In this document: positions 1 through 64,000 of the stretch, piece by piece | Numbering within the stretch: position 1 is the stretch's first letter | How the letters are laid out: each line of letters starts with the position of its first letter | NCBI GenBank assembly: GCA_041389045.1 | Contig: JAWKSQ010000001.1 | Span: 203,063-267,062 of the forward strand | Reading direction: 5' to 3' | Length of the DNA: 64,000 nucleotides | Source of the DNA: Minisyncoccota bacterium | Lineage (GTDB): Bacteria; Patescibacteriota; Minisyncoccia; Phycocordibacterales; UBA918 | Program-made: the position numbers and the translations under genes | Notes under the pieces: model-generated | The model's input: the letters and a program-made list of their open reading frames with translations, nothing else | The model's database searches: none | What the model was told of the DNA's origin: nothing

Positions 1-408
1 CAGCACTCACAAGTACCTCCATTTTGCCACACCATGTTCCAGTTTCAGGTTGCTAATGGCAAATTAAATCTTAGTTTGTATCAAAGATCAGGAGACGTTT
101 TTCTAGGTGTACCATTCAATATTGCGAGTTACGCTCTATTGCTACAAATGGTAGCTCAGGCGGTAGGGATTCCTGCAGGCGAATTTGTCCATAGTTTTGG
201 TGATGTACACATCTATTCAAACCATTTGGATCAAGTTAAAGAGCAACTTACTCGCGAACCGTTCAAATTTCCAACCGTAAAATTAAATCCTGATATTAAA
301 AATATTGATGATTTTAAACTCGAAGATATTGAGCTATTAAACTATGAATCACATCCGTCACTTAAAGCTCCGATTGCAAATATTGGTGGCTTTATAAATA
401 AGAAATAG
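1..408 (+). CDS. thyA: thymidylate synthase, C-terminal part (5' end lies outside the window)
   Basis: Frame 1 is open from base 1. The translation ..[42 protein letters not shown].. matches the ThyA catalytic core. Confidence 0.9.
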
Positions 409-530
409 TGTAGTTGTACAGCTTGAATCTAATAAAACCCCTTCCTTGTAAAGTCAGGGATTTTATGGTGTTATGTGGGCTGGATTCTTTCACAACCAGC
501 GACTGCGGATCACTGTCTTAGGAGGACGAC

Positions 531-1223
531 ATGAACTTCAGAAACATCTTCGGGCAAATCTTGCTTGCGATTTTGGTTTGTTTTAGCTCGGTCTCGTTTG
601 GGTCCACTGAAATAAGCAGGGGGATTTTGGCTAGTGATGGTGTCACCTACTACGTTTGCAGTAACCCGCCGTGTAAATTTCTCATGGAGGGAGAAACAAA
701 AAATATTGCTGAAGTTTGCACTAGTGCCAGTTCTTGGTTCATGTCGACTCGTTCATGTTCTTCACAAGAGACTGTGACCGGCCTTAAGAACAGTCTCGTC
801 CAAGTGGCTCCAGGTCAGCAGGGGGTGGTAAAGGACCCGGAGCTACATTTGGGTCGGATAATGATCGCTGTCGGTATGGTCTTGGCAGTAGTAATCATGT
901 CAGGAATCTACTCTAACAGAGGGAAGTACGTTAAGGATGTTTCAGGTATATTTGGGGCCCTGAGTGTGTTGTTGTTTTTTGTGAATATGGGTGCTGTCGT
1001 TTTGGTGCTCTTTAGCGACGATGATTTTCGGTTTAGGGTAATACCAAGTGTCGGTTTCTGTGCAATGGTTATTTGCACAATACTCATTCCTGTATGGCTA
1101 TACAACCTACAAGATACTTTCCCTAGCCCTTTTATCAGAATAGTTCCTGATTGGCTGAAGGAGTTTTTTGTTTTCGGGTGCATCTACTCCATTTTGGCTG
1201 CAGTAATGTTCTATTTTGCCTAG
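531..1223 (+). CDS. hypothetical membrane protein (N-terminal signal/TM plus several C-terminal TM segments)
   Basis: 230-aa ORF with AGGAGG about 6 nt upstream of the ATG. The N-terminus and C-terminal half are hydrophobic. I recognise no family. Confidence 0.6.
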   Translation: MNFRNIFGQILLAILVCFSSVSFGSTEISRGILASDGVTYYVCSNPPCKFLMEGETKNIAEVCTSASSWFMSTRSCSSQETVTGLKNSLVQVAPGQQGVVKDPELHLGRIMIAVGMVLAVVIMSGIYSNRGKYVKDVSGIFGALSVLLFFVNMGAVVLVLFSDDDFRFRVIPSVGFCAMVICTILIPVWLYNLQDTFPSPFIRIVPDWLKEFFVFGCIYSILAAVMFYFA

Positions 1224-1277
1224 TAGGCAAAGTTTGCTGGGTAGCAAAGGAGATGGGTGGACAAAAGAAGGGTTAGA

Positions 1278-1309
1278 AAGGGCCGGAACGCGACAGCGTT
1301 CCGGCCCTT
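1278..1309 (+). terminator. stem-loop downstream of the 531-1223 gene
   Basis: aagggccggaacgc / gcgttccggccctt forms a 14-bp stem with a 4-nt loop. Confidence 0.55.
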
Positions 1310-1448
1310 GTTACGTATTTAAGTTTGGTCGTTTTCACTTTTAAGCTACCGTGCTAAAATAAATTATTAAATTTCAACTACCATGATCTAGCGCATCCTC
1401 GTTCAACTGCAGAAAGTCAATTATTTAACTTAATTTTTTCCTATAAAC

Positions 1449-2717
1449 ATGAACGAGTATCAACACATCAAAGATCAAGATCCAGAACTGTATGCCACTT
1501 TAGTTGGAGAAGAGGAGCGAGAGAAAAGAGGGGTGGAGCTGATTCCGAGTGAGAACTATGTCTCGAAGGCGGTGCGAGAAGCCAATGGTTCAGTCTTTAC
1601 CAACAAGTATTCGGAAGGCTATCCCGGACGTCGCTACTACGGCGGGCAAGAATTTACTGACCTAATGGAAAGCATCACTATTGAACGAGCCAAAAAATTA
1701 TTCAAGGCCAAGTTCGCCAATGTCCAACCACTCGGCGGAGCGGCTGCCAACGTTGCGATGTACTTTGCACTGATGGAGCCAGGCGACACGGTACTCGGAA
1801 TGGACCTTTCTCACGGTGGTCATCTAACTCATGGTCACCCTACGACTTCAGTCAATAAAGTCTTTAACTTCGTCCGCTACAAAATGAAGGATGTCGATAC
1901 TGGTGAAATCGATTATGACGAACTAAGAGCTGTGGCCCTTAAAGAAAAACCAAAGATTATTCTCGCTGGCTTTTCTGCTTATAGTCGCGAGTTAGACTAT
2001 AAGAAATTTGTCGAGATTGCTAAAGAAGTTGGGGCGTACACGGTAGCTGACATGGCGCACATTGCCGGACTGATAGCGGGCGAGGTAGCTAAGAATCCTT
2101 TTGATGCTGGCTTTGACGTTATTACTACTACCACTCACAAGACACTTCGTGGTCCACGTGGAGGGATGATACTAGTTAGAGAAGACGAAGAGATTGCTAA
2201 GCGTATCAACAAGGCCGTCTTCCCGGGGATGCAGGGTGGTCCACACATGCACATCATTGCCGCTAAGGGTGTAGCTTTCGGAGAGGCACTCACTCCGGCT
2301 TTTAAAGTTTATGCTGGGCAAATTCTGAAGAATGCCAAGGCGATGGAGGCTGTCTTTAAGAAAGAAGGAGTGCGACTACTTTGTGGTGGTACAGACAATC
2401 ATCTTCTGCTCGCTGACGTTTATTCGTCACTAGGTGTGACTGGGCAGGAGGCTGAGACAGTGCTCGACGAAGTCGGAATCACTTTGAACAAAAATATGAT
2501 TGCGGATGAAACGAGAACCGCTATGGATCCGTCGGGTATTCGCTTCGGTACCCCGGCCATGACGACCAGGGGAATGAAAGAATTAGAGGCAGGGAAGTTG
2601 GCAGAAATAATGATTGAGACCATGAAAGCCAAAGATAATGCCAGTAAGAAGGCGGAGCTACAAAAGGAAGTACAGACTCTCTGCGAAGCTTTCCCAGTAC
2701 CAGAAAAGTTTGTTTAG
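1449..2717 (+). CDS. glyA: serine hydroxymethyltransferase
   Basis: 422 aa with ELIPSENYVS, SEGYPGRRYYGG and the TTTTHKTLRGPRGG PLP-lysine motif. Confidence 0.95.
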   Translation: MNEYQHIKDQDPELYATLVGEEEREKRGVELIPSENYVSKAVREANGSVFTNKYSEGYPGRRYYGGQEFTDLMESITIERAKKLFKAKFANVQPLGGAAANVAMYFALMEPGDTVLGMDLSHGGHLTHGHPTTSVNKVFNFVRYKMKDVDTGEIDYDELRAVALKEKPKIILAGFSAYSRELDYKKFVEIAKEVGAYTVADMAHIAGLIAGEVAKNPFDAGFDVITTTTHKTLRGPRGGMILVREDEEIAKRINKAVFPGMQGGPHMHIIAAKGVAFGEALTPAFKVYAGQILKNAKAMEAVFKKEGVRLLCGGTDNHLLLADVYSSLGVTGQEAETVLDEVGITLNKNMIADETRTAMDPSGIRFGTPAMTTRGMKELEAGKLAEIMIETMKAKDNASKKAELQKEVQTLCEAFPVPEKFV

Positions 2718-2733
2718 GAATAAGAAAATATTG

Positions 2734-2772
2734 ACAACGCCCCAACTATTGCCAAAATAGTTGGGGCGTTGT
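2734..2772 (+). terminator. 17-bp stem-loop after glyA; may also mark the left end of the IS200-like remnant
   Basis: acaacgccccaactatt / aatagttggggcgttgt, followed by a T-rich stretch. Confidence 0.6.
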
Positions 2773-3460
2773 ATATTTGGCTAGTTATCGTTGTCCTTCT
2801 CCTCCGTGCCAATGCGCATCTACATGCGCACCCCACTGGCATGTTTACCCCTGATCGCAAGATCAGGGGTCTTTTATCCCTAAAAACCTCCGGCTTCAGC
2901 CGAAGTGTTGAAAAGACAAAGCGGGCGGATACTTTAGTAATAACTAAATACGTATGCGCAAACGTACCATTTAAAACACTAGCACATTGTTACTACGAGA
3001 TGAAATACCATCTCGTCTGGACTCCAAAATACCGAGGCAGGTACTAGACCACAAAGGTTAAAGATGAATTGAGACGTACTTTTGAATCAATCACTAAATA
3101 CAGACACTGGAAATAATCGAACTAAACATCCAAGATGATCATATCCACTTAATACTGGTGCTTCTCCGGGGATTCAGTCTGTACCTGATGCAAATAATTA
3201 AAGGTAAAGCAGCTTGGATGAAGAAAATAAAACGTGCTATGGTCTCTATGAAAGAATCACCTGGGCCAGAGGATGTCTCTACGATCGGTCTATGAAATGA
3301 TTATCCGTCGGTACGTGGCATCAAGATCATCATAACTGTTGATCAACCATCACTATTTAACAAACTAATCTCCTAGCAACTACAGTTCAGCCGGTTTAGC
3401 TGCAGATGGTTCATCCGACTAGATGAACCAAAAATCGGACCTAAGTCCGGTGGTTTTTAC
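2770..3460 (+). mobile_element. degraded IS200/IS605-family element (Y1 transposase remnant with subterminal hairpins)
   Basis: Contains the tnpA remnant listed below. Short hairpins lie on both sides: ccctgatcgcaagatcaggg about 2850, ggttcatc/gatgaacc about 3407-3432, cggacctaagtccg about 3436-3450. The element boundaries are not defined. Confidence 0.5.
3000..3335 (+). pseudogene. tnpA: IS200-like tnpA (Y1 transposase) pseudogene
   Basis: MKYHLVWTPKYRGR, ..EIIELNIQDDHIHLIL.. and ..IKGKAAW..VSTIGL..EMIIRRYV are recoverable only by combining frames. There is an in-frame TAG at 3045 and at least 2 frameshifts. Confidence 0.65.
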
Positions 3461-3489
3461 TTATTTGACACTCAAATGAGTACATAGGG

Positions 3490-4536
3490 ATGTTTCAAGT
3501 AAAAGAAAGTTCGGGTTTCAAGTTCATTTCGCACCACTGGTTGACGATTGCTTTTGTGCTTGGTTTTATTACGGACTTTATTTTGCTAGATCGAGTTGAT
3601 GACAAGATAGATAACGCCATACTATTTTTTTATGTAGTATTAGCAACTTTGTCTATCATTCTTTTTTACCTAGGTGTAGCCGACCGGCTGGGTGAGAGGC
3701 TGTCAGGATTTCTGGTTAAATACGCCACTATTGCCATGCAGTATGCTTTTGGTGGACTTTTGTCCGGGATGCTTATCTTCTATGGTCGTAGTGGCGACTT
3801 CAGCACCAGTGCCCCTTTTTTGCTAATTATAATGGGCACGATTTTGGTTAATGAACTCCTGACCAAGCGTTCCAACCGCTTACTTTATAACGTCTCAGTT
3901 TATTTTATTGGTCTTTTTTCCTACTGCGTGCTGATTGTACCGGTTTGGCTCGGTGATATGGGAGATATTATCTTTGTTGGTAGTGGTCTTTTAGCTCTGC
4001 TCATAACCTTCATACTAATCAAACTTTTAGGAAAGATAATCCCAAACTTTCTGACCCTACAGATGCGGTGGTTGGTATTTATTATTGGTAGTATCTACGG
4101 GGTCTTTAACTTTATGTACTTCCTCAACATTATTCCGCCTATACCATTGTCACTGACAGAACTAAGTATTTATCAAGGAGTCGAAAAAACTGATAATGGT
4201 AATTATCGGATTAATAAAGAAGACAAGGCTTGGTATCAAGAGATGTTTTCTTTGACGACCACTTTTACACCAAAAGCAGGTGATGGAGCTTACTGTTTTG
4301 CTAGGGTTTACGCTCCCACCGATCTAAAGACGAAGGTAACGCACGTGTGGGAATATCAAGATGGTAACGGTGATTGGCAAGAACATTTTCGGTACGACTA
4401 TTCTGTGTCCGGTGAAAACAAGAATGGGTATCGAGGCTATACTGTAGTGAAAAGCCTGAGCGCCGGTAAATGGCGTTGTACGGTAGAAAACTCTAGGGGA
4501 CAGGTCTTAGGTCACCGAACTTTACCGTCGATTTGA
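3490..4536 (+). CDS. membrane protein with a soluble C-terminal beta-rich domain (possibly DUF2914-like)
   Basis: 348 aa with about 7 hydrophobic segments, then ..YCFARVYAPTDLKTKVTHVWEYQDGNGDWQ..GKWRCTVENSRGQVLG. The family call is from memory only. Confidence 0.6.
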   Translation: MFQVKESSGFKFISHHWLTIAFVLGFITDFILLDRVDDKIDNAILFFYVVLATLSIILFYLGVADRLGERLSGFLVKYATIAMQYAFGGLLSGMLIFYGRSGDFSTSAPFLLIIMGTILVNELLTKRSNRLLYNVSVYFIGLFSYCVLIVPVWLGDMGDIIFVGSGLLALLITFILIKLLGKIIPNFLTLQMRWLVFIIGSIYGVFNFMYFLNIIPPIPLSLTELSIYQGVEKTDNGNYRINKEDKAWYQEMFSLTTTFTPKAGDGAYCFARVYAPTDLKTKVTHVWEYQDGNGDWQEHFRYDYSVSGENKNGYRGYTVVKSLSAGKWRCTVENSRGQVLGHRTLPSI

Positions 4537-4593
4537 GTAGTAAAGTACCTGACCTAGTGACAGTCATTGAATAATTGAGTATTGTACGAGTAC

Positions 4594-6278
4594 ATGAAAG
4601 AAGTTATTGAACAAGCGATTAAAGAGATTTGTCAGGAACTCCGTTTACCAGCGGTGGCTTTTGTCGTCGAGCACCCGGCCGAGACTTCCCATGGTGACTA
4701 CGCTTGTAACATAGCCTTGGTGCTTAGTAAGCAGGTCGGAAAGCGCCACGAGCAGTGGCGGAAGAACTGCTTGTGGCGCTTGATGGTCAAATCGAATATG
4801 TTGATCGCTTAGAAATAGCTGGTCCTGGCTTCATTAACTTCTATTTAGCTCAAGAATTTTTTGTGAGTGAACTGGTCCGTATCCATGAACTTGGTGATAG
4901 TTGGGGGAAGAATAGTGACTTAGTAGGGAAGAAGGTGCTAGTAGAATACACCGACCCCAATCCGTTTAAAGAGTTTCATATCGGGCATCTTTTCACCAAC
5001 GCCGTCGGTGAAAGTATCGCTCGACTATTTATGATGCAGGGAGCTGATACTAAGCGTATCAATTACCAAGGTGATGTAGGTTTGCATGTGGCGCACGCTG
5101 TGTGGGGAATGCAGAAACTAGGTATTTCCCGGGTAGTGACTTTTCGGCGCGTGAACTCGGCAAAGCCTATGCTCTCGGCGCCACAGCCTACAAAAATGAA
5201 GAGGAGAGGCCGTCGCTGAGATTAAGTCCATCAATAAAAAAATCTACGAACGTAGTGACGACAGTGTGAATGCGCTTTATGATGCTGGTCGAAAGGTTTC
5301 GCTAGAATATTTTGCGACAGTTTATAAAGTGTTAGGGACGGAGTTTTCTGATTACTTTTTTGAAAGTGAGACTGGTCCGCTGGGTAAAAAGTTGGTCTTA
5401 GAAAATCCAGAAATATTCCCTTTAAGTGATGGAGCCAATGTTTTTAAGGGGGAAGAGTACGGTCTGCATACTAGAGTATTTTTGAATAAAGAAGGTTTAC
5501 CGACCTACGAAGCGAAAGAATTAGCTTTGGCTAAACTAAAAGAAGACAGACTTGGCACTTATGATTTGTCGGTTATTTCTACTGCTAGTGAAGTTAATGA
5601 ATATTTTAAAGTGCTCCTTAAAGCTCTTAGTTTTATTTACCCAGAACTATCGGCTAAGACTGAACATATCGGGCATGGCATGGTCAGACTAACGACCGGT
5701 AAGATGTCATCACGAACTGGTGATGTGATACCGGCTCTGGATTTTATTGATGAAGTGGCCGAGTCAGCCACTAAAAAATGGCCGACAGCGGACATACTGA
5801 GCCTGACACTGATTTAGCTTGGGAGGTGGCGATTGCGGCTATCAAGTACACCACGCTTCGTGGCAATATCACCCAGAATTCTATTTTTGATAAAGACAAG
5901 GCTTTGTCGTTTGAGGGCGACTCTGGTCCGTACTTGCAGTATACCCATGCGCGTATTTGTAGTGTGCTCGAGAAGGCTAAGCTCTCTGGACTAAGTGCTG
6001 ATGTGGATTTGGCGCCAGAGAAACCATACGCTGTCGAGCATCTTATCTATATTTTCCCGGAAGTAGTGAAAGAGGCGTTTTTAGAAAGAGCGCCACACAA
6101 AGTGACTGGCTTTTTGACGGAGCTCGCTAGTGCTTTTAACTCATTTTACGCCGAAGAAAAAATCGCCGATGATACTGATACTTATGCTCCATATAAGATT
6201 GCTGTGACAGAAGCAGTAAGGCAAACAATCAAAAATGGTCTTTGGATATTAGCTATCAAAGCCCCAGAGCGGATGTAA
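4594..6278 (+). CDS. argS: arginine--tRNA ligase, split into 4 ORFs by four single-base deletions
   Basis: All four ORF-track pieces (4582-4812, 4755-5219, 5266-5817, 5778-6278) read as consecutive ArgRS segments (..EYTDPNPFKEFHIGHL.., ..KMSSRTGDV.., ..LQYTHARICS..). Frame changes sit near 4748 (aaa), 5126-5128 (ccc), about 5203 (gagagg) and 5771-5776 (a6). Confidence 0.9.
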
Positions 6279-6313
6279 TGTTTAAGCCCCGCTAGTCTTG
6301 CGACTAGCGGGGC
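6272..6313 (+). repeat. copy A of a 42-nt direct repeat: last codons of argS plus a terminator hairpin
   Basis: gatgtaatgtttaaGCCCCGCTAGTCttgcGACTAGCGGGGC. Apart from one loop base it is identical to 6740-6781. The 12-bp stem can act as a bidirectional terminator. Confidence 0.85.
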
Positions 6314-6319
6314 GGAGCC

Positions 6320-6661
6320 TTATCTTTCGGCGAGGAGCCGAAGTGTAGTGGTTGCTGTGGCTTTGGTCCTTCCATTGTCCCACTCCACTATTGCGTTGAA
6401 CTTAGTGTGGCCAGCATGATCAGGTAGAGGGGATATATAGATGACTACACCGGTGTCTTTTTCGATCATGCTTTGAACTCTTTTTCCTAACCACTCCATT
6501 TGTAGTGACTTGATCTGCTCTGCTCGTGTAGCAACTGTAGATTTGTGTCTGTTGAGCCACTCAATCATTGTGAAGCAACTATTCCGAGTTGGTGGTGGAA
6601 TCAGTCCCAATTCCTGGAGGGTAGTGATTTGTCTGGCCGTGGGTTCTGTAATCTTTGGCAT
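6320..6661 (-). CDS. hypothetical protein (ORFan)
   Basis: 113-aa ORF with AAGGAG upstream. It has its own promoter module (6698-6726) and terminator module (6286-6313). Confidence 0.6.
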   Translation of the reverse strand: MPKITEPTARQITTLQELGLIPPPTRNSCFTMIEWLNRHKSTVATRAEQIKSLQMEWLGKRVQSMIEKDTGVVIYISPLPDHAGHTKFNAIVEWDNGRTKATATTTLRLLAER

Positions 6662-6697
6662 TGTTTAGATCTCCTTTGATAAACTTGTCCGGTGAAA

Positions 6698-6726
6698 AAG
6701 ATACGTCAGTAATTGTTAGATGTAAA
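6698..6726 (-). promoter_or_regulatory. sigma70-like promoter, copy 1 of a duplicated promoter/5'UTR module
   Basis: The minus strand reads TTTACA, then 17 nt, then TATCTT. About 60 nt (6680-6738) is about 75% identical to 7340-7400. Confidence 0.6.
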
Positions 6727-6739
6727 GCGGTGAAGAATT

Positions 6740-6781
6740 GATGTAATGTTTAAGCCCCGCTAGTCTTTCGACTAGCGGGGC
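6740..6781 (+). repeat. copy B of the 42-nt direct repeat (terminator hairpin)
   Basis: gatgtaatgtttaaGCCCCGCTAGTCtttcGACTAGCGGGGC lies immediately 3' of the minus-strand gene 6807-7313. Confidence 0.85.
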
Positions 6782-6806
6782 TTTTCGTATGGTTCGGCCT
6801 CCGAGC

Positions 6807-7313
6807 TCATGTATTTTCGGCACCGTACTTGACTACCACCTCGGCCATTTTCCAATCAGGTATATCTGGTAACAAAGGTTGCCTTTTTCTGGCTCTTAAA
6901 CAACGTAACTCTACTCGACCTTCGATAATTACAAAGTCTGCATAAGGGAATAACAAAGTCTGTTCTTCCGACGGTAATTTAGCGTAGGCAATGAAAATCT
7001 TTGCCACTTCTCGTGAGAATACCGGGTAATCTTTTGGTAGACAGTGTATACGAAATGTGACAATGTTTTTCAATACTAGCTCCGGTAGTTCACCAGATGC
7101 GGTAGTTAAGGGTCTAGTGTCACCCACATTTTCCATCCCCGAGAATGCAAGTCTACACAGATCCGCCAATCCATCCTCAATCCGTTTCAGAACCTCAAGC
7201 TTCAATTCCTTATTAACAAATAAAGGATATAGAAAAAAGTGAAATGGAAACCTTTTCTTCAGAGCTCTCAAGTTGACCTTCTGCAAAGTTTTTGAAATAA
7301 CGAATTTGCTCAT
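6807..7313 (-). CDS. hypothetical protein (ORFan)
   Basis: 168-aa ORF with GGAGG upstream. It is flanked by the same promoter and terminator modules as 6320-6661. Confidence 0.6.
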   Translation of the reverse strand: MSKFVISKTLQKVNLRALKKRFPFHFFLYPLFVNKELKLEVLKRIEDGLADLCRLAFSGMENVGDTRPLTTASGELPELVLKNIVTFRIHCLPKDYPVFSREVAKIFIAYAKLPSEEQTLLFPYADFVIIEGRVELRCLRARKRQPLLPDIPDWKMAEVVVKYGAENT

Positions 7314-7356
7314 GGTCGCCTCCTGTCAGTGTTGATGAGCGTAACTTACCTAGCGA

Positions 7357-7385
7357 AAAGATACGCCAGTAATGGTTAGCTGTAA
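7357..7385 (-). promoter_or_regulatory. sigma70-like promoter, copy 2 of the duplicated module
   Basis: The minus strand reads TTTACA, then 17 nt, then TATCTT. Confidence 0.6.
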
Positions 7386-7403
7386 AGTAGGTACAGATTG
7401 TCG

Positions 7404-7432
7404 CTAGACAAAGTCTAATTCTTGTATTATAG
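7404..7432 (+). promoter_or_regulatory. candidate divergent promoter for 7471-7803
   Basis: TAGACA, then 17 nt, then TATAGT, sitting back-to-back with the 7357-7385 promoter. Confidence 0.45.
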
Positions 7433-7470
7433 TCCAATTAGAACCCGATGTCCGGGAGAAAGGAGACTGT

Positions 7471-7803
7471 ATGAAAGTACGTGACGATACCCGGAAGTTT
7501 TTGGTTGTTTGTCTGGCATACCATTGCCTAAATCAGGTAAACAAACAAATGCCAAGAGTTTTGTCTTGTGAAGCAGGTTCAGTTCAAGATGTACTGCGAC
7601 AGTGTCTGGATGAAGTTTTCTTCAAAGATGACGGAGTTCCGTCGCCTAGCGAATTTCGCTTTGGTTGGGAAGACAGTCCTCACATGAAACCACCGAGTGC
7701 CGGTACTGAAAGGTACGTGTGGTACGGTAACGACCCTCAGGTTTTCCAGGATTTTGTTGAGAGACATATTCAACCGTACTTTGCAGAAGAAGTGATTCGT
7801 TGA
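7471..7803 (+). CDS. hypothetical protein, paralog of 8638-9009
   Basis: 110 aa with AGGAG upstream. The C-terminal blocks FRFGWEDSPHM..VWYGND..DFVERHIQPYFAEE align with FLFGFENHPHL..PWWGTE..EFIRQNLLPFFPAEQ in 8638-9009. Confidence 0.65.
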   Translation: MKVRDDTRKFLVVCLAYHCLNQVNKQMPRVLSCEAGSVQDVLRQCLDEVFFKDDGVPSPSEFRFGWEDSPHMKPPSAGTERYVWYGNDPQVFQDFVERHIQPYFAEEVIR

Positions 7804-7952
7804 AGGTTACTCCTTTCTGACAATTTTTTGCCGATTAAGAATTCGCTGCCTCCATTTGGATGGTGGCGGATTATTTTTTAAACTTGTAAAATTCAATTAT
7901 TTGGCATAGGATTCGTTCGAATCCCGATGGTCGGGGTTATAAGGAGATAGGC

Positions 7953-8201
7953 ATGAAGAAACTGGAAAAATACATTCCTTTTCGTAACGAAGTTGCCCAA
8001 GTGGCAGTCCTCAATATTTTGGCTTGCACCAAGAGCCCGTGTTCCTTGGTTGTTCTGAGGGAACGTATCGTTTTTCTTTGGCCCGATTACGATGAAACTG
8101 AATTGGTCAATGCGTTTTCAAAACTGGCCTGGCAGAAACTGTTGTCTACCAGTGGTGACTTGTCCAACCCACATGAGTTCTATCTTCACTTGACGACATG
8201 A
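7953..8201 (+). CDS. hypothetical protein (ORFan)
   Basis: 82-aa ORF with AAGGAG upstream and a rho-independent terminator directly downstream. Confidence 0.55.
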   Translation: MKKLEKYIPFRNEVAQVAVLNILACTKSPCSLVVLRERIVFLWPDYDETELVNAFSKLAWQKLLSTSGDLSNPHEFYLHLTT

Positions 8202-8233
8202 GCGCTGACCAGGTTCAGCTTTTCCTCATGATA

Positions 8234-8262
8234 CCGCCCACCTTTGGGCGGTTTTTTTTTTT
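8234..8262 (+). terminator. rho-independent terminator
   Basis: ccgccca / tgggcgg stem followed by 11 T. Confidence 0.8.
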
Positions 8263-8328
8263 GTCTCTCTAGATCAAGTTTTTCATTAAATCTAGTACAG
8301 AGCCAGCTCTAGAGCTAGCTCTGTATTT

Positions 8329-8526
8329 GTGGTAAATTTATATGATATGGGACTAACCAAAAAAGAAGAACGTAGTATACGAAAGCTTACTCGAACGGGT
8401 GGTGGTAAGAGTGTATCGGTAACATTACCAATAGATTTGATTCGGGAACTAAAGTGGCAAGATAAGCAAAAAGTAACTGTCATAAAGAAAGGAGAGCAAC
8501 TAATTATTAGTGATTGGAAAAAGTAA
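8329..8526 (+). CDS. AbrB/SpoVT (MazE-like) family DNA-binding protein
   Basis: ..RKLTRTGGGKSVSVTLPIDLIRELKWQDKQKVTVIKKGEQLIISDW fits the looped-hinge-helix pattern (G-S-x-x-V-T-L/I-P ... G-D/E-x-V). The start may be the ATG at 8347. A 28-nt imperfect palindrome lies upstream at 8298-8326. Confidence 0.6.
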   Translation: MVNLYDMGLTKKEERSIRKLTRTGGGKSVSVTLPIDLIRELKWQDKQKVTVIKKGEQLIISDWKK

Positions 8527-8637
8527 TATTTTAATATTGCTGGATCTTGCATAAAAACCAGGAAAGTATAAAGTGTGCTGTTAGTACTTCCAGTGGTCGG
8601 AGGTATGGGTCTGTTCCAAAACAAGGAGAATTAAACA

Positions 8638-9009
8638 ATGGGTAAAAGTCATAATAAACATCCACGCGTTTGCATGGTGTATCGTCCGGCTTACCATAAG
8701 TCGAATGGAGAGGGTCATGTTGTACTCTTTCGGGTTCGTTGTGAATGTATCAACACCGCCATCGAATGTTTCATGAAAGAGCTGCCGCCTGAACTGCACA
8801 TTCCCAAGTTGGCTGATTGGGGTGCCCAAGGCTCGGCGAGTTTCCTTTTTGGGTTTGAAAACCACCCTCATCTTCAAGATGTAAGGGCGAAGAATTTGCC
8901 GTGGGTTCCCTGGTGGGGTACCGAGCAAAATGGCCCCGTTGAAGAGTTCATTCGACAGAATCTTTTGCCGTTCTTTCCTGCCGAACAACAACAAGCGAAA
9001 GCTGCTTGA
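8638..9009 (+). CDS. hypothetical protein, paralog of 7471-7803
   Basis: 123 aa with AAGGAG upstream. It shares the C-terminal motifs described for 7471-7803. Confidence 0.65.
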   Translation: MGKSHNKHPRVCMVYRPAYHKSNGEGHVVLFRVRCECINTAIECFMKELPPELHIPKLADWGAQGSASFLFGFENHPHLQDVRAKNLPWVPWWGTEQNGPVEEFIRQNLLPFFPAEQQQAKAA

Positions 9010-9041
9010 TTCGGGTTCGGCCAGCTAGTCTGGCCGAAAAA

Positions 9042-9066
9042 CCGCCCTTTGCCAGGGCGGTTTTTC
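9042..9066 (+). terminator. rho-independent terminator
   Basis: ccgccct / agggcgg stem followed by a T-run. A second hairpin, cggccagctagtctggccg, lies just upstream. Confidence 0.75.
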
Positions 9067-9187
9067 TTATTTTCAAAGGTGGGATTTGTGGTATGCTGAA
9101 TATCCGTATCTGATATATACGGTCTTATTATGTCTGATAAACATACCCGAAGTTCATAATTTTTGGGCTTTGGAAATAAATATATTT

Positions 9188-12100
9188 ATGAAAAAAATAC
9201 ATGGACGGGAGAATGATTCAGTGGAGGTAGTACCAGAGGTAACCAAATCTGACGTGTCATTGCGAGAAGAGGCGATACAAAAGTTTTGGGACGAGAACGA
9301 TATTTTTAATAAAAGTTTGCATGCTCCAGCGGGAGCAGAGCCTAAGGGCGATTTTGTATTTTATGATGGGCCACCGTTTGCGACGGGTACGCCACACTAC
9401 GGCCATATTTTAGCCGGAACAATTAAAGATGCCATTCCACGTTTTTGGACGATGAATGGTTTTCGGGTGCGTCGTAAATGGGGTTGGGATTGTCATGGTC
9501 TACCACTCGAGAACTTGATCGAGAAGAAACTTGGTCTGGCTAACAAGCGTGATATCGAAGAATACGGCGTCAAGAATTTTAACGAACAAGCTAGAGAGGC
9601 TGTACTTGAGTATCGTGACGACTGGAAAAAAGTAGTGCCTCGTATGGGACGCTGGGCAGACATGGAAGACGACTACAAGACCATGGATAGCACTTATACG
9701 GAAAGTGTGTGGTGGGTATTTAAGTCCCTATACGAAAAAGGCTTAGTGTATGAAGGTTTTAAGAGTATGCATCTTTGTCCACGTTGTGGGACAACCTTGT
9801 CTAACTTCGAAGTAAATCAGGGCTATAAGGATATTAAAGATATTGCGGTGACGGTAAAGCTCCCGCTTCTAGATGATGCAGGTAATAAGACTGATACTGC
9901 ACTTTTGGTTTGGACAACTACTCCTTGGACTTTGCCTGGTAATATGGCTGCGGCGGTGAATAAGGATTTTGATTACGTGAAAGTAAAGGTAAAAGCTGAA
10001 GCAGGTGAAGAAAATTTGCTTTTAGCTAAAGGACGGCTTGCGCAACTGGGTGATTTGGCGTACGAGGTAGTAGAAGAAATAAAAGGCTCTGAGTTGGTGG
10101 GTAGAAAGTACGAACCACCGTTCGATTATTTTAAACATGATGAAAGGGTATTAACAGACTGGGTATGGACTATTTTTCACGCTGACTACGTCGAACTTGG
10201 CGAAGAGGGAACTGGGGCGGTGCACTTGGCTCCAGCCTACGGTGAAGACGACATGGTATTAGCTAAAGCGGAAGGAGTACCAATCGTGCATCATGTTGAC
10301 TACGAGGGGCGTTTTATGGATTTTGTGACTGACTTCGCTGGGAAGCTAGTAAAGCCAAAAGATGATGACGATGCCGGGGTATCTCACCTGGACGCTGATA
10401 TTGAAATTGTGCGTGCTCTAAATGCCTCCGGTAAATTATTTAAAAAAGAGAATATCACTCACAGTTATCCGCACTGCTGGCGTGATGATACTCCACTTCT
10501 CAACTACGCGACTACATCATGGTTTGTGGAGGTGACCAAAATTAAAGATGAACTGGTAGAAGCTAACAATAAAGTGAAGTGGGTACCAGAGCATGTCGGA
10601 AGTAACCGCTTTGGGCGCTGGCTTGAGGGCGCGCGCGACTGGGCTATTTCTCGTCAGCGTTATTGGGGGGCTCCGCTTCCGATTTGGCGTAATCCTAAAA
10701 CTCAGGAATACAAAGTCTTTGGCTCTTTAGCTGAACTACAAGAATACGTGCCAAAGAGTGGAAACACTTATGTGCTGATGCGTCATGGTGAGACTGGATC
10801 AAATTTAGAACATAAAATTAGTTTAAAACCCGATGGTGTTGATCCTCTCACAAGTCGTGGTGTAGAGCAGGTCACTGAAGCGGTAAAAAACCTAGATCAA
10901 AAAATTGATCTAATAATCCACACTGGATTTGAGAGAACCAGAGAAACGGCAGAAATAGTAGCTAAAATTTTGAATCTGACACCTGAAGCAGTTATCTGTG
11001 AACCAAGGTTAGGGGAGATTAAAATGCCCGAAGACATGCAAGGAAAGATTTGGTCTGAATATGACGCCTTATTTCCAGAGTGGACAGATAGATATACCAA
11101 AAAAATTGAAGGCTATGAAAACCGCCTCGATGTTCGCCGTCGCTCAGGTGAGTGGTTGTTTGAAACAGATGCAAAGTATAAAAACAAAACAATCTTAGTG
11201 GTTGGTCACGGATGTAGTATATTAGAACTTGAAAGTATATTTGCTGCAACTGACGAGAAAACTGCTGAAGAGGTGTACGAGTCTAGACAATATTATAAGA
11301 ATGCCCAAACTGAAGAATATAAGCTAAATAAGTTCCCCCATAACGATGATTATTTACTTGATTATCATCGACCATACATAGACGACTTTGAGTTAGTAGA
11401 TACCGACGGAGTTAAGTTAGTTCGGGTACCAGAAGTCTTTGACTGCTGGTTTGAAAGTGGGTCGATGCCGTATGGACAACAACATTATCCGTTCGAGAAT
11501 AAAGCCAACTTCGAGAAAGAGTATTTTCCAGCGCAGTTTATTGCGGAGGGTCTTGATCAGACTCGCGGTTGGTTCTATTCACTGATCGTGCTTGGTACAG
11601 CGCTTTTTGGTAAGTCGCCGTATGAGAACGTTATTGTAAATGGACTTGTGCTGGCGGAAGACGGCAAAAAGATGAGTAAGTCACTGCGTAATTATCCTGA
11701 CCCGATGGAACTAGCTGACCGGGTGGGGGTAGACGCGATGCGTTACTACTTACTTTCCGCACCGATTATGCGTGGTGAAGATTTGGCTTTCTCCGAGAAG
11801 GAAGTCCTTGAGCTTCAACGAAAGAATATCGGACGTTTGCACAATGTGCTTGCGATGTATGAAATGTTCGCCGATGGTACCGAGGTGGTGGCAGATTCAA
11901 AAAATATTCTCGACCGTTGGATTGTTTCTCGCCTTAATCAGTTGGTTAAAGAATCGACCGAAGGTTACCAGAATTACGAACTAGATAAAGCAACTAGACC
12001 AATAGCGGACTTCATTGATGATGTGTCGGTGTGGTATTTGCGTCGTAGCCGGGAGAGACTGAAGGGAGATGACGCCGAGGATAAGAAATTGGCTCTGGGC

Positions 12101-12742
12101 ACTCTTAGATACATACTTCGGGAGCTGGCTAAAGTGATGGCACCGGCTATGCCTTTCTATGCTGAGTATTTGTGGCGGGTGGTGCGAAATGAAAACGAAG
12201 TTGAGAGTGTGCACTTAACGGCCTGGCCAGAGGGAGGGGAGATTGTGAGTGAACTAATTGTCAGTATGACTAGTGTGCGTTCGTTTGCGAACATGGGACT
12301 TAAACTGCGTACGCAAAAGAATATTGGTCTCAAGCAACCACTTAAACAATTCATCATTGGAGACTCATTTGTAGCACCAAAAAATTGGGAGGAGTGTGCC
12401 GGTATTTTGGCTGATGAATTAAATGTAAAAGAGGTGGTTTTGCGACCAGAACTGGAAGGGGTTAGCTTTGACTTTGATATCACGCCTGAACTTAAGCTGG
12501 AAGGCGAGGCGCGGGAGTTTATTCGAGCGGTGCAGGAGAGGCGCAAAGCCGAAGGCTTTGCGCCTCAAGACGAGATCGAATTGATCATAGACACTGACGA
12601 AGCTGGGCGACATTTAGTGGAAACTCATCAAGCTACAATAACTAAGATCGTCGGGGCCAGTCAGGTGGTTTTTGCGGAAACTGTTGGTGAGTCTATCATG
12701 GCTGGAGAAAAGACTTTCACTGTAGCGCTAAAGAAACTCTAA
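9188..12742 (+). CDS. ileS: isoleucine--tRNA ligase carrying an inserted histidine-phosphatase-family domain
   Basis: PHYGHIL (HIGH), TTTPWTLPGN (editing domain), WAISRQRYWGAPLPIW, FDCWFESGSMPY and KMSKSL are all present. The likely start is the ATG at 9188, because the ORF-track start at 9086 adds a non-homologous leader. See the nested domain feature. Confidence 0.92.
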   Translation: MKKIHGRENDSVEVVPEVTKSDVSLREEAIQKFWDENDIFNKSLHAPAGAEPKGDFVFYDGPPFATGTPHYGHILAGTIKDAIPRFWTMNGFRVRRKWGWDCHGLPLENLIEKKLGLANKRDIEEYGVKNFNEQAREAVLEYRDDWKKVVPRMGRWADMEDDYKTMDSTYTESVWWVFKSLYEKGLVYEGFKSMHLCPRCGTTLSNFEVNQGYKDIKDIAVTVKLPLLDDAGNKTDTALLVWTTTPWTLPGNMAAAVNKDFDYVKVKVKAEAGEENLLLAKGRLAQLGDLAYEVVEEIKGSELVGRKYEPPFDYFKHDERVLTDWVWTIFHADYVELGEEGTGAVHLAPAYGEDDMVLAKAEGVPIVHHVDYEGRFMDFVTDFAGKLVKPKDDDDAGVSHLDADIEIVRALNASGKLFKKENITHSYPHCWRDDTPLLNYATTSWFVEVTKIKDELVEANNKVKWVPEHVGSNRFGRWLEGARDWAISRQRYWGAPLPIWRNPKTQEYKVFGSLAELQEYVPKSGNTYVLMRHGETGSNLEHKISLKPDGVDPLTSRGVEQVTEAVKNLDQKIDLIIHTGFERTRETAEIVAKILNLTPEAVICEPRLGEIKMPEDMQGKIWSEYDALFPEWTDRYTKKIEGYENRLDVRRRSGEWLFETDAKYKNKTILVVGHGCSILELESIFAATDEKTAEEVYESRQYYKNAQTEEYKLNKFPHNDDYLLDYHRPYIDDFELVDTDGVKLVRVPEVFDCWFESGSMPYGQQHYPFENKANFEKEYFPAQFIAEGLDQTRGWFYSLIVLGTALFGKSPYENVIVNGLVLAEDGKKMSKSLRNYPDPMELADRVGVDAMRYYLLSAPIMRGEDLAFSEKEVLELQRKNIGRLHNVLAMYEMFADGTEVVADSKNILDRWIVSRLNQLVKESTEGYQNYELDKATRPIADFIDDVSVWYLRRSRERLKGDDAEDKKLALGTLRYILRELAKVMAPAMPFYAEYLWRVVRNENEVESVHLTAWPEGGEIVSELIVSMTSVRSFANMGLKLRTQKNIGLKQPLKQFIIGDSFVAPKNWEECAGILADELNVKEVVLRPELEGVSFDFDITPELKLEGEAREFIRAVQERRKAEGFAPQDEIELIIDTDEAGRHLVETHQATITKIVGASQVVFAETVGESIMAGEKTFTVALKKL
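10760..11355 (+). other. nested histidine phosphatase (phosphoglycerate-mutase superfamily, branch 1) domain within ileS
   Basis: LMRHGETGSN .. LTSRGVEQ .. GFERTRETA .. RLGEIKMPEDMQGK .. VVGHGCSI lies between two IleRS core blocks, in frame, with no stops. Confidence 0.75.
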
Positions 12743-13275
12743 TGTCCTACGTGACGTACATTACCGAAGCTTTGGTTTGTGGTACGTTCAATCGAAATAC
12801 TGCTGACCGCACTTATTTACTTTTTACCAGAGAAGCTGGAATGCTTTACGCTGATGCTCGCAGTGTTAGAGAGGAAAGGAGTCGACAACGCTACGCCCTG
12901 CAAGATTTTGCCCGTATCCGGGTATCGCTCGTTAAAGGTAAAAAAGGTTGGAAGATTGGTAGTGTGGAAGCGGGGCCAAATTATTTTTCTTTAGCTAGTA
13001 CCAGAGAAGCTCGGGCTAGCGTAGTGTCTCTCTATCGTGCTTTGAGACGTTTCATTCAGGGTGAGGAAGTGTCGCCGGAGTTGTTTGATTTTTGTCTCGA
13101 GGCACTGACAGAAGCGATTAAACCGATTAAGCATCGTGACTTTTTTGATTTGTGTGTTCAACTTAAGTTGATGACTAGTCTTGGCTATGTGGCAGATGGT
13201 CTGGTTCCAACTGAGCTAAATCAAACCCCTATCAGTGAAGTAGTAAACAAAGAAAGTCAGCCTTTGCGGAAATAG
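12742..13275 (+). CDS. recO: probable DNA repair protein RecO (short form)
   Basis: The start overlaps the ileS stop (TAATG). The N-terminal OB-like pattern ..TEALVCGT..DRTYLLFTREAGMLYADARSVR.. and the C-terminal ..LMTSLGY resemble RecO. Similarity was judged by eye. Confidence 0.55.
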   Translation: MSYVTYITEALVCGTFNRNTADRTYLLFTREAGMLYADARSVREERSRQRYALQDFARIRVSLVKGKKGWKIGSVEAGPNYFSLASTREARASVVSLYRALRRFIQGEEVSPELFDFCLEALTEAIKPIKHRDFFDLCVQLKLMTSLGYVADGLVPTELNQTPISEVVNKESQPLRK

Positions 13276-13355
13276 ATAACCGCCCTCATCAGTCAAGCCA
13301 CCTTGAATAGTCAGCTCTAACCAGACTATGTTTGGTGTTATACTAACTATATTGT

Positions 13356-15356
13356 ATGTCTGGCATTAGAGATCAAGAGAATATTGATGAACTGAGACGA
13401 CGCCTTTATGAGCGGGGAGGAGAAGTTGAAAGTGCCAAAAGACACACCCTTACCCCACATGAAGTTGATGTCTCTCGTGGTTGGGACAGTATCACCCCAC
13501 CTAAAGTTCAGGTTGATGAAAAAGTAGAGACAGCTCTAGCTGAAATCGCTAATACCCCAACTGAAGTTGCACCGCAATTAAACCTGCCGGAAGAAGCGGA
13601 GGTGTCTCAAGATACTTTTGTGCCACCAGTTAAAGTGAAGCGCCGTTATCGAATGTTTATTCTGGCCGCCAGTATTTTATTCTTTATTATTACCGCTACT
13701 GCCTCCAGCATTTATTTGTTCTTTGGCTCTAACCAGATTTCAGCCAAAAATATCAGTCTGTCACTTAGTGTGCCTTTTTCGGTAGCCGCCGGGGAAGTAG
13801 TGTCTGTGCAAGTCAGTATTGCCAATCAGAACTCAGTTCAAGTTGATTCCGCTACATTAATCCTCAATTATCCTTCCGGTACTAGGTCGGCTGATGAGGG
13901 TGGGCGAGAGATGTATGAAGAAAGAATACCTATAGAAGCCATTGCTCCCGGGCAAGCTCTCAACATACCGGTGCGAGCGGTTTTCTTTGGTGAAGAAAAT
14001 GAAACCAAAGAAATCAAAGCTTCCATCGAATATCGAGTAACTGGTTCTAACGGTACTTTCTTTAAGGAAGCTGAGCCACAACAACTCCAGATTAGCTCTT
14101 CGCCAGTAGTGATTAGAATGACAGGAGTAGAAAAGATTTCTTCGGGGCAAGAAATGCTACTTAAACTTGAACTAAAATCAAACTCTCCGACCGCCCAAAA
14201 AAATATTCTAGTCAGTGCCACTTATCCCAATAGTTTCGCTTTCTCTAAATCAGACCCCGAACCAACTTATGGTCGAAATGGCTGGCTTATTTCTGAACTT
14301 GACTCAGGTGAAGTTTATACGATTGAACTAACTGGTATTGTCACCGGACAGGCTAACGAAAGTTCAGAAATCCAGCTCAAGGCCGGTAACCCACAATCCA
14401 GCAATCCAGCCAACCTGGCTTCTGTTTTGTCGCAAACTACGTACGGCTATACTATCGAAAAGGCCTTTACCGACGTAACGGTGGAAGTAAATGGTGATAG
14501 GGATGGTCAAGCAGTCATTGCTCCTGGTGAGGAAGCGTCGGTAGTGGTATCAGTTAAGAATACCTTAGAGGAAACAGTCTATGATATGCGAGTGGATATT
14601 GAGCCGAGAGGCAACCTAATTCGTGATGACTTACTTGTTATCGATAAAGGTTTTTATGATTCTGCCACTAAGAGAATCCGCTTCGAGGTATCTGGCTTGC
14701 CAGAATTAGCTGAAGTCTTACCAGGAGAAACGCGAAAATTTACTTTCAAAGTAAAACCTGATGAAAATCAAACCACGGCATCTTTCAATGTTTCCACCAA
14801 CATCTACGCCCGCAGAGTGAATGAAGTGAGGGCAGCGGAAACACTGATTGCGACAGCAGAAACTGAGGTCAAGTATTCTTCTAACATTTTCCTGGGCAGG
14901 CAGTTGGGTTACAGTGACGGTCCGTTTACTGATACTGGCCCGGTGCCACCCGTAGCTGACACCGAGACTACCTACACCGTGACGCTCGTGGCCGGCGCTG
15001 GAGTAAATGATCTCTCTGGAGTAATAGTGACGACTAGTCTGCCTCAGTATGTGGAATGGTTGGATGAGGTTGCGGGTGATGGGACCATAGAAGTAGACAG
15101 TGTGTCCAAGAAACTGACTTGGAATGTGGGCGAAGTTTCGTCACTAAAGAGTAAAACGGTAAAGTTCCAAGTCCAGATGAAACCTAGTGTGACACAGGTA
15201 GGGCAAACCGCTATTATCCTCGGTCAACAAGAGATGCGCGCCACGGACAAGTTCACGAGTGTGCCACTGCGGATTCAGCAAAGTACCCTTAATAATGAAT
15301 TATCAACCGAACTTGGTTTTGCCCGTGGAAATGGTAATATCCAGTCACGTCAGTAG
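13356..15356 (+). CDS. large membrane-anchored protein with repeated beta-rich extracytoplasmic modules
   Basis: 666 aa with a charged N-terminus, a single TM segment (FILAASILFFIITATASSIYLFF), then long S/T/V/E-rich repeats. Confidence 0.65.
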   Translation: MSGIRDQENIDELRRRLYERGGEVESAKRHTLTPHEVDVSRGWDSITPPKVQVDEKVETALAEIANTPTEVAPQLNLPEEAEVSQDTFVPPVKVKRRYRMFILAASILFFIITATASSIYLFFGSNQISAKNISLSLSVPFSVAAGEVVSVQVSIANQNSVQVDSATLILNYPSGTRSADEGGREMYEERIPIEAIAPGQALNIPVRAVFFGEENETKEIKASIEYRVTGSNGTFFKEAEPQQLQISSSPVVIRMTGVEKISSGQEMLLKLELKSNSPTAQKNILVSATYPNSFAFSKSDPEPTYGRNGWLISELDSGEVYTIELTGIVTGQANESSEIQLKAGNPQSSNPANLASVLSQTTYGYTIEKAFTDVTVEVNGDRDGQAVIAPGEEASVVVSVKNTLEETVYDMRVDIEPRGNLIRDDLLVIDKGFYDSATKRIRFEVSGLPELAEVLPGETRKFTFKVKPDENQTTASFNVSTNIYARRVNEVRAAETLIATAETEVKYSSNIFLGRQLGYSDGPFTDTGPVPPVADTETTYTVTLVAGAGVNDLSGVIVTTSLPQYVEWLDEVAGDGTIEVDSVSKKLTWNVGEVSSLKSKTVKFQVQMKPSVTQVGQTAIILGQQEMRATDKFTSVPLRIQQSTLNNELSTELGFARGNGNIQSRQ

Positions 15357-15378
15357 TGGCGAATAATCTCTGAATTCT

Positions 15379-16764
15379 ATGAATAACGATAAAATGGAAA
15401 AAATTGTCTCCCTGGCCAAGCGTCGCGGCTTTGTCTTTCAAGGTAGTGAAATCTATGGGGGTTTTGCTGGTACCTACGATTATGGTCCTTATGGTGTAGA
15501 GCTAGCTAATAATATTAACGCGACTTGGTGGAAAGCGATGGTTCAGGCAGAGCGGAATATCGTTGGTCTTGATTCGGCTATTGTCACTCACCCTAAAGTT
15601 TGGGAAGCGTCTGGCCATGTCAGTGGTTTCTCTGATCCATTAGTGGAGTGTAAAGAATGTAAAACTCGTTCTCGGGCCGACCATTTACTGGAAGAAGTCG
15701 GGGCGTTTGCTGATGAGAAAATGTCGCTCGAGGAAATCAACCAGGTCTTTGACGAAAACCGCGCTAAAATTGCTTGCCCAAAATGTGGGCAGAAAAAGTT
15801 TGGTGAGGTCACCCAGTTTAATCTACTTGCCCAGACCAATCTTGGTAATTTTTCTGAAGACTGGAGTAAGGAGCCTTCTTATTTAAGAGGTGAAACTTGT
15901 CAGGGTATTTATATAAACTTTAAAAACGTCCTTGATTCTTCAAGAGTTAAGGTGCCGTTTGGTATCGCTCAGATTGGTAAGGCTTTCCGTAATGAAATCG
16001 CTCCGCGACAATACATCTTTCGTTTACGAGAACTAACTCAGATGGAAATGCAGATGTTCGTGGCCCCAGAAAAAGAAATGGAAGTCTATGAAAGCTGGAA
16101 GGAGAAGCGGATGCAGTACTATCTTGATCTCGGGTTTAAGCCTGAAAATCTTAAGTGGCATGAACACGAAAACCTAGTCTTCTACGCCAAAGCAGCTTTT
16201 GATATTGAATATAATTTCCCGTTTGGTTTCAAAGAACTCGAAGGGGTACATGCCAGAGGTAATTACGATCTGACTCAGCATCAAAAGTTTTCTGGTGTCA
16301 GTATGGAATATCTCGACCCTTACACTAACGAGAAGTATCTGCCACACGTGGTAGAAACTTCAGTTGGTCTAGACCGCACCTTCTTGGCGGTATTAAGTGA
16401 ATTTTATGATGAAGATGAACTAGGTGGTGAGAAGCGGGTGGTGCTCAGGTTGCCAAAGAAGTTGGCGCCAATCAAGGTAGCGGTCTTTCCACTTCTAAAG
16501 AATAAGCCTGAATTAGTAGAGAAGGCTGAGGAAGTTTTTGCTCTGCTCTCTGGTGAGATGCGGGCGGAGTTTGATGATAATGGCAATGTTGGTAAGCGCT
16601 ACCGTCGCCAAGACGAGATCGGTACCCCAGCTTGTGTCACTATTGACTTCGAGACTCTGGGTGAAGAAAAACCAGAACTGAAAGATACTGTGACCGTCCG
16701 TAATCGAGATACTGGAGAGCAGGAAAGAGTAGCGATTGCTGATTTGGTGGGGTATTTGAAGTAG
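15379..16764 (+). CDS. glyQS: glycine--tRNA ligase (dimeric class II type)
   Basis: ..LAKRRGFVFQGSEIYGG..GTYDYGPYGVEL.. and ..FRNEIAPR.. with an anticodon-binding C-terminus. Confidence 0.93.
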   Translation: MNNDKMEKIVSLAKRRGFVFQGSEIYGGFAGTYDYGPYGVELANNINATWWKAMVQAERNIVGLDSAIVTHPKVWEASGHVSGFSDPLVECKECKTRSRADHLLEEVGAFADEKMSLEEINQVFDENRAKIACPKCGQKKFGEVTQFNLLAQTNLGNFSEDWSKEPSYLRGETCQGIYINFKNVLDSSRVKVPFGIAQIGKAFRNEIAPRQYIFRLRELTQMEMQMFVAPEKEMEVYESWKEKRMQYYLDLGFKPENLKWHEHENLVFYAKAAFDIEYNFPFGFKELEGVHARGNYDLTQHQKFSGVSMEYLDPYTNEKYLPHVVETSVGLDRTFLAVLSEFYDEDELGGEKRVVLRLPKKLAPIKVAVFPLLKNKPELVEKAEEVFALLSGEMRAEFDDNGNVGKRYRRQDEIGTPACVTIDFETLGEEKPELKDTVTVRNRDTGEQERVAIADLVGYLK

Positions 16765-16780
16765 ACTGCATAGGTAAAGA

Positions 16781-16810
16781 CGGACGCACCGTAGGTGCGT
16801 CCGGCTTTAT
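16781..16810 (+). terminator. rho-independent terminator after glyQS
   Basis: cggacgcacc / ggtgcgtccg stem, then gctttatt. Confidence 0.7.
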
Positions 16811-16838
16811 TATGCCGTTATGATACAGTTATTTTTAC

Positions 16839-18290
16839 ATGAAAGCTAAATATATTACTACCACTCTACCTTACGTAAATTCCGACCCTCACATTGGTTT
16901 TGCTTATGAGCTCGTTCAGGCTGACGCAATAACGCGTTACTGGCGCTTGCTGGGGCAGGAGGTATTTTTTAATACTGGGACCGATGAACACGGTCAGAAA
17001 ATTGCCGATAAAGCCGACGAGAAAGGTGAGTCGAGGCAAGCTTACGTGGACTACTATGCAAATGAGTTCAAGAAATTAGCTGACGCTAAAACCGGTCTGA
17101 ATCTTTCCTACGCTGAAGGAGGTAATTTTATCCGTACAACCGACGAAGCTCATAAAATGGCGGCCCAAGAAATGTGGCGCCGGTGTGCCACCAAGGGCGA
17201 TATATATAAAAAGAAGTACAAGGGACTTTACTGTGTTGGTTGTGAGCTTTTTTATAAAGAAGACGAACTAGACGAGAATAAGTGTTGTCTTATACACGGT
17301 AAGCCGACTACTGAAGTCGAAGAAGAAAATTACTTTTTTAAACTTTCAAATTACCAAACTTATTTAGAGGAATATTTGTCTAAGGAAGGGGTGATAGTAC
17401 CAGAGTGGCGACGCCAAGAAGCCATTAACTTCGTGAAAGGAGGTTTGCAGGATTTTAGTATTTCACGTGAGAAGGCTAGGTTAAATTGGGGTGTGCCAGT
17501 GCCAGGGGATGATGATCAAGTGATGTACGTGTGGTTCGACGCCCTGACAAACTACATCTCTACTTTAGGCTGGCCAGAGGAAGACGGAGATTTCAAAAAG
17601 TTTTGGACAGGTGGCGAGGTGGTACAACTAGGTGGGAAAGACCAAGTGCGCTTTCAATCAGTCATGTGGCAAGCCATGCTTAGGTCAGCGGGAGTAAAAG
17701 CGACCGATAAAGTGGTCTATCACGGTTTTATCAATAGTGGCGGACAGAAGATGAGTAAGTCTTTAGGGAACGTCATCTCTCCTTACGAAATGATTGCGCG
17801 TTATGGCGCTGACGCTACGCGCTATTTACTGCTACGGCACGTGCATCCTTTTGATGACTCTGATGTCACTCTGGAAAAGCTCGATGAGTGGTATACGGCT
17901 GGACTGGTAAATGGCCTTGGAAATCTTGTATCTCGTATTACAAACATGGCAGAAAAATATGTACCTGAATCTAAACGGTTGCAATTTTCAGAAGAAGAAA
18001 TTTTTCCAGAGTTTAATAATAGTATTAATGCTTTTCGGTTCGATAGTGCCATTGATTTTATTTGGCATGAAATAGGGATTTTAGATCAGGAAATCCAGGA
18101 TAGGGAACCTTTTAAATTAGTAAAAGTGGATGAGCAAAAAGCCATCGAGGTTGTTAATGAATTAATGAAAGATTTATATTGGATAAATAGTTATTTATTC
18201 TGCCTCATGCCGGATACTGCAGATATAATTAAAAAAGCAATCATAAATTACAAAAAACCCGAAAACCTCTTTCCACGCTTAGAAAAATAA
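16839..18290 (+). CDS. metG: methionine--tRNA ligase (short form)
   Basis: ..TTLPYVNSDPHIGF.., ..GTDEHGQKI.. and ..KMSKSLGN.. are present. Confidence 0.93.
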   Translation: MKAKYITTTLPYVNSDPHIGFAYELVQADAITRYWRLLGQEVFFNTGTDEHGQKIADKADEKGESRQAYVDYYANEFKKLADAKTGLNLSYAEGGNFIRTTDEAHKMAAQEMWRRCATKGDIYKKKYKGLYCVGCELFYKEDELDENKCCLIHGKPTTEVEEENYFFKLSNYQTYLEEYLSKEGVIVPEWRRQEAINFVKGGLQDFSISREKARLNWGVPVPGDDDQVMYVWFDALTNYISTLGWPEEDGDFKKFWTGGEVVQLGGKDQVRFQSVMWQAMLRSAGVKATDKVVYHGFINSGGQKMSKSLGNVISPYEMIARYGADATRYLLLRHVHPFDDSDVTLEKLDEWYTAGLVNGLGNLVSRITNMAEKYVPESKRLQFSEEEIFPEFNNSINAFRFDSAIDFIWHEIGILDQEIQDREPFKLVKVDEQKAIEVVNELMKDLYWINSYLFCLMPDTADIIKKAIINYKKPENLFPRLEK

Positions 18291-18334
18291 TAAATTTAAA
18301 AAGCGACAACTTAAAATCACCACAATCATTAACT

Positions 18335-18784
18335 CTAAACACGAAGCAAAACTTCCAATCGATTGGAAGTTTTAGGGAGGTTTTTATAGCGGTCTAGTCC
18401 GTTATAATGAGGAAGAATTCCGTTTAAGTGTAGAATGGAGTCAATGGTGTCTAGAATTGAACGGTAGTTTTTTGTGTTTTTGGCCAGTAGCTTAATTATC
18501 CCGTCATAGTTTTTTGCCTCAATACTCTTTTGGACTTTATCAGCTGTGCTAGGGCTAATTTTTAAGATAAGAGAAGCCTTGTAAGGGGAGATTCCTTCAA
18601 GGATAAGAATAAGACAAGCTAAACGTTTAGCTATCATCACGCGTTCTTCATAACCAAGTAGTTCAGATAGAAAATTATCTGCATCAGAAGCAGAAGATTT
18701 ACCTAACATTACACTCAATTGTGTAAAAAGTTCTTCTAATTGAGACTTAGTTAACTGATTGCGATTGAGATGAACCATAACCAT
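18335..18784 (-). CDS. TrpR-like / YerC-YecD-family helix-turn-helix protein
   Basis: 149 aa. ..EERVMIAKRLACLILILEGISPYKASLILKISPSTADKV.. resembles the Trp-repressor-like fold family (assignment by eye). Confidence 0.55.
   Translation of the reverse strand: MVMVHLNRNQLTKSQLEELFTQLSVMLGKSSASDADNFLSELLGYEERVMIAKRLACLILILEGISPYKASLILKISPSTADKVQKSIEAKNYDGIIKLLAKNTKNYRSILDTIDSILHLNGILPHYNGLDRYKNLPKTSNRLEVLLRV
18348..18373. repeat. 26-nt perfect palindrome inside the 3' end of the TrpR-like gene
   Basis: aaaaCTTCCAATCGATTGGAAGtttt. It shares 23 identical nt with 18793-18815. Confidence 0.9.
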
Positions 18785-18792
18785 AGTCTACT

Positions 18793-18815
18793 AAAACTTC
18801 CAATCGATTGGAAGT
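18793..18815. promoter_or_regulatory. second copy of the palindrome, in the 55-nt divergent intergenic region (candidate operator)
   Basis: aaaaCTTCCAATCGATTGGAAGt lies 9 nt upstream of the TrpR-like start and 25 nt upstream of the tatD ATG. Confidence 0.6.
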
Positions 18816-18839
18816 CTGGATTATGGTATAGTGGGGCTG

Positions 18840-19706
18840 ATGGAAAAGAATAGTTACTACATAGATACCCATGCGCATTTAAATTTGGCGGCTTTTAATG
18901 ATGATATTAAGGAGGTTTCGGCTAAGTGTCTGGATGAAGGAGTAGCTGTCATAAATGTCGGTACTAAAGAATCTACGAGTGCCAAGGCGGTGAAGCTGTC
19001 GACGATTCATAAAACCCAATACGCTATTATTGGGCTCCATCCAATCCAGACTGTGCCAGGAGTACATGATGAAAAAGAGATAGGGGCTGGTGGGCAGGCC
19101 TTTTCTTCTAAAGGGGAGGTGTTCGATAAAGATTTCTACCGAACGCTGGCCAAGAGTGGAAAGGTGGTCGGGATTGGTGAGTGTGGACTGGATTATTTTC
19201 ATACCACGCCAGATACTTATGCTGTGCAAGAAGCGGCTTTCATTTCACAGATAGAGTTAGCGAACGAGCTTAACTTGCCCCTAATGATACATACTCGTGG
19301 TCCTAAGCCCGGGGAAGTTAGTCCAACTGGTCGCAGTGTGTATGCTGACGTACACGATATCTTGAAGCAGTACGCTAAAGTATCGGGAAATATTCATTTT
19401 TATGCGGGTACTTACGAAGAAGCTAAGGCTTTCTTTGATTTAGGCTTTACCATCTCTTTTACGGGGGTTATTACTTTTGCCAAAGACTATGAGGAAGTTG
19501 TACGGGGTGTCCCGCTTGAACTTATTCATGCTGAGACTGATTCGCCATATGTGGCACCAATACCGTATCGAGGCAGACGATGTGAGCCCTGGATGGTACA
19601 AGAAGTTTATAAAAAAATCGCTGACATTCGTGGTGAAGAGTATGAAGTGGTTAGGGCACAGCTCATCGCTAATGCTGAAAAACTTTATAAAATCGAATTG
19701 TACTAA
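18840..19706 (+). CDS. tatD: TatD-family metal-dependent hydrolase
   Basis: ..YIDTHAHLN.., ..GECGLDYF.., ..MIHTR.. and ..ETDSPY.. are present. The ATG at 18840 is preferred over the GTG at 18831. Confidence 0.88.
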   Translation: MEKNSYYIDTHAHLNLAAFNDDIKEVSAKCLDEGVAVINVGTKESTSAKAVKLSTIHKTQYAIIGLHPIQTVPGVHDEKEIGAGGQAFSSKGEVFDKDFYRTLAKSGKVVGIGECGLDYFHTTPDTYAVQEAAFISQIELANELNLPLMIHTRGPKPGEVSPTGRSVYADVHDILKQYAKVSGNIHFYAGTYEEAKAFFDLGFTISFTGVITFAKDYEEVVRGVPLELIHAETDSPYVAPIPYRGRRCEPWMVQEVYKKIADIRGEEYEVVRAQLIANAEKLYKIELY

Positions 19707-19717
19707 GTGAGGTCAAA

Positions 19718-19740
19718 GCCCCGCGCCTTTGGCGCGGGGC
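19718..19740 (+). terminator. GC-rich stem-loop after tatD
   Basis: gccccgcgcc ttt ggcgcggggc. A second hairpin follows at 19753-19779. Confidence 0.5.
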
Positions 19741-19928
19741 AGACGTGAAAAAGCCGCCAGTCCCGTAGGGTGGCGGCTTTCGTTGTCGGTGTTTAGACCG
19801 ACTGACCGGGATTATTCGCATCTAACCCGGGTAGGCTGTAGGTACGTACGTGCTTCGTTTGAGTCGTTCGGAATAACCCCATCGCCACATGAGAATGAGA
19901 CACATGTTCGCAATGATCCAAGGCCAAA

Positions 19929-20150
19929 TCATGTACATGTATTTTTCATCTCCAGGGTACTCCCCAAGAGGGTAGTAACAATGATGAATACAGTGAAACA
20001 GACGCCGGTGAGAAAGTAGCCCAGGTTTCGTCTACTGATATTCCCACGATAACTCGACAAAGCTCCGGCGACGAAGATTAACGAAACGTAGACAACTAGG
20101 GTCACCAAAATGGTCAACCAGTCCCACTCCCAAATTTTCAAGAAATCCAT
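19929..20150 (-). CDS. small hydrophobic protein (possibly truncated)
   Basis: 73-aa ORF with two TM-like segments. A hydrophobic reading continues downstream in another frame, so a frameshift is possible. Confidence 0.35.
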   Translation of the reverse strand: MDFLKIWEWDWLTILVTLVVYVSLIFVAGALSSYRGNISRRNLGYFLTGVCFTVFIIVTTLLGSTLEMKNTCT

Positions 20151-20162
20151 TGACGCAACCTT

Positions 20163-20522
20163 TCAAGTGAACAAAGGATGAACCTGGCCGTTTTGGTCCT
20201 GGATGGAGTCGAACGGAACTGGTGGTATGGTTTCGGTTGACTTGGGCTGGGCGATCGGTACTTTACTCCGGTGACGTCTCCAGGCAAAAAGTATGCCTAG
20301 TGTCGAGGGAATAAAAAGAATTACCAGACCCAACCATTTCTCAAACCAGTCAGCGCTACTGCCAAACCGGATTTGCCACAAGACAAGTCCAATGGCGACA
20401 GTGGTGAACACCATCAGCCAAAAAAACCATTGTCTAGGGTTTGGCCTGGCGAAAAACCAGACAAAGAACGAAATCAGCAACCAAATAATGGTCGCCGGTG
20501 CAGAAAGAACGTTCAAATCCAT
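20163..20522 (-). CDS. hypothetical membrane protein
   Basis: 119 aa with three TM-like segments. Confidence 0.5.
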   Translation of the reverse strand: MDLNVLSAPATIIWLLISFFVWFFARPNPRQWFFWLMVFTTVAIGLVLWQIRFGSSADWFEKWLGLVILFIPSTLGILFAWRRHRSKVPIAQPKSTETIPPVPFDSIQDQNGQVHPLFT

Positions 20523-20595
20523 CTCTATTTCCCTCCTCAGGAAAAAATTTTAAAAACGAAAAAAGCCAGCGCGCATTATGATGCCTCTTACTGTT

Positions 20596-21546
20596 TTAGT
20601 CAAATATACTTACTAAATAAGTGTCAATTTCTCTTTGGTCGAGGTCGTAGAAGGTTTTATCTTTGCGGTGTAGGTAAGTAGCTAGTTCTGTACCAACAAA
20701 ACGCCAGTGCCAAGGTTCGTAAATATAGAAGGTATTGCCCTCTGGGTAGGAAAGTATGAAGCCATACTTATAAGCATTTTTTTCTAACCAAGCGAAAGCC
20801 TCAGTATCACCGAAAGTTTGTGAGGTCGTGCGAGTATCGATATCAACAATATCCAAAGTCGTCCCAAGTTGGTGTTCGGAATAGCCTTGGTCGGCGGAGA
20901 AAGCATTAGCCCCACTACCGTACACAATCTCATGACTAGTTTTCACGTCTTTTTGTTCATCAAAAGAGCGGAAGGCAGAAATCACCCGCAAGTCGTGGCC
21001 GTCATCTAGGGCGTCATCAAGCATGTCAGTCAGGAAAGGTAGAGCGTCACCATGGAAGTACTGGTCTTTAGCTCCGGGCATGATGTATTTAGTCTTTATT
21101 TCAGAAAGTTTGACCGGTCTGAAGTTTTCGTTGAGGAAGTAAGTTCGAGAATATTTTTGTAGTAGTTCTTTATCTGTCTTAGATAGCTTGTCTAGTACTC
21201 CAACGGTACCAGCCAAGCTTTTGAGTTGGTCTTCGAATTCGTCATTCTTGTTCTTTTCGCGTCTCAGGTCATTTTCAATATCCTCCAGTTCTTCACTGGT
21301 TAGGGAAAGACGCGTCGATAACTCAAAGATAGTGGAGCTAGCTAGAGCTCTTTCCGCTTCAAGGACCTTAGTATTAGAGGCATTTTCTAGTAGGAAGTAG
21401 TTGCGTTCCTCGAGGAGCATATTAATAGTGTCAGCGCGATTATTACTCTGAATATAAAGATATATGACACTAGCCACCACAACGACAAAAGTCGCTCCGA
21501 GGGTAATAAAAATTAGTCGCCACTCTGTACTTGCTCTAGTTTGCAT
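20596..21546 (-). CDS. membrane-anchored D-alanyl-D-alanine carboxypeptidase family protein (peptidase M15B/VanY-like)
   Basis: N-terminal TM segment and coiled coil, then ..ISAFRSFDEQ.., ..SEHQLGTTLD.. and ..EPWHWRFVG (zinc and catalytic motifs of M15B). Confidence 0.8.
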   Translation of the reverse strand: MQTRASTEWRLIFITLGATFVVVVASVIYLYIQSNNRADTINMLLEERNYFLLENASNTKVLEAERALASSTIFELSTRLSLTSEELEDIENDLRREKNKNDEFEDQLKSLAGTVGVLDKLSKTDKELLQKYSRTYFLNENFRPVKLSEIKTKYIMPGAKDQYFHGDALPFLTDMLDDALDDGHDLRVISAFRSFDEQKDVKTSHEIVYGSGANAFSADQGYSEHQLGTTLDIVDIDTRTTSQTFGDTEAFAWLEKNAYKYGFILSYPEGNTFYIYEPWHWRFVGTELATYLHRKDKTFYDLDQREIDTYLVSIFD

Positions 21547-21634
21547 AGAGCTTAGTTTAGCATGTTTTGTAGGCCTTGAATAAGGGCTTTTTTCATGGTA
21601 GGGTTATGCCGTTATTAAGTTAAGTTCTGTATAA

Positions 21635-22189
21635 ATGTCAGAAACACAAATGCCAGCAGCCGAAGTAACTGTAACTAACGAGCAAGAGCTTGTTAGTTAT
21701 GAATTTGCTTTCCACGTACTTCCAACGGTTGCTGAAGGGGAAGTTCCTGGTGTCTTCGAGTCAATCAAGACCCATATTACTAAAGCCGGTGGAGAAATCT
21801 TCGGTGAAGAAAATCCACAAAGATTTGATCTAGCCTACGATATTGTAAAGTATCTAGAAGGAAAGAATCGCAAATTCAGTAGTGCCTACTTTGGTTGGGT
21901 TCGTTTCCGTCTTAGTCCGTCTGCTCTAGTGGAGCTTGCTGAGCACCTAGATGGTAAAAAAGAGTTGCTACGTTACTTGTTTATCAAGCTTACTAAGGTT
22001 GAAGAACAAAATCCTTTCAACTTCCATGAGTCAATCGTAAACAAGCGAGTTCAAACCATTACTGATGAAGATGTAGCAGAAGAGGGAGAGTCTGACGAAG
22101 AAGTTGATACTGAAGATTTACCAGAGGTTGATGAGGTAGTGGTAGAGGAAGAAGTAGAGGTGGAGGATGATAGCACCGAAAGCAAATAG
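21635..22189 (+). CDS. rpsF: 30S ribosomal protein S6 with a long acidic C-terminal tail
   Basis: ..YEFAFHVLP.. ..RFDLAYDI.. ..GWVRFRL.., in the rpsF-ssb-rpsR gene order. Confidence 0.8.
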   Translation: MSETQMPAAEVTVTNEQELVSYEFAFHVLPTVAEGEVPGVFESIKTHITKAGGEIFGEENPQRFDLAYDIVKYLEGKNRKFSSAYFGWVRFRLSPSALVELAEHLDGKKELLRYLFIKLTKVEEQNPFNFHESIVNKRVQTITDEDVAEEGESDEEVDTEDLPEVDEVVVEEEVEVEDDSTESK

Positions 22190-22226
22190 CTGTATAATAA
22201 GGTTCTAATCACTAACTAAAGTACCT

Positions 22227-22682
22227 ATGTATCTCAACAAAGCGATGGTGTATGGCAATCTAACGAGAGACCCAGAAATGAAGGCACTACCAAGTGGCAT
22301 GCAAGTTTGTTCATTTTCTCTAGCTACTAATCGTGTCTACAACGACCGAGATGGTAAGCGTCAGGAGTCAGTGGACTATCACAATATTGTGGTCTTTGGT
22401 AAGCAGGCTGAAAACTGCGCCAAGTATCTTACTAAAGGTAGTAGTACTTATGTAGAGGGACGCATGCAAACTCGCTCATGGGATAAGGACGGTCAAAAGC
22501 ATTACCGGACTGAAGTGGTGGCTGACCGAGTCCAGTTTGGACCAAAGGGAAGTGGTAGTACTGGCGGTGGGACTCCATCAGAGAAATCTGGCGCTAGTAC
22601 TGGAAAGAGTGATGACGGACGGGAGTCAGCTTTACCGGATTATCCGGAAGAAGATATTAATCCTGAGGACATCCCTTTCTAA
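22227..22682 (+). CDS. ssb: single-stranded DNA-binding protein
   Basis: MYLNKAMVYGNLTRDPE.. OB fold with the acidic tail ending ..EDIPF. Confidence 0.92.
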   Translation: MYLNKAMVYGNLTRDPEMKALPSGMQVCSFSLATNRVYNDRDGKRQESVDYHNIVVFGKQAENCAKYLTKGSSTYVEGRMQTRSWDKDGQKHYRTEVVADRVQFGPKGSGSTGGGTPSEKSGASTGKSDDGRESALPDYPEEDINPEDIPF

Positions 22683-22893
22683 AAGTTAATTTTAAAATTA
22701 CTTCATTGACTTTGTCAGACGTCGTGATTTTTGACTCAACGTACATCAGGTACGCTTCATCAAAAATCACTTGTCTTCCTCGTCACTAAAGCAATTTATA
22801 AAATCAACCAGAAATCTTAAGTTCTAAAAAGACGTATACATTGGAATAACCTGAAACTTAAATTAAGAATTTATTAGCAAACAAAAAACAAAC

Positions 22894-23097
22894 ATGGAAC
22901 AACACAATCTACACAAAAAAGCCGCTCTTGAGCACATTGATTACAAAGACATCACTAGTCTTGGGGCTTATGTAAACCCACACGCTCGAATGATGGGGCG
23001 CAAGCGAACTGGCTTCTCAGCCAAGGCGCAGCGAGACTTCGCTCGTTCAATCAAGCGCGCACGCTTTATGGCCCTCATGCCGTATATCCAGCACTAA
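22894..23097 (+). CDS. rpsR: 30S ribosomal protein S18
   Basis: ..IDYKD..L..YV....MMGRKRTG.SAK.QR....IKRARFMALMPY. Confidence 0.9.
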   Translation: MEQHNLHKKAALEHIDYKDITSLGAYVNPHARMMGRKRTGFSAKAQRDFARSIKRARFMALMPYIQH

Positions 23098-23115
23098 AAT
23101 AAGGCTTTAAACCTA

Positions 23116-23155
23116 CAAAAGAGCAAAGAATTCTGGGGAATTCTTTGCTCTTTTG
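23116..23155 (+). terminator. 18-bp stem terminator after rpsR
   Basis: caaaagagcaaagaattc tggg gaattctttgctcttttg. Confidence 0.8.
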
Positions 23156-23217
23156 TTAAAAATGTGATATAATAAAAAAGGGTTCAGTAACCGGCAGTTT
23201 CTTTAAGGAGGTGTGCT

Positions 23218-23511
23218 ATGTTGTCACTGGAAAGAAGGGTCGAATCTGCCGAAAAGGCACGTTTTCGGCTTCTGGGAATCTACGGATTCACTGTTTATGT
23301 GGCACTTTTCTGGGCTTTGGAGGAAGATTACGGTTTTCTGACATATCTCCGGGAAAATGCACTGTGGTCTATCTTGTACGTAGCTGCCGCCTTCAGCTCA
23401 GCGTACATCGTTGCACTGTGGTATGTTTGTGTCGGGCGAAATTTGATGTTGCGTGTCAGTCATAGTGTTTGGCGCGCACGCGAATGGTTTTCTCAAACGA
23501 CAGGGTGGTAA
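23218..23511 (+). CDS. small hypothetical membrane protein
   Basis: 97 aa with AAGGAGG 7 nt upstream and two or three TM-like segments. Preferred over the overlapping 23211 ORF. Confidence 0.5.
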   Translation: MLSLERRVESAEKARFRLLGIYGFTVYVALFWALEEDYGFLTYLRENALWSILYVAAAFSSAYIVALWYVCVGRNLMLRVSHSVWRAREWFSQTTGW

Positions 23512-23613
23512 ATGAAATCCACCTTCCGACGAAAAGAGCCGCAGACACTTTGTGTCGCGGCTCGATTCTTTTTTAATATTATTTTTACTGCTTCCTTTGC
23601 GTTTTATTTTACT

Positions 23614-24189
23614 CTACGCCTTTTCAACTCTTTCAGTATAGTCACCACTTTCGGTATTGATAGCGATCACGTCACCTTGGTTGATGAACATCGGTACCAT
23701 TACCTTGGCTCCAGTTTCGACGATCGCTTCTTTGAGTGCACCACCAGAGGTATTACCCTTAACGGCATCCACTGTTTCAGTGACTTTTAGTTCAATCTTG
23801 ATCGGCACAGTTACGCCGATGACTTCTTCTTCGTAAATAAGGGCTTTGAGTTCCGAACGTTCTTTGATGAACTGGCCTGATTCACCGATTAGGTCGGCTG
23901 AAAGGGAGAAGCGCTCAGCTGGCTTACCACTAACATGGAACCAATACTCATCGCCTTTACGATAGATAAAAGTAATGTTCTTGTTTTCTAAATCCGCTTC
24001 TTCCGCAACTTCGTTGACGTGAAAAGTGTTTTCAATAACACGACCAGACTTAAGATTCTTTAGTTTGGTGATATTGACCGGCTTGCGCTGTTGTTTACGA
24101 AAAACATGGTAAGAAAGTACCAAGTACGGTTCATCATTAAAAATAATGACTTTTTTCGGGGTTATTTCGCTGTATGATAGGACTGCCAT
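23614..24189 (-). CDS. efp: translation elongation factor P
   Basis: 191 aa with ..VLSYHVFRKQQRKPVNITKLKNLKSGRV.. and typical three-domain length. Confidence 0.9.
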   Translation of the reverse strand: MAVLSYSEITPKKVIIFNDEPYLVLSYHVFRKQQRKPVNITKLKNLKSGRVIENTFHVNEVAEEADLENKNITFIYRKGDEYWFHVSGKPAERFSLSADLIGESGQFIKERSELKALIYEEEVIGVTVPIKIELKVTETVDAVKGNTSGGALKEAIVETGAKVMVPMFINQGDVIAINTESGDYTERVEKA

Positions 24190-24238
24190 AAAATAGTTAA
24201 AAATGCTACACTAAATGAGCTAGAAGATACTACCATAT

Positions 24239-24832
24239 ATGGAAAGACTGACAACTGGTAATAATGACAAGTCACACCTCAGTGACGAAGATATCTTGCG
24301 CCGTTCACTCAATGAGCCGTGGTTGTTTGCCTTTTTAGTTGATCGTTATGAAGAAGCTTTTATGCGTAAGGTGCGTGGTATTGTCCGTGACCCTAGAGAC
24401 GCTGAGGAGATAGTTCTAGATACTTTTACTAAGATATACGTCAATGCTCATTCCTTCACGCCACAGACCGGAGCTAAGTTTTCCTCTTGGGCTTATCGGA
24501 TACTTTTAAATACAGCCTTTACTCGCTACCAAAAACTAGTTAAGGAAGGACAGCGCTTTGCTTCACTGGATCCGGAGTTTGAGCAATTTGTGGGTGAAAA
24601 GGGTGAACACTCTGGCTTTGCCGAAGTGACTGATGGGGTGGAGCGGATTTTGGCCCGTTTGCCGGAGCATTTTGCCTACGTGCTACGACTGCATTATTTA
24701 GAACATTGGTCGCACGAAGATATTTCTAAGACTACTAATGAAAAGGTTGGTACGATTAAAGCCAGAATTCACCGCGCTAAGGCCGCTTTCCGTAAAGAAA
24801 GTAAAGATACCGAACTTGAGGCTTTGTTGTAA
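24239..24832 (+). CDS. RNA polymerase sigma factor, sigma-70/ECF-like family
   Basis: Region 2 (..DAEEIVLDTFTKIY..FSSWAYRILLN..) and region 4 HTH (..SHEDISKTTNEKVGTIKARIHRAK..). Confidence 0.85.
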   Translation: MERLTTGNNDKSHLSDEDILRRSLNEPWLFAFLVDRYEEAFMRKVRGIVRDPRDAEEIVLDTFTKIYVNAHSFTPQTGAKFSSWAYRILLNTAFTRYQKLVKEGQRFASLDPEFEQFVGEKGEHSGFAEVTDGVERILARLPEHFAYVLRLHYLEHWSHEDISKTTNEKVGTIKARIHRAKAAFRKESKDTELEALL

Positions 24833-24867
24833 CTTTAATACTAGTTAAGTAAGTTATAACTATTACC

Positions 24868-25206
24868 ATGCAAAACCAAGCTTTAAAAAAACAAATAATG
24901 CGCCGAGTGTACTACAGTTATGCACTAAGTGTGCTCGTCAGTAAGGCTACCTTACGTGGTTTTATCCTTGGCTTTAGTGGTTTTTTGTTTATGCACCTGG
25001 TGTCTCTGTCGAGTATTGTTATGAACTTACTTTCAGTCCAGGTAAAAGCCGTACCAGAGTATGTTTGGGGTACCATAACTGGAGCGGTAGCTACTGGTGA
25101 ATTCATGACTTTGATTTCACTGGGAGTAATTGTCTTTTCATTACTCTCGTTTGGCTTACCAAAGCGACCAATCATTGTTGAAGGAAACTTTACCCAGCGA
25201 GCGTAG
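24868..25206 (+). CDS. membrane protein downstream of the sigma factor (possible anti-sigma)
   Basis: 112 aa with 3 TM-like segments. The functional guess rests on position only. Confidence 0.45.
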   Translation: MQNQALKKQIMRRVYYSYALSVLVSKATLRGFILGFSGFLFMHLVSLSSIVMNLLSVQVKAVPEYVWGTITGAVATGEFMTLISLGVIVFSLLSFGLPKRPIIVEGNFTQRA

Positions 25207-25224
25207 GGTGAGGAGAAGGTGGGG

Positions 25225-25269
25225 TAAACAATAGGCCGGGAAAGCGAAGCTTTCCCGGCCTATTGTTTA
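25225..25269. terminator. bidirectional terminator between convergent genes
   Basis: taaacaataggccgggaaagc / gctttcccggcctattgttta forms a 21-bp stem. Confidence 0.8.
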
Positions 25270-25278
25270 AGAAGTCTA

Positions 25279-26358
25279 CTACTTAGCTAAAGCTTCATCT
25301 TTCAGGCACTTTCTAATGTGTCCAAGCAGTTCTTTTTGTACTTTAGGATTTTCCCGGAGGAAAGTTCGAGCTGCGTCATAACCACGACCAAGCTTTACTT
25401 CAGTACTGTCGTCACCGCCAGGTGGTAGGTAACTATATGAGGCACCAGCTTTTTTGACTAGCTTGTACTTTTCGCCGAGGGCGAGCAGTTCGCCTTGCGT
25501 ACTGATACCTTCACCGTAAATTAGGTCAAACTCAGTAGTTCTAAATGGGGAAGCGACTTTATTCTTTACTACTTTTACACGATGACGGCCACCCACTACT
25601 TCTTCGCCTTTCTTAATTTGCGCAATGCGACGGATATCTAGACGAACCGAAGTATAAAACTTGAGGGCCTTTCCTCCCGGAGTAGTTTCAGGGTTACCAA
25701 ACATCACCCCGACTTGCATGCGGATTTGGTTGATGAAAATAACCACGGTCTTACTCTTGGCTACAATACCGGTCAGTTTACGTAGGGCTTGACTCATTAG
25801 ACGAGCTTGTTTACCGACATGGTGCGCTCCCATTTCGCCTTCAATTTCGTCGCGTGGAGTTAGGGCCGCTACTGAGTCGATAACGATAATGTCTATCTTG
25901 CCGGAACGAACTAAGGATTCTACGATTTCGAGGGCTTGTTCACCGTTGTCTGGTTGAGAGATTAGGAGTTCGTCGAGTTTAACACCGATGTTTTTGGCGT
26001 ACTCTGGGTCCATAGCATGTTCAGCGTCAACCACGGCACAGATACCACCAAGCTTTTGCGCTTCAGCGACAGCGTGAAGGGCAAGGGTAGTCTTACCAGA
26101 CGACTCTGGTCCGAAAATTTCAATAATACGTCCCCGTGGGAAGCCACCGATACCAAGAGCATCATCGAGACCAATTGAGCCTGTCGGACTAGCGTCGATA
26201 TCGACTTTCTTACTTTCATCAAGAGTCATGATCGACTCATCACCAAACTTAGTTTTGATAGCACGCAGTGTTTCGGCAATACTTTCAACTCCACCACCTT
26301 TTTCTGTTGGTGCGTCACCCATAGTCTTGGCTGGTTTTGCTACTTTTTTCTTTACCAT
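25279..26358 (-). CDS. recA: recombinase RecA (Lys-rich N-terminal extension)
   Basis: ..[12 protein letters not shown].. Walker A and ..IVIDSVAAL.. are present. The start at 26358 (MVKKKVAK) avoids overlap with the upstream gene. Confidence 0.95.
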
Positions 26359-26368
26359 AATCTGAGTC

Positions 26369-26758
26369 TTAATTATTTTTATTAATTGATGCGGGAGTGT
26401 AGACAAATGGTCTTTCGACTCTCGTCTCACGTCCATAACGATCTTTAGCCCGCAGGGTAGCTATAGTATACCCGTTTTCGAGCACAAGCGCCTCACTAAA
26501 ATGGCCACTTTCGTCAGTATAAATTTGTCTATCATTGAGCCAGAGATGGGTGATATTGTAGGCTGTTCCTTCCAGGTGGATAGTCCTTTCGTTATGTTGG
26601 ATGGCTAAATTGTCCGAAATAACTATCTGTGGACCAGCAATTAAGAAACGAGCTTGAAATACAATATAGGCTAAGATTAAACCCAGTATAACGATAGTAC
26701 TGATAGCGCCTAGAATAGTTCGTAACTCCACTTTAGGCTGTCGGACAAAGGTAGACAT
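26369..26758 (-). CDS. hypothetical membrane-anchored protein
   Basis: 129 aa with one N-terminal TM segment and a beta-rich ectodomain. Confidence 0.55.
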
Positions 26759-26760
26759 CT

Positions 26761-28987
26761 CTAACTTTCTCGACGCTCGTCGTCACTTTCGGTGTCTGTG
26801 TCACCAGAGTCACTGTCTCGACCGGCTATCACTTCACGGGCTCTCGAACCATCAGCTGGTCCGATAATGCCTTGTTCTTCGAGTATGTCCATGAGTCTGG
26901 CCGCTCTCGAATAGCCGATCCGGAGCTTGCGTTGTAGGTAAGAAGTAGAGGCCTTACCAGCTTCTATGACGGCCTCTTTGGCATCTTCGAACATGTCATC
27001 ACCTACATCGTCGTCATTACCGTCTAGGGAAGACATAAATGAGGTAGCGCTACCTTCTTTTTGGTCATCGAGGTTAATAGTGTCTAAGGCTCCAGCTTCT
27101 TGCGACTTGAGGTAGCTCACCACACTCTTGATTTCTTCTAGTGAGACGAAGGCAGATTGAATACGAGTTAGTCTTGGGTTATCAGATGAAAGGTAAAGCA
27201 TGTCACCTAAACCGAGTAGTTTTTCCGCTCCCATTTGGTCGATGATGGTACGAGAGTCTATTTGCGAAGCGACGTTAAGGGCGATACGAGTCGGTACGTT
27301 GGCTTTGATGGTACCAGTGATGACGTTTACGGAAGGTCTTTGGGTGGCCAGGATGAGGTGGATACCGACTGCTCGACTCATTTGCGCCAAGCGCACGATA
27401 ATGGCCTCCAGTTCACGTGGATAGGCTTGCATTAGGTCATTAAGCTCGTCGAGGATGATAACGATATATGGTAACGGTTCAGGCAAGTTTTCCTTCTCTT
27501 CTTCTGGACTACCTTTCTCTTCCCAAGCTTTTTTGGCTGGCTGATAGACATTACTATGATACAGATCAATACCCTGGACACCTTCAGCTTGCAAAACGTC
27601 ATAGCGTCTAGCCATTTCCTTCACTGCCCAGCCAAGAGACTTAAGCGCTTTCTTTGGTTCAGTAATGACGGGGGTGAGTAGGTGAGGGATACCATTATAT
27701 AGAGTTAGTTCTACACGCTTCGGGTCGACGAGAATAAAGCGTAGTTGATCGGGGAGTTTCTGAAAAGTAGTGACATGACCAAATTGTGAATTGTCACTGA
27801 CTTTCCCGAGCCGGTTGTACCCGCGATGAGGGCATGTGGCATTCGAGCGATGTTGGCGAAGTGGACGCCACCGGCCACGTCTTTACCAAGAGCGACTAGT
27901 AGTGGACGAGGGAGTCGGTGTATTCCGGGTTCTTTAATAGAGAAGCTAGTCCAACAGTTGAACGCACAGCATTTGGTACTTCAATACCTACCAGTGACTT
28001 ACCGGGAATCGGGGCTTCGATACGAATAGTGCTAGCCTTCAGAGCCAACTGAAGTTCTTGTTGCAGGGCGACGATACGTGAGATGCGGACACCTTGAGCT
28101 GGCTTGAGCGAGTAACGGGTGATAGCTGGACCATTCTCGACGGCGTCCATTTCAACGTTAATGCCAAACTCCTTCAGGGTCCGCTTGATGGTTAGTGAGT
28201 TAGCTTTAACATCACCAGCCATTGCCTTTCCTTTATCTTTACTAAGAAGAGTTAAAGATGGGGGAATGTAGTGTCCACTAAAGTGCTTGATGACGATGTC
28301 ACTAGTGTTCTTTTCTACCCCGAGGGCCTCGCTTACTTTACTAGTGACAGCCCGTAAACCTTTTTTCTTTTCCGTGTCTTCTTCTTCCTCTTCAGGTTCG
28401 GCTTTGGTTTCTGGCGTATCGGCTAGTTCAGGGATACCAAGTTCAGCTAGGTCAATTAAATCTTCATCTTCTTCTGATACCTCATCTTTCTTTAAGAAAC
28501 CAGGCAGACCGATACCGGTATTAAAACTAAGAAAGATGCCGATTAGGACCAGGCCAGTAAGTAGAACACCAGTGACCATTGTTCCAAATAGCAGGGTTAG
28601 TGGGTAGGTGAGGGCTAGTCCAGCCATTCCACCTAAGTCTACTTGGTAGAGTTCAAGCATCGCTAAAACTGAGAAGAAAATTAGCGAAATGCCAACTATC
28701 TTGGAAGTACTCACTCGTTCGTCTTCTCGGGGCTTCATGAGGGCAAAGACATAGAAAGCACAGGTAATCGGTGCTAGCCACGCTCCGCTCCCGAAGAGCC
28801 AACTTAGGCCTGTGTGAGTGATGTTCCCAGCCAAACCAGCGTAGTCTAGAAGTGACAGTAAAAAGAAAATACCAAGCACTCCCATCACTACTGCTCCAAT
28901 CGCTTGTCTAGCTTGAGGAGACAGATCGTCAAATAGTGGGGTTCGCTCACTTATGTCGGTCGCTTTTTTCTTTCTGGGCATAAACAC
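26761..28987 (-). CDS. ftsK: DNA translocase FtsK/SpoIIIE, interrupted by two single-base deletions
   Basis: The N-terminal membrane domain (27896-28987) and the C-terminal motor plus gamma domain (26761-27624) are separate ORFs. The piece between them reads ..LVALGKDVAGGVHFANIARMPHALIAGTTGSGKSV.. (Walker A) in the third frame. Frame changes sit near 27910 (ggg) and 27751-27754 (gggg). Confidence 0.9.
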
Positions 28988-29138
28988 TAATTCGGTAAAT
29001 TTAAGTAATTATATGAATAATACCATACGAGGGATATTTACAGGGTCCTGACAATGGGTACTTGGAGACCTTTTGTAGTTATAGATAAAGTAAAAATCCG
29101 TATGTTCGTGAGCAGTACAGATTCCTTACGGACAGCTA

Positions 29139-29260
29139 AAAGACCTTGCAAATTAACGAAATGTCTTTATAGTAGTAAGAGACTAACCTCAAAGACAATA
29201 GACATAAAGAGACAATAAACTACTTAAAAGACATTTAATAGACAACATGGACAAAGACAA
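29139..29260 (+). repeat. cluster of AGACA / AAAGAC short repeats (iteron-like) spanning the promoter and start of 29247-29981
   Basis: AGACA occurs at 29193, 29200, 29210, 29229, 29240 and 29255, with related copies at 29141, 29179 and 29249. Spacings are 7-19 nt, several near one helical turn. Confidence 0.6.
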
Positions 29261-29981
29261 TCCTTTCGCAGTCAAAAGACTATCATCCAATAACGAGTAC
29301 TACAGTAATGTTTTTAAAAAGACAGAGAGAACTGTCTCTGTTGTATTTTATATTCTGTCCTATATTGAGAAGAACGATCGGACAGATTTCCATATAAAAG
29401 TCATTAGTGAAAAAGCCATGGCTGTTCACGAAGCTTCATTAGCTACTCTGTCTTTGTATGAATATGAAGCCAAAGAAAAGATTTTCCCTTTCCAGCAAGC
29501 CTTAGTAGCTCTCGAGGGTGTCTTCCGTATTGCTAATGCCGCGCGGGTACTGAATGATGAGGTATTGGCACTACTATTGGCGGAGGTAGATCTTGTTCAG
29601 CGTTACCTGAGAAATCATTTCGCCAGTCAATTGCCACATATGGTCAGAGAGTTTGATACACTCACTGTCGCTCCGACAGATCATCGAAAGGGTCCTTATA
29701 AAAGCTCAGGCCAAAGTGCTTCGCGTAGTAATAGGGTAGCAATTCCGAAAGGGGACATTAGCTCTGACGCTCACATGGTCTATAGTCAGTTAGTAGACAG
29801 AGCTTCTCGTATAAAGACAGTCCTTGAGGCTAAGCCAGAAGCGACAATAAAGGACATATCTGAAGTAATCACTGATGTCAGTGAAAAGACAATTCAAAGA
29901 GAACTAAATAGTCTCATAGAAAAAGGACAGGTTGTAAGAGAGGGAGAAAGACGTTGGTCTAAGTACTCAGTTAAGAAGTAG
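29247..29981 (+). CDS. hypothetical protein with C-terminal winged-helix (DeoR-type) HTH
   Basis: 244 aa. The C-terminus ..IKDISEVITDVSEKTIQRELNSLIEKGQVVREGERRWSKY is a typical wHTH signature. Confidence 0.6.
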   Translation: MDKDNPFAVKRLSSNNEYYSNVFKKTERTVSVVFYILSYIEKNDRTDFHIKVISEKAMAVHEASLATLSLYEYEAKEKIFPFQQALVALEGVFRIANAARVLNDEVLALLLAEVDLVQRYLRNHFASQLPHMVREFDTLTVAPTDHRKGPYKSSGQSASRSNRVAIPKGDISSDAHMVYSQLVDRASRIKTVLEAKPEATIKDISEVITDVSEKTIQRELNSLIEKGQVVREGERRWSKYSVKK

Positions 29982-30049
29982 TCAAGTTGAAGTCTTTTAC
30001 ATGTAAAAGACAAAAAGGACAGATTTGCGCAATAGCTAACTTTTAGAGT

Positions 30050-30480
30050 TTAGACAAAGCAAATACATGGCTCTAGAGAGTCAAACTGTAGGTATTTGCA
30101 ATATTCTGTTTTTGTTACATAGTTTTTATACCCGTAAGAAAGCCGGTCACCTAGCGTCATAACAGGCAGAACAAGGTGTTGTTTTTTATTGACGTTTTCC
30201 TTGCTTTCACGTACTGTGTCGGCAGTTAAACCAGTAGCCAAAATAAGACTTTTGTAGGGAAAGCATCGTCTTTAAGCTTAGCTTCTAAGATTTTGCAATC
30301 CACACCATTAGTCTTGGTTACTAGTTGGAGTTCATCAGTATTCTGCTATAATTCCTTGTATGCGCTTACGCGCTTTTTTCTAAAGCATGATTGTGGTCTC
30401 GTGTAGATACGACAAACCAAACTTGCTTATCTGAAAAACGTGTAAGAGTTATGAATGTTCTTTGATAGCCTGAGGTGTAT
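30050..30480 (-). pseudogene. eroded gene remnant of unknown identity
   Basis: One minus-strand frame reads through about 140 codons but is broken by in-frame TAA/TAG stops (..RIYTRPQSCFRKKRVSAYKEL*QNTDELQLVTKTNGVDCKILEAKLKDD..LFWLLV*..). I recognise no family. Confidence 0.3.
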
Positions 30481-30807
30481 TTAGTTTCACTAAATATCTA
30501 ACTCTACATATTTATTTCAAACACCCGCCCTAAAGCGCGGTTACATATTTTGCTTTTATACGTATATATATGTAGAAGCTTTAATTCCTGACTAACTTTT
30601 TCCCACCACTCAGTTTTACGATTGCCTTCAGTCTGAACCCGCAGCTAACCTTTATATCTTCGGATATAGAGTTAGTGATATTACGAAAGGTGGCGTGATA
30701 AACCTCTTTACGAATATGAATTAATTCATATTATCAACCGTTATCAAATTAATTGCTCATTAACCGAGCACGCGTGCTAATCACACGCAAACAAAATTAC
30801 TTAATAT

Positions 30808-32784
30808 ATGACTATTACGAAAGATTTTGCTTCAAAGGCAGCAGTTGCTTTTGTAGCAGTGGCTATGGTCTTCTCAATGTTTGCTCCTTCAGCGAAGGCA
30901 CAATCAACAGAAGATCTGCAGGCTATGATCAATAATCTACTTGCTCAAATTGCTTCATTGCAATCACAAGTAGGACAAGGAGGTACTTCAGTCGCTTCAG
31001 GCGTTTGCCCATACACATGGACACGTGACCTAAACGTTGGAGCAACCGGAGCAGATGTTATGAAACTACAACAGTTCCTAAACGCTAATGCTGATACACG
31101 TGTAGCAGCTTCAGGCGCAGGTTCAGTTGGCGCTGAGACTGAGTTCTACGGACCAGCTACAGCTGCTGCTGTTTCAAAGATGCAAGTTATGTACCGAGCT
31201 GAGATTCTTTCTCCAGCAGGTCTAGTTAATCCAACTGGCTACTTTGGTCCATCAACACGAGCTAAGGCTAATGCACTTTGCGTAGCTGCTCCAGTTGTAA
31301 ATCCAGGTGAAACAGACGGAGAGACAGATGGTGGTACACAGGTGGTTCAGTAACTCTTTCAGGTGAAGCAGACTTCGAGGATGCTACTCTTGATTCAGCT
31401 GAAGATGATGAAATCGAAGAGAGGTGCTGAAGAGGCTCCAGTTGCTGAATTCACAGTTGAATTCCAAAACGGTGATGCTGAAATCTCACGTCTAGACGTT
31501 GAATTCACTGCTTCTGGTAGTGAAGAGGATGTTTGGAAGACTCTAGAGGAAGTTACTCTTTGGGTAGACGGAAAGATGGTTGCTTCAAAGTCAGCTGACT
31601 CTAAGTCAGACTACCTTGGTGACGAGGATGATGGTGTACTACGTTTCTCAGGTCTCAGTATTGTAGCTGAGGAAGATGAGGAACTAGAAATCATCGTTGC
31701 CGTTACTCTAGCTTCATCTATCGATGACCTAGCTGCTACATGGAATGTTGATGTAGTTGGTATGCGCTTCATGGATGCTGATGGTGTTTCAACTACTCTT
31801 AACAATGGTGAAGTTGGTGTAGACTCTGTCTCATTTGACATTGAAGAGGCTGGTTTCGAAGATGAAGTTATCGTCCGTTCATCTACTAACGACCCAGACG
31901 CTTCTACTCTAAAGGTAGAGGATAGTAAGAAGTCAGACTGGTACACAGTATTCGCGTTTGACCTTGACACTGATGATTCAGCTAATGACATCGACATCAA
32001 TGAAATCGCTGTTGCTCTAACCCTTTCACACGCTTACAATGTTGTTGTGGATGATGCTGAGCTATACATCGATGGCGTAAAGGTTGATGACTTCGATGTG
32101 ACAGGTTCTACAACTACAAGTCCAACTCTAACTTTCGATGTTGACGGCGACGTTACTATCGATGCTGGAGACCGAGTTGGTGCTGAACTTAAGCTTCGTT
32201 TCAAGTCACTTGTTAACGAAGGTACAACAGTACTTGCTAGTGTCGATGGTACAACTGTCGATGCTGAAGGTGCTGATGATGTAACTGGTGAAGGTGCTGC
32301 TACTGGAGAGACTCATACTCTACGTTCAACTGGAGTTGAAGTATCTCTAGACAGTACAACTGCTAACGTTACAACTTCTGATGGAGCTCTTAACGACTAT
32401 GTAACTTACACTATTGTTATGGACGTAACTGCGTTCGAACAAGATGTATACATTCCAGTTAGTGCTGCTTCAACAACTTGGAAGTTGGTTGACGGAAATG
32501 GTGCTGATATGACAGTTCCAGCTGCTTCAACAACTGCTGTGATCACTTCATCAGGTGATGAAGCTGGTGCAGGTAATGCTTTCTACGAGATCAAGGAGGG
32601 TTCAACTGAAGAAGTTACTCTAACTGTGACTTACACACCTTCAATTGCTAACACTACTGCTCGTCTACAGCTAGTATCACTCACATTTGATGAGACTGGT
32701 ACAACTGCCGCTGGTAACGATCAAACATGGAACGCTCTTCCAGCTTCAACTTACCGAACTGCTGTTAAGACTATCGTTAACTAA
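30808..32784 (+). CDS. cell-surface (S-layer-like) protein: signal/TM, peptidoglycan-binding domain and long acidic Thr/Val/Asp-rich region; reading frame disrupted at 31335-31425
   Basis: ORFs 30808-31353 and 31363-32784 share one frame, separated by TAA at 31351. Over 31341-31425 another frame gives composition-consistent sequence (TGGSVTLSGEADFEDATLDSAEDDEIEE). The PG_binding_1-like motif is ..GATGADVMKLQQFLN..FYGPATAAAV... Confidence 0.7.
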
Positions 32785-32834
32785 CCTTAACTTTAGCTTT
32801 CTAGCTCAGACGTAAGTCAAAGCAAAAGAGTAAG

Positions 32835-32865
32835 AAAAACCCCACGCGTAAGCGTGGGGTTTTTC
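32835..32865 (+). terminator. rho-independent terminator
   Basis: aaaaaccccacgc gtaa gcgtggggttttt. Confidence 0.85.
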
Positions 32866-32943
32866 GTTGTCTCTAAAATTGTACATCTACTGAAAAAGTA
32901 AGTTGAGAAGGTAAGTAAAATGCCTGACCACAAGAACCCCGAT

Positions 32944-33001
32944 CACAGGAAAGACCTGTGGTAATCCTAGACCTGTGGGAATACCACAGGTCTTTCCGGT
33001 G
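32944..33001. promoter_or_regulatory. inverted pair (plus a half-site) of the motif CACAGGAAAGACCTGTG upstream of 33089-33625
   Basis: cacaggaaagacctgtgg (32944-32961), agacctgtggg (32969-32979) and ccacaggtctttccggtg (32984-33001, inverted). Confidence 0.6.
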
Positions 33002-33088
33002 TAAGATATTTAAAGTTTCCAATTGCTATGGTAGTTCATCTTAGTATTTTTTTATGCTTTATTTAATTGTTGTAGTAGAATAGTGCAT

Positions 33089-33625
33089 ATGAAAAAAGGA
33101 ATATTTTATGTTTTTGTTTGTGTGATGGTTTTGTTTGGTGCGACAAATAATGCCCAGGCGTATCTTACTAAAGGTCAAACTGCAAATTTATTACCAGATA
33201 AGCAGGGTGTTTTATATACGGTGACTTATGATTTTGGTAGTGCCAGTTATGATTTGTATCTACCGGTAGTACCAGAAAGAAAGAGTGACAATAACGATCA
33301 GGCCCGTACATTAACTTACTCATTGAACGACGATCGAGACGGCGAGACAAACTATGGTGTTACTACTGGTGTAGTGTTGGCTAATGCTGAAATCCAAAAC
33401 GGTCAATATTTTATTCCGAAAGGGGAGGCTAGGCGTTTGACTTTAGTTGTGTTGATGGCTATGGATGAGGTGCTTCCAGTTAGGTCACTAGATTTGGCTA
33501 TGCAAGTTACCAATCTACCTTTCATGATGATTAATGGGGCAGTGCAGGTAAAAGCTCAATTAAATCCTTCCGAACTTAAATATTACGTCACTCCCGAAAT
33601 AGATATTCCTAGTGCTGGATTTTAG
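33089..33625 (+). CDS. hypothetical secreted protein
   Basis: Signal peptide MKKGIFYVFVCVMVLFGATNNAQA. The ATG at 33089 is preferred over the GTG at 33083. Confidence 0.6.
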   Translation: MKKGIFYVFVCVMVLFGATNNAQAYLTKGQTANLLPDKQGVLYTVTYDFGSASYDLYLPVVPERKSDNNDQARTLTYSLNDDRDGETNYGVTTGVVLANAEIQNGQYFIPKGEARRLTLVVLMAMDEVLPVRSLDLAMQVTNLPFMMINGAVQVKAQLNPSELKYYVTPEIDIPSAGF

Positions 33626-33635
33626 ATAAGTCCCA

Positions 33636-33652
33636 CACAGGAAAGACCTGTG
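33636..33652. promoter_or_regulatory. third full copy of CACAGGAAAGACCTGTG, upstream of the lipase-like gene
   Basis: The 17-mer is identical to 32944-32960. It lies about 125 nt upstream of the ATG at 33777; the first copy lies about 129 nt upstream of the ATG at 33089. Confidence 0.6.
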
Positions 33653-33776
33653 CAGAAGGTTGGAGGATATTAAGTATGTTATGATTAATTATATGTTTCG
33701 GTTGTATCTAAGCCTAGCTAGGCGTGTGATTCAAAATAGCCCCGACGGAGTGGCATTATACCCATCTTTGTTAAAA

Positions 33777-36296
33777 ATGAGCAGTCTAGCACTGCTCATT
33801 TTTATTTTACCTGTCTTAGCTTTTGCTCAAACTAGTTGCGGGGACTTCATTGATACCTTTGATGGTATAGATGAAAGAACGCCAATTGAAGATTGTGATG
33901 ACCCGTTTGGACTTAATACGGTCTCAGAGGTACGTGACCTTGCCTATACTTTAAACGGTGAAGTGTTAGCTCATGGAGAAGTCCGAGAAGTTGATTCGTT
34001 ACCAATTTCGATCTATCTAGACTCGTCTGAGAGTATTAGTGGCTATAATTACAATTCTTTTTCCTTGTACAAACATGAAGGAAATGATTATCGACTTGTA
34101 GATGTTGCATATACTACAAGTCCAACCACGGTGATCTTGGACGTAAATGCTACCGGCACTTACAGTATTGCTACCACTTTTAATATGTTGGTCGGTTATG
34201 TTAATAACAACAAAAGTCTGTGGCAGAAAATTTTATCCAGAGTCGTTCCTACGGCTCATGCCCAAGGACTACCTGGTAAAGTAAAAGGACTGGTTACTTT
34301 TACCATTGTTGAACCATCATCGTTAACCGGTGCGTCGAATATTTTGTTTTTGCCAGGTATTCAGGCTAGTCGTTTATACAAAGATGGAGTACTCGGCACA
34401 GAAGATCAAATTTGGGAGCCAAATATAAATGGTGATGTTAAGCAGTTAGCAATGACAGAGGATGGTTTGAGTATTAATGATATTTACACGAAAGATGTGA
34501 TAGATGAGGTGTTTGGAGTGAGTAATATTTATAAATCTCTCCTGGCACAATTTGAGGATATGAAGGAGGAAGGGCTTATAGATGATTATTTACCGTTTGC
34601 TTATGACTGGAGATACAATGTGCAGGATATAGCTTATGGTGGAGCCAAACATGCCAATGACTTTGTTGTGCTCGTAGATGAACTCAAGTCACTAGCTGAT
34701 AGTTCATATACTGGAAAAGTCACCATAATAGGACATTCCAATGGCGGATTATTAGCCAAGGCACTTGTGACAGAACTAACAAGATTGAGTCTCGATCACT
34801 TAGTTGATAAAGTAATTTTTGTGGCTACTCCACACCTAGGTACCCCAAAAGCGATTGCGACTATTTTGCATGGTTATGATCAACAAAGGTTGGGTGGAGC
34901 AATTATTGATGATAAGACAGTTCGTACGGTGATCAAAAATATGCCGGGAGTGTATTCGCTTTTACCTAGTGCCAAGTATTTAGAAATATTCGGTGGCCCG
35001 TTAATCACTTTTGGAGAAGGGGAAGTAACTGAGGATTATCTAAATACTTACGGTGATTCAATCGACACTTTTGTTGAGTATGTAGATTTTCTCAATGGGG
35101 AAGAGGGGCGTACATCGGAGCCTGATAACGTAAGTGAGCCGTCGATAGCTAACACTGGCATGCTTGATTGGGCTTTGTCTGACCATAAAAACAAGCTAGA
35201 TAATTGGTCTGCACCATCTGGTATTGAAGTTCATAATATTGTGGGAGTGGGTTTAAAAACAGTAAAATCACTAGAGTATCGAGAATTACAAGAGCATATT
35301 ACATGTAGTAGTAATATCTTTGGTCAAATAACTTGTGACGAACCAGTCTACTTTATTAGACCGTATGCTCACTTTACAACATATGGTGATGAGACCGTAA
35401 CGAGTTTGTCGGCGGAAAGTGTTGTCGGACAGACTTATTATTTTGACCTCAATAAATATAATAGAGACCTTTTAAATATATTTATTGACTATACTCATGT
35501 AGATATCATGGAAATAGTAGAGGTGAGAGACATAATCACTAATATTATAAACTCCACTACTACAGCAATTGATTATGTCACATCTGAGTTACCTGAGTAT
35601 GATATAGAATACAGGGTTTTATCTGTGGACTCGCCGGTGAGGATGGTGGTGGAGGATAATGAGGGAAATATCACCGGAGTTATCGTAAAAAGTGATGGTA
35701 CCAGAGAGGTTCTAAAAGAGATTTCTAGCAGTGAGTACCTAGAATTTGCTGGAACAAAATATCTCATTGTTCCAAAAGTAATTGATACCGTCACTACTCT
35801 TTATGGTGAAGCTTACGGCGGTTTTACTTTAACTAGAGCTACTTTGGATAGTGATGATGTACAGGTGGTGGATACTGTCATGATAAATGCCACTACTACT
35901 CCAAATATGATAGCCAGGTTTGCTACGGAAAATGAAAAAGATGGCAACTTGGAGGTTGATATTGATGGAGATGGTGAAATTGATTACCAGACTGACCTTA
36001 GGGGAAGTGTTATTCCTACAGAGATTGATGAAATTACGTTTTCCATTTTAAGAGAGCAAATAGAGAATTTAAATCTTAAACATAGCAGGGAAAGGTTGTT
36101 ACTCACGATACTTTCCGTAGCTGAAAGGGCCTATGAGCGTTCTGATAGACATCGCGTTTACATTAGGATAGCTAATCGTTCACTTGAAAACCTGGGTCAA
36201 TTAATTAAAAGATATGAAAGATTAAAGTGGCTGTCTAAGGAAGAGAGTAGTGCTTTAAAAGAATCTATTAAGCAGCTACGTGCTAATATTAAATAG
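33777..36296 (+). CDS. secreted alpha/beta-hydrolase (lipase / LCAT / PGAP1-like) with a large C-terminal extension
   Basis: Signal peptide MSSLALLIFILPVLAFAQ and nucleophile elbow ..VTIIGHSNGGLLAK.. (GxSxG). The start at 33777 was chosen for the signal peptide. Confidence 0.65.
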   Translation: MSSLALLIFILPVLAFAQTSCGDFIDTFDGIDERTPIEDCDDPFGLNTVSEVRDLAYTLNGEVLAHGEVREVDSLPISIYLDSSESISGYNYNSFSLYKHEGNDYRLVDVAYTTSPTTVILDVNATGTYSIATTFNMLVGYVNNNKSLWQKILSRVVPTAHAQGLPGKVKGLVTFTIVEPSSLTGASNILFLPGIQASRLYKDGVLGTEDQIWEPNINGDVKQLAMTEDGLSINDIYTKDVIDEVFGVSNIYKSLLAQFEDMKEEGLIDDYLPFAYDWRYNVQDIAYGGAKHANDFVVLVDELKSLADSSYTGKVTIIGHSNGGLLAKALVTELTRLSLDHLVDKVIFVATPHLGTPKAIATILHGYDQQRLGGAIIDDKTVRTVIKNMPGVYSLLPSAKYLEIFGGPLITFGEGEVTEDYLNTYGDSIDTFVEYVDFLNGEEGRTSEPDNVSEPSIANTGMLDWALSDHKNKLDNWSAPSGIEVHNIVGVGLKTVKSLEYRELQEHITCSSNIFGQITCDEPVYFIRPYAHFTTYGDETVTSLSAESVVGQTYYFDLNKYNRDLLNIFIDYTHVDIMEIVEVRDIITNIINSTTTAIDYVTSELPEYDIEYRVLSVDSPVRMVVEDNEGNITGVIVKSDGTREVLKEISSSEYLEFAGTKYLIVPKVIDTVTTLYGEAYGGFTLTRATLDSDDVQVVDTVMINATTTPNMIARFATENEKDGNLEVDIDGDGEIDYQTDLRGSVIPTEIDEITFSILREQIENLNLKHSRERLLLTILSVAERAYERSDRHRVYIRIANRSLENLGQLIKRYERLKWLSKEESSALKESIKQLRANIK

Positions 36297-36298
36297 TT

Positions 36299-36694
36299 AT
36301 GAAAAATTTTCTCCTGTCTCATAAATTAAGTGTTAGCAGCATTTTCTTTTCTTTATTCTGCTTAGGTGGTTATTATTATTTAATGACTTACTTTAACGAT
36401 GTAATGAGTTTAGAAATAATTATAGGTTTTTTGAAGCCATTGGTAGCAGTCATTTTTTGTCTTTTGTTTGTTTTTGTCTTCTTCCTCTTTTTTCCAGAAG
36501 CAATATTCAAAATGTGGTTTAAACGTATTGCTTGGTGGTATTTCTCGATTCTATTTATATTAACCATTAGTACTCCAATATATTCTTCCAACATACTTGC
36601 GCTCGGTCGTAGTCAGTTAGTTTTAGGTGGAATGATTCTTTTAGCTCTCATCACCATACCTTTTGTGTTTATTATGAAAAAGAGGATGGTATAA
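36299..36694 (+). CDS. hypothetical membrane protein
   Basis: 131 aa with four TM-like segments, starting 3 nt after the preceding stop. Confidence 0.55.
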   Translation: MKNFLLSHKLSVSSIFFSLFCLGGYYYLMTYFNDVMSLEIIIGFLKPLVAVIFCLLFVFVFFLFFPEAIFKMWFKRIAWWYFSILFILTISTPIYSSNILALGRSQLVLGGMILLALITIPFVFIMKKRMV

Positions 36695-36811
36695 TATTTG
36701 GGTAAATGTTCAACAAGACTTTTTATAAGTTCATCATGAACTTTGTGGCAGTAGTAGCTGCGACACTGTTCTTTATTTTGGTAGTTGGACTGGGGATGGG
36801 TTCGTAGCTTT

Positions 36812-37270
36812 ATGATTAAAATCACTGATCAGTATTTTTGGAATTTTGTTTTTTTGGTATTTTTTGTCTGCTTAATAATAATGGCCACTATTATTATTGA
36901 TACGGAGAGCAGGCTCGTAATTACCGACTTAGGGAAGTTAGATATTGCTGTTATTGTCTTGGCTTCGTGGCGTTTGACTCGCTTCTTTTCGTCAGACAGT
37001 ACGACTAAGTTTTTTCGAGAACAGTTTTACGACCTAAAGAAAACTGCTCGCACTATCACCCTAGAAAAACCTGCTACCGGCCCTAGGCGAACAGTGCTCG
37101 ACATCATACTTAGTCCTTGGAGTTTTGGACTGGGTATGACAGCTTTGGTTACTTTCCTTTATCTAATTAGTACGTATTTATTTTATCCAATATTGCTCCT
37201 CGCTTTGGCTGGAGTAGTGTCATTGTTACAGCTAAGCAGTGAGTTTTTAGAAAAGAAAACTACTGAATAA
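36812..37270 (+). CDS. hypothetical membrane protein (possibly DUF1360-like)
   Basis: TM segments and ..ASWRLTRFFSSDSTTKFFRE... The family is recalled from memory only. Confidence 0.5.
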   Translation: MIKITDQYFWNFVFLVFFVCLIIMATIIIDTESRLVITDLGKLDIAVIVLASWRLTRFFSSDSTTKFFREQFYDLKKTARTITLEKPATGPRRTVLDIILSPWSFGLGMTALVTFLYLISTYLFYPILLLALAGVVSLLQLSSEFLEKKTTE

Positions 37271-37274
37271 ATTG

Positions 37275-37345
37275 TCGGGCTGCCGAGAATCGAACTCGGA
37301 CCACACACACCCCATGCGTGCACACTACCACTATGCTACAGCCCG
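37275..37345 (-). tRNA. tRNA-Pro (anticodon GGG)
   Basis: The minus strand folds as CGGGCTG TA GCAT AGTGGTA GTGT G CACGC AT-GGG-GT GTGTG TGGT CCGAG TTCGATT CTCGG CAGCCCG A. This is a cloverleaf with G37 and a T-loop; no CCA is encoded. Confidence 0.85.
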
Positions 37346-37559
37346 AAAATAAATCCGGCGGATTTATTTTCAATGTCATACCACGTACTCTCTCGAGAAA
37401 AATCTGCCCACGAGGCATTTTTGAGCCCTTTAAACGTGATGTCAGCAAGTATACTAAAAATTAATAATGAAGGGTAATGGAAAATTAGGTATAAGGTATC
37501 AGGAAACAAAGAGAAAGGGTGCCGGCAAAGCCGGCACCCTTTACTAACAACTAATTTCC

Positions 37560-37737
37560 TGATATATTCACCCCTGTCAGGCTCATGACAGCCGGTCGCA
37601 CGTTAGTGCGGTAATTGACGAGAGTCAGCCGACCGAGGTCCAATCTATTTTTATATTGGGGTCGAAGCCTAGGTGCACAGAATCATTTTGTGTATCCATG
37701 GCCTGCATATTATTAAGCTCTTCAAATTATAGAAAAC
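37560..37737 (+). promoter_or_regulatory. structured 5' leader of rplJ (possible L10 autoregulatory leader)
   Basis: About 180 nt of non-coding GC-richer sequence with several helices lies directly upstream of rplJ. Assignment is by position and analogy only. Confidence 0.3.
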
Positions 37738-38223
37738 ATGGCCATTAATAAAGCCAAGAAGCAAGACATTCTCGCTAAGTTAGAAACGGTGCGAGATGAG
37801 TCAGAATCAATTGTCTTTGTACATTACAAAGGACTTAGTGTTGCTAACACTACAGCAATGCGTAAGCAATTACGTGAAAAGGGAGTTGGTTATTTCGTAG
37901 CCAAGAAGACACTGATGAAGCGAGCGTTTGGTGAAAAATTCACCGGCACTATGCCAGAACTGGATGGTGAGATCGCAGTTGCATACAGCGCTGACGCCAT
38001 CATGCCAGCTCAGAGTATTAAAGACTTTGCAGCTAATTTCAAAGACAATCTTTCGATTGTTGGTGGAGTTTTCCAAGGTGTATTCAAGAATCAAGCAGAG
38101 ATGACAGAAATTGCTTCTATCCCTCCACTTGATACATTGCGCGGAATGTTTGCTCAACTTGTTAACTCACCACGTCAACGTTTTGCTGTGGTATTAAGCA
38201 AGGTTGCTGAAACGAAATCATAA
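37738..38223 (+). CDS. rplJ: 50S ribosomal protein L10
   Basis: 161 aa with ..VFVHYKGLSVANTTAMRKQLRE.., followed by rplL. Confidence 0.9.
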   Translation: MAINKAKKQDILAKLETVRDESESIVFVHYKGLSVANTTAMRKQLREKGVGYFVAKKTLMKRAFGEKFTGTMPELDGEIAVAYSADAIMPAQSIKDFAANFKDNLSIVGGVFQGVFKNQAEMTEIASIPPLDTLRGMFAQLVNSPRQRFAVVLSKVAETKS

Positions 38224-38252
38224 TTTAGATTTATTAAAATTATTCAAACTAT

Positions 38253-38615
38253 ATGACACAAGAACAAATCATTGAAGCTGTAGAGAAGATGACTGTACTT
38301 GAGCTAAATGAGCTCGTAAAGACAATCGAGGAGAAGTGGGGAGTTTCTGCAGCGGCCGTAGCGGTAGCTGGTCCAGCCGCAGCTGGAGCTGGTGCTGATG
38401 AACAGTCAGAATTCACTGTAGAACTTACAGATGCAGGCGCCCAGAAGATTGCTGTTATTAAGGTAGTTAAGGAAGTTCTAGGTCTGGGTCTTAAGGAAGC
38501 TAAGGATCTAGTCGATGGAGCACCATCAGTGGTCAAGGAAGGTATGAAGAAAGAAGATGCCGAGGCATTGAAAGCGAAGTTGGAGGAGGCAGGTGCCAAA
38601 GTTACTCTTAAGTAA
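38253..38615 (+). CDS. rplL: 50S ribosomal protein L7/L12
   Basis: ..[19 protein letters not shown].. with an Ala-rich hinge and ..[32 protein letters not shown]. Confidence 0.95.
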
Positions 38616-38635
38616 GTAACAACTAAAGCTATTAC

Positions 38636-38664
38636 AAAAAGCGAAGCTAAACTTCGCTTTTTGT
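38636..38664 (+). terminator. rho-independent terminator after rplL
   Basis: aaaaagcgaag ctaaa cttcgcttttt. Confidence 0.85.
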
Positions 38665-38840
38665 GTGCCTCGGAGTCGGAAACACGCCAAACTAAATAGT
38701 CTGGGAGACTATTTAGTTCGCAAGCGCTGAGGCGGGCTTGAGAACACTTAATAAATTCTTGAGAGAAGTGAAAGTCACATTGAAATAAGTCTCTTAGCCC
38801 AAAATAAAGAAAGCCCGCAGCCTTTGGTTGCGGGCTTTCT

Positions 38841-39116
38841 TTATTGGACGGTTTCTATAGCCTTACTACCATCATCACACATTTTATTCCTATTTGGTCC
38901 ACCAGGTATTCTAAATTCTTGAAAATCTTCATCGGGTACTAGATAGCCAGTCTCACAACTATAGGTATAGCAGGTGGTTGGGAGGGTAGAGCCGCATAAG
39001 GTTATTTCTTTTTGTAGTTTTGTTTGGTCGGGTACTTCTGCTTGATAATAGAGATAAGTTGCGGAAGTTAATAATAGAAGTCCGCCACTAAGTAGTATAA
39101 ATAGTTTTTTATTCAT
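38841..39116 (-). CDS. small secreted Cys-containing protein
   Basis: 91 aa with an N-terminal signal/TM segment and 5 Cys in the mature part. A terminator hairpin (38803-38845) overlaps the stop codon. Confidence 0.5.
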   Translation of the reverse strand: MNKKLFILLSGGLLLLTSATYLYYQAEVPDQTKLQKEITLCGSTLPTTCYTYSCETGYLVPDEDFQEFRIPGGPNRNKMCDDGSKAIETVQ

Positions 39117-39203
39117 ATGTATATAAGTATAAGTGCAGGCTTATAAAAAGAAAGTCCCCAAGCAAGCAAGTTGCTGGGGGACTTCGGTCTGACGCTTTGG
39201 GTT

Positions 39204-39746
39204 TTAAGCCAGTGCGACAGCTGTGAAAGACTCGGCTTGGAGTCTTTCTTTTAGCCACGTAAAGTGACTGCAGTACCATGACAGTAGTCGCTGTAGCCAG
39301 GACTGTTGACCCCAGGCTTCTAGGAGCTGGCTGTATGTGTAGGTTGTGAGACCTCGACTGTCTCGCTTGGCATTTTTGGCAGTGTCTACTACCTCAAACT
39401 CCTTGCGATTTCGGTTGTAACCGAGAACTGTGAGCCAGTGTCCAGATGCGAGACCTGTGAGGATGGCAACACTGTGTCCAAGGTCAATCTGGTTAATCAA
39501 GAAATCAATCTTGCATTGCAGATTGCCTGTGACAACTACCGCTTCAGCCACGACACCATATTTGGTAAGTGTCTGGACTGCATCCCATGGCAAAACACCA
39601 CCAAGGATAGTGCTACAGCGCACTGCTTCCACTGGTTTATCGACAGTTAAGCCCAGTAACTTCACTGCCAGCTTTCCGCAGTTTAGTCGCATGTTAGCCA
39701 CATCCTCATTTTTGGTTAGGATGGGCAAGCATCTTTTTCTAGACAC
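39204..39746 (-). CDS. papain-like cysteine peptidase, C39-like domain protein
   Basis: ..LNCGKLAVKLLG.. (candidate catalytic Cys) and ..LASGHWLTVLGYN..FEVVDT.. (candidate His), at the spacing typical of C39-like domains. Confidence 0.55.
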   Translation of the reverse strand: MSRKRCLPILTKNEDVANMRLNCGKLAVKLLGLTVDKPVEAVRCSTILGGVLPWDAVQTLTKYGVVAEAVVVTGNLQCKIDFLINQIDLGHSVAILTGLASGHWLTVLGYNRNRKEFEVVDTAKNAKRDSRGLTTYTYSQLLEAWGQQSWLQRLLSWYCSHFTWLKERLQAESFTAVALA

Positions 39747-39919
39747 ATTACACCTCCCTCAAAAAAAGAATTAAGAACGGGGAACAATTTATGACAGAAA
39801 CTATAACATATTATATAGAAAAAGCAATAGTTATCCACACCCTGCATAACACAACACCGCCTACAATCACTGTCCAGATTGGTAATATTTATATCGTGCT
39901 ATAATCAACAGAATTCAGT

Positions 39920-40555
39920 ATGGCAGACCCACTTTCTATCTTATTCGGTAGTACCGCCCGCGTGAAATTGTTACGCTTTTTTCTCTTTAATCCATCTAAA
40001 GAGTTTACTTTTGATGATATGTGTAAACGGGCGAGACTCGTTCGTCGAACTGCTCGGACGGAAATTTCCGCTTTAGAAAAAGCCGGAGTGATAGTTAAGC
40101 GTGTAGTCTACATTACTCAACCAGGAAAAGATAAAAAACTAAAAGCCTTAGGGTATGGTCTGAATAAAAAATTTCCCGAGCTTCAAGCTTTGCAAACTTT
40201 CTTGTTTGAGACCGCGCCGATTGATGGTAAGAATCTTCTGCAACACTTGCGGAAAGCGGGGACGATAGATTTCTTGGTAGTAGCTGGAGTATTTGTGCGC
40301 GAGTTCGAACAACAGCTTGATGTACTAATTGCTATGAAGAAAGTTTCCCAGTCTAAGATAGAGACGGCTATCCGTTCACTTGAGGCTGAAATCGGGATTG
40401 AGATTCGTTTTGCAGTCATGACATCTGAAGATCTATTATATCGAGTCGGTATGAACGATAAGCTGACGCGAGATTTGTTTGACTATAAACATCAGATATT
40501 AGTAGACAGGGTTGGAGTGAGAGATGAACTACATAACGGTTCATATCGCGGATAG
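39920..40555 (+). CDS. hypothetical protein with N-terminal winged-helix-like segment
   Basis: 211 aa with ..LFGSTARVKLLRFFLFNP..FTFDDMCKRARL..TARTEISALEKAGVI... Confidence 0.55.
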   Translation: MADPLSILFGSTARVKLLRFFLFNPSKEFTFDDMCKRARLVRRTARTEISALEKAGVIVKRVVYITQPGKDKKLKALGYGLNKKFPELQALQTFLFETAPIDGKNLLQHLRKAGTIDFLVVAGVFVREFEQQLDVLIAMKKVSQSKIETAIRSLEAEIGIEIRFAVMTSEDLLYRVGMNDKLTRDLFDYKHQILVDRVGVRDELHNGSYRG

Positions 40556-40737
40556 GGAGAATGATATAACTAGATAACAACTAAAAAGTTACCTGGTTTC
40601 TAAATAAAATAACAAAAGGCACTGAAAATCATAGATTTTCAGTGCCTTTTGTTAGGGTAATAAACCTGTTTCTAAACTGGGTATAAAGCTGGGGATAGTA
40701 ATGTTGATAAAAAGCCTTGTTTGACCACAGTAAATGC

Positions 40738-40765
40738 TTGACTTTATTTTTCTTTTGTATACAAT
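40738..40765 (+). promoter_or_regulatory. candidate rRNA promoter
   Basis: TTGACT, then 16 nt, then TACAAT. A second TTGACC lies 18 nt upstream. No coding potential follows until the 23S gene. Confidence 0.55.
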
Positions 40766-41328
40766 GGCGCCTACGTATTTATGATATTAGAGAGATAAGA
40801 AACGTAACCGCGCACGCCACTTCGCAATAGCGAACTGACAGCCGCGGCCACGCGGTCTTTTCTTTCTAAATCACGGAGGTACGCAGTAATTTGACAATTC
40901 CCATGAGTGAGCGTCGCGCGAGTGAAAGTGTGAACATAAAATGTTCTTACTTTCACTCGCATGACCGAACGAATGGGAGTTGTATGGCTTGACCATACAA
41001 CTGCATATTCTAAGGACGGCTTTGATAAGGGCCGTCCGGAAAAATCCTCGCTAGTTCGACGCTAGCGGGGTGCGCACGAAATTTGCTTCGGTATTTTTCG
41101 TGCGGTAGGTAAACGGTTCATCGGGTAAAGACAATTGCCGGAAGGCGGGTCTTTTCGTCCCCGATGAATCACACAAATATCTGGCTTACTTCTTGTAGGG
41201 GTAAGTCAGAGTCTGGCTTTAATTAATGTATTTTTTAAAGACCAGACAAACACTCAACAAATTGTACAGCGGTGTACAGACGTTTGTGTAAGTGAACATG
41301 TCGCCGTTTTATTACGGTGTGCAGCGTT
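40766..41328 (+). other. about 560-nt highly structured leader preceding 23S (no 16S gene present)
   Basis: A chain of strong hairpins, for example gcgagtgaaagt/actttcactcgc (40918-40960), agttgtatgg/ccatacaact, ggacggc/gccgtcc, cgctag/ctagcg, cgcacgaaa/tttcgtgcg, ttcatcggg/cccgatgaa and tctgg/ccaga. I recognised no tRNA, RNase P, tmRNA or SRP signature. Confidence 0.5.
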
Positions 41329-41544
41329 CCTTACAGGAATGTAAGGGTGTATGGTGGATGCCTAGGCTTCAAGAAGCGATGAAGGACGTGTTATGGCTGC
41401 GATAAGTTTCGGCGAGGTGCCAAATAACCTTTGACCCGGAAATGTCCGAATGGGGAAACCCTCCTGTCATCGGCAGGAACCTATGTATGTAGGAGCTCAC
41501 CCAGCGAAGTGAAACATCTCAGTAGCTGGAGGAAAAGAAAGCAA

Positions 41545-41611
41545 TATACGGAACTTTCTTTCTGATCAGATTCAACTTCGGTTGAGCCATTATGATCAGG
41601 AAGAAGGTTCT
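41545..41611 (+). other. about 66-nt expansion hairpin in 23S domain I
   Basis: E. coli GGAAAAGAAATCAACCGAGATTCC is interrupted as ggaaaagaaagcaa[..]tgcgattcc. The insert is a long hairpin: cggaactttctttctgatcag / (c)tgatcaggaagaaggttc. Confidence 0.6.
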
Positions 41612-41882
41612 TGCGATTCCCTTAATAGCGGCGAGCGAAACGGGATCAGCCCAAACCGTACGTATTTATATGTGCGGGGTTGTAGGGCAAAGACGGCATT
41701 TAGTTGCGAAGAGTTACAAAACAGATTGATAAAAAAACGCTTTGGAAAGAGCGACCCCAGAAGGTAATAGTCCTGTATTTGAAATCTATCTGACTCTTTT
41801 GTTTTTGTTCCTGAGTAGTTCGAGACATGAATAGCTCGAATGAATCTACCAGAACTAACTGGAAAGGCTAAATATTCTTGAA

Positions 41883-41928
<46 letters not shown>

Positions 41929-43368
41929 GGAGAGGGGAGTGAAATAGATCTGAAACCATACACCTACAAGGAGTCGGAGCCTCAATTTATTGGGGTGACG
42001 GCGTGCCTATTGAAGAATGAGCCGGCGAGTGTGTCTTTGTCCTTTGTCTAAGTGGTAAACCCACGGAGGCGCAGTGAAAGCGAGCGTGAATAGCGCGAAT
42101 ATAGGGCAGGGATACGACCCGAAGCGTGATGAGCTTGCCATGAGCAGGGTGAAGCGACAGTAAAATGTCGTGGAGGCCCGAACCGGTTGGCCGTACAAAA
42201 CCATCGGATGACTTGTGGTAAGGAGTGAAAAGCTTATCGAATTACGTAATAGCTGGTTCTCTCCGAAACAGCTTTTGGGTTGGCGTCGCGTGGTCCCCCT
42301 GGGGGTAGAGCACTGGAAAGAAAAGACAGGGAGAAATCTCGCTTTTCTTATCAAACTCCGAATACCAGTGGATTATAGCGCGGCAGTTAGACTATGGGGG
42401 AGAAGCTCCATTGGTCGAAAGGGAAACAGCCCAGATCGCCAGTTAAGGTCCCTAAATATATACTCAGTGCAAAGTGAGGAGGTGAGGATTCACTAACAGT
42501 CAGGAGGTTGGCTTAGAAGCAGCCATCCTTTAAAGAAAGCGTAACAGCTCACTGATCGAGAGTCCTTGCGCCGAAGATGATCGGGGCTCAAGTATATTAC
42601 CGAAACTGCGAATTCGTACCTTAGGGTACGAGTGGTAGGAGAGCGTTCGTATCTGCGATGAATGGAAGGCGGAAGCCGACCTGGAGCGATGCGAAGTGAG
42701 AATGCCGGCACAAGTAACCGCAAGACGGGTGAGACCCCCGTCCGCCGAAATACCAAGGTTTCCTTTGCGATGGTGATCATCGAAGGGTTAGTCGGTCCTA
42801 AGAGAATCCCGAATGGGGGACTCGATGGATAGCAGGTTAATATTCCTGCACACTGCTGCGTTCCTATGGAGGGACGGAGCGTTGTACTTACAGCATCTTA
42901 TTGGATTGGTGCTGGAGCACTGAGGAAGTCACGTAGGCAAATCCGCGTGGCAATATTCCGAGGTGAGTCTGAAGGTGAGGCTACGGCCGATCTGATGTAA
43001 GGAGCACGCTTCCGAGAAAAACTTCGTTTGGGTTAAGCATAGTGGTTCCGTACCGCAAACCGACACAGGTGGTAGAGTCGAGAAGACTAAGGCGAACGAG
43101 TGAGAGGTCCTCAAGGAACTCGGCAAAAAAGCGACCGTAACTTAGGGATAAGGTCCGCCCTTATAGAAGTATAAGGGCCGCAGCGAAAGATTTCCTGCCG
43201 ACTGTTTAACAAAAACACAGCTCTCTGCGAACACGTAAGTGGATGTATAGAGGGTGACGCCTGACCTATGCTGGAAGGTTAAGTACGGGGGGTGGTATGT
43301 ATTTATATGTACTGCTGGACTGTATAAGCCCCAGTAAATGTCAGCGATAACTATAATCGTTCTAAGGT

Positions 43369-43586
43369 CGAGCACCTTATTTTTAATAAGGTGCTCGACG
43401 GATTGGAACGGTTATAGGTTAAACAGCCTAGCCACAGTTACCTTACCTACGGAAACGTAGAGTAATCCAAATCTAGCCAACAAGAGACCAAATGCTAGAC
43501 ATCCGCAACGGGTAATGCCGTGGATGAAGATAGAGTCCTATTGGTGCACTTGCAAGTAAGGCTTGCAGTTTAAGAAGGAAAAATAG
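43369..43586 (+). ncRNA. ORF-less group-I-like intron in 23S at E. coli position 1931
   Basis: The exons rejoin as CTAAGGT|AGCGTATTTCCTTGTCGGGTAAGTTCCGAC, matching E. coli C1925-C1961. The 5' exon ends in U and the insert ends in G. The insert has GNRA-capped hairpins (ctacgGAAAcgtag, ..gGTAAt..). Confidence 0.7.
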
Positions 43587-44223
43587 AGCGTATTTCCTTG
43601 TCGGGTAAGTTCCGACGTGCACGAATGGCGTAACGAGTGGGAAACTGTCTCGAGGACCTGCTCGGTGAAAATACAATCCCGGTAAAGATGCCGGGTACCT
43701 GCAGATAGACGAAAAGACCCCAGGTGCTTTACTGTAGCTTCGTATTGAGGCTATTGAATTAATGCGTAGCATAGGAGGGAGACTTTGAAGTGGGCTTTCG
43801 GGTACCATGGAGTCGCCAGTGAAATACCTCTCTTTATTTTGGTAGTTTCTAACCAGATAGAAAAAATCTATCTGAGACAGTGCGTGGCAGGCAGTTTTAG
43901 TGGGGCGCTACCCTCCCAAAAAGTAACGGAGGGGTCTCAAGGTTGGTTAGGCGCGAATGGAAACCGTGCCGATAGTGTAATGGCATAAACCAGCTTGACT
44001 GTAAGGCGTAGATGCCGAACAGACGCGAAAGCGGAGCATAGTGAACCGATGGATTGCGTTAGATGCATCCGGAGATACCCGATAAAAGTAACCCTGGGGA
44101 TAACAGGCTAGTCGTGCCCAAGCGTCCATAGCGACGGCACGGTTCGGCACCTCGATGTCGGCTCGACTTATCCTGGGGCTGGAGCAGGTCCCAAGGGTTT
44201 GGCTGTTCGCCAATTAAAAAGTC

Positions 44224-44261
<38 letters not shown>

Positions 44262-44308
44262 CTCCTATCTACTGCAGGCGTCGATTCTTGAGGAGAGTTG
44301 TTCCTAGT

Positions 44309-45089
44309 AAATTTTTGCTACTTTAGGGAGAGATCCCTAATGACAACATGGCTTATAACGGTGAAGTCTACGTCACTTCCGGTTTTAGAGGTCAATACAC
44401 CATGGTCCAGTGTGTATTGAATTCGCTTGAGGACCGGAAAATTGATATGATAATACCGTGGGAAGTCGATCCAAAACAGATTTAGCATACATTGCAGGTT
44501 TCCTTGATGGAGATGGAAGCATAATGTTGCAAGTAAAACTTCGCAGTGACACCAGTCGCGGCGTGAGATTTATGACTACATTATGTCTCTATCAAGATAC
44601 TCGCCACGCGAAGCCACTTAGCTGGATGCGTGAAGTACTTGGTATCGGGTATTTATCCAATCGTAATGATGGGATGACCGAGCTAAGGATTAATGGTTTT
44701 GCTTCAGTACACAAAGTGCTTACACAACTACGACCTTTTATAAGATTCAAGACAGTTCAAGCGGATGCTTTAATGCAGGCTTGTACAATTTTGAATTCAA
44801 AAAAGATTAGTAAATTGTCTGAGCAAGAACTGCAGAGTTTAGTAGAAATTGTCTTTTTAATTAAAGACCACAACTACAAAAGCAAAGCTACTTTGTGTAA
44901 AGAAACATTGCTACTTCGATTGGGTTTGACCCCGTAACGACTTGCGCTGAAAGATGCGCGGACGCATACGCTGAGGAATCATTTCATAGAAAATGACTGC
45001 TCGTATGTGTAAGATGCCATCACCCTCGCTACTGTCCATGTAGACGGGTGAAGATATAGTCTGTGCTCCTAGAAATAGGGGAATCAACG
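44309..45089 (+). mobile_element. group-I-like intron splitting the 23S sarcin-ricin loop (after U2656, E. coli numbering), carrying a LAGLIDADG ORF
   Basis: The exons rejoin as TTCCTAGT|ACGAGAGGACCGG. The 5' exon ends in U and the insert ends in G. A possible P1 pairs uagU with Gcua (44317-44320). Hairpins carry GAGA and GAAA tetraloops. Confidence 0.75.
44458..44937 (+). CDS. LAGLIDADG homing endonuclease (single-motif, I-CreI-like size)
   Basis: 159 aa with ..DLAYIAGFLDGDGSIML.. close to the N-terminus, located inside the 23S intron. The start is GTG. Confidence 0.88.
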   Translation: MGSRSKTDLAYIAGFLDGDGSIMLQVKLRSDTSRGVRFMTTLCLYQDTRHAKPLSWMREVLGIGYLSNRNDGMTELRINGFASVHKVLTQLRPFIRFKTVQADALMQACTILNSKKISKLSEQELQSLVEIVFLIKDHNYKSKATLCKETLLLRLGLTP

Positions 45090-45168
45090 ACGAGAGGACC
45101 GGAATGAACGAACCTCTGGTCTATCGGCTGTCACGCCAGTGGCACCGCCGAGTAGCTATGTTCGGAAT

Positions 45169-45201
<33 letters not shown>

Positions 45202-45620
45202 AACTCCAAGATTAGGAATCATTAAGTCCCCTGAGAGATGATCAGGTTGATAGGCACTAAGTGGAAGCACAGCAATGTGTGGAGCTGAGGTGTACTAATA
45301 GGACGTAATTCCTGTAAGGAACGTTGCACATCGCCTTGAGCGTAAATTAACGAATTTCTTCGTTGCAGTGTCAAAAATAATTTTCGCTGGACTTCGTGTC
45401 CCGCTTGAATTCTTTTTGACACCACGCCTCGAAATTCATTTAATTTTCATCTCAAGGTTTGAAACAAGCTGTATGATTTGAAAAGTGTTTAAGTTGTGAT
45501 TTTACCTAGGGTCGGCAAAAGCTTCGCTTTTGCCGACCAAGAATTAGAATATGCGGTATAGTTTAAGACTATATTTATATTGAAAGTAGTAATAAGATCG
45601 TCAAGGTCTTTACTTTAAGT

Positions 45621-45697
45621 CTCTCTGTAGCTCAGCCGGGTAGAGCGTTGGACTCCAAATCCAAAGGTCGCAAGTTCAAATCTTGCCAGGGGGACCA
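45621..45697 (+). tRNA. tRNA-Trp (anticodon CCA), CCA end encoded, located between 23S and 5S
   Basis: CTCTCTG TA GCTC AGCCGGGTA GAGC G TTGGA CT-CCA-AA TCCAA AGGTC GCAAG TTCAAAT CTTGC CAGGGGG A CCA. It is bracketed by a 15-bp long-range stem (45583-45597 / 45716-45730). Confidence 0.85.
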
Positions 45698-45767
45698 TCC
45701 ATCACATTGTGATGGTCTTATTACTACTTTTGATATAGTTGTCACAATATTGCTATTGAAAATTTAA

Positions 45768-45877
45768 TGTTGGTGCTTTAGCGGAGAGGGTCCACCCGAT
45801 CTCATTCCGAACTCGGAAGTTAAGCTCTCCATCGCCGATGGTACTTCGCAAGAGGAAGAGTAGGTAGGCGCCAACAT
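45768..45877 (+). rRNA. rrf: 5S ribosomal RNA
   Basis: ..CCGAACTCGGAAGTTAAG..CGCCGATGGTAC..GAAGAGTAGGTAGGCGCCAACA with the ends pairing (tgttggtgc/gcgccaaca). Confidence 0.9.
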
Positions 45878-45894
45878 TAAGTTTTTTAATACTC

Positions 45895-45937
45895 CTAAAG
45901 AAAAGACCTCTGGTTTAAACCAGAGGTCTTTTCTTAG
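45895..45937 (+). terminator. strong terminator after 5S
   Basis: ctaaagaaaagacctctgg / ccagaggtcttttcttag forms an approximately 18-bp stem. Confidence 0.8.
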
Positions 45938-46087
45938 GAGAGCAAACCACAAGGTTTGCGACTACCGTGGAGAGTAGGTCCCGCTTACAGCGGCTGTCCA
46001 CTCATTGGACCTTTTCTTCGCTAGCTCAAAAAGTTCTCAATGAGTCTTGCGAAATGGGTCCCATCCCATTTCTCACGCCAACATTTT

Positions 46088-46131
46088 AACGAATACCACA
46101 ATTAATTACGTAATTAATTGTGGTATTCGTT
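46088..46131. repeat. 44-bp perfect palindrome
   Basis: aacgaataccacaattaattac|gtaattaattgtggtattcgtt. Each 22-nt arm is the exact reverse complement of the other. Confidence 0.95.
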
Positions 46132-46171
46132 ACTAATTAGCTGGGTTTTATTTTGTCTTATTACTGTCTTG

Positions 46172-46308
46172 GTCCAGCGATTTTCCTTCCGAGGAAAAAT
46201 CTCGGCAGGATGTAATATCGTTTTCTCCCTTCTGGGTCGAAAACAATATTACATCTGCATAAGTAAAATATAGTCGAAGCCATGCTTCTCGTTATTTTAC
46301 TTAACATA
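46172..46308 (+). ncRNA. copy 1 of a ~137-nt three-hairpin repeated element (candidate small RNA or cis-regulatory RNA)
   Basis: Aligns over its full length with 56211-56348. Conserved blocks are gtccagcgattttcctt, ggcaggatgta, ttttctccct..ggggtcgaaa, ataagtaaaatatagtc and ttattttacttaacata. Differences fall in loops or as paired changes in stems. Confidence 0.6.
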
Positions 46309-46493
46309 CACCACAAGAGTATTTCCATTTTCATAGTCGTTTCACTCTTTGAAAATTAGGTCAATTCGCAATAGTTAAGTAAAACAACGAGCGGAAGCTA
46401 GTATGTTTTTCTCATGTCAGAATTTGTTTTGCCCATAGCAAATTTTGACCGCTACGCTCGTTTGCTTATTCATCTGATACAATATGTCTATAT

Positions 46494-47930
46494 ATGAGTA
46501 GGTTTCGTCCTTGGGCCTTTTGGCGACGTTTAGTTTATGGTACTGGCTTTGCTAGCTTTTGGCTGGTGGTCGGGGTAGTAGTTTATTTCACTAGTTTCTA
46601 TTCGCCTGCAAACTGTTTTGATAATATCCAAAATGGTGGAGAGGGTGGTGTTGATTGTGATGGTCAGTGTGTCCGGATTTGTGCGGTGTCTGTCATTCCA
46701 CCAAGTGTGGTTTGGGTGGACAGCTTTAAGATTGTTGATGGTCAATACAATGCAGTGGCGTATGTAGAAAATAAAAACAGTCAGGCTTCAACGCGAGACC
46801 TAAAGTATACTATCAAGCTACTCGATCAGGGGACTCTGATTGCAGAGCGTGAAGGGGTAACTATCTTACCCCCTAACAGCGTTTATCCGATTTTCGAAGG
46901 GCGGATTTTGACTGAAGGTGGCAGGGCTCCGACTGAGACCTTAATTGAGATAGCGGAAGCTGATTTGTGGCTCCCGGCCACTATCGGACGAGACCAATTT
47001 AGAGTTTTAGATATTGACCTGACTAATGCTGACAGTCGTCCAAGACTTAGTACAAGTATTGAAAATACCGCTTTAATTAACGCTGAGGATGTAGAAGTGG
47101 TAGCTACTATCTTTGATGCTAGAGGGAAAGCGGTGACAGCTTCGCAAACTTTTATTGATAATTTCGACGCTCGTAGTACTAGGGAAGTGGTCTTTACTTG
47201 GCCAAACAGTATCGCCAAGACGGTTCGTAGTTGTGAGGTGCCGTCAGACATTATGCTGGTACTCGACCGGTCGGGTTCGATGACTGCTGATGGTGTTAAT
47301 CCTCCAGAGCCACTGACGAGTGCCAAGTTGGCTGCTAAAGCCTTTGTGAATCAAGTTAAGAACGATAATTTACTTGGCTTAGTTTCTTATGCTACAACAC
47401 CGACCAGTCCGCTTGAGCAGGAACTTACCAATGATAAAAGTGTCTTAGCTACAGCGATTGATGAAGTGGTGATGGGTAAGGATGGTGTGCAGTACACCAA
47501 TATGGGAGATGCTTTCAAGGTGGCCCTAGCCGAACTAACTAGTGCTAGGCATCGCCCTGACGCACGTAAGGTAATTATTTTTCTCACTGACGGTGATGTG
47601 ACCAGGCCAGTAAATCCAGAGACAGGACTGGCTGACCGTGACTACGCCGCTAAGTATGCTGAGGAAATGGCCTCGATTGCTAAAGCTAAAGATACCACCA
47701 TCTACACCATTGGTTTTGGTAAGTTTTTTGCTGGTGAGGACGCTTCAATTGCCCGCGATAAAGAATTAATTAAGAACCTAGCTTCCGAACCTAGCCTGTA
47801 TTTCGAAGCTCCGACAGTCTCTGATTTAGCAAGAGTGTACGAACAAATTGCCAGTGGTCTGTGTGAAGATGGTCCATCGCGCATTGAGGTTATTACTAAG
47901 ACTAGCACTAACTTCACCCCTCTGAGGTAG
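46494..47930 (+). CDS. membrane-anchored von Willebrand factor type A (vWA) domain protein
   Basis: N-terminal TM segment, a Cys-rich segment and the MIDAS motif ..MLVLDRSGSM.. with ..IIFLTDGD... Confidence 0.8.
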   Translation: MSRFRPWAFWRRLVYGTGFASFWLVVGVVVYFTSFYSPANCFDNIQNGGEGGVDCDGQCVRICAVSVIPPSVVWVDSFKIVDGQYNAVAYVENKNSQASTRDLKYTIKLLDQGTLIAEREGVTILPPNSVYPIFEGRILTEGGRAPTETLIEIAEADLWLPATIGRDQFRVLDIDLTNADSRPRLSTSIENTALINAEDVEVVATIFDARGKAVTASQTFIDNFDARSTREVVFTWPNSIAKTVRSCEVPSDIMLVLDRSGSMTADGVNPPEPLTSAKLAAKAFVNQVKNDNLLGLVSYATTPTSPLEQELTNDKSVLATAIDEVVMGKDGVQYTNMGDAFKVALAELTSARHRPDARKVIIFLTDGDVTRPVNPETGLADRDYAAKYAEEMASIAKAKDTTIYTIGFGKFFAGEDASIARDKELIKNLASEPSLYFEAPTVSDLARVYEQIASGLCEDGPSRIEVITKTSTNFTPLR

Positions 47931-47969
47931 TCTTTTGCAAGTTGGCTTCAGCTTGTGTAATCTGTAGTT

Positions 47970-49094
47970 ATGCAAAGAGTTTTGCGGTCTTTATTCTCTG
48001 GTTTTGATGGTGTGCTCTTTGGCGCGATTTTTTGTCTGTCGATTTTTGGTTTGGCTACCATGTATTCTCATGTCGGAGAGAATACATTTTTTAATCAACA
48101 ATTAGTCTGGCTAGGAGTATCTTTGGTAGTCTTCTTTTTGGTGATGATACCCGACTATCGTTTTTTACGAACTGGCAACTACGCTTTTTACGCTTATTTG
48201 GTCACGATAGTTCTCTTGATACTGACCTTTTTTTTCGCGGAAGAAATATTGGGAGCCAGACAGCGCTTTGACTTCGGTTTCTTTTCACTACAGGTTTCTG
48301 ATCCGGCCAAACTAATATTGGTCGCGGTGCTGGCCAAATATTTTGCCAAGCGCCATGAACTCATCGGTGACTTTAGACACATTATCATTTCTGGTCTGTA
48401 TACTTTAGTGATGTTCGGTTTGGTCTTTTTGCAACCAGACTTTGGAACAGCAATGATTCTTTTTTCGATTTGGTTCGGGATGGTTTTGGTGGCTGGGATT
48501 AAGTTTAGGCACCTAGCCGTTGTATTTTTTATTGGTTTAATGGCCTTTGGTGGTTTGTGGCAATTTGCGTTTCAAGATTATCAGAAGGAACGTATTGCCA
48601 CCTTTCTGGATCCACTCTCAGACATTCAGGGGGCTGGGTATAATGCCTACCAGTCAACAGTGGCGGTGGGTTCGGGCGAAATCTTCGGTAAGGGTATTGG
48701 TTACGGGACGCAGTCCAAGTTACTTTTCTTACCCGAGTATGAGACAGACTTTATTTTTGCTGCTTTTGCTGAAGAGTGGGGAATTGTCGGTGTCATGATC
48801 ATGTTTGTGCTTTTTGGCGTGATGATTGTGAGATTGCTCTATCATGCCACTAACGGACCAAGTAACTTTGAAAGACTATTTGCCACGGGCATTACTATCT
48901 ATTTATTCGCCCACTTTTTTATTCATATTGGTATCAATATTGGACTGCTACCGGTGACCGGTACCACGATTCCTTTTCTTAGTTATGGGGGTTCACACTT
49001 GGTAACAGAATTTGCTTCCATCGGCATGGTGTTGGCTATGTGTCGCAATAAGCCAGAAAAAATCCTTAACACTGATGATTTGTTTGCTAGTTAA
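47970..49094 (+). CDS. SEDS-family peptidoglycan glycosyltransferase (FtsW/RodA)
   Basis: 374 aa with about 10 TM segments, ..QPDFGTAMIL.. and ..LPVTGTTIPFLSYGGSH... Confidence 0.88.
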   Translation: MQRVLRSLFSGFDGVLFGAIFCLSIFGLATMYSHVGENTFFNQQLVWLGVSLVVFFLVMIPDYRFLRTGNYAFYAYLVTIVLLILTFFFAEEILGARQRFDFGFFSLQVSDPAKLILVAVLAKYFAKRHELIGDFRHIIISGLYTLVMFGLVFLQPDFGTAMILFSIWFGMVLVAGIKFRHLAVVFFIGLMAFGGLWQFAFQDYQKERIATFLDPLSDIQGAGYNAYQSTVAVGSGEIFGKGIGYGTQSKLLFLPEYETDFIFAAFAEEWGIVGVMIMFVLFGVMIVRLLYHATNGPSNFERLFATGITIYLFAHFFIHIGINIGLLPVTGTTIPFLSYGGSHLVTEFASIGMVLAMCRNKPEKILNTDDLFAS

Positions 49095-50235
49095 GAGTGT
49101 ATAGCGCTTCGGTCGCTTCAACCATTTTAGTAAGCGAACGCGTTTGCATTTTTTCTTGGAGAGCTTGGCCAAACTTTGAGCGAAGGGTTGGGTCGTCAAT
49201 CAGTCTCTGTAAAGCTCTAGTAATAGCTTCAGTATCATCAACTGGGACAATTAGTCCAGTTTCATTGTCGTCGACTATTTCTGGTAAGCCTCCAGCATTA
49301 GTGACAACTACCGCTCGTCCCGCTAATCCCGCTTCATGTGCCACGTAGCCATAAGCTTCTGACTTAGAAGTGAGGGCAAAGATATCGAAAGCTTTAAGAA
49401 AACGTGCCGCCTCATTTATAGCGCCCACTAGAAACACATTTTGACCAAGCTTATTTTCCAAAATAAAGTTTTCGAGCTTAGTCCGCTCCGTACCTTCGCC
49501 AATGAGAAAGAATTTAAATTTATGTCCGGCGTCTAATAATTGTTTAACACTTGAGAGGAGTACCAGCTGACGTTTGATTGGATGAAGTTCAGCGATACTA
49601 CCTAACCAAAGTTCACCCGGAGTACTTTTTTCACTGAGTTTCACAATGTTTAAAATATTTTCTCTAGCTTCGGTTTTGTCATACATCGCGCCAATTGTTC
49701 GGCCAAGATAGAGGACTTTAGCTTTCTTTTCTATCCCGGGTAAGTTTAGTTGGGCGAGTAGGGCTTTTGATACCGCAATGGTGCGGTGAGAAAACATTAC
49801 GGTGAGCCAATGCAAAAAGTAGATAATGATTTTTTGCCACCCCGGACGGTCTTCATTGAAGGCCCAGCCGTGAGCGGTAAAGATAACTTTCGGTACTCGG
49901 TGTAAGCGTCCAAGGAAGGTGCCAACGCCACCAGCCTTTGAGCTATTGACGTGTAGGATATCTGGTCGTTCGTTGCGCAATATTCTTGATAATTCCATGA
50001 CAAATTGCCATTCGCGTTTAAGTGAAATATCGCGTACGAGAGTCTTTAGCTGGATCACCCTAATACCGGCGTGCTCGAGCATTTGCGCCAGTTCGCCACT
50101 GCCACCAAGCGCTACGACTACTTCAAACTGCTCTTTATTTAACCTGGTAGCTAGGTCATAAACATAACGTTGTGCTCCGCCCCAATTGGATTTGGTAATG
50201 AGAAATAAGACTTTTTTGCGGTTAGGGTTTAACAT
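49087..50235 (-). CDS. glycosyltransferase, GT4 (group 1) family
   Basis: 382 aa with an N-terminal GGAQRY pattern and C-terminal ..SEAYGYVAHEAGLAGRAVVVTNAGGLPEIV.. (E-x7-E region). Confidence 0.85.
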   Translation of the reverse strand: MLNPNRKKVLFLITKSNWGGAQRYVYDLATRLNKEQFEVVVALGGSGELAQMLEHAGIRVIQLKTLVRDISLKREWQFVMELSRILRNERPDILHVNSSKAGGVGTFLGRLHRVPKVIFTAHGWAFNEDRPGWQKIIIYFLHWLTVMFSHRTIAVSKALLAQLNLPGIEKKAKVLYLGRTIGAMYDKTEARENILNIVKLSEKSTPGELWLGSIAELHPIKRQLVLLSSVKQLLDAGHKFKFFLIGEGTERTKLENFILENKLGQNVFLVGAINEAARFLKAFDIFALTSKSEAYGYVAHEAGLAGRAVVVTNAGGLPEIVDDNETGLIVPVDDTEAITRALQRLIDDPTLRSKFGQALQEKMQTRSLTKMVEATEALYTLN

Positions 50236-50363
50236 GGACTAATATTTAATGTGGAAATGGTGGCTTACTTTACCTCTAGAATATACTACTTTTACGGCTC
50301 TGGCTAAGGTTTGCACCTTGCGGTTTTGGCTGACTTAGGTACGATAGCTAGTATTCAACTACT

Positions 50364-51754
50364 ATGGGAGAGAGAGTCCGGGAATTAACATGGCTGATAA
50401 TTGGTGACATCATCTTTTTTGTTATTGCTCTTTGGCTGACTTTGTTTTTCAGATATTTAGAGTTTCCTAGTAGTGAGCGTTTTGGTGCTCATCTTGGACC
50501 TTTTCTAACCATCTCAACGGTTTGGCTGTTTATTTTTTACATTGCCGGTCTTTATGACAAACAGACGCTTTTCCTGAAGTCACTATTATTTACACGCATC
50601 CTAAATACTTTAGTGGCAAATGGTATTGTTGCTTCGATTCTGTTTTTGATAATTCCGTTTGGTATTGCCCCTAAGACCAATCTAGTGATTTACCTTTTAG
50701 TCTCAGTGGTTCTCTTTACTTGGTGGCGCATGTATCTCTACCGCTATATCGCACCTAAGATTGAGCACCGAGCCCTGCTTTTGGCGGATGGTCCGGAAGC
50801 AATAGAGCTAGTTGATGAAATCAACAACAACAATCGCTACACTTACTCATTCATTAGAATTATTGATGAAGCTACGGCTGCTAAAACCGAGGACTTTGAA
50901 ACTAAGTTACTACAGTTAATCGAGCGAGAACGGATTCAGATTATTGTGGCTAATCCTAATGGTAAGTACATCACCCAAGTTTTGCCAAAACTTTTTGACC
51001 TAGCTTTCATTAAATTTGAGCTCACCTTCCTTGATTTTTATAAAGTGTACGAAGACACCTTTGACCGGGTACCGCTTTCGGCTCTGCGCTACGAATGGTT
51101 TATTGCTCATGTGTCGCAAAGTAAAAGTCCGATTTATGATACGACCAAGCGACTGATTGATATTGTCGGTTCAATCATTCTCGGTTTAGTTTTTGCTCTG
51201 ATGCTACCGTTTATTTATTTAGCGATGCGGATAGAAGGGAAGGGTGATTTGTTTATTTCGCAAGAACGAATCGGTCAGTTCAATAAACCGGTGACGGTTT
51301 ATAAAATTCGTACCATGACTGAGAATCGTAGTTCTAGTGCTACTTGGACCAACGAAGACGCTAAGGAAGGCAATGTCATTACTAAGGTTGGGGCGGTTTT
51401 GCGTAAGCTAAGTATCGATGAAATACCGCAGATTTGGACAATTCTTAAAGGTGAGATGTCACTCATTGGTCCACGCAATGACATTAAAGGCTTAGGTGAG
51501 AGACTGGCGTCTGAGATCCCTATTACAATATCCGTAACTTTGTTAAGCCAGGTGTCACTGGTTGGGCGCAGACCTACCAACATTACATGGGAGACAACAT
51601 TAGTCCGCAGTCACTGGAAGAATCAAAACTGCGACTGGCTTACGATTTGTATTATGTAAAAAATCGTTCTATTTTGCTGGATGTTACTATTGCTCTTAGA
51701 ACACTGAAGACTTTACTTTCGCGTTTTGGTGTAACCATTCGCCTCAATCGTTAG
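50364..51754 (+). CDS. polyprenyl-phosphate sugar phosphotransferase (bacterial sugar transferase, WbaP/EpsL-like), C-terminus displaced by one single-base deletion
   Basis: ..KRLIDIVGS.., ..IYKIRTM.., ..LSIDEIPQIWTILKGEMSLIGPR... After about 51518-51520 (ccc) the conserved ..YYNIRNFVKPGVTGWAQ..YDLYYVKNRSILLDV.. continues in the -1 frame to the TAG at 51752-51754. Confidence 0.85.
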
Positions 51755-51771
51755 TTTGATACAATACAAAT

Positions 51772-52866
51772 ATGAATGATAACAAAAGAACTATTTTTAT
51801 TACCGGTGGGGCAGGCTATGTCGGTGAAATGCTTTGCCACCAATTTTCTAAACGGGAAGATGTAGCGAAGATTATTACCTTAGACAAAGAAGAGCAGTCA
51901 GATTTTTCGAAGCAGATTCCGAAGCTAGTTTATATCAAGCAAAATATGGCCGATGTTGGCTGGCAAACAGAGGTGGCTAAGCACGCTCCAGACACCGTCA
52001 TTCATACCGCTTGGCAGATCAGGGCAATGTACGGCAATCCCGCCGAACAGTGGCGCTGGAATGTTGATGGTTCTAAGGCGATTTTTGACTTTGCTTTCGC
52101 CAATCCTTTTGTAAAACGATTGGTATATTTTTCTACCGCTTCTTCTTACGCTGCTTATCCAACTAATAGTCTTGATCATTTCTATACCGAGGAAGAAGGT
52201 TTCCGTGAAGACGCCTATATTTATGCTAAGGAAAAAAAAGTAGTTGAAGAAAGTCTTAAGACTATTTATGACGAGGCGGTAGTCAAAGGTTCTTATGCTC
52301 CAAAAGTGACGGTGATTAGACCAGCGGCTATCACCGGGCCACGTGGGCGCTACATGCGTATTCGCTTTGGTCTGCAGTCAGCCCTTCAAGGCAATTTGAA
52401 AGGCAATCCTATTTATAAGGTAGTAACTCTGCTGACTGCCTTTGTGCCGGCGACTAAGACTTGGGTTAGGCAGTTTATCCACGAAGATGATATTACTGAC
52501 GCAGTAGCGCACTTTACCTTTGCTCCAATCGATTGGAACTATGAGGTCTTCAACGGTACCCCAACTGGTGAGCCAGTTTACGCCAAAGATATGGCTCAGG
52601 CGGTTGGAAAGAAAATTCTCCCAATCTATCCATGGATGGCCCGCATCGCTTTCTTCTTTTTCTGGCACGCTACACGAGGGAAGGTCCCAACCTGTCCTGG
52701 TAGTTGGCGATTCTATTCTTATCCAGTGCTGATGAGCGGAGAGAAATTAGCTCGAGTTTATCACTGTCAGTACAACTCCAAAGACGCTTTTAAGTTTACT
52801 GATGGTCGTTATGAAGAATTTATTCCTGCGGAAAAGCGTTTGTCGAAAAGCGAAGTAGGGCTCTAA
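51772..52866 (+). CDS. NAD-dependent epimerase/dehydratase family protein
   Basis: ..IFITGGAGYVGEML.. Rossmann motif and ..YIYAKEK.. (YxxxK). Confidence 0.8.
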   Translation: MNDNKRTIFITGGAGYVGEMLCHQFSKREDVAKIITLDKEEQSDFSKQIPKLVYIKQNMADVGWQTEVAKHAPDTVIHTAWQIRAMYGNPAEQWRWNVDGSKAIFDFAFANPFVKRLVYFSTASSYAAYPTNSLDHFYTEEEGFREDAYIYAKEKKVVEESLKTIYDEAVVKGSYAPKVTVIRPAAITGPRGRYMRIRFGLQSALQGNLKGNPIYKVVTLLTAFVPATKTWVRQFIHEDDITDAVAHFTFAPIDWNYEVFNGTPTGEPVYAKDMAQAVGKKILPIYPWMARIAFFFFWHATRGKVPTCPGSWRFYSYPVLMSGEKLARVYHCQYNSKDAFKFTDGRYEEFIPAEKRLSKSEVGL

Positions 52867-52892
52867 GTTTTTAATTTTGTTATACTGCCGAC

Positions 52893-53699
52893 ATGGAAAT
52901 AGTTGATGGTCGTAGATTGGCCGAGAAAATTAAGCAGCAAGTAGCTGAGGAAATATCTAAACTTAGTGTTAAACCTAAGTTGGGAATTTTGGCTTGCAAC
53001 CCCAATCGGGAAACCAAAGCATACCTAGATTTAAAGCAAAAAATCGCTAAGAGTCTCGGAGTGGAAGTAGTATTGCAGGTGCTTGAGGCTGACTCCGATA
53101 CAGATATGGTAATACGACAGGTTAATCATCTGGTTAGTGCGTGTGATGGCGTGATTGTGCAGTTGCCGTTACCGGTTCATGTCGACACGAGTGAGGTACT
53201 AAAGCAGGTGCCAAAAAATAAAGATGTTGACGCTTTTTATTATCAAGGTGGAGAAACAACTGTCCTGCCACCAGTAGTGGGGGCGATTGATGCTATTTCT
53301 AGTGAGTATGGTACCGATTGGGTTGGTAAGAGGGTGGTTATTTTTGGAGCTGGTAGACTAGTCGGTCTGCCAGCTAGTTTCTACGCCAAGACTAAGGGTG
53401 CCCAGGTACAGGTGATTGATAAGGGGCATAATGAAAGCGAGGTGAAGATGGCGACTGCGTCCGCTGACATCATAATCTTGGGTGCTGGACAGCCAAACTT
53501 GTTAACGCCTGACTTAGTGAAGCCGGGGGCAGTAGTGTTTGATGCTGGGGCTTCGGAAGACGGCGGACTTTTGGTAGGTGATGCCCATAAGGATGTGGCC
53601 CTAAAAGCTTCATTATTTACTCCGGTACCAGGTGGAATTGGTCCGATTACTATAGCGATTTTGTTTCGCAATCTTTTAAACCTCAAGTCAAGTCAATAG
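52893..53699 (+). CDS. folD: bifunctional methylenetetrahydrofolate dehydrogenase/cyclohydrolase
   Basis: ..VQLPLP.., ..VVIFGAGRLVGLP.. and ..TPVPGGIGPITIA... Confidence 0.9.
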   Translation: MEIVDGRRLAEKIKQQVAEEISKLSVKPKLGILACNPNRETKAYLDLKQKIAKSLGVEVVLQVLEADSDTDMVIRQVNHLVSACDGVIVQLPLPVHVDTSEVLKQVPKNKDVDAFYYQGGETTVLPPVVGAIDAISSEYGTDWVGKRVVIFGAGRLVGLPASFYAKTKGAQVQVIDKGHNESEVKMATASADIIILGAGQPNLLTPDLVKPGAVVFDAGASEDGGLLVGDAHKDVALKASLFTPVPGGIGPITIAILFRNLLNLKSSQ

Positions 53700-53747
53700 A
53701 ATTAAGGGCTTTTTTGTGCTATAACACTGCCATAATTTGTAATTTTT

Positions 53748-55175
53748 ATGTCAGATAAGTCAGCGGTAAATTCTGGGTCTGAAACTTTTTTAAGATTTTT
53801 TAGAGCCTTTGTCACATTAGGAGTTATTGGCTATTTAGCTTTTTCGATTTACAACAACGTTGTGGATGAAAATGCTAAGCATCCTTTCAAGCTTGGTTTG
53901 GATCTTGCTGGGGGTTCGCATTTAGTTTATGAAGCAGATGTTTCTAACGTTGATCCAATCGAGGTGTCTGAGCTCATGAACGTTCTGAGGGATGTTATTG
54001 AAAGACGAATTAACACTTTCGGAGTATCTGAACCAATTGTCTATGTGGAGAGTAGTAGTTTTGTTAGTGAAGAAAAGAGAGAACGACTAGTTATCGAACT
54101 ACCTGGTATCACTGATGTCGGGGAAGCGGTAGCTGAGATCGGTCGTACACCACTACTTGAATTTAAATTAATCGATCGCGAAAAGGCAGTCGCTCAAGAA
54201 GATTTATACGCTAAGTTTGAATCTGGAGAGATTGACGATATAGAAAATTTCACCAGCCTGATGTCGGCTGTTGGGGACCCTTATATCGACACGGGACTAA
54301 CTGGTCGCTATCTGGAAACGGCTAAACTTGAATTTACTTCAGGTCAAGGCGGACAAATGGCTAACGAGCCAATCGTGTCCATCAAATTTAATGCCGAAGG
54401 AGGCGATTTATTTGCCAGTATCACCAGAGAAAATGTGGGAGAACAGTTGGCTATCTTCCTTGACGGGGAAATTATTTCCGCTCCCCGGATCAATGAAGCG
54501 ATTACCGGTGGGACAGCCATTGTCTCAGGTGGTTTTACACCAGAGGAGGCAAGAGAGTTGGCAAAAAACCTCAGTTTCGGTGCCTTACCGCTTCCTATCT
54601 CACTAGCTAGTACTCAGACTGTCGGTTCAACTCTTGGTCAGGAAGTGTTAGATAAAGGTGTGACAGCTGGGTTGATTGGTCTTAGCTTGGTAGTGCTTTT
54701 TATGGTTCTTTGGTATCGCTTACCAGGGCTTATCTCTGGTCTGGCTTTGGTAGGTTACATTGTTCTAGTACTAGCTCTTTTCCAACTCATTCCGGTTACC
54801 ATCACAGCCGCTGGTTTGGCAGGACTCATTATCTCTATCGGTATGGCGGTTGACGCTAACGTGCTCGTCTTTGAGCGTATGAAAGAGGAGCTCCTAGCTG
54901 GTAAAGGTACACATGAAGCAGCTAAGGAAGGTTTCTCACGGGCTTGGGGAGCTATCCGTGACGGTAACGTGACCAGTATTCTTTCGGCAGTGATTCTCTT
55001 TTGGTTTGGTACTTCAATGGTAAAAGGGTTTGCGTTAGTATTCGGTATTGGTGTGATTGCTTCAATGATTTCAGCTATTGTGATTACCAGAACTTTACTA
55101 ATGGCGATACCAGATGTGAAGAAAGACAGTAGCAAGTTTTGGTCATTCTTATTAAGTAGTGGTTTTTCTAAATAA
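53748..55175 (+). CDS. secD: protein translocase subunit SecD
   Basis: ..LGLDLAGGSHLVYE.. and a C-terminal 6-TM domain ..GLAGLIISIGMAVDANVLVFERMKEE... Confidence 0.92.
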   Translation: MSDKSAVNSGSETFLRFFRAFVTLGVIGYLAFSIYNNVVDENAKHPFKLGLDLAGGSHLVYEADVSNVDPIEVSELMNVLRDVIERRINTFGVSEPIVYVESSSFVSEEKRERLVIELPGITDVGEAVAEIGRTPLLEFKLIDREKAVAQEDLYAKFESGEIDDIENFTSLMSAVGDPYIDTGLTGRYLETAKLEFTSGQGGQMANEPIVSIKFNAEGGDLFASITRENVGEQLAIFLDGEIISAPRINEAITGGTAIVSGGFTPEEARELAKNLSFGALPLPISLASTQTVGSTLGQEVLDKGVTAGLIGLSLVVLFMVLWYRLPGLISGLALVGYIVLVLALFQLIPVTITAAGLAGLIISIGMAVDANVLVFERMKEELLAGKGTHEAAKEGFSRAWGAIRDGNVTSILSAVILFWFGTSMVKGFALVFGIGVIASMISAIVITRTLLMAIPDVKKDSSKFWSFLLSSGFSK

Positions 55176-55180
55176 CTCGT

Positions 55181-56158
55181 ATGTTTGTAATCTTGTATCG
55201 TAAAGTATTTCTCTACATCACGGCTTTCATTGTGGTAGGAGGATTGCTAGCCTTGTTTGGCTATGGTCTTAAGCCAAGTATTGATTTTACCGGTGGGTCT
55301 TTGACCGAGGTCTCATACAACACTACGTTACCAGAGAAGTCCTTAGTGGAAGAAAAGATTTCTGAACTTGATTTAGGCGGTTTCAGTGTACGAGAGTCAC
55401 AGGATGACGGCGGGAGAGATGGCTACCTGATTCGGACTCGTGATCTAACAGATGAGGAAAGGGAGGTCTTGTCAGCCCTAGTGACTGAAATAGGTGAAGG
55501 TGGCGAGGTTACTCGCTTTACTTCGATTGGTCCAGTAATCGGACAAGAACTGAGAGATAAAGCAGTTTGGGCGATTGCTGGGGTGTCCATCATTATCATG
55601 CTCTACGTCGCTTTTGCTTTTGCTGGTATTGGCTACCCGGTTAGCTCGTGGGTGTATGCTTCTATCACTATCTTTATTCTTATTCACGATGTATTGGTGC
55701 CGGCTGCTCTGGTCAGTATCTTAGGTCACTTTGTTGGCATGGAAGCTGATGTGCTTTTTGTAATGGCACTGTTGGCGGTACTTGGTTACTCAGTTAATGA
55801 TACGATTGTGGTTTTTGACCGCGTACGAGAAAATCTGAAGCTTAATCGAATAGAGAAAAAGACTAAACGCAATGAGGCTGGGATAATTAGAGAAGATATT
55901 ACTTATACTTTGACCAAGCCCTATGAAGAAATAGTTGGTTCAGCTGTAACTCAATCGATGGCTCGTTCAATCAATACTTCACTCACTACACTCTTAACTT
56001 TAATTGCTCTTTATATCATTGGTGGAGCTGCTACTCAGACTTTTGCGCTCGTCCTGATTGCGGGCGTGGTCGCTGGTACTTATTCGTCTATCTGTATTGC
56101 TACGCCAATGCTCGTGACTTACGCTAAGTGGCAGGAGAGTAAGAAGTCTGTAAGTTAA
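55181..56158 (+). CDS. secF: protein translocase subunit SecF
   Basis: ..GLKPSIDFTGGS.. and ..LGYSVNDTIVVFDRVREN... Confidence 0.92.
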   Translation: MFVILYRKVFLYITAFIVVGGLLALFGYGLKPSIDFTGGSLTEVSYNTTLPEKSLVEEKISELDLGGFSVRESQDDGGRDGYLIRTRDLTDEEREVLSALVTEIGEGGEVTRFTSIGPVIGQELRDKAVWAIAGVSIIIMLYVAFAFAGIGYPVSSWVYASITIFILIHDVLVPAALVSILGHFVGMEADVLFVMALLAVLGYSVNDTIVVFDRVRENLKLNRIEKKTKRNEAGIIREDITYTLTKPYEEIVGSAVTQSMARSINTSLTTLLTLIALYIIGGAATQTFALVLIAGVVAGTYSSICIATPMLVTYAKWQESKKSVS

Positions 56159-56210
56159 AGAGAGATTAGCATTTTATCAGTTAATCTGTAGTTTTAAATA
56201 GAGTTTGTTC

Positions 56211-56348
56211 GTCCAGCGATTTTCCTTAGAATAGAAAATCTTGGCAGGATGTATATGCTATTTTCTCCCTGTGGGGTCGAAACTAGCGTTACATATGTAT
56301 AAGTAAAATATAGTCAAAGTCTTACTTTTCCTTATTTTACTTAACATA
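56211..56348 (+). ncRNA. copy 2 of the ~137-nt three-hairpin repeated element
   Basis: See 46172-46308. This copy lies immediately downstream of secF and about 215 nt upstream of the kinase gene. Confidence 0.6.
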
Positions 56349-56385
56349 AATTCAATATAATCACTACGGTCATTATTTCATTTAC

Positions 56386-56425
56386 GATAATCGGTATCGT
56401 CGGTTCACTAGGAGGAGGAAAGGGT
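56386..56425 (+). repeat. upstream copy of a 40-nt perfect direct repeat (pseudo 5' end of the kinase gene)
   Basis: gataatcggtatcgtcggttcactaggaggaggaaagggt is identical to 56567-56606. Here the codon preceding it is ACG instead of ATG. Confidence 0.9.
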
Positions 56426-56564
56426 GAGACAGTCTGGGAGACTGTTGCAAGACCTTGCCAGTAACTTTACGAATACTTGAAGTAAAGTAGCGACAAGGTG
56501 TACAGTGTCTGTAAGGCACCCGGACCCGGTTTAATTTTATTCAGTAACTTAATTTTATTTGTTT

Positions 56565-57126
56565 ATGATAATCGGTATCGTCGGTTCACTAGGAGGAGGA
56601 AAGGGTACGGTCGTTGAGTATCTTCTCAGTAAAGGTAATTTCTCACACTATTCTAGTAGTGATTTATTAATCAAGATTCTGGAAGAAAGAGGCGAAACGG
56701 TAGATAGAGACGGCATGAATCGTGTAGCTAACGAGCTCAGGGCACAGAATCCTGCCGGTGTACCAGCCGAAAATTATAAAGTTTATGAAGCTAATGACGG
56801 TACTTCTGATGCTATTTTTGAATCACTACATTCTGTTCCAGAGGTAGAATTTATTAAATCAGTCGGAGGAGTTGTGATTGGGGTAACGGCAGATTCAAAT
56901 ATACGCTATGACAGAATCCTTAAGCGAGGGAGTGTAAAAGATGGGGTGACTAAGGAGAAGTTTATAGATCAACAAAAAAAGGGAAGAGGCTGGCTCTGAT
57001 GATCCAAATAAAAGTAATATTTTTAGTGCGCTTAAGGAGGCTGATTTTTTGATTGAGAACAATGGTACTTTAGAGAATTTACACGCTCAAGTAGATAAGA
57101 TACTGGAAGAATTAAATCAGATTTAA
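56565..57126 (+). CDS. P-loop nucleotide kinase (dephospho-CoA kinase / dNMP kinase-like), one indel near 56974-56983
   Basis: MIIGIVGSLGGGKGTV.. Walker A. After the a7g3 run, the sequence ..EEAGSDDPNKSNIFSALKEADFLIENNGTLENLHAQVDKILEELNQI continues in the +1 frame to the TAA at 57124-57126. Confidence 0.7.
56567..56606 (+). repeat. downstream copy of the 40-nt direct repeat (true 5' end of the kinase gene, P-loop codons)
   Basis: It encodes IIGIVGSLGGGKG of the CDS starting at 56565. Confidence 0.9.
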
Positions 57127-57131
57127 TAGAC

Positions 57132-57178
57132 ACTAAACCAAAGAACCGCGAGCTTTGCTCGCGGTTCTTTGGTTTAGT
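57132..57178. terminator. 22-bp-stem bidirectional terminator
   Basis: actaaaccaaagaaccgcgagc ttt gctcgcggttctttggtttagt lies between convergent genes. Confidence 0.85.
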
Positions 57179-57208
57179 GGTGACTATACTCACCACTTAT
57201 TTCTAAAT

Positions 57209-57931
57209 TTAACCATGAATCCTGGTCCCGATAAAATCTTCGTCGTGTAAATAGTGCTTCAGTTCATCAAGACGGTTACCGTTTATTTGGGCGACTTCGA
57301 TACCGAGTCTCTCAGCTTCCTTGGCGGCAACAGGATCAAAGGGGGAAGAAAGCCCCGGGTCCCATTTGTCGGGAATAAGCTTTCTAAATTCACTCCAAAC
57401 AATGTCTTCTATTTTTTCAGCCTCAGGATTGGTTTTCGGATTGTCTGTATAGACGTAGTCGGTATTAGAGAGATTGATGACTTTCTTAGCCTTAACGCGG
57501 TCGGCTATTTGTATTGCTCTGAGGTCGGTCGAAGACCCGGGGCGATATCCCGCTGCTACAACGAGGACTTCTGAAGTGGGAATGTCCAAAACATCGTCAG
57601 GGTTGGTGACCATGACGCGGTAAGCCAGGTCACGGAAGATGGTCAGTAGTAAGTGACCGTTAAGTCGGGTGGCGTGTAGTCCTAGCCAGTCTAGGTCTTC
57701 ACTGCGCAAGGTGCTAACACTACCGGCGGCATCTTGGTAACGGCGGGCAGTTTTACCGCCACCAGCAATGATAATAAAACGACGGCCACTGGCCGTTTCA
57801 CTAGTAATAAATTCTTTAAGTTCTGACAAAAATGTTGTATCGATTTGATCTGGCACAATCAGTGATCCTCCGACAGAGACGACAATGGTTTCGGTTGTAG
57901 ACATAACTTGTGCATTGTACGCATTTTTCAC
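57209..57931 (-). CDS. pyrH: UMP kinase, archaeal-type
   Basis: ..VVSVGGSLIVP.., ..IIIAGGGKTARRY.. and ..GYRPGSSTD.. fit the amino-acid-kinase fold with archaeal PyrH-like spacing. The start may be 57904. Confidence 0.8.
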   Translation of the reverse strand: MKNAYNAQVMSTTETIVVSVGGSLIVPDQIDTTFLSELKEFITSETASGRRFIIIAGGGKTARRYQDAAGSVSTLRSEDLDWLGLHATRLNGHLLLTIFRDLAYRVMVTNPDDVLDIPTSEVLVVAAGYRPGSSTDLRAIQIADRVKAKKVINLSNTDYVYTDNPKTNPEAEKIEDIVWSEFRKLIPDKWDPGLSSPFDPVAAKEAERLGIEVAQINGNRLDELKHYLHDEDFIGTRIHG

Positions 57932-57973
57932 TAATATTTCAAAGTGTTATGCTGTTGGTATAATACTTACATT

Positions 57974-58966
57974 ATGTCACCAGAACTTATCATTGCTATT
58001 AAAGAGAGAATTGAGGCTGGACACAGCAAAGAGCAAATCAAAGCTGAGGTTTTAGAAATTGGTTATACCGAGCCAGTTTTTGAGGAAGCTTACCAAACTG
58101 CTTTAGCTGACAGTCCTAATGATGTAATTGTCAGGTCCAGTCCATCTAGTGGCACCGAACTCATTTCCTACGGTGACTTTATGCGGGCGACTTGGGAGTT
58201 GGCTAGAGAGCAATTTGCTGTCTTTCTGAAGCTGTGTGGTATTAATCTACTAATAGTTATAGTCACAGTCGGAGCTTTGTTTGTTATTTTCAGTCAAGAA
58301 ATATTAGTTAAAATGACTAGAGGGGAAGAAGAGTTTTTGGCTTGGCTCACCCTGATCGGGGTTGTTTGGGCTTTCATTTGGCTTATGTCTTCTTTCATCT
58401 TGATTCGTGCGCTGTTAAAGCGAAACGAAAGTATGACCCTGCTGAGTCATTTTAATTGGAGTATCCGACACGCAATTGGTTTGATTGTCACCAGTGTAGT
58501 CATGGTGGTGTTAATAATGTTTGGTTATGTACTCCTGGTTGTTCCAGGACTTATGCTCGTTGCCTACCTTTACTTCACCCTATTCTTTTATTTGGATGAC
58601 CGTGCTTATGGAGTAAATTCGTTGGTGATTTCTACTAAATACACTTACGGACGTTTTTGGGCGGTAGTTGGTAGGATTATGTTACTTAGTATCGTCCTCT
58701 ACGTCATCACTTTAGCCGGAACTATGCTGAGTATGTTTACACTTATTCTGGCCCCGGTATTTGTGGTGGTGGTGATGTTAATCAGCTACTACCTTACCTA
58801 CTGTGGTTATGTTGTACTGTATGAGTCCCTGCTTAAGTCAGGTGTGGCGAAAGATCTGCCAATGGCAGATACCACTCTGTATGTTTCGTACAAATGGATT
58901 ACCATCGTCATCACACTGCTCATTTCAGGTATAGTATTTCTTGGTCTAGCTTCAAGTTTCTATTAG
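57974..58966 (+). CDS. hypothetical polytopic membrane protein
   Basis: A soluble N-terminal helix-rich segment is followed by about 6 TM segments. The ATG at 57974 is preferred. Confidence 0.55.
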   Translation: MSPELIIAIKERIEAGHSKEQIKAEVLEIGYTEPVFEEAYQTALADSPNDVIVRSSPSSGTELISYGDFMRATWELAREQFAVFLKLCGINLLIVIVTVGALFVIFSQEILVKMTRGEEEFLAWLTLIGVVWAFIWLMSSFILIRALLKRNESMTLLSHFNWSIRHAIGLIVTSVVMVVLIMFGYVLLVVPGLMLVAYLYFTLFFYLDDRAYGVNSLVISTKYTYGRFWAVVGRIMLLSIVLYVITLAGTMLSMFTLILAPVFVVVVMLISYYLTYCGYVVLYESLLKSGVAKDLPMADTTLYVSYKWITIVITLLISGIVFLGLASSFY

Positions 58967-58978
58967 ATACTCTCGCTT

Positions 58979-59544
58979 TTATTTTCTAATCCCCCAAGCC
59001 GTGGACAGCTCTGGTATGCGGTAGCGCCTGGATAGCGTAAATTGATAAACACCAAATAGACTAATAGTGATAACTTTTAGTACCTTAAATTGTACCCAGA
59101 TTTCCGGTGTTGTCAACTGTCTCACCACTTCGTTAGCCACCCGCCAATAAGGAAAATAAATATCCAGCGGACAGCAAGTATCCGCCAACCAATATCTTCC
59201 ATAGCAAAAACCTGAGAAAAGATTTTTTTAAAAAATGTTTACTTTAAAGATAAGGCCAATCGCGATTGTGAGCCCCATACCAAAATAATACAAAGAGTCA
59301 GCAAAGATGAGGGCGTCTGGTTTATGATAGAACAGTAATTGAACCAGAAATGATTACAAATACCCCGGAGATAATCGGGAGAACCGGTAAGTGTTTTTCA
59401 AAGTGCCAGCCAGTGGCAAGGGCGAGGATAGTTAGGAGCATGAGTATGCTAGTGGCGGTTTCGAAAGAAAAATTTGCGCAGCAAAAAAAAACCGATAATC
59501 GGAATAAATTCATTTAAGAGGTGAAGGAAAGCTTTTTTATTCAT
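58979..59544 (-). pseudogene. YciB/IspZ-like (intracellular septation protein A family) gene with at least 3 frame disruptions
   Basis: Pieces in three frames together read MNKKAFLHLLNEFIPIIGFF.., ..WRILAVRWIFIFLIGG.. and ..TPEIWVQFKVLKVITISLFGVY... This parallels E. coli YciB ..VWSKLNLAWAVFFILCG.. and ..[20 protein letters not shown]... Breaks occur at the a9 run (59485-59493) and the t7a6 run (59224-59236), among others. Confidence 0.5.
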
Positions 59545-59628
59545 ATCAATAGGGTAATTGTAGCATGGCGGGGTTTTGGCTTCGCCAAAACCCCGCCCCC
59601 ACCTTGACACCACCCTAATCAAATGTCC

Positions 59629-59656
59629 TTGACATAAGCTTAAAATCCTGTATAGT
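59629..59656 (+). promoter_or_regulatory. near-consensus sigma70 promoter at the left edge of the GC-rich island
   Basis: TTGACA, then 16 nt, then TATAGT. A second TTGACA lies at 59604-59609. Confidence 0.6.
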
Positions 59657-59851
59657 TGTTAGTGGAAATGGCGGAGTGGGGAGTGGGTCATAGTAACGAG
59701 CTAGATTCTTTTTATCTTGTTACGTGCACCACATCTCTGGTCCCCGCTTCGGCGGGAACCTACACTCCGCGCAAGCGGAAACAAGCGCTGGTCTGGGCAA
59801 TTCCGTCCAAACCAGCATTCCATCCACATGACACTTCAAGGAGAAAAAGTC

Positions 59852-60346
59852 ATGAATCGTTCCTTCAAAAACAAGACTGGTTTGGGGTTCGTCCTCGCGG
59901 TCTTGATGGCATTTGCGGGGCTTTTTGCCACGCTGATGCCGTCGCCAGCCAGCGCGCAGACGACAACTTGTGGTGGCTATTGTGGCAACGGAACAACTCC
60001 GTTCTACGGTGTCGAAACCATGGCCGACGGCTGGAGTGTCGGCGCTGCCGAGGCGACAACTTCCGGCGTTGGCAAGACGCAGCTGGGAAAGTCAGGTTCG
60101 CTCGTCGAAACTGGTGCTCAGTTTGAGACTGCCATCAACGGTGTGTTTTTCGGGCCAGGTACCACTTGTACCCCGGCGACCTGCGCTGACCAGTCCTTCA
60201 CTGCGAAGACGTCATTGTTTGGCAATGCGTTGGCCTTTGGTCAGCATAATGCCGAGTCGAATGACGGCGTAACGAAGTCGAGTTCGGGCGCTGGTACCAA
60301 CCTCCAAGGGTTGAGCAAGGCCATGGGTCGGTGGTTCAAACAGTAA
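59852..60346 (+). CDS. secreted hypothetical protein (island gene 1)
   Basis: AAGGAG 8 nt upstream and signal peptide MNRSFKNKTGLGFVLAVLMAFAGLFATLMPSPASA. The mature part is Gly/Thr/Ala-rich with 4 Cys. Preferred over the longer overlapping ORFs. Confidence 0.6.
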   Translation: MNRSFKNKTGLGFVLAVLMAFAGLFATLMPSPASAQTTTCGGYCGNGTTPFYGVETMADGWSVGAAEATTSGVGKTQLGKSGSLVETGAQFETAINGVFFGPGTTCTPATCADQSFTAKTSLFGNALAFGQHNAESNDGVTKSSSGAGTNLQGLSKAMGRWFKQ

Positions 60347-60400
60347 CCTAGACCTGTTTATGTCAAATACCTTCCAGCCTGACTGGAAGGTTGTCAGTCC

Positions 60401-60437
60401 AAATCGCCCAGTCTCACGACTTTGGGCGATTTTTTTG
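60401..60437 (+). terminator. rho-independent terminator after island gene 1
   Basis: aaatcgccca / tgggcgattt stem followed by a T-run. Confidence 0.7.
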
Positions 60438-60665
60438 TCAAAATCTAGACAGAGGCTATTATAACAAGCATTATTTGTGTAATAATGAACGACCCGAAAA
60501 AGAAGTATCGTCAAGACTTGATTTTTTATATAAAGTGTGCTATCATATTAAGTGAAGAAGGACGTGGAAGCGTTCTTTGACAATAAGGTTCCAAGTATTT
60601 TAAAAGTAGTTTGGAGCTGAATTTCAACCCGTCTTAAGAAATTAAGGCAAATTTAGGAGAAAGCC

Positions 60666-61451
60666 ATGAGTCGAAAGCTCATTTGGGTGGCGCTCATGGC
60701 GCCTACCCTCGGTCTCTGCTTTGGTGGTGACACCTTGGCAGCTGACATATCAATGCCGACGTCGGAAAATCCGGCATCGGTCAAATGGACGAAAATGACA
60801 ATCGGCACCTTCGGTGCTGATCCGTCGGTCATGTTCGCGCAGTGCGACAAGCAGGCTGCTTTCAATGAAAGTGATCGTTTGACGCCAGCACACTGTGCTG
60901 AGTTGCGCGAGAAGTACGGCAAAGGCGACTACACGGTCGTCTATGTCAACGATGGTATCGTTCACGACCTCATGGGTGCCCGTGTGAATGGGCAATCCAA
61001 GGTGGTTCAGTTGACTGAAAAACAACTCGGACGTTCGGATCGCGCTCTGCGCTTTCGTTTGTCTGGGGATATCGACGGTTACTGGTATACCGGCGACAAG
61101 GGAGTTTCGTGCAACAATTTTGCCGTCACTTTCTTGCCGGTATCACCTCTGCCACTTCTGGCTCTCAAGCCAGCGGTAGTCAAGCCTGATCCAGTGAAGT
61201 CTGTCGAGTATGTTGCTCCGGTCTTCAAAGAGCCGGCCTTGCCAATATGTCGGGTAGCTTCACGGACAAGTGTGGCACCTGCAAGGGTTCAACACACCTT
61301 TGTCAATGGTGTTCATATTCCGCACTTGTGTGGTTGTGGACATGGTGGTACGTATCTCCCTGAGATGCGTTCGACCACGGTGATTCCGAGTACGACAACA
61401 ACCGAGATGAAACTCGTCTGTGAAGACGCTCATCAAGACGAAACCAATTGA
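60666..61451 (+). CDS. secreted hypothetical protein (island gene 2)
   Basis: AGGAGA upstream and signal peptide MSRKLIWVALMAPTLGLCFGGDTLAA. 261 aa. Confidence 0.6.
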   Translation: MSRKLIWVALMAPTLGLCFGGDTLAADISMPTSENPASVKWTKMTIGTFGADPSVMFAQCDKQAAFNESDRLTPAHCAELREKYGKGDYTVVYVNDGIVHDLMGARVNGQSKVVQLTEKQLGRSDRALRFRLSGDIDGYWYTGDKGVSCNNFAVTFLPVSPLPLLALKPAVVKPDPVKSVEYVAPVFKEPALPICRVASRTSVAPARVQHTFVNGVHIPHLCGCGHGGTYLPEMRSTTVIPSTTTTEMKLVCEDAHQDETN

Positions 61452-61472
61452 AACTGAACCAAGGAGAAAGTG

Positions 61473-62060
61473 ATGAAAAACGCAATTTCGAGGATTTTGG
61501 TCCTCTGTGCAATGACCGTATCAAGCTTCCTGTTTGTCGGATGCGCTACGCACGGCAAGCAGGTGACGGCAGCTATCGGTGACGGGATGAAAATCCCACC
61601 GCCGAACTACCGTGAAGACACTGTTACGAGCAAGCCGTCCATGATGGAATCCAAACCTGTTCAAACGGTCATTTCCCAACTGCAGTTCAAGGACACGGAA
61701 GGGAAGGTGATCAAGTGGTCTCCCGACGGCAAGTCGGCTCCAACGGATACTGTCCGGTGGTGGAAGCAGATCGAGAACAACAGTGGCCTGGACACCTTCG
61801 TTCAGAATGCTGGTCCAGGTTTCCTGAATACCATCACCCAGGGCTGGTTCACGCTCAAGGCGAAGGATAAGGACATCAAGCACTGTAAGGAAGGTGGTTG
61901 TGACAAAGATGCGGGTGGAACCGTCGTCAATGTGCTCAACCAGAGCAATTCCGAGTCAGGTGCTGTTTCTCAACAGCAACAAGCATCGGAGCAATCGCAA
62001 GGTACAGCCCGGCCACGTTTGTCTTGCCGGGACAACAACACATGCGTTACTGCTCCGTAG
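61473..62060 (+). CDS. putative lipoprotein (island gene 3)
   Basis: AAGGAG upstream and a lipobox-like ..SFLFVGC|ATHG. Confidence 0.6.
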   Translation: MKNAISRILVLCAMTVSSFLFVGCATHGKQVTAAIGDGMKIPPPNYREDTVTSKPSMMESKPVQTVISQLQFKDTEGKVIKWSPDGKSAPTDTVRWWKQIENNSGLDTFVQNAGPGFLNTITQGWFTLKAKDKDIKHCKEGGCDKDAGGTVVNVLNQSNSESGAVSQQQQASEQSQGTARPRLSCRDNNTCVTAP

Positions 62061-62137
62061 AACGGACAAAAGACGCGTGACAACCTACGACTGTGGGCAG
62101 ATAATATCTGCTCGTGGTCAAACTCAAGGAGATAGTC

Positions 62138-63817
62138 ATGAAAGTGCGTACGTTTTTGATGGGGCTCATCCTCGTCTGTTCAACTCTCAGCTATGCAGCA
62201 AATTTGCCGGTCGTCAAACTGACACCGGTGGTTGCAAACGCTTATGTTCAACAGCTTCACGGTGCCGGCCTCATCAAGGACGGCGCTGTAGACAGTTACT
62301 ACGTGGCGGAGATCGTGTACGCTGAACTTCAACGGACGAAGACTTTGCCACAGGGTTCTCCCAAGGACCCAAGCGACAGTTTTGTTGCTGATCTCAAGAA
62401 GCGTCATGAATTGGGTGATACTGTCACCATGGAGCGTCTCAGTACGCTTTTCATGCGTGATGGTGTCAGCTTCGATCCGAAGGCGATGACTGCAGGTGCA
62501 ACGCCTGCGGTCGAGAAGGCACAGGTTGTGGCACAGGCGCCGGTGGCAACACCAGCGCCTGCGGCCACAGCTCCGGTGCCGGCACCAGCACAAGCTGTTG
62601 CTCCGGCCGTGCCTGTGGTAACGTCGGCGCAAGTCGATGATCTGCGGGTCAAGGCGGAAGCCAATGATAGTAAGTTCAACTTACTTAACGGCAAGGTCGA
62701 CAGACTCGGGGCACAGTTGGATCAGCTTGGTCGGGAGACCAAACTTTCGGCTACAACAGCCACTGCAGTGAAGGCCTTGCAAGCGGATTTGTCCGCCCTC
62801 AAACAGGGCGAAAGCAAATTCGCGACCAAGGCCGAGTGGCAGGAGGCGATGGCCACTTTCGAGACCAATGCTCTGCGGAGTTTTCGGGAACTCCTCCAGA
62901 AGGAGACGGAGATCTCCCTGGCTGCTCGCACTGAACTCCAAAACCGCCTCGCGGCGGTGGAGAAGTCTCAGGCCGACACCGCCAACTTTGGGAGTTACAT
63001 CCCAAGGGTTCTGAAAGCAGAGCAAAAAGTCGAAGGTCTGGAGTCTGCAGTTGCAGGTTTCAAGTCGACGACTTGGTTGGCGGTGGGCGCTTTGGCGTTT
63101 GCCTTCTTGGGTGTTGTAGGGTGGTACTTCAACCGCTCGCACATCACGCAAGTGAAAAATGCCCAAGAGAACGTTACGAAAGTAGCGGAGGAGGCCAGCA
63201 AAAAAGCTTCGGAGGAAACCCTCAAGGGCTACAAAGAAGTCCAGGAAGAATGGAGAAAATCCACTCAGAAGAAAATCGTGGCAGCCGCCGAAAAAGCGGT
63301 GACTACCCGGGTCCAAGGCTTGCTTGACCAGCACGCCGAGGGTGTTCGGGGGCTGATTGCCCAAGGGGTGGCACCGGTGGCCGATCGGGTGACGGCGGTG
63401 GAGAAAGATGTGGCTGAGCTCAAAGGTTGGCGTCAGGTTGAGCTTGACGTTGACCTACGGGCACGACTCACCTTGCTCACCGAGGAGGGACAAAAATGCC
63501 TCGTCAAGGTAGATATTCCGGCAGACGGCGAGGTGTATCGGGTAATCATTCGTCGGGAGACGAATGGACCTGAGTCTACCTACGAGGTAGTCGGTGTGTG
63601 TGGTGACGCCAGGTTGCTGGGAAACGACAAGAAGATGATGTACTCTGTCAAAGGAGTGAAGGCATCCAAGGTCGTGTCGACAATCTATCGGGCGGCCACC
63701 ATCGACCCTAAAGTCGGCAAATGCCGGCTGACAATACCGGTTGTGGAAAAGGAATGGCTCAAGGTCGTACCAGATTCGGAACCAGTCACTCAGCCGGCAG
63801 AACTGGCAACCGCGTAG
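62138..63817 (+). CDS. large coiled-coil membrane protein (island gene 4)
   Basis: AAGGAG upstream, signal peptide MKVRTFLMGLILVCSTLSYA, an Ala/Pro-rich linker, coiled-coil heptads, a central TM segment (TTWLAVGALAFAFLGVVGWYF) and a C-terminal globular part. Confidence 0.6.
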   Translation: MKVRTFLMGLILVCSTLSYAANLPVVKLTPVVANAYVQQLHGAGLIKDGAVDSYYVAEIVYAELQRTKTLPQGSPKDPSDSFVADLKKRHELGDTVTMERLSTLFMRDGVSFDPKAMTAGATPAVEKAQVVAQAPVATPAPAATAPVPAPAQAVAPAVPVVTSAQVDDLRVKAEANDSKFNLLNGKVDRLGAQLDQLGRETKLSATTATAVKALQADLSALKQGESKFATKAEWQEAMATFETNALRSFRELLQKETEISLAARTELQNRLAAVEKSQADTANFGSYIPRVLKAEQKVEGLESAVAGFKSTTWLAVGALAFAFLGVVGWYFNRSHITQVKNAQENVTKVAEEASKKASEETLKGYKEVQEEWRKSTQKKIVAAAEKAVTTRVQGLLDQHAEGVRGLIAQGVAPVADRVTAVEKDVAELKGWRQVELDVDLRARLTLLTEEGQKCLVKVDIPADGEVYRVIIRRETNGPESTYEVVGVCGDARLLGNDKKMMYSVKGVKASKVVSTIYRAATIDPKVGKCRLTIPVVEKEWLKVVPDSEPVTQPAELATA

Positions 63818-63830
63818 CTGAAACGGGAAT

Positions 63831-63860
63831 GGGTGAACGACCGCTTGCGGTCGTTCACCC
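63831..63860 (+). terminator. 14-bp stem-loop at the right edge of the GC-rich island
   Basis: gggtgaacgaccgc tt gcggtcgttcaccc. No T-run follows. Confidence 0.45.
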
Positions 63861-64000
63861 AGACTCAATGTTCTTTAGTACCTCAAAAGGGTAATGAATG
63901 GTTATTAGAAAATAGTAACTATCCATTTCCCAACGTCTCCCGCCAACTGTGGCTAGGAGACGTCAATTGAAACAATGCTTGGCAAAGGGGTTGTAGCTAG

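Follow-up and report, generated by a model that had tools for sequence, protein, structure and literature searches.

Can a synthetase carry a second, complete enzyme within its catalytic core, and what would such a guest do there? Few enzymes are as conserved as the aminoacyl-tRNA synthetases, and it is rare, and usually informative, to find a catalytic guest domain in one of their cores; the classic example is the CP1 editing domain. The question is raised here by the isoleucyl-tRNA synthetase (IleRS) gene ileS in a 64-kb window (the whole stretch of DNA that was analysed) from an uncultured bacterium of the Candidate Phyla Radiation (CPR), for which the original prediction had proposed a histidine phosphatase nested within the synthetase, in an architecture that it did not know from any described IleRS. 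A full-text literature search bears this out, as no paper describing an IleRS with a nested histidine phosphatase was found, and the domain matches of such proteins are already precomputed (Pfam) in public databases.

The ileS gene was said to be uninterrupted, and in the ORF list of the window it is indeed a single ORF on the + strand from 9086 to 12742, with the ATG at 9188 as the homologue-supported start, giving a protein of 1184 aa, and a TAA stop that shares one base with the ATG of the next gene. NCBI lists an identical protein (P0005), which comes from a MAG of Candidatus Paceibacterota. Upstream of ileS lies a gene-poor stretch of approximately 1 kb, in which the best Rfam match at an E threshold of 1 was unconvincing (28 bits, E 0.022). 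No second ileS was found within the 64-kb window, and searching all window ORFs with an HMM of the insert family returned no second copy of the insert in the 64 kb.

Across the whole protein, Pfam assigned tRNA-synt_1 (461 bits, split into two stretches) together with His_Phos_1, Anticodon_1 and DUF5915, while the NCBIfam model for ileS, TIGR00392, scored 886.1 bits against a cut-off of 621.4, likewise in two stretches flanking the insert. The synthetic (HIGH, KMSKS) and editing motifs of the IleRS are intact (Table 1). H70, G72 and H73 of the HIGH signature are unchanged in 61 close homologues, more distant members having PHYGH or PGIHH; of 55 full-length representatives, 46 keep the editing motif WTTTPWTLP and the others have a near-identical version; the block FDCWFESGSMPY is invariant or near-invariant among homologues; and KMSKS is kept as K[ML]SK[SRK] in the listed distant representatives. 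Regarding its subtype, the host is a type-2 (eukaryote-like) enzyme: among solved structures it is closest to eukaryotic cytoplasmic IleRS and to IleRS2 of Priestia megaterium (E 1e-218 to 1e-197), whereas the type-1 IleRS of S. aureus is a far weaker relative (E 1.7e-92), and the fold search ranks them alike. The match to the mupirocin-resistant type-2 enzymes (P. megaterium IleRS2, 8c8v; yeast, 8wnd; human, 9w01) covers the whole synthetase in sequence and fold, with E 6.6e-218 against human IleRS and target-normalised Foldseek TM values of 0.69-0.71 against type-2 IleRSs, and includes the HIGH, KMSKS and CP1 editing motifs as well as the C-terminal DUF5915 domain. The full-length AlphaFold model, which Foldseek matched to 8c8v and 8wnd, has a pTM of 0.65, with low pLDDT at the IleRS active-site motifs.

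Where does the guest begin and end? The alignment to human cytoplasmic IleRS (9w01_B) stops at query residue 520 (chain residue 491) and restarts at query residue 724 (chain residue 497), and the 203-aa insert stands in place of a 5-residue CP3 loop, around 25 residues downstream of the CP2-CP3 linker. These alignment-derived limits, 10748-11356, match the 10760-11355 given by the original prediction, and the connective region in which it had placed the insert can now be named as CP3, using the human IleRS alignment and the CP3 boundaries published in PMC7191050 and PMC7955072. In yeast IleRS, the CP2-CP3 linker lines the pocket for the tRNA CCA end and reveromycin (PMC7955072). CP3 is a peripheral subdomain that differs between IleRS types, and the phosphatase fold is inserted into it at a single point. 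Since the segment opens with the first beta-strand of the insert and closes with the last, the insert can be accommodated as a lobe of its own. Each of the two junctions has a conserved pattern (GS..EL...N.Y..MRHG and LP.N....LD.HRPYID).

Table 1 Features of the ileS gene and its nested phosphatase (positions in the window, residues in the 1184-aa protein).
Feature	Residues (aa)	Position (nt)	Strand	Basis
ileS CDS, type-2 isoleucyl-tRNA synthetase with nested phosphatase		9188..12742	+	ORF list, TIGR00392, homologue consensus N-terminus
HIGH signature, HYGH, aminoacylation site	70-73	9395..9406	+	translation
CP1 editing domain core, WTTTPWTLP to GTGAVHLAPAYGEDD	242-250 to 341-355	9911..10252	+	translation
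CP2-CP3 linker, DWAISRQRYWG	484-494	10637..10669	+	translation; invariant in homologues
Inserted segment (203 aa), histidine phosphatase and short junctions	521-723	10748..11356	+	alignment break against 9w01_B
Pfam His_Phos_1 (PF00300) match, profile 2-151 of 194	529-678	10772..11221	+	E 1.4e-21
RHG motif; H533 predicted phospho-accepting nucleophile	R532-H533	10781..10786	+	opposite PhoE RHGET
Asn of the RHGE-x-x-x-N signature, phosphate pocket	N539	10802..10804	+	conservation
Second phosphate-binding Arg, ERTRETA	R583	10934..10936	+	opposite PhoE 'sgRalETA'
Predicted general acid/base	E610	11015..11017	+	opposite PhoE 'rlrEI'
Distal His of the phosphate pocket, VVGHG	H674	11207..11209	+	opposite PhoE 'vtHG'
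FDCWFESGSMPY, catalytic core restart after CP3	751-762	11438..11473	+	translation; human IleRS alignment
KMSKS signature	828-832	11669..11683	+	translation

The identity of the guest as a histidine phosphatase is supported by profile, alignment and conservation. His_Phos_1 matches with an E of 1.4e-21, its 77.5 bits exceeding the gathering cut-off of 21.7, and has tRNA-synt_1 on both flanks, which is the arrangement that had been anticipated. Aligning the insert to PhoE of B. stearothermophilus brings all catalytic motifs into register, including the branch-1 signatures already picked out in the translation (LMRHGETGSN, the Arg of ERTRETA, an acidic residue and VVGHG), and the LT..G and GE...R motifs of the insert family are kept as well. 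One element requires correction: 'TSRGVEQ' had been listed as a second Arg motif, but its R557 is not a conserved active-site residue (K or R, the commonest state reaching 41%), the conserved residues of this motif being T555 and G558, and the second Arg that is conserved is R583, within 'ERTRETA'. R532-H533 are found in 120 out of 120 close homologues and in all 150 distant rows covering the column, and R583 shows zero substitutions in either set. N539 is invariant in the close set and kept in 134 out of 150 distant representatives; E610 is present in 100% of the close set, with E in 141 and D in 11 members of the distant set; H674 occurs in 100% of the close set and in 150 of the 151 distant rows covering its column, with a single Tyr. 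Hence the five active-site residues (two Arg, two His and the Glu) fall in the catalytic motifs of the family and are essentially invariant, and the claim that the nested domain keeps its catalytic residues stands, with both Args and the nucleophile His free of substitution. No degenerate phosphatase active site was seen among the homologue sets examined.

Modelled alone by AlphaFold, the insert reached a pLDDT of 92.2 and a pTM of 0.89, and within the full-length model the insert block has a pLDDT of 83-95, in agreement with a confident separate lobe, the point on which a structure prediction had been suggested. Foldseek retrieved Rv2419c GpgP, PhoE, PspA, CobC and dPGM (TM 0.66-0.76, E down to 5e-13), with a probability of 1.00 for GpgP, PhoE, PspA and dPGM, and the insert is modelled with high confidence as an alpha/beta phosphoglycerate-mutase-like fold of the PhoE/GpgP/PspA-like type. 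Assignment to a subfamily is another matter, as none of the NCBIfam equivalogs scored above its cut-off and all were far below: CobC with 40.5-44.8 bits (cut-off 162.9), the archaeal dPGM model dPGM_arch with 42.5-43.7 (225), SixA with 26.8-30.2 (74.5), PspA with 26-31 (350) and GpmB with 32-36 (261). Because the insert falls so far below every cut-off, no substrate can be transferred from the characterised subfamilies. Searching an index of 5.8 billion proteins with the insert alone returned four weak free-standing phosphatases (30-35% identity, E 1e-6 to 4e-4) and missed the IleRS family, probably due to a limitation of the word index; full-length and exhaustive searches recovered the family.

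Far from being a rarity, the nested-phosphatase IleRS is shared by hundreds of related lineages and widespread among Patescibacteria. All 120 closest homologues (64-78% identity, many independent assemblies), which were drawn from NCBI, ENA, JGI and Logan assemblies, carry PF00300. At the level of 50% identity clusters, at least 150 representatives match, 135 of them at E < 1e-30; among the best 150, nearly all match in one stretch and five in two to three, and about 115 span flank, insert and flank, the remainder being partial fragments. Furthermore, 48 species-representative Patescibacteria genomes carry the insert, in frame wherever the contig permits, with a complete ORF of 1120-1260 aa in 38 of them; the remaining ten either run into the end of their contig or have a shorter ORF (L036, L046). 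Looking for the same insertion point in other IleRSs, as had been suggested, thus uncovered a site shared across a large and deeply diverged group of Patescibacteria.

Mean pairwise identity is 0.29 for the insert versus 0.44-0.50 for the Rossmann halves of the synthetase, and judging from the alignments the predicted active-site residues stay fixed while the remaining insert drifts. Distances in the insert correlate with those in the core (rho 0.23, a value reached by 0 of 2000 permutations). A single insertion event in an ancestor of the lineages of Paceibacteria/Parcubacteria type, followed by inheritance with the host enzyme, is the probable origin. A few relatives, approximately 4 out of 150 representatives, bear extra nested domains (a second His_Phos, a GNAT or a P-loop kinase); the P-loop kinase module, that of P0230, had no relatives when searched for, and it looks rare. 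The extra domains hint that proximity to IleRS may matter more than pure hitch-hiking predicts.

How does this architecture compare with known systems? The CP3 loop of solved IleRSs is without a guest domain, in contrast to the 203-aa phosphatase that replaces five residues here. With PhoE (1ebb/1h2e), GpgP Rv2419c (4qih), PspA (4ij5) and CobC (6nru), the insert shares the fold, the catalytic residues, a similar size and the cap, yet it is 21-26% identical to them and nested in another enzyme, whereas those stand alone. The best NCBIfam match of the insert by itself is NF005567, the bifunctional RNase H/acid phosphatase (46 bits, cut-off 326). In proteins of the Rv2228c type a histidine phosphatase is joined to a nucleic-acid enzyme, the biological reason for the pairing being unclear; these are, however, end-to-end fusions with another partner enzyme, and the insert in the IleRS is nested. 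An IleRS hosting an extra enzyme domain is already a recognised category in ileS_w_GNAT (NCBIfam NF040702), whose guest is an N-acetyltransferase, and some relatives of the IleRS in the window also carry GNAT domains. The window IleRS differs in that its guest is a phosphatase; it scores 323 bits against the NF040702 cut-off of 1999, and a Pfam scan found no GNAT family in it.

Considering these results together, we think it rather probable that the protein is bifunctional, combining a working type-2 IleRS with a catalytically competent branch-1 histidine phosphatase in CP3. By the standard chemistry of the superfamily, a phosphomonoester would be held by R532, R583, H674 and N539; H533 would attack the phosphorus to form a phospho-histidine intermediate, and E610 would protonate the leaving group and afterwards activate water for hydrolysis. 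The cap region of the insert is located between the Glu and the distal His. As the cap is full and PhoE-like and the nearest structural relatives are metabolite phosphatases, a small phosphomonoester is, by analogy, a likelier substrate than any folded macromolecule. With respect to the relation between the two activities, we lean slightly towards a phosphatase that is an independent housekeeping enzyme merely expressed with an essential protein, or one that is loosely coupled to it.

A functional coupling of the two activities, in which a phosphorylated species at the active site of IleRS would be the target of the phosphatase in cis, is to our mind unlikely, though less so than the other alternatives. 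In a 'heal and charge' variant, a blocking phosphate might be removed from the 3'-terminal A76 or from the 5' end of tRNA-Ile ahead of charging; in another, the phosphatase might reverse the phosphorylation of IleRS or tRNA by a kinase toxin, resulting in built-in immunity or regulation. There is a biochemical background for such activities: the CCA-adding enzyme of E. coli repairs 3' ends through phosphatase activities of its HD domain, the CCA ends of tRNAs are pyrophosphorylated by toxSAS toxins, and aminoacyl-tRNA synthetases are phosphorylated by kinases of the HipA type. Within the family, coupling is favoured by the position of the CP3 site, about 25 residues past the linker that lines the CCA pocket in yeast IleRS, by the retention of the domain inside an essential enzyme over very deep divergence, and by the rare relatives that add a second His_Phos, a GNAT or a P-loop kinase to the IleRS scaffold, classes that modify tRNA ends or aminoacyl groups elsewhere. 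On the other hand, we know of no member of the histidine-phosphatase superfamily that acts on tRNA ends, and the closest structural relatives are full-cap phosphatases of small metabolites. The charge of the insert is not consistently basic (median -1, with a pI above 7.5 in 47% of members), although net charge and pI are uninformative as a proxy for RNA binding, and the PADLOC defence library gave zero matches for the insert or the whole protein. Moreover, the extra modules are rare and the kinase module is without detectable relatives, and coupling leaves unexplained why only IleRS would need a phosphatase, as the MetRS, ArgRS and class II synthetase in the same window are without this domain.

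A more far-reaching form of this idea, to which we assign a still smaller chance, regards the IleRS of Patescibacteria as a scaffold for modification or repair reactions carried out on the enzyme. Here the CP3 phosphatase would dephosphorylate the acceptor end of tRNA-Ile, the IleRS itself or an adenylate-like inhibitor beside the aminoacylation site, and a nested GNAT, P-loop kinase or second phosphatase would contribute in some lineages. If true, this would provide minimal-genome episymbionts with built-in repair, immunity to toxins that target tRNA or synthetases, or a phospho-switch of isoleucine charging.

It is doubtful, and more so than a coupled activity, that the insert is a non-catalytic module, i.e., a pseudo-enzyme serving as a structural brace or as a sensor of phosphate or a phospho-ligand that allosterically tunes IleRS. 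Domains inserted into aminoacyl-tRNA synthetases often have binding or regulatory roles, the insert evolves faster than the core, and its substrate is not assignable to a characterised subfamily, all of which would suit such a module. Ligand binding alone, however, would need no pair of a nucleophilic His and a general acid Glu, and R532, H533, R583, E610 (E/D) and H674 are essentially invariant across approximately 150 representatives at around 30% identity.

Could the architecture be an artefact of assembly or binning, a chimeric join of ileS and a phosphatase gene, as was an early concern? The window stems from a metagenome-assembled genome and the neighbouring argS looks fragmented, but we reject this reading as having next to no probability, since the insert recurs in frame and at the identical position in each of the close homologues from the four sources, in the cluster representatives and in the 48 species genomes, 38 of them with a complete ORF, and both of its junctions are conserved. 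Equally negligible is the idea that the segment is selfish DNA, for instance an intein or what is left of a mobile element, which is rejected on sequence and fold evidence: in spite of the discrete segment of about 200 aa within a conserved essential gene and an 'HN' dipeptide near the C-terminal junction (P717-H718-N719), His_Phos_1 is the only Pfam family of the segment, with no Hint, intein or transposase match, the segment starts with VPKSGN and thus not with Cys, Ser or Thr, the HN is followed by Asp and not by Cys, Ser or Thr, and the fold is that of a complete histidine phosphatase.

In conclusion, this locus encodes an essential enzyme with a second complete predicted active site in its catalytic core region. 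The insert is retained under selection across a large part of the CPR, whose tiny genomes have lost most functions that can be dispensed with, and the phosphatase is therefore probably needed, so that this IleRS probably has an additional job. If the phosphatase is coupled to charging, through tRNA-end repair, toxin reversal or a phospho-switch, it would represent a new mode of regulation or quality control in synthetases; a phosphatase with an independent role in metabolism would close a gap in CPR metabolic reconstructions and be an example of gene economy through domain nesting. Either way, the nested-phosphatase IleRS is a lineage marker for the Patescibacteria bearing the insert.

The isoleucyl-tRNA synthetase (IleRS) encoded by ileS carries a histidine-phosphatase domain nested inside its CP3 subdomain, an architecture that is real and recurs across hundreds of lineages. 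The original prediction had placed an apparently intact histidine phosphatase at 10760-11355, in agreement with the alignment to human cytoplasmic IleRS, in which query residues 24-520 pair with chain residues 13-491 and query residues 724-1089 with 497-886, so that 203 residues (aa 521-723, window 10748-11356) replace five human residues. An assembly artefact is ruled out by the same architecture in independent assemblies. The identical protein is present in NCBI in a Candidatus Paceibacterota MAG (416-kb contig), and all of the 120 top-ranking homologues, which are 64-78% identical and come from NCBI, ENA, JGI and Logan assemblies, combine PF00300 with the IleRS families. Furthermore, an exhaustive HMMER search against 1.84 billion cluster representatives, queried with the insert and some 40 flanking IleRS residues at either end, yielded 135 proteins at E < 1e-30; among the best 150 matches (31-54% identity), about 115 span the entire query, the remainder being fragments, and nearly all align in one stretch, with five showing two or three. 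Scanning one genome per GTDB species identified at least 48 loci with the insert, which lies in one continuous ORF of 1120-1260 aa at 38 of the 48 loci listed, while the remaining 10 are either truncated at a contig end or contain shorter ORFs (loci L036 and L046). Record titles among the matches listed include Paceibacteria/Paceibacterota, Parcubacteria, Nomurabacteria, Wolfebacteria, Yanofskybacteria, Kaiserbacteria, Falkowbacteria, Kerfeldbacteria and Spechtbacterales. Many TPA MAGs with the insert are labelled, as deposited, 'uncultured Candidatus Saccharibacteria', and one short contig assigned to a 'Spirochaetia' bin is probably mis-binned.

Regarding the host enzyme, homologue N-termini favour ATG 9188 as the start, resulting in a protein of 1184 aa in which Pfam detects tRNA-synt_1 (two stretches), His_Phos_1, Anticodon_1 and DUF5915. 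In NCBIfam, TIGR00392 ileS scores 886 bits (cut-off 621), and the models of the mupirocin-resistance IleRS MupA and MupB rank next, which assigns the protein to the type-2, eukaryote-like IleRS. HYGH, KMSKS and the CP1 editing motifs WTTTPWTLP and GTGAVHLAPAYGEDD were all found in the translation, every motif coordinate being confirmed by translating the window. Since signature and editing motifs are kept, and the full-length model superposes on type-2 IleRS 8c8v and yeast 8wnd (TM ~0.7, target-normalised), the host IleRS looks functional.

CP3 is a small beta-beta-alpha-alpha subdomain leading from CP2 to the second Rossmann half (residues 473-534 in C. albicans IleRS, 459-526 in yeast), and its topology varies among IleRS types (PMC7191050; PMC7955072). 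The alignment break falls inside CP3, after the short helix 'SLAELQE', and follows the CP2-CP3 linker DWAISRQRYWG by about 25 residues; in yeast IleRS this linker forms part of the tRNA CCA-end and reveromycin A pocket (PMC7955072). This site is empty in all solved IleRS structures. Both junctions are kept (GS..EL...N.Y..MRHG on one side, LP.N....LD.HRPYID on the other), indicating one insertion point in common. Within 55 insert-bearing IleRS, the HIGH motif reads P-H-Y-G-H in 36 and P-G-I-H-H in 19, hence the insertion spans two deep IleRS2 subgroups, either because of its age or through transfer from one to the other.

The guest is a histidine phosphatase whose active-site residues line up with those of the family, as seen from both the Pfam match (His_Phos_1, 77.5 bits over aa 529-678, gathering threshold 21.7, E 1.4e-21) and the alignment to PhoE of B. 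stearothermophilus (1ebb/1h2e), its top sequence match among solved structures (E 4e-6). The paired motifs of insert and PhoE are RHGET/RHGET, eRtrETAEIV/gRalETAEIV, rlgEI/rlrEI and vvgHG/ivtHG. The insert-alone AlphaFold model (pLDDT 92.2, pTM 0.89) retrieved branch-1 histidine phosphatases in Foldseek with probability 1.00 and TM 0.66-0.76, including mycobacterial GpgP Rv2419c, PhoE, PspA phosphoserine phosphatase, CobC and dPGMs, and within the full-length model, too, no region is predicted with more confidence than the insert (block pLDDT 83-95). The insert scores well below the cut-off of every characterised NCBIfam equivalog, namely CobC, archaeal dPGM, GpmB, SixA, PspA and RNase H/acid phosphatase. 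From the motifs initially proposed, RHGET, the acidic residue and the distal histidine were borne out, as was a second arginine, which is the conserved R583; however, the arginine of 'TSRGVEQ' is variable, this motif being fixed at T555 and G558 instead.

Investigating the conservation of the insert, we observed a mean pairwise identity of 0.29 in 55 full-length representatives, below that of the Rossmann halves (0.50 and 0.44) and CP1 (0.41), so the guest domain evolves fast. R532, H533, N539, R583, E610 and H674 are 100% conserved in 120 close homologues. In 150 distant representatives R532, H533 and R583 show zero substitutions, the E610 column keeps glutamate in 141 rows and has aspartate in 11, and the H674 column contains one replacement. 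Aligning 23 hand-picked, very diverse inserts revealed 10 invariant columns: five catalytic residues plus T555, G558, T587, E644 and R652, which belong to the general family motifs LT..G, R...TA and GE...R. By sequence, such constancy is what an active enzyme would show, rather than a module that is decaying or serves only as structure, and it argues that the guest domain is under selection for catalysis. Distances of insert and IleRS core correlate weakly but significantly (Spearman 0.23; 0 of 2000 permutations reach this value), compatible with joint inheritance.

Some relatives differ further in gene structure. Further enzyme domains are nested in about 4 of 150 representatives. P0263 harbours two GNATs, one within CP1 and the other in the loop that follows 'WFESG.MPYA'. 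In P0161, CP1 hosts an IS200-like Y1 transposase domain and this same loop a GNAT. P0230 has a P-loop kinase in that loop (AAA_33/AAA_18, GACGAGKT; our search detected no relatives of this module), and P0201 a second complete His_Phos_1 (RHGET...) where the anticodon-binding domain begins. Seven representatives of about 720-760 aa (P0132, P0139, P0158, P0163, P0168, P0170, P0224) share a start 35 residues before DWAISRQR, with N-termini like 'MS.LRD.L..N..I.W.P'; these could be truly split ileS, with the N-terminal half and CP1 encoded apart in some lineages, or gene calls shortened by recoded stop codons or contig ends.

In the window, synthetase genes are clustered at 4755-18290 (argS, ileS, a class II aaRS gene, metG). 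The argS gene (4755-6278, +) appears broken up into three ORFs; this could stem from sequencing errors or frameshifts, or the gene could be a pseudogene or truly split. The ~1 kb upstream of ileS (8202-9187) contains no Pfam-supported ORF or convincing Rfam match, a 123-aa ORF at 8638-9009 may represent a genuine orphan gene, and the region terminates in two strong hairpins. The second, at ~9040-9075 (AAAAACCGCCC-UUUGCCA-GGGCGGUUUUU), is flanked on both sides by A and U runs and thus resembles a bidirectional intrinsic terminator; folding gives a z-score of -3.8 on the minus and -1.9 on the plus strand. Additionally, a partial rRNA operon (41331-45876) comprises 23S, tRNA-Trp(CCA) and 5S, with no 16S within the window.

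Features in the window around ileS and in the partial rRNA operon
Feature	Position	Strand	Remark
argS ORF 1	4755-5219	+	N-terminal domain end, catalytic domain start
argS ORF 2	5266-5817	+	catalytic domain middle
argS ORF 3	5778-6278	+	DALR anticodon-binding domain
ileS ORF	9086-12742	+	single ORF
RecO_N-like gene, short	12742-13275		one-base overlap with ileS stop
DUF11 protein, 666 aa			between RecO_N-like and class II aaRS genes
Class II aaRS	15379-16764		tRNA-synt_2b, HGTP_anticodon
metG	16839-18290		
23S	41331-44295		full-length match, no large insertion
tRNA-Trp(CCA)	45621-45697		between 23S and 5S
5S	45769-45876		

Taken separately, host and guest are unremarkable members of the type-2 IleRS and the branch-1 histidine phosphatases; unusual are their combination and the nested CP3 position. 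The NCBIfam model 'ileS_w_GNAT' likewise describes an IleRS with a guest enzyme domain, yet that guest is a GNAT, and the present protein lacks a GNAT domain and reaches 323 bits against 1999. Actinobacterial RNase H/acid phosphatase also joins a histidine phosphatase to a nucleic-acid enzyme, but there the two are fused end to end. In public databases these proteins go by the names 'isoleucyl-tRNA synthetase' and 'class I tRNA ligase family protein', and their PF00300 matches are precomputed, so the architecture is implicitly on record, whereas full-text searches across 8 million papers and preprints (subscription-only literature being outside this scope) turned up no description or discussion of it.

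What the phosphatase acts on can be read in two ways. An attractive possibility, given that the insert adjoins the CCA-binding linker and that rare relatives carry additional modules, is that it acts in cis, stripping a phosphate from the tRNA-Ile end, IleRS or an inhibitor. However, we know of no histidine-phosphatase superfamily member with activity on tRNA, the insert lacks a consistently basic character and gives no defence-family signal, and this reading offers no reason why IleRS alone carries a phosphatase; ArgRS, MetRS and the class II aaRS of the window are without the domain, and no second copy of the insert was found within the 64 kb. A small phosphomonoester rather than a folded macromolecule is favoured as substrate, because the nearest structural relatives of the modelled insert act on small metabolites and share its full cap region. 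Judging from the superfamily, H533 would form the phospho-histidine intermediate, R532, R583, H674 and N539 would hold the phosphate and E610 would serve as general acid/base. Together, sequence conservation and structural models support an IleRS and a nested phosphomonoesterase that are both active.

Follow-up and report, generated by a model that had tools for sequence, protein, structure and literature searches.

The window analysed here, a stretch of 64,000 nucleotides from a Minisyncoccota bacterium, contains a 23S rRNA gene in which the sarcin-ricin loop (SRL, helix 95) is split by an insert of 781 nt. [quoted passage not shown] The evidence comes from the anatomy of the insert, the covariation of its helices, the distribution of its family and the homology of its protein. 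Few known RNA elements are as conserved and as sensitive in function as the SRL, and an intron within it shows how widely homing elements have spread through the rRNA of bacteria with reduced genomes.

Insertion site and boundaries

The exons of the host gene together span the full Rfam model of the large subunit rRNA when the inserts are skipped. With default thresholds the match to the model ends at 44295, and aligning the model to positions 44200-45400 leaves a 791-nt unaligned block opposite 10 model positions, which amounts to a net insert of 781 nt. This agrees with a preliminary description of the DNA, made from the sequence, in which the SRL had been reported to be split at 44309-45089. 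The features discussed below are collected in Table 1.

The sequence around the junction reads GUUCCUAGU (ending at 44308), AAAUUU...AUCAACG (ending at 45089) and ACGAGAGGACCGG; the 5' end of the intron is AAAUUUUUGCUAC, its 3' end is GGGGAAUCAACG (45089) and the downstream exon is ACGAGAGGACCGGAAU. Aligned to E. coli rrlH, the exons correspond to CUCCUAGU2656 and A2657CGAGAGG, so that the exon junction lies where it had been placed before. One A can be assigned to either side, and the site is therefore 2656 under the group I rule or 2657 in a plain alignment. We use 2656, following the group I convention that a U closes the exon and a G closes the intron; both residues, already pointed out in the preliminary description, are present (U44308 and G45089). 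The metagenome pattern behind the entry on the terminal G in Table 1 did not demand that G. The site itself had not been named as a known one, and in this respect the preliminary description has to be corrected, as Tsurumaki et al. 2024 (PMC11270868) already list it as hot spot 23IS14 ('position 2657').

The 23S gene of the window carries a second insert, at 43369-43586 after U1931, which is group-I-like, lacks an ORF and differs from the SRL intron in sequence lineage. The 23S and 5S genes are separated by a tRNA-Trp gene, and no 16S gene was found within the window.

Table 1. Positions of the host gene, the intron and its structural elements in the window
Feature	Start	End	Strand	Details
23S rRNA gene (host)	41331	45319	+	Rfam RF02541, 2129 bits (5' part) and 216 bits (3' part)
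P1	44305	44320	+	Exon UAGU + intron AA (44305-44310) with guide UUGCUA (44315-44320)
Group I intron, 781 nt	44309	45089	+	E. coli U2656/A2657 junction, SRL (helix 95); based on sequence, boundaries, same-site homologues and covariation
P2 hairpin, GAGA tetraloop	44323	44340	+	Both-side changes in 6 of 7 pairs
P3, 5' strand AUGGC	44348	44352	+	With GCCAU 45016-45020; long-range, pseudoknotted with P7
P4, 5' strand ACGGUG	44358	44363	+	With UACCGU 44454-44459; 100% paired, nearly invariant
Enlarged P5 domain	44364	44453	+	P5a 44377-44383 with 44433-44439; P5b hairpin 44393-44419; string GAGGACCGGAA at 44429-44439
L5b loop UGGUCC, proposed 3'-exon-binding	44403	44408	+	Complementary to exon GGACCG 45096-45101
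LAGLIDADG ORF, 159 aa, GUG start, in P6 loop	44458	44937	+	480 nt; single-motif, I-CreI type
P6 and P6a, 5' strands (GGGAAGUC, GAUCCAA)	44460	44474	+	With 44920-44933 (UUGGGUU.GACCCC), closing the ORF loop
P7, 5' strand A-C(bulge)-GACU	44937	44942	+	With AGUCU 45058-45062; invariant in 27 of 27
P7.1 (44944-44959) and P7.2 (44964-45010) hairpins	44944	45010	+	Between P7 and P3'
P8 hairpin	45021	45050	+	Both-side changes in 4 of 5 outer pairs
J8/7 and P7 3' strand (AAGAUAUAGUCU), conserved catalytic-core strand	45051	45062	+	Matches Rfam Intron_gpI consensus UgAAGAUAUAGUCu
P9 hairpin, GAAA tetraloop	45066	45081	+	100% paired; both-side changes in 5 of 6 pairs
Terminal G of intron (omega-G)	45089	45089	+	G before ACGAGAGG in every SRL-adjacent family member listed
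3' exon start ACGAGAGGACCGGAA (SRL 3' half)	45090	45104	+	Includes GGACCG 45096-45101, the proposed L5b partner

Distribution of same-site introns

Scanning one genome per species with a query consisting of G and ACGAGAGGACCGG, we found five CPR MAGs in which this junction holds a homologous insert, three of them assigned to Saccharibacteria, one to Yanofskybacteria and one to Paceibacterota. All these copies have in common the 16-mer TGACCCCGTAACGACT, of which the P7 5' strand forms a part. A scan of metagenomes with this 16-mer gave at least 132 matches on at least 120 contigs, and about 30 among the matches listed sit 115-200 nt upstream of a G followed by ACGAGAGG. A homologous intron is thus found at the identical junction on at least 33 independent contigs from different studies. 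An assembly chimera or an rRNA pseudogene might be considered, since the assembly behind the window appears to be of the metagenome type and two proteins of the window had no exact match in the reference collection. The recurrence of the junction on these contigs and the coverage of the whole Rfam model by the 23S exons, with a high score, speak against it, and we regard this as the least probable explanation of all.

Same-site introns occur with and without an ORF. The named genomes that carry the same intron are all CPR MAGs, and the closest named 23S rRNA is that of a Saccharibacteria MAG (82%). One contig from Vicinamibacteria (L112) was considered as a non-CPR intron at the SRL site and rejected, its 23S being uninterrupted and simply reading AGGACGAGAGG. 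The lineage defined by the 16-mer also occupies sites with 3' exons beginning at E. coli positions 1952, 2450, 2501 and 2512, along with sites in 16S, and several contigs carry two copies of it. Among the fetched contigs, the closest exons (L194, about 89%) and the closest intron (L169, about 81%) belong to different relatives, which lends weak support to the idea that the intron may have moved horizontally.

A group I fold derived by comparison

We aligned 27 full-length same-site introns (334-885 nt, ORF loop trimmed) with MAFFT, worked out a group I fold from the comparison and scored its 61 modelled pairs on this alignment. Standard pairing is seen in 94.9% of the cells, compared with 38-43% when the partners are slid by 1-3 columns, a contrast that is inflated because the structure was derived from the same aligned sequences. 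Changes on both sides occur in 30 pairs, and none of 500 shuffles reaches any of the five measures used. The covarying helices are P2, P3, P5, P6a, P7.1, P8 and P9. In P4, P6 and P7, whose strands match perfectly, variation is slight or absent; for these and for P1, the support consists of conservation and complementarity, not of covariation.

Five pairs of P1, including the U44308·G44317 wobble, are identical in 27 of the 27 introns, and the sixth, A44310-U44315, is a standard pair in 26 of them (AU in 23, GU in 2 and GC in 1). The short P1 with gcua at 44317-44320 that had been thought possible lies inside the guide strand UUGCUA and puts this wobble at the splice site. Four of the five P3 pairs show both-side changes (for example, UA in 14 introns versus CG in 11), as do five pairs of P6a and all four pairs of P7.1, while P6 is invariant and the strand formed by J8/7 and the 3' half of P7 is nearly so. 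Several GNRA-capped helices had been described in the insert, and we identify P2 and P9, with their GAGA and GAAA loops, among them. The G-C pair of P7 beside the bulge is presumably the guanosine-binding site, by analogy with the Tetrahymena intron.

Between P7 and P3', two hairpins form in 22 of the 27 introns and three in one (L212); in the four others this segment was shortened by the extraction pattern. Two such hairpins, P7.1 and P7.2, are a hallmark of subgroup IA, and the modelled fold thus places the intron in this subgroup. Our initial pairings for P6 (AAGUCG 44463-44468 with CGACUU 44938-44943) and P7 (GCGCGGAC with GUCUGUGC) were replaced after the comparison; the pairings that took their place, GGGAAGUC with GACCCC for P6 and ACGACU with AGUCU for P7, are invariant in all members.

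Against the Rfam group I model (Intron_gpI, RF00028), the window copy reaches 23.3 bits (E = 0.0018 on 1.2 kb), below the gathering cut-off of 50, and its J8/7-P7-P9 block (UGAAGAUAUAGUCU...GAAA hairpin) aligns to the Rfam consensus. The ORF in P6, together with the additional elements in P5 and at P7.1/P7.2, breaks the alignment and so lowers the score, which does not mark the insert as another kind of element. Same-site relatives without an ORF score 51.4 (L239), 48.7 (L234) and 30.5 bits (L127). The covariance-model search to which the preliminary description had referred the group I assignment therefore has a divided result, with the window copy below the cut-off and its ORF-less relative L239 above it.

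The low score of the window copy could also be taken to mean that the element is derived from a group I intron and no longer splices autonomously, depending on its encoded protein as a maturase or on a host factor, or that this copy is defective in splicing and the rRNA gene impaired. The near absence of a canonical P10 (see below) also counts in favour of this reading, the window shows a single 23S gene and so offers no second copy against which function might be compared, and some LAGLIDADG proteins serve as maturases (PMC11270868). Against this, the core helices are all intact and the window copy agrees with the family consensus wherever a position is invariant, and ORF-less relatives of 334-470 nt retain the same core, which argues that the protein is not generally needed. 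We consider a non-autonomous or defective intron improbable.

Still less probable, in our judgement, is an intervening sequence that is excised without ligation, of the type processed by RNase III, which would leave a fragmented 23S rRNA. A complete ribozyme core with compensatory changes has no role in excision by RNase III, and the predicted fold has no long terminal stem to join the ends of the insert. A break in the backbone of the SRL, such as that made by alpha-sarcin, inactivates the ribosome, which also argues against fragmentation at this place. Fragmented bacterial 23S rRNAs do exist, and Tsurumaki et al. suspect intervening sequences of this type at the CPR sites 23IS2 and 23IS4 (PMC11270868). 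The preliminary description had held that the insert must be removed or that the rRNA must function in pieces. Comparative structure supports the first part; the second is unlikely because ORF-less derivatives retain the whole ribozyme core under compensatory evolution.

The P5 domain and the 3' exon

The P5 domain measures 53-154 nt in introns at the SRL site versus 18-71 nt in family members elsewhere. Its family loop, CGGUCC, complements the exon sequence GGACCG at positions +7 to +12 (23S positions 2663-2668). Of 33 same-site introns, 27 have a five-of-five complement to exon positions +7 to +11, and for 23 of these 27 complements the loop is unpaired in the minimum-energy fold. Two introns have a short P5 without the hairpin (L182 and L212), and another lacks the loop complement (L183). 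All three introns whose exon reads GGACU have an AGUCC or AGUUC loop, two of them with a complement that stretches to 10-12 nt; among the 30 introns with exon GGACC, a single one has A at that loop position (Fisher p = 7e-4, uncorrected for phylogeny). We stress that the support for pairing between loop and exon consists of one covarying position in three sequences, which may belong to a single host clade. When sites 2450, 2501 and 2512 were searched for exon-complementary P5 loops, we found no clear excess over foreign exons, with a weak signal at 2501.

Two further sequences were considered as partners of the GGUCC loop. An internal exon-like string, CUUGAGGACC(R)GAA, GAGGACC, is present in 22 of 24 introns at the SRL site versus 1 of 49 at other sites. 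In intron L237, the internal GGACC is kept and the loop AGUCC matches the intron's own exon, GGACU. Since the loop follows the exon here, the exon is the likelier partner and the internal GAGGACC copy is disfavoured. The conserved GGAC between P7.1 and P7.2 was rejected, as it is absent from several members.

Read directly, the sequence allows only A+1 of the exon to pair with the guide strand, through one of its U residues. A canonical P10 would thus consist of one A-U pair, and for this reason we propose that the P5 loop holds the 3' exon in place for the second step of splicing. From these observations, we tentatively suggest that, in the lineage at the SRL site, pairing of the P5-hairpin loop with exon positions +7 to +12 may have replaced P10, and that the internal GAGGACC could compete with it and so aid the release of the ligated rRNA; we hold this to be possible, though somewhat short of probable. 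We know of no exon-binding peripheral loop tailored to a universally conserved rRNA motif in any group I intron, and a P5 loop complementary to the 3' exon appears to be a feature undescribed so far. If true, it would add something modest but genuine to the biology of group I introns.

The endonuclease gene

The preliminary description had reported a single-motif LAGLIDADG ORF of 159 aa in the insert. Its product matches Pfam family PF00961 (LAGLIDADG_1) at 35.6 bits, above the cut-off of 23.1 (E = 1.9e-8), and the single motif reads LAYIAGFLDGDGS. Matches in the PDB to I-CreI, I-CvuI and I-MsoI cover residues 5-139, nearly the full length, at E values of about 1e-9 to 1e-15, and those to single-chain I-CreI and I-MsoI fusions reach down to 1e-28 over the same residues. 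Together, the PDB and Pfam matches settle the protein family. With the covariation of the fold and an ORF-less relative above the Rfam cut-off, this I-CreI-type match bears out the earlier reading of the insert as a group I intron with a homing-endonuclease gene.

An intact ORF is found in 18 of 28 same-site introns, where it encodes 155-164 aa with 50-62% identity to the protein of the window. The intact ORFs always start with GUG inside the P4 3' strand and always stop with UAA inside J6/7. In the remaining 10 of the 28, the ORF is frameshifted, partly deleted or absent and the ribozyme core is retained, as would be expected from the cycle of gain and decay of homing endonucleases. The residues GFLDGDGS, the Q of YQD and the K of RFK are invariant in the 18 intact orthologues; the conserved D of GDG, the Gln and the Lys correspond to the catalytic residues D20, Q47 and K98 of I-CreI.

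In the intron-less target, TTGTTCCTAGT/ACGAGAGGACC, where the slash marks the insertion site, the central 10 bp CTAGT/ACGAG are symmetric at 8 of 10 positions. This symmetry is present only in the register centred on the insertion site, and the outer 12 bp are asymmetric. A pseudo-palindromic target of this kind would suit a homodimeric enzyme.

Proposed mechanism

From the conservation of the ribozyme core and the homology of the protein, we infer catalysis, ligation of the exons and cleavage of DNA as follows. P1 would form in the 23S precursor between the guide UUGCUA and UAGU at the end of the exon, the U·G pair marking the splice site. The active site would be built from the P3-P8 and P4-P6 domains, the guanosine pocket lying in P7, and a free guanosine would attack after U44308. 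The terminal G45089 would then enter the pocket, with the 3' exon probably held by the P5b loop UGGUCC on exon GGACCG (+7 to +12), and joining of the exons would restore AGUA-CGAGAGGACC. At the level of DNA, a homodimeric I-CreI-type enzyme is predicted to cut 23S rDNA that lacks the intron, at the partly palindromic CTAGT/ACGAG and within a candidate cleavage duplex that contains TTGTTCCTAGTACGAGAGGACC; repair of the cut would then copy the intron into the empty site (homing).

If the intron behaves in this way, such cells would depend on accurate ribozyme splicing for any working ribosome. Inserts of this kind also break rRNA gene calls and confound taxonomy based on rRNA.

Comparison with known systems

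The phenomenon as such is already published, and what is added here is one more example and a covariation-backed fold for this site. Tsurumaki et al. 2024 (J Bacteriol, PMC11270868) surveyed 348 CPR 23S genes and defined 14 insertion hot spots. Among these, 23IS14 is described as group-I-like, with mostly single-domain LAGLIDADG_1 proteins and with ORF-less versions at the same sites; according to the authors, 23IS9, 23IS10, 23IS11, 23IS13 and 23IS14 are unreported in other bacteria (PMC11270868). The CPR enzyme that the survey tested and showed to be active, I-ShaI, comes from 23IS7 (1931), not from 23IS14 (PMC11270868). The insert of the window shares with 23IS14 its gene, its position (our 2656 being 2657 of the survey), a size of at least 100 nt, its group-I-like class and the LAGLIDADG_1 domain. 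The accessible portions of the survey catalogue 23IS14 without a secondary structure, a subgroup, an exon-pairing loop or an analysis of the target, and one of its supplements holds no entry for 23IS14 (PMC11270868). Our searches of the literature for names of the L2656 or L2657 type and for a sarcin-ricin loop intron gave nothing specific, and the site is named only by this CPR survey (PMC11270868).

Among the 23S introns of other bacteria, those of Thermotoga have been demonstrated to self-splice (Nesbo and Doolittle 2003, via citing papers). The group I introns at the bacterial 23S sites L1917, L1931 and L1951, known from Thermotoga, Simkania, Coxiella and cyanobacteria, occupy sites other than the SRL.

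The Cr.LSU intron of the Chlamydomonas reinhardtii chloroplast, at site L2593, is a subgroup IA intron in domain V/VI of the 23S rRNA. Its P6 loop encodes I-CreI, a protein of about 160 aa with a single LAGLIDADG motif, which as a homodimer cuts a pseudo-palindromic rDNA target. The intron of the window resembles this system in its predicted subgroup and in the single-motif enzyme in its P6 loop, whose protein aligns with I-CreI over nearly the full length. The two differ in site (2593 versus 2656) and in host (an organelle versus a CPR-like bacterium), and the identity between the proteins is low; the enlarged P5 domain with its GGUCC loop, in contrast to Cr.LSU, is specific to the lineage at the SRL site.

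Spread of the intron lineage across rRNA sites

In the metagenome contigs (loci L122-L241), we observed that TGACCCCGTAACGACT, which spans P6'-J6/7-P7, marks a single intron lineage. This lineage occupies at least five sites in 23S rRNA, with 3' exons starting at E. coli positions 1952, 2450, 2501, 2512 and 2657, and it is also found at sites in 16S rRNA. Among the matches listed, several contigs carry two copies within one rRNA gene.

Coordinates and loci of features
Feature	Location	Context
Second 23S insert, 218 nt, ORF-less	43369-43586	Follows E. coli U1931; 5' exon ..CUAAGGU, intron ..AAUAG, 3' exon AGCG
tRNA-Trp(CCA) gene	45621-45697	Between 23S (end 45319) and 5S (45769-45876)
Example loci of the TGACCCCGTAACGACT lineage	L125, L129, L137, L187, L195	Metagenome contigs

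Sequence and structure of the SRL intron

Within the intron that interrupts the sarcin-ricin loop (SRL), the string CUUGAGGACCGGAA (44426-44439) ends in 11 nt identical to 45094-45104 of the 3' exon, and its ACCRGAA portion builds P5a. The GAGGACC core is present in 22 of 24 introns at the SRL site, whereas only 1 of 49 family members at other sites has it (among the matches listed). In a Vicinamibacteria MAG (CAWIMD010000003.1, about 5060-5075) the 23S gene is uninterrupted and the SRL reads AGGACGAGAGGACC, with G replacing the universally conserved U2656; this may reflect either genuine variation or an error in sequencing.

The GUG start of the intron's LAGLIDADG ORF (44458-44460) falls within the 3' strand of P4 and its UAA stop within J6/7. 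The P6a'/P6' strands (44920-44937 through to the stop) encode the C-terminal residues GLTP, invariant in the intact orthologues (18/18, among the matches listed). Both termini of the protein are thus under constraint from the fold of the RNA.

Other features of the rRNA locus

The second insert scores 25.5 bits against Rfam (E=1.2e-4) and is group-I-like. It does not belong to the TGACCCCGTAACGACT lineage. Its position is the known L1931/23IS7 site. Because the entire 64-kb window is without a 16S rRNA gene, the rRNA operon is unlinked.

Occurrence in MAGs labelled Saccharibacteria

Three MAGs labelled Candidatus Saccharibacteria (L052, L080 and L083) carry the SRL intron, and L080 has an additional copy of the family at site 2449/2450. 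The 2024 survey by Tsurumaki et al. describes Saccharibacteria rRNA as almost devoid of group I introns or endonuclease genes (PMC11270868); either these MAG labels are loose, or the Saccharibacteria lineage is more intron-rich than sampled.

Follow-up and report, generated by a model that had tools for sequence, protein, structure and literature searches.

A modular, structure-constrained intergenic repeat of CPR bacteria present twice in 64 kb of a Minisyncoccota genome

REP sequences are single palindromes of 20-40 nt that start with a 5′ GTAG, are species- or genus-specific and are linked to RAYT transposases, and the roles assigned to REP/BIME are those of mRNA 3′ stabilisers, attenuators and protein docking sites. 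ERIC (IRU) sequences of Enterobacteria and Vibrio, ~127 nt in length, occupy transcribed intergenic sites in either orientation, and no transposase has been identified for them. The BOX repeats of Streptococcus pneumoniae combine boxA, a variable number of boxB units and boxC in intergenic DNA near gene ends. An element found twice in the window, i.e. the whole stretch of 64,000 nt analysed here (Minisyncoccota bacterium assembly GCA_041389045.1, contig JAWKSQ010000001.1, positions 203,063 to 267,062, forward strand), resembles these three repeat classes in its behaviour but could not be assigned to any of them. As in REP/BIME, its hairpin modules are extragenic, placed at gene 3′ ends or between cistrons in either orientation, and clustered or in tandem, and their hairpin structure is maintained. 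The element is, however, 100-140 nt long, consists of two to three dissimilar modules with no GTAG at their starts and is recognisable by sequence across CPR classes, and a RAYT gene was not seen among the ORFs scanned. It shares with ERIC the conservation across genera, the presence or absence between related genomes and the fold-preserving compensatory substitutions, yet ERIC is one long imperfect palindrome of unrelated sequence, whereas the element strings together distinct hairpins and has an invariant apex. The modular build, the stable predicted RNA folds and the location near gene ends are likewise those of BOX, from which it differs in its modules and sequences and in spanning a superphylum rather than one genus.

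Mobile and regulatory elements were compared in the same manner. MITEs, such as the Correia element of Neisseria, are also small, non-coding, multi-copy, located near genes and variably present between strains, but carry terminal inverted repeats and target-site duplications; the ends of the element (YUUGGCRG.../...CUUA) are not inverted repeats, and its internal hairpins are the only inverted repeats it contains. IS200/IS605-derived elements (PATEs) share with it asymmetric ends, subterminal imperfect hairpins, the lack of terminal inverted repeats and stems dominated by Watson-Crick pairs. However, neither TnpA nor TnpB was found near the element, its two hairpins are unlike each other, and no orientation bias is evident on one long contig. 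Conserved core nucleotides, covarying stems and an occasional tandem arrangement are found in riboswitches and 5′ leaders as well, but the element has no consistent same-strand upstream position and no coherent regulon, and orthologous spacers are free of it. K-turn, loop E, hammerhead and hairpin-ribozyme cores, DGR TR/VR pairs, integron attC sites, the TnpB omega RNA and the IS110 bridge RNA were rejected, their defining motifs or adjacent genes being missing. TIGR-Tas systems are short guide-RNA arrays next to Tas genes; both a Tas gene and a short-period array are absent here. The combination of a multi-module grammar, an invariant core and cross-class sequence conservation in streamlined CPR genomes is unusual.

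Two copies of a three-hairpin element

The initial annotation had proposed two plus-strand copies of a structured element with compensatory stem changes and no recognisable family, and all of this was borne out. In a global alignment, copies 1 and 2 (Table 1) are identical in 114 of 140 columns (81%), whereas the 60-nt flanks on either side show ~52-53% identity, which is the background level. Copy 1 folds with -48.2 kcal/mol (z = -8.1) and copy 2 with -38.6 kcal/mol (z = -4.5), and in either case 0 of 200 shuffles were as stable. The two-sequence consensus fold contains 42 pairs, seven with substitutions on both sides, four with a substitution on a single side and none broken; thus, the 19% divergence between the copies has arisen without damage to any pair. 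The description of hairpin 3 as an identical stem closed by an unrelated loop had to be abandoned, as its interior contains a small inner hairpin in which two pairs have changed in a compensatory manner (GAAGC/GCUUC versus AAAGU/ACUUU). When relatives were used to build a covariance model, it recovered copy 2 with 100.5 bits (56237-56349) and copy 1 with 96 bits (46198-46309), the third-best match within the window reaching 17 bits. Neither copy matched Rfam 15 at the gathering threshold, and the element likewise went unmatched when 44200-46600 and 56100-56650 were searched with permissive filters at E ≤ 5.

The 5S gene that precedes copy 1 by 322 nt is the last of an rRNA cluster ordered 23S (with a group I intron and a LAGLIDADG ORF), tRNA-Trp and 5S, while copy 2 occupies the spacer that separates secF from the gene for a P-loop kinase. 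The SecF protein encoded in the window is 100% identical to an NCBI protein, and the DNA was assigned to a Candidatus Paceibacterota (CPR) MAG. A canonical terminator is present between the 5S gene and copy 1. Exact-protein look-ups for the vWA protein and the kinase matched no record. The distance of 185-215 nt to a downstream plus-strand gene that had been reported is exact for the vWA gene (185 nt to the ATG at 46494) and one nucleotide short for the kinase (216 nt to the ATG at 56565).

Table 1. Features of the element and its surroundings in the window
Feature	Position	Strand	Details
Element copy 1 (modules H1+H2+H3)	46172..46308	+	81% identity to copy 2, unrelated flanks, covariance model match, fold
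H1 hairpin, copy 1	46178..46204	+	GCGAUUUUCC..GGAAAAAUC, with GUCCAGCG motif in front; predicted fold
H2, copy 1	46205..46258	+	Long irregular hairpin; apex UUCUCCC-N4-GGGUCGAA at 46223-46241, invariant family-wide
H3, copy 1	46260..46303	+	Inner small GC hairpin 46276-46288; covariation evidence
Second H3-type module, after copy 1	46309..46362	+	CACCACAAG..AUUUUC-AUAGUCG-..-CUCUUU-GAAAAU..UAGGUC
Third H3-type module, split by nested hairpins	46364..46476	+	5′ arm AAUUCGCAAUAG, 3′ arm CGCUCGUUUGCUUAUUCA; weak covariance model match 46370-46425
Element copy 2	56211..56348	+	H1 56217-56243, H2 56244-56298, apex 56263-56281, H3 56300-56343
Additional H3-type module straight after copy 2	56347..56384	+	Ends at kinase pseudo-start
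Kinase-start duplicate, 45 nt (direct repeat D2)	56381..56606	+	56381-56425 with ACG, 56562-56606 with ATG; 98% identity

The conserved core of the element measures ~100 nt, and three module types, H1, H2 and H3, can be distinguished. The H1 module consists of GUCCAGCGAUUUU followed by a hairpin. The H2 module is an irregular hairpin of ~55 nt whose apex does not vary; it has a GCRG/CUGY base, a conserved bulge, an asymmetric internal loop and a freely covarying middle stem, and compensatory changes are seen in 17 of the 19 pairs of its helices (family alignments A3 and A7). After a further 1-2 nt follows the H3 module, which reads UAAG, an A-rich arm, AUAGUCG, a small GC hairpin with a stable tetraloop, CUCSUU (CUCGUU in copy 1), a U-rich arm and CUUA. 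The pair after AAG/CUU occurs in all four Watson-Crick forms (UA, CG, GC and AU).

The modules are combined in several ways. The motif TCCAGCGATTT accompanies family members in five independent CPR loci (L009, L019, L074, L075 and L085; the matches in L056 and L091 represent the L019 region again and were not counted separately), and in L075 and L019 H1-type hairpins directly precede H3-type modules, with no H2 in between. In the window, the DNA from 46309 to ~46476 consists entirely of two further H3-type modules, which are conserved in L075 and partly in L086. The first of these is conserved with compensatory stem changes both in L075, where it is again downstream of 5S, and in L086, while the second is colinear with L075 and contains a nested hairpin, UCAGAAUUUG../..AAAUUUUGA, with compensatory changes of its own. 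Over 38 nt, the module that adjoins copy 2 shares 95% identity with L019:5806-5843 (Kaiserbacteria), where the counterpart is preceded by an H1-type hairpin and borders on the ATG of a gene for an FtsX-like permease. Head-to-tail arrays with a period of 94-99 nt occur in L063, L090, L093 and L095, and truncated units were observed as well, as were H3-type hairpins in series or enclosing other hairpins.

Family members across CPR bacteria

A covariance-model search for more copies had been suggested together with the initial observation, and it proved productive. Scanning one genome per species with the hairpin 2 apex TTTTCTCCCNNNNGGGTCGAAA as pattern returned 20 loci. Ten of these come from labelled CPR MAGs, the element-bearing groups being Saccharibacteria, Paceibacterota, Kaiserbacteria and Parcubacteria; one (L014) comes from an unclassified 'bacterium' MAG and gives weak covariance model matches, and the nine non-CPR matches carry the apex pattern only, the rest of the element being absent. 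A metagenome scan with a stricter pattern added 40 loci. In alignment A3 (43 sequences, structure set by hand), 93.2% of the cells are paired, as compared with ~41% when the partners are slid, and double-change cells number 190 versus 59 in shuffles. The covariance model built from A3 (R1) gave 91 matches at E<0.1 in CPR loci, including 68 at E<1e-9, of which 66 are distinct and originate from a few hundred kb of sampled CPR DNA. The alignment of the 68 strong matches retains the stems, with a pairing of 92.6% against ~41% in slid controls and with 25 of 30 pairs changed on both sides, values that 0 of 500 shuffles attained. In viral contigs (IMG/VR), the apex pattern gave chance or coding matches only, as judged by eye, and the H3 pattern yielded no covariance model match in the 80 loci checked. 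A search of the published literature did not turn up a description of the element, and the transcriptome paper on TM7x notes that small RNAs have yet to be validated (10.1101/2022.03.25.485537). Both window copies are members of a previously uncatalogued CPR family of folded intergenic repeats.

The composition of the stems bears on the strand on which the structure forms. Out of 1288 pairing cells, 1174 are Watson-Crick, 27 are G-U and 15 are A-C, and 13 of the G-U cells stem from one pair. Since pairing is almost wholly Watson-Crick, the hairpins form on both strands. One pair in the 68-sequence alignment is AU in 45 sequences and GU in 15 of 66, and this recurrent G-U, together with invariant loops that are strand-specific, suggests that a partner recognises the sense strand. 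In copy 1, the inner hairpin of H3 together with the U-rich tail was flagged as terminator-like on both strands; the H3 of copy 2, with its AU-rich inner hairpin, was not. The H3 inner stems are short (4-6 bp).

The base profile from -70 to 0 upstream of 49 copies contained no -10/-35 signal at a fixed distance, upstream conservation ending ~5 nt before GCRG, and a promoter scan upstream of copy 1 found nothing. Most genes in the window genome appear to lack a Shine-Dalgarno sequence and to be preceded by -10-like boxes of the type TGnTAnnnT, placed 6-12 nt in front of the start codon. Between copy 1 and the vWA ATG, TGATACAAT at 46475-46483 is a likely -10 box; from these boxes, the element probably sits upstream of likely promoters and outside the 5′ UTR. 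The possibility that the ATAGT of H3 serves as -10 box for downstream genes was dismissed, as its distance to the start codon varies (24, 37 or 52 nt).

Placement, gain and retention of copies

Element orientation is independent of the neighbouring genes. In a survey of 73 copies, the upstream gene was on the same strand as the element in 35 cases and on the opposite strand in 27, the corresponding values for the downstream gene being 28 and 26, and copies between co-directional genes were sense in 16 cases and antisense in 15. The neighbours (vWA, kinase, smc, rpsA, groES/EL, ftsZ, dnaB, dnaX, pth, HU, aldolase, signal peptidase and rRNA) have housekeeping functions with no relation to one another and do not form a coherent downstream set. 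These observations largely refute the notion that the element is a cis-regulatory leader, a riboswitch or attenuator of the vWA and kinase genes, even though both window copies share the strand of the gene that follows and combine a conserved structure with invariant loop nucleotides. Such a leader might have switched by means of the near-perfect complement that the initial annotation had pointed out. The complementarity does exist (17 of 18 nt between the H3 3′ arm at 46288-46305 and 46374-46391), but a switch is unlikely, as the 46374-46391 segment, part of the nested hairpins in the third H3-type module, is conserved in L075 without H3 and copy 2 has no counterpart; in a 329-nt fold, hairpin 3 stays local. 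The likely -10 box between element and vWA ATG also speaks against a leader, as does the absence of the element from the spacer-poor secF-kinase junction of syntenic relatives (see below), and we regard this explanation as very improbable.

The 3′ end of H3 very often coincides with the edge of an ORF. Of 26 convergent cases, 12 have the stop codon of the neighbour within the CUUA/UAAG base of H3, and the genes concerned are smc (three loci), rpsA (two), groES (two), ftsZ, dnaB and others; at the two groES loci the element is antisense between groES and groEL. A second recurrent setting is the rRNA operon. Sense copies, often in tandem, are found just downstream of 5S rRNA in at least five loci including the window, and in three of the 5S-linked loci antisense copies are found between 23S and 5S. 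The rRNA-linked copies are embedded in 5S-like termini (GUUGGC..GGCGCCA-[element]-AAC|AUUAAG), and the element 3′ end CUUAAC|AUUAAG mimics the 5S 3′ end GCCAAC|AUUAAG. The 5S-like termini flanking some copies look like remnants of decayed 5S duplicates. The element itself was rejected as a 5S rRNA paralogue, as it does not match a 5S model and folds into two adjacent hairpins rather than a three-way junction, and a processing stem formed around 5S by antisense and sense copies was discarded as well, the copies being too diverged, by eye, for a long duplex.

The link to 5S also bears on the proposal that the element is a family of independently transcribed genes for stable small RNAs, acting in trans or as RNP components. 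H2 would then be the functional domain and H3 an intrinsic terminator of its own, some copies would be co-processed with 5S, and the paralogous subfamilies conserved across CPR could be likened to tRNA isoacceptors. The sense copies after 5S, the 5S-like 3′ end and termini, the terminator-like H3 in sense orientation, the invariant strand-specific unpaired nucleotides and the one conserved G-U pair all fit this proposal. Paralogues of the same genome differ, by eye, more than copies of the same subfamily do across classes, those of L006 (Saccharibacteria) and L019 (Kaiserbacteria) being visibly much closer together, and the conservation in place at groES and rpsA (see below) agrees with it too. 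Still, the promoter-like signal at a fixed upstream distance was not found, and antisense copies within essential operons (groES-groEL) or between 23S and 5S would need a convergent promoter that runs into strong oncoming transcription. Moreover, the truncated and nested modules and the identical units of tandem arrays are features typically seen in repeats, not in genes, and G-U pairs at ~2% of the cells are very rare for an RNA family. We therefore consider a small-RNA gene family unlikely.

Gain of the element could be followed by comparison with syntenic relatives. Four loci (L097-L100) have the same gene order as the window, namely vWA, ftsW, GT4, sugar transferase, folD, secD, secF and kinase, with SecF proteins that are 84% to 71% identical to the SecF of the window. 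The secF-kinase spacer measures 406 nt in the window, as compared with 6-20 nt or overlapping genes in the four relatives, and the element is absent from this junction in all of them. The short, element-free spacer of the relatives identifies copy 2 as an insertion in the window lineage. The insertion was accompanied by the 45-nt kinase-start duplication, which brackets 136 nt (56426-56561) that are unmatched in Rfam, have no meaningful similarity to the other loci and fold no better than shuffles; the duplicate belongs to the rearranged insertion locus rather than to the element. Filled and empty secF-kinase sites are too diverged to resolve a target-site duplication. At the other window locus, the 5S-vWA spacer of L099 (128 nt) is likewise free of the element, while an antisense copy is present between 23S and 5S of L099; no copy was found in L100.

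Replacement and retention were also observed. At the smc locus of two genomes, the SMC protein is 96% identical and the flanks show 83-95% nucleotide identity, but the elements are only 62% identical, belong to different subfamilies and differ by an extra H1-plus-terminator block. With SMC and flanks this similar, the low identity of the elements indicates that the element was replaced at this site rather than having diverged in place. Conversely, the identity of the element at groES and rpsA (69-75%) comes close to that of the adjoining coding DNA (71-76%), as compared with only 51% for the neighbouring spacer; conservation at the level of coding DNA indicates purifying selection on the resident copy there. 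At least one tandem array, that of L095, is explained by microhomology-mediated duplication between short homologies rather than by insertion. Taken as a whole, modules of the element have undergone copying into intergenic spacers, tandem duplication, nesting and exchange among loci.

Several of these features would be expected of a purely selfish, non-autonomous mobile element without host function, its hairpins being recognised by a trans-acting HUH/Y1 transposase acting on ssDNA in the manner of IS200/IS605-derived or REP/RAYT systems, or by a reverse transcriptase. Presence or absence among syntenic relatives, the replacement at smc, the tandem, nested and decayed copies and the random orientation relative to genes agree with this, as does the almost exclusively Watson-Crick pairing, which is expected of DNA hairpins. 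The termini are asymmetric and not inverted repeats, with a CTT before the 5′ end and at the 3′ end of most copies (shared between units in tandem arrays), and the occurrence of the same subfamilies in different CPR classes is compatible with horizontal transfer. Against it, the ORFs scanned in the window and beside the copies yielded neither a transposase (no Y1 transposase, TnpA or TnpB among them) nor a reverse transcriptase. On a 962-kb contig, element strands are mixed within a few kb, which would speak against strict lagging-strand targeting, although the data points are few. Copies within one genome are diverged rather than near-identical and give no sign of a recent burst, the viral contigs of IMG/VR yielded no copies, the L095 array goes back to duplication and not to insertion, and at groES and rpsA the element persists at one and the same site with coding-like conservation. 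A purely selfish nature of the element is thus doubtful. The idea of a transposon made up of an ORF between inverted copies was set aside, as the enclosed ORFs are housekeeping genes (pth and others).

Possible roles at transcript boundaries

Among the options first listed for this element (small RNA, riboswitch-like leader or structured mobile repeat), the structured mobile repeat fits best, and the leader is contradicted by the near-equal strand distribution of downstream genes (28 versus 26). The repeat family is modular, structure-constrained and gained or exchanged between loci, and it is retained under selection at some of them. Our overall interpretation, which we give about an even chance of being correct, is that of a modular structured repeat akin to REP/BIME, ERIC and BOX that is retained as a transcript-boundary element. 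According to this model, the very stable hairpins would act at gene boundaries in either orientation. H3 would be a two-way terminator or attenuator and in addition a block to 3′ exonucleases, with the stop codons of convergent genes falling in its base. The two-way role is suggested by the anatomy of A-arm, GC hairpin and U-arm, flagged as such for copy 1. The H2 apex and the AUAGUCG/CUCSUU loop, for their part, would constitute a putative docking site for a candidate conserved protein, which may also promote spread of the element.

Some observations run counter to a retained boundary repeat. The strand-specific invariant loops and the recurrent G-U would be unexplained if only hairpins mattered, the H3 of copy 2 is AU-rich and unflagged, and the H3 inner hairpin is short. 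At copy 1, the element is not needed for termination, since the canonical terminator already follows the 5S gene. A mobilising enzyme, terminal inverted repeats and a clear target-site duplication were not found, and REP-like repeats are usually far less deeply conserved in sequence than the element is across CPR classes. Alternatively, the element could be a new CPR-specific class of functional RNA, either a stable small RNA or RNP scaffold or a catalytic RNA, which we consider possible but improbable. The invariant H2 apex and the AUAGUCG/CUCSUU loop may in that case bind a conserved protein or take part in catalysis, and the many paralogous versions may be partly co-processed with 5S from the 3′ end of the rRNA operon. 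Known self-cleaving ribozymes (hammerhead, hairpin, twister, hatchet and pistol) were rejected, as Rfam gave no match and CUGAUGA/AGAA cores are absent from the consensus.

Genomes of CPR bacteria (Patescibacteria) are ~1 Mb in size and compact, and few repeats and little regulatory RNA are expected in them. The covariance model could annotate regions that now appear as unexplained long spacers or spurious ORFs, and insertion polymorphisms of the element could serve as strain markers. Should the element indeed be a functional RNA class, it might compensate for functions lost in minimal genomes. Either the element is selfish, and then unusually ancient and successful, or it represents a part of the CPR gene-expression machinery that had been missing, for example in the form of transcript boundaries or a protein-docking RNA.

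The rRNA cluster and its flanks

A group I intron, weakly matched by the Rfam family Intron_gpI, splits the 23S rRNA gene close to the 3' end and contains an ORF for a LAGLIDADG homing endonuclease. The same layout of 23S, intron and ORF is found at two other loci (L075 and L078). Between 23S and 5S lies a tRNA-Trp gene, and the inverted repeat on either side of it (28 nt, 86% complementary) may be a processing stem. In the relative that carries an antisense element copy between 23S and 5S (L099), a long-range complementary pair, GTGGTGACAAGGT and CACCTTGTCACCACG, encloses ~200 nt of GC-rich sequence between that copy and the 5S gene (840-1100 of L099).

A canonical two-way terminator hairpin is located 3' of the window 5S gene and is followed by stretches that are similar to the 3' part and to the end of 5S rRNA (GACTACCGTGGAGAGTAGGTCCCGC; CACGCCAAC|ATTTTAAC). 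On the basis of this resemblance, the stretches suggest a decayed 5S duplicate. A perfect palindrome of 46 nt lies 3' of them.

Coordinates of features in the window
Feature	Position	Strand
Arginyl-tRNA synthetase	4755-6278	
its ORFs	4755-5219, 5266-5817, 5778-6278	
Direct repeat	6272-6313, 6740-6781	
113-aa ORF	6320-6661	-
Isoleucyl-tRNA synthetase-like gene	9086-12742	
149-aa ORF	18335-18784	-
ORF with inverted repeats	18335-18831	
FtsK	26761-28987	-
its ORFs	27896-28987, 26761-27624	-
23S rRNA gene	41331-45319	
LAGLIDADG ORF	44458-44937	
Intron_gpI match	44762-45082	
Inverted repeat around tRNA-Trp	45576-45603, 45710-45737	
tRNA-Trp	45621-45697	
Region 3' of 5S	45877-46135	
Terminator hairpin	~45893-45935	
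Palindrome	46087-46132	
Kinase-start duplication	56381-56606	
extra copy	56381-56425	
between copies (136 nt)	56426-56561	

Protein genes and repeat-flanked ORFs

The P-loop kinase gene downstream of element copy 2 begins with 45 nt that are present a second time 181 nt upstream, where ACG replaces ATG. The window kinase comprises 144 aa, compared with 182-193 aa in relatives. In three of four relatives (L097-L099) the kinase gene is followed by a DUF805 gene, which is missing here.

The arginyl-tRNA synthetase gene is seemingly broken into three successive ORFs. It could be a pseudogene, or the breaks could stem from frameshifts or assembly errors. FtsK is divided between two ORFs, ~270 nt apart, and neither covers the initial half of the motor domain. 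In the isoleucyl-tRNA synthetase-like protein (1218 aa), residues 563-712 form an inserted histidine phosphatase domain (His_Phos_1).

Two small ORFs, both without a Pfam match, are flanked by repeats. The 149-aa ORF lies between 41-nt inverted repeats, which contain the palindrome AAAACTTCCAATCGATTGGAAGT, and together they may constitute a small mobile cassette. The 113-aa ORF lies between 42-nt direct repeats (98% identical) that include a GC-rich hairpin.

Gene starts

A survey of the start regions of 31 ORFs across the whole window revealed almost no Shine-Dalgarno motifs. In many start regions a TGnTAnnnT or TAnnnT box ends 3-13 nt 5' of the start codon, e.g. TGATACAAT before the starts at 46494 and 51772, and TGTTATACT before that at 52893. 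In combination, the near-absence of Shine-Dalgarno motifs and the proximity of the boxes to the start codons suggest that mRNAs of the window are leaderless or have very short leaders.
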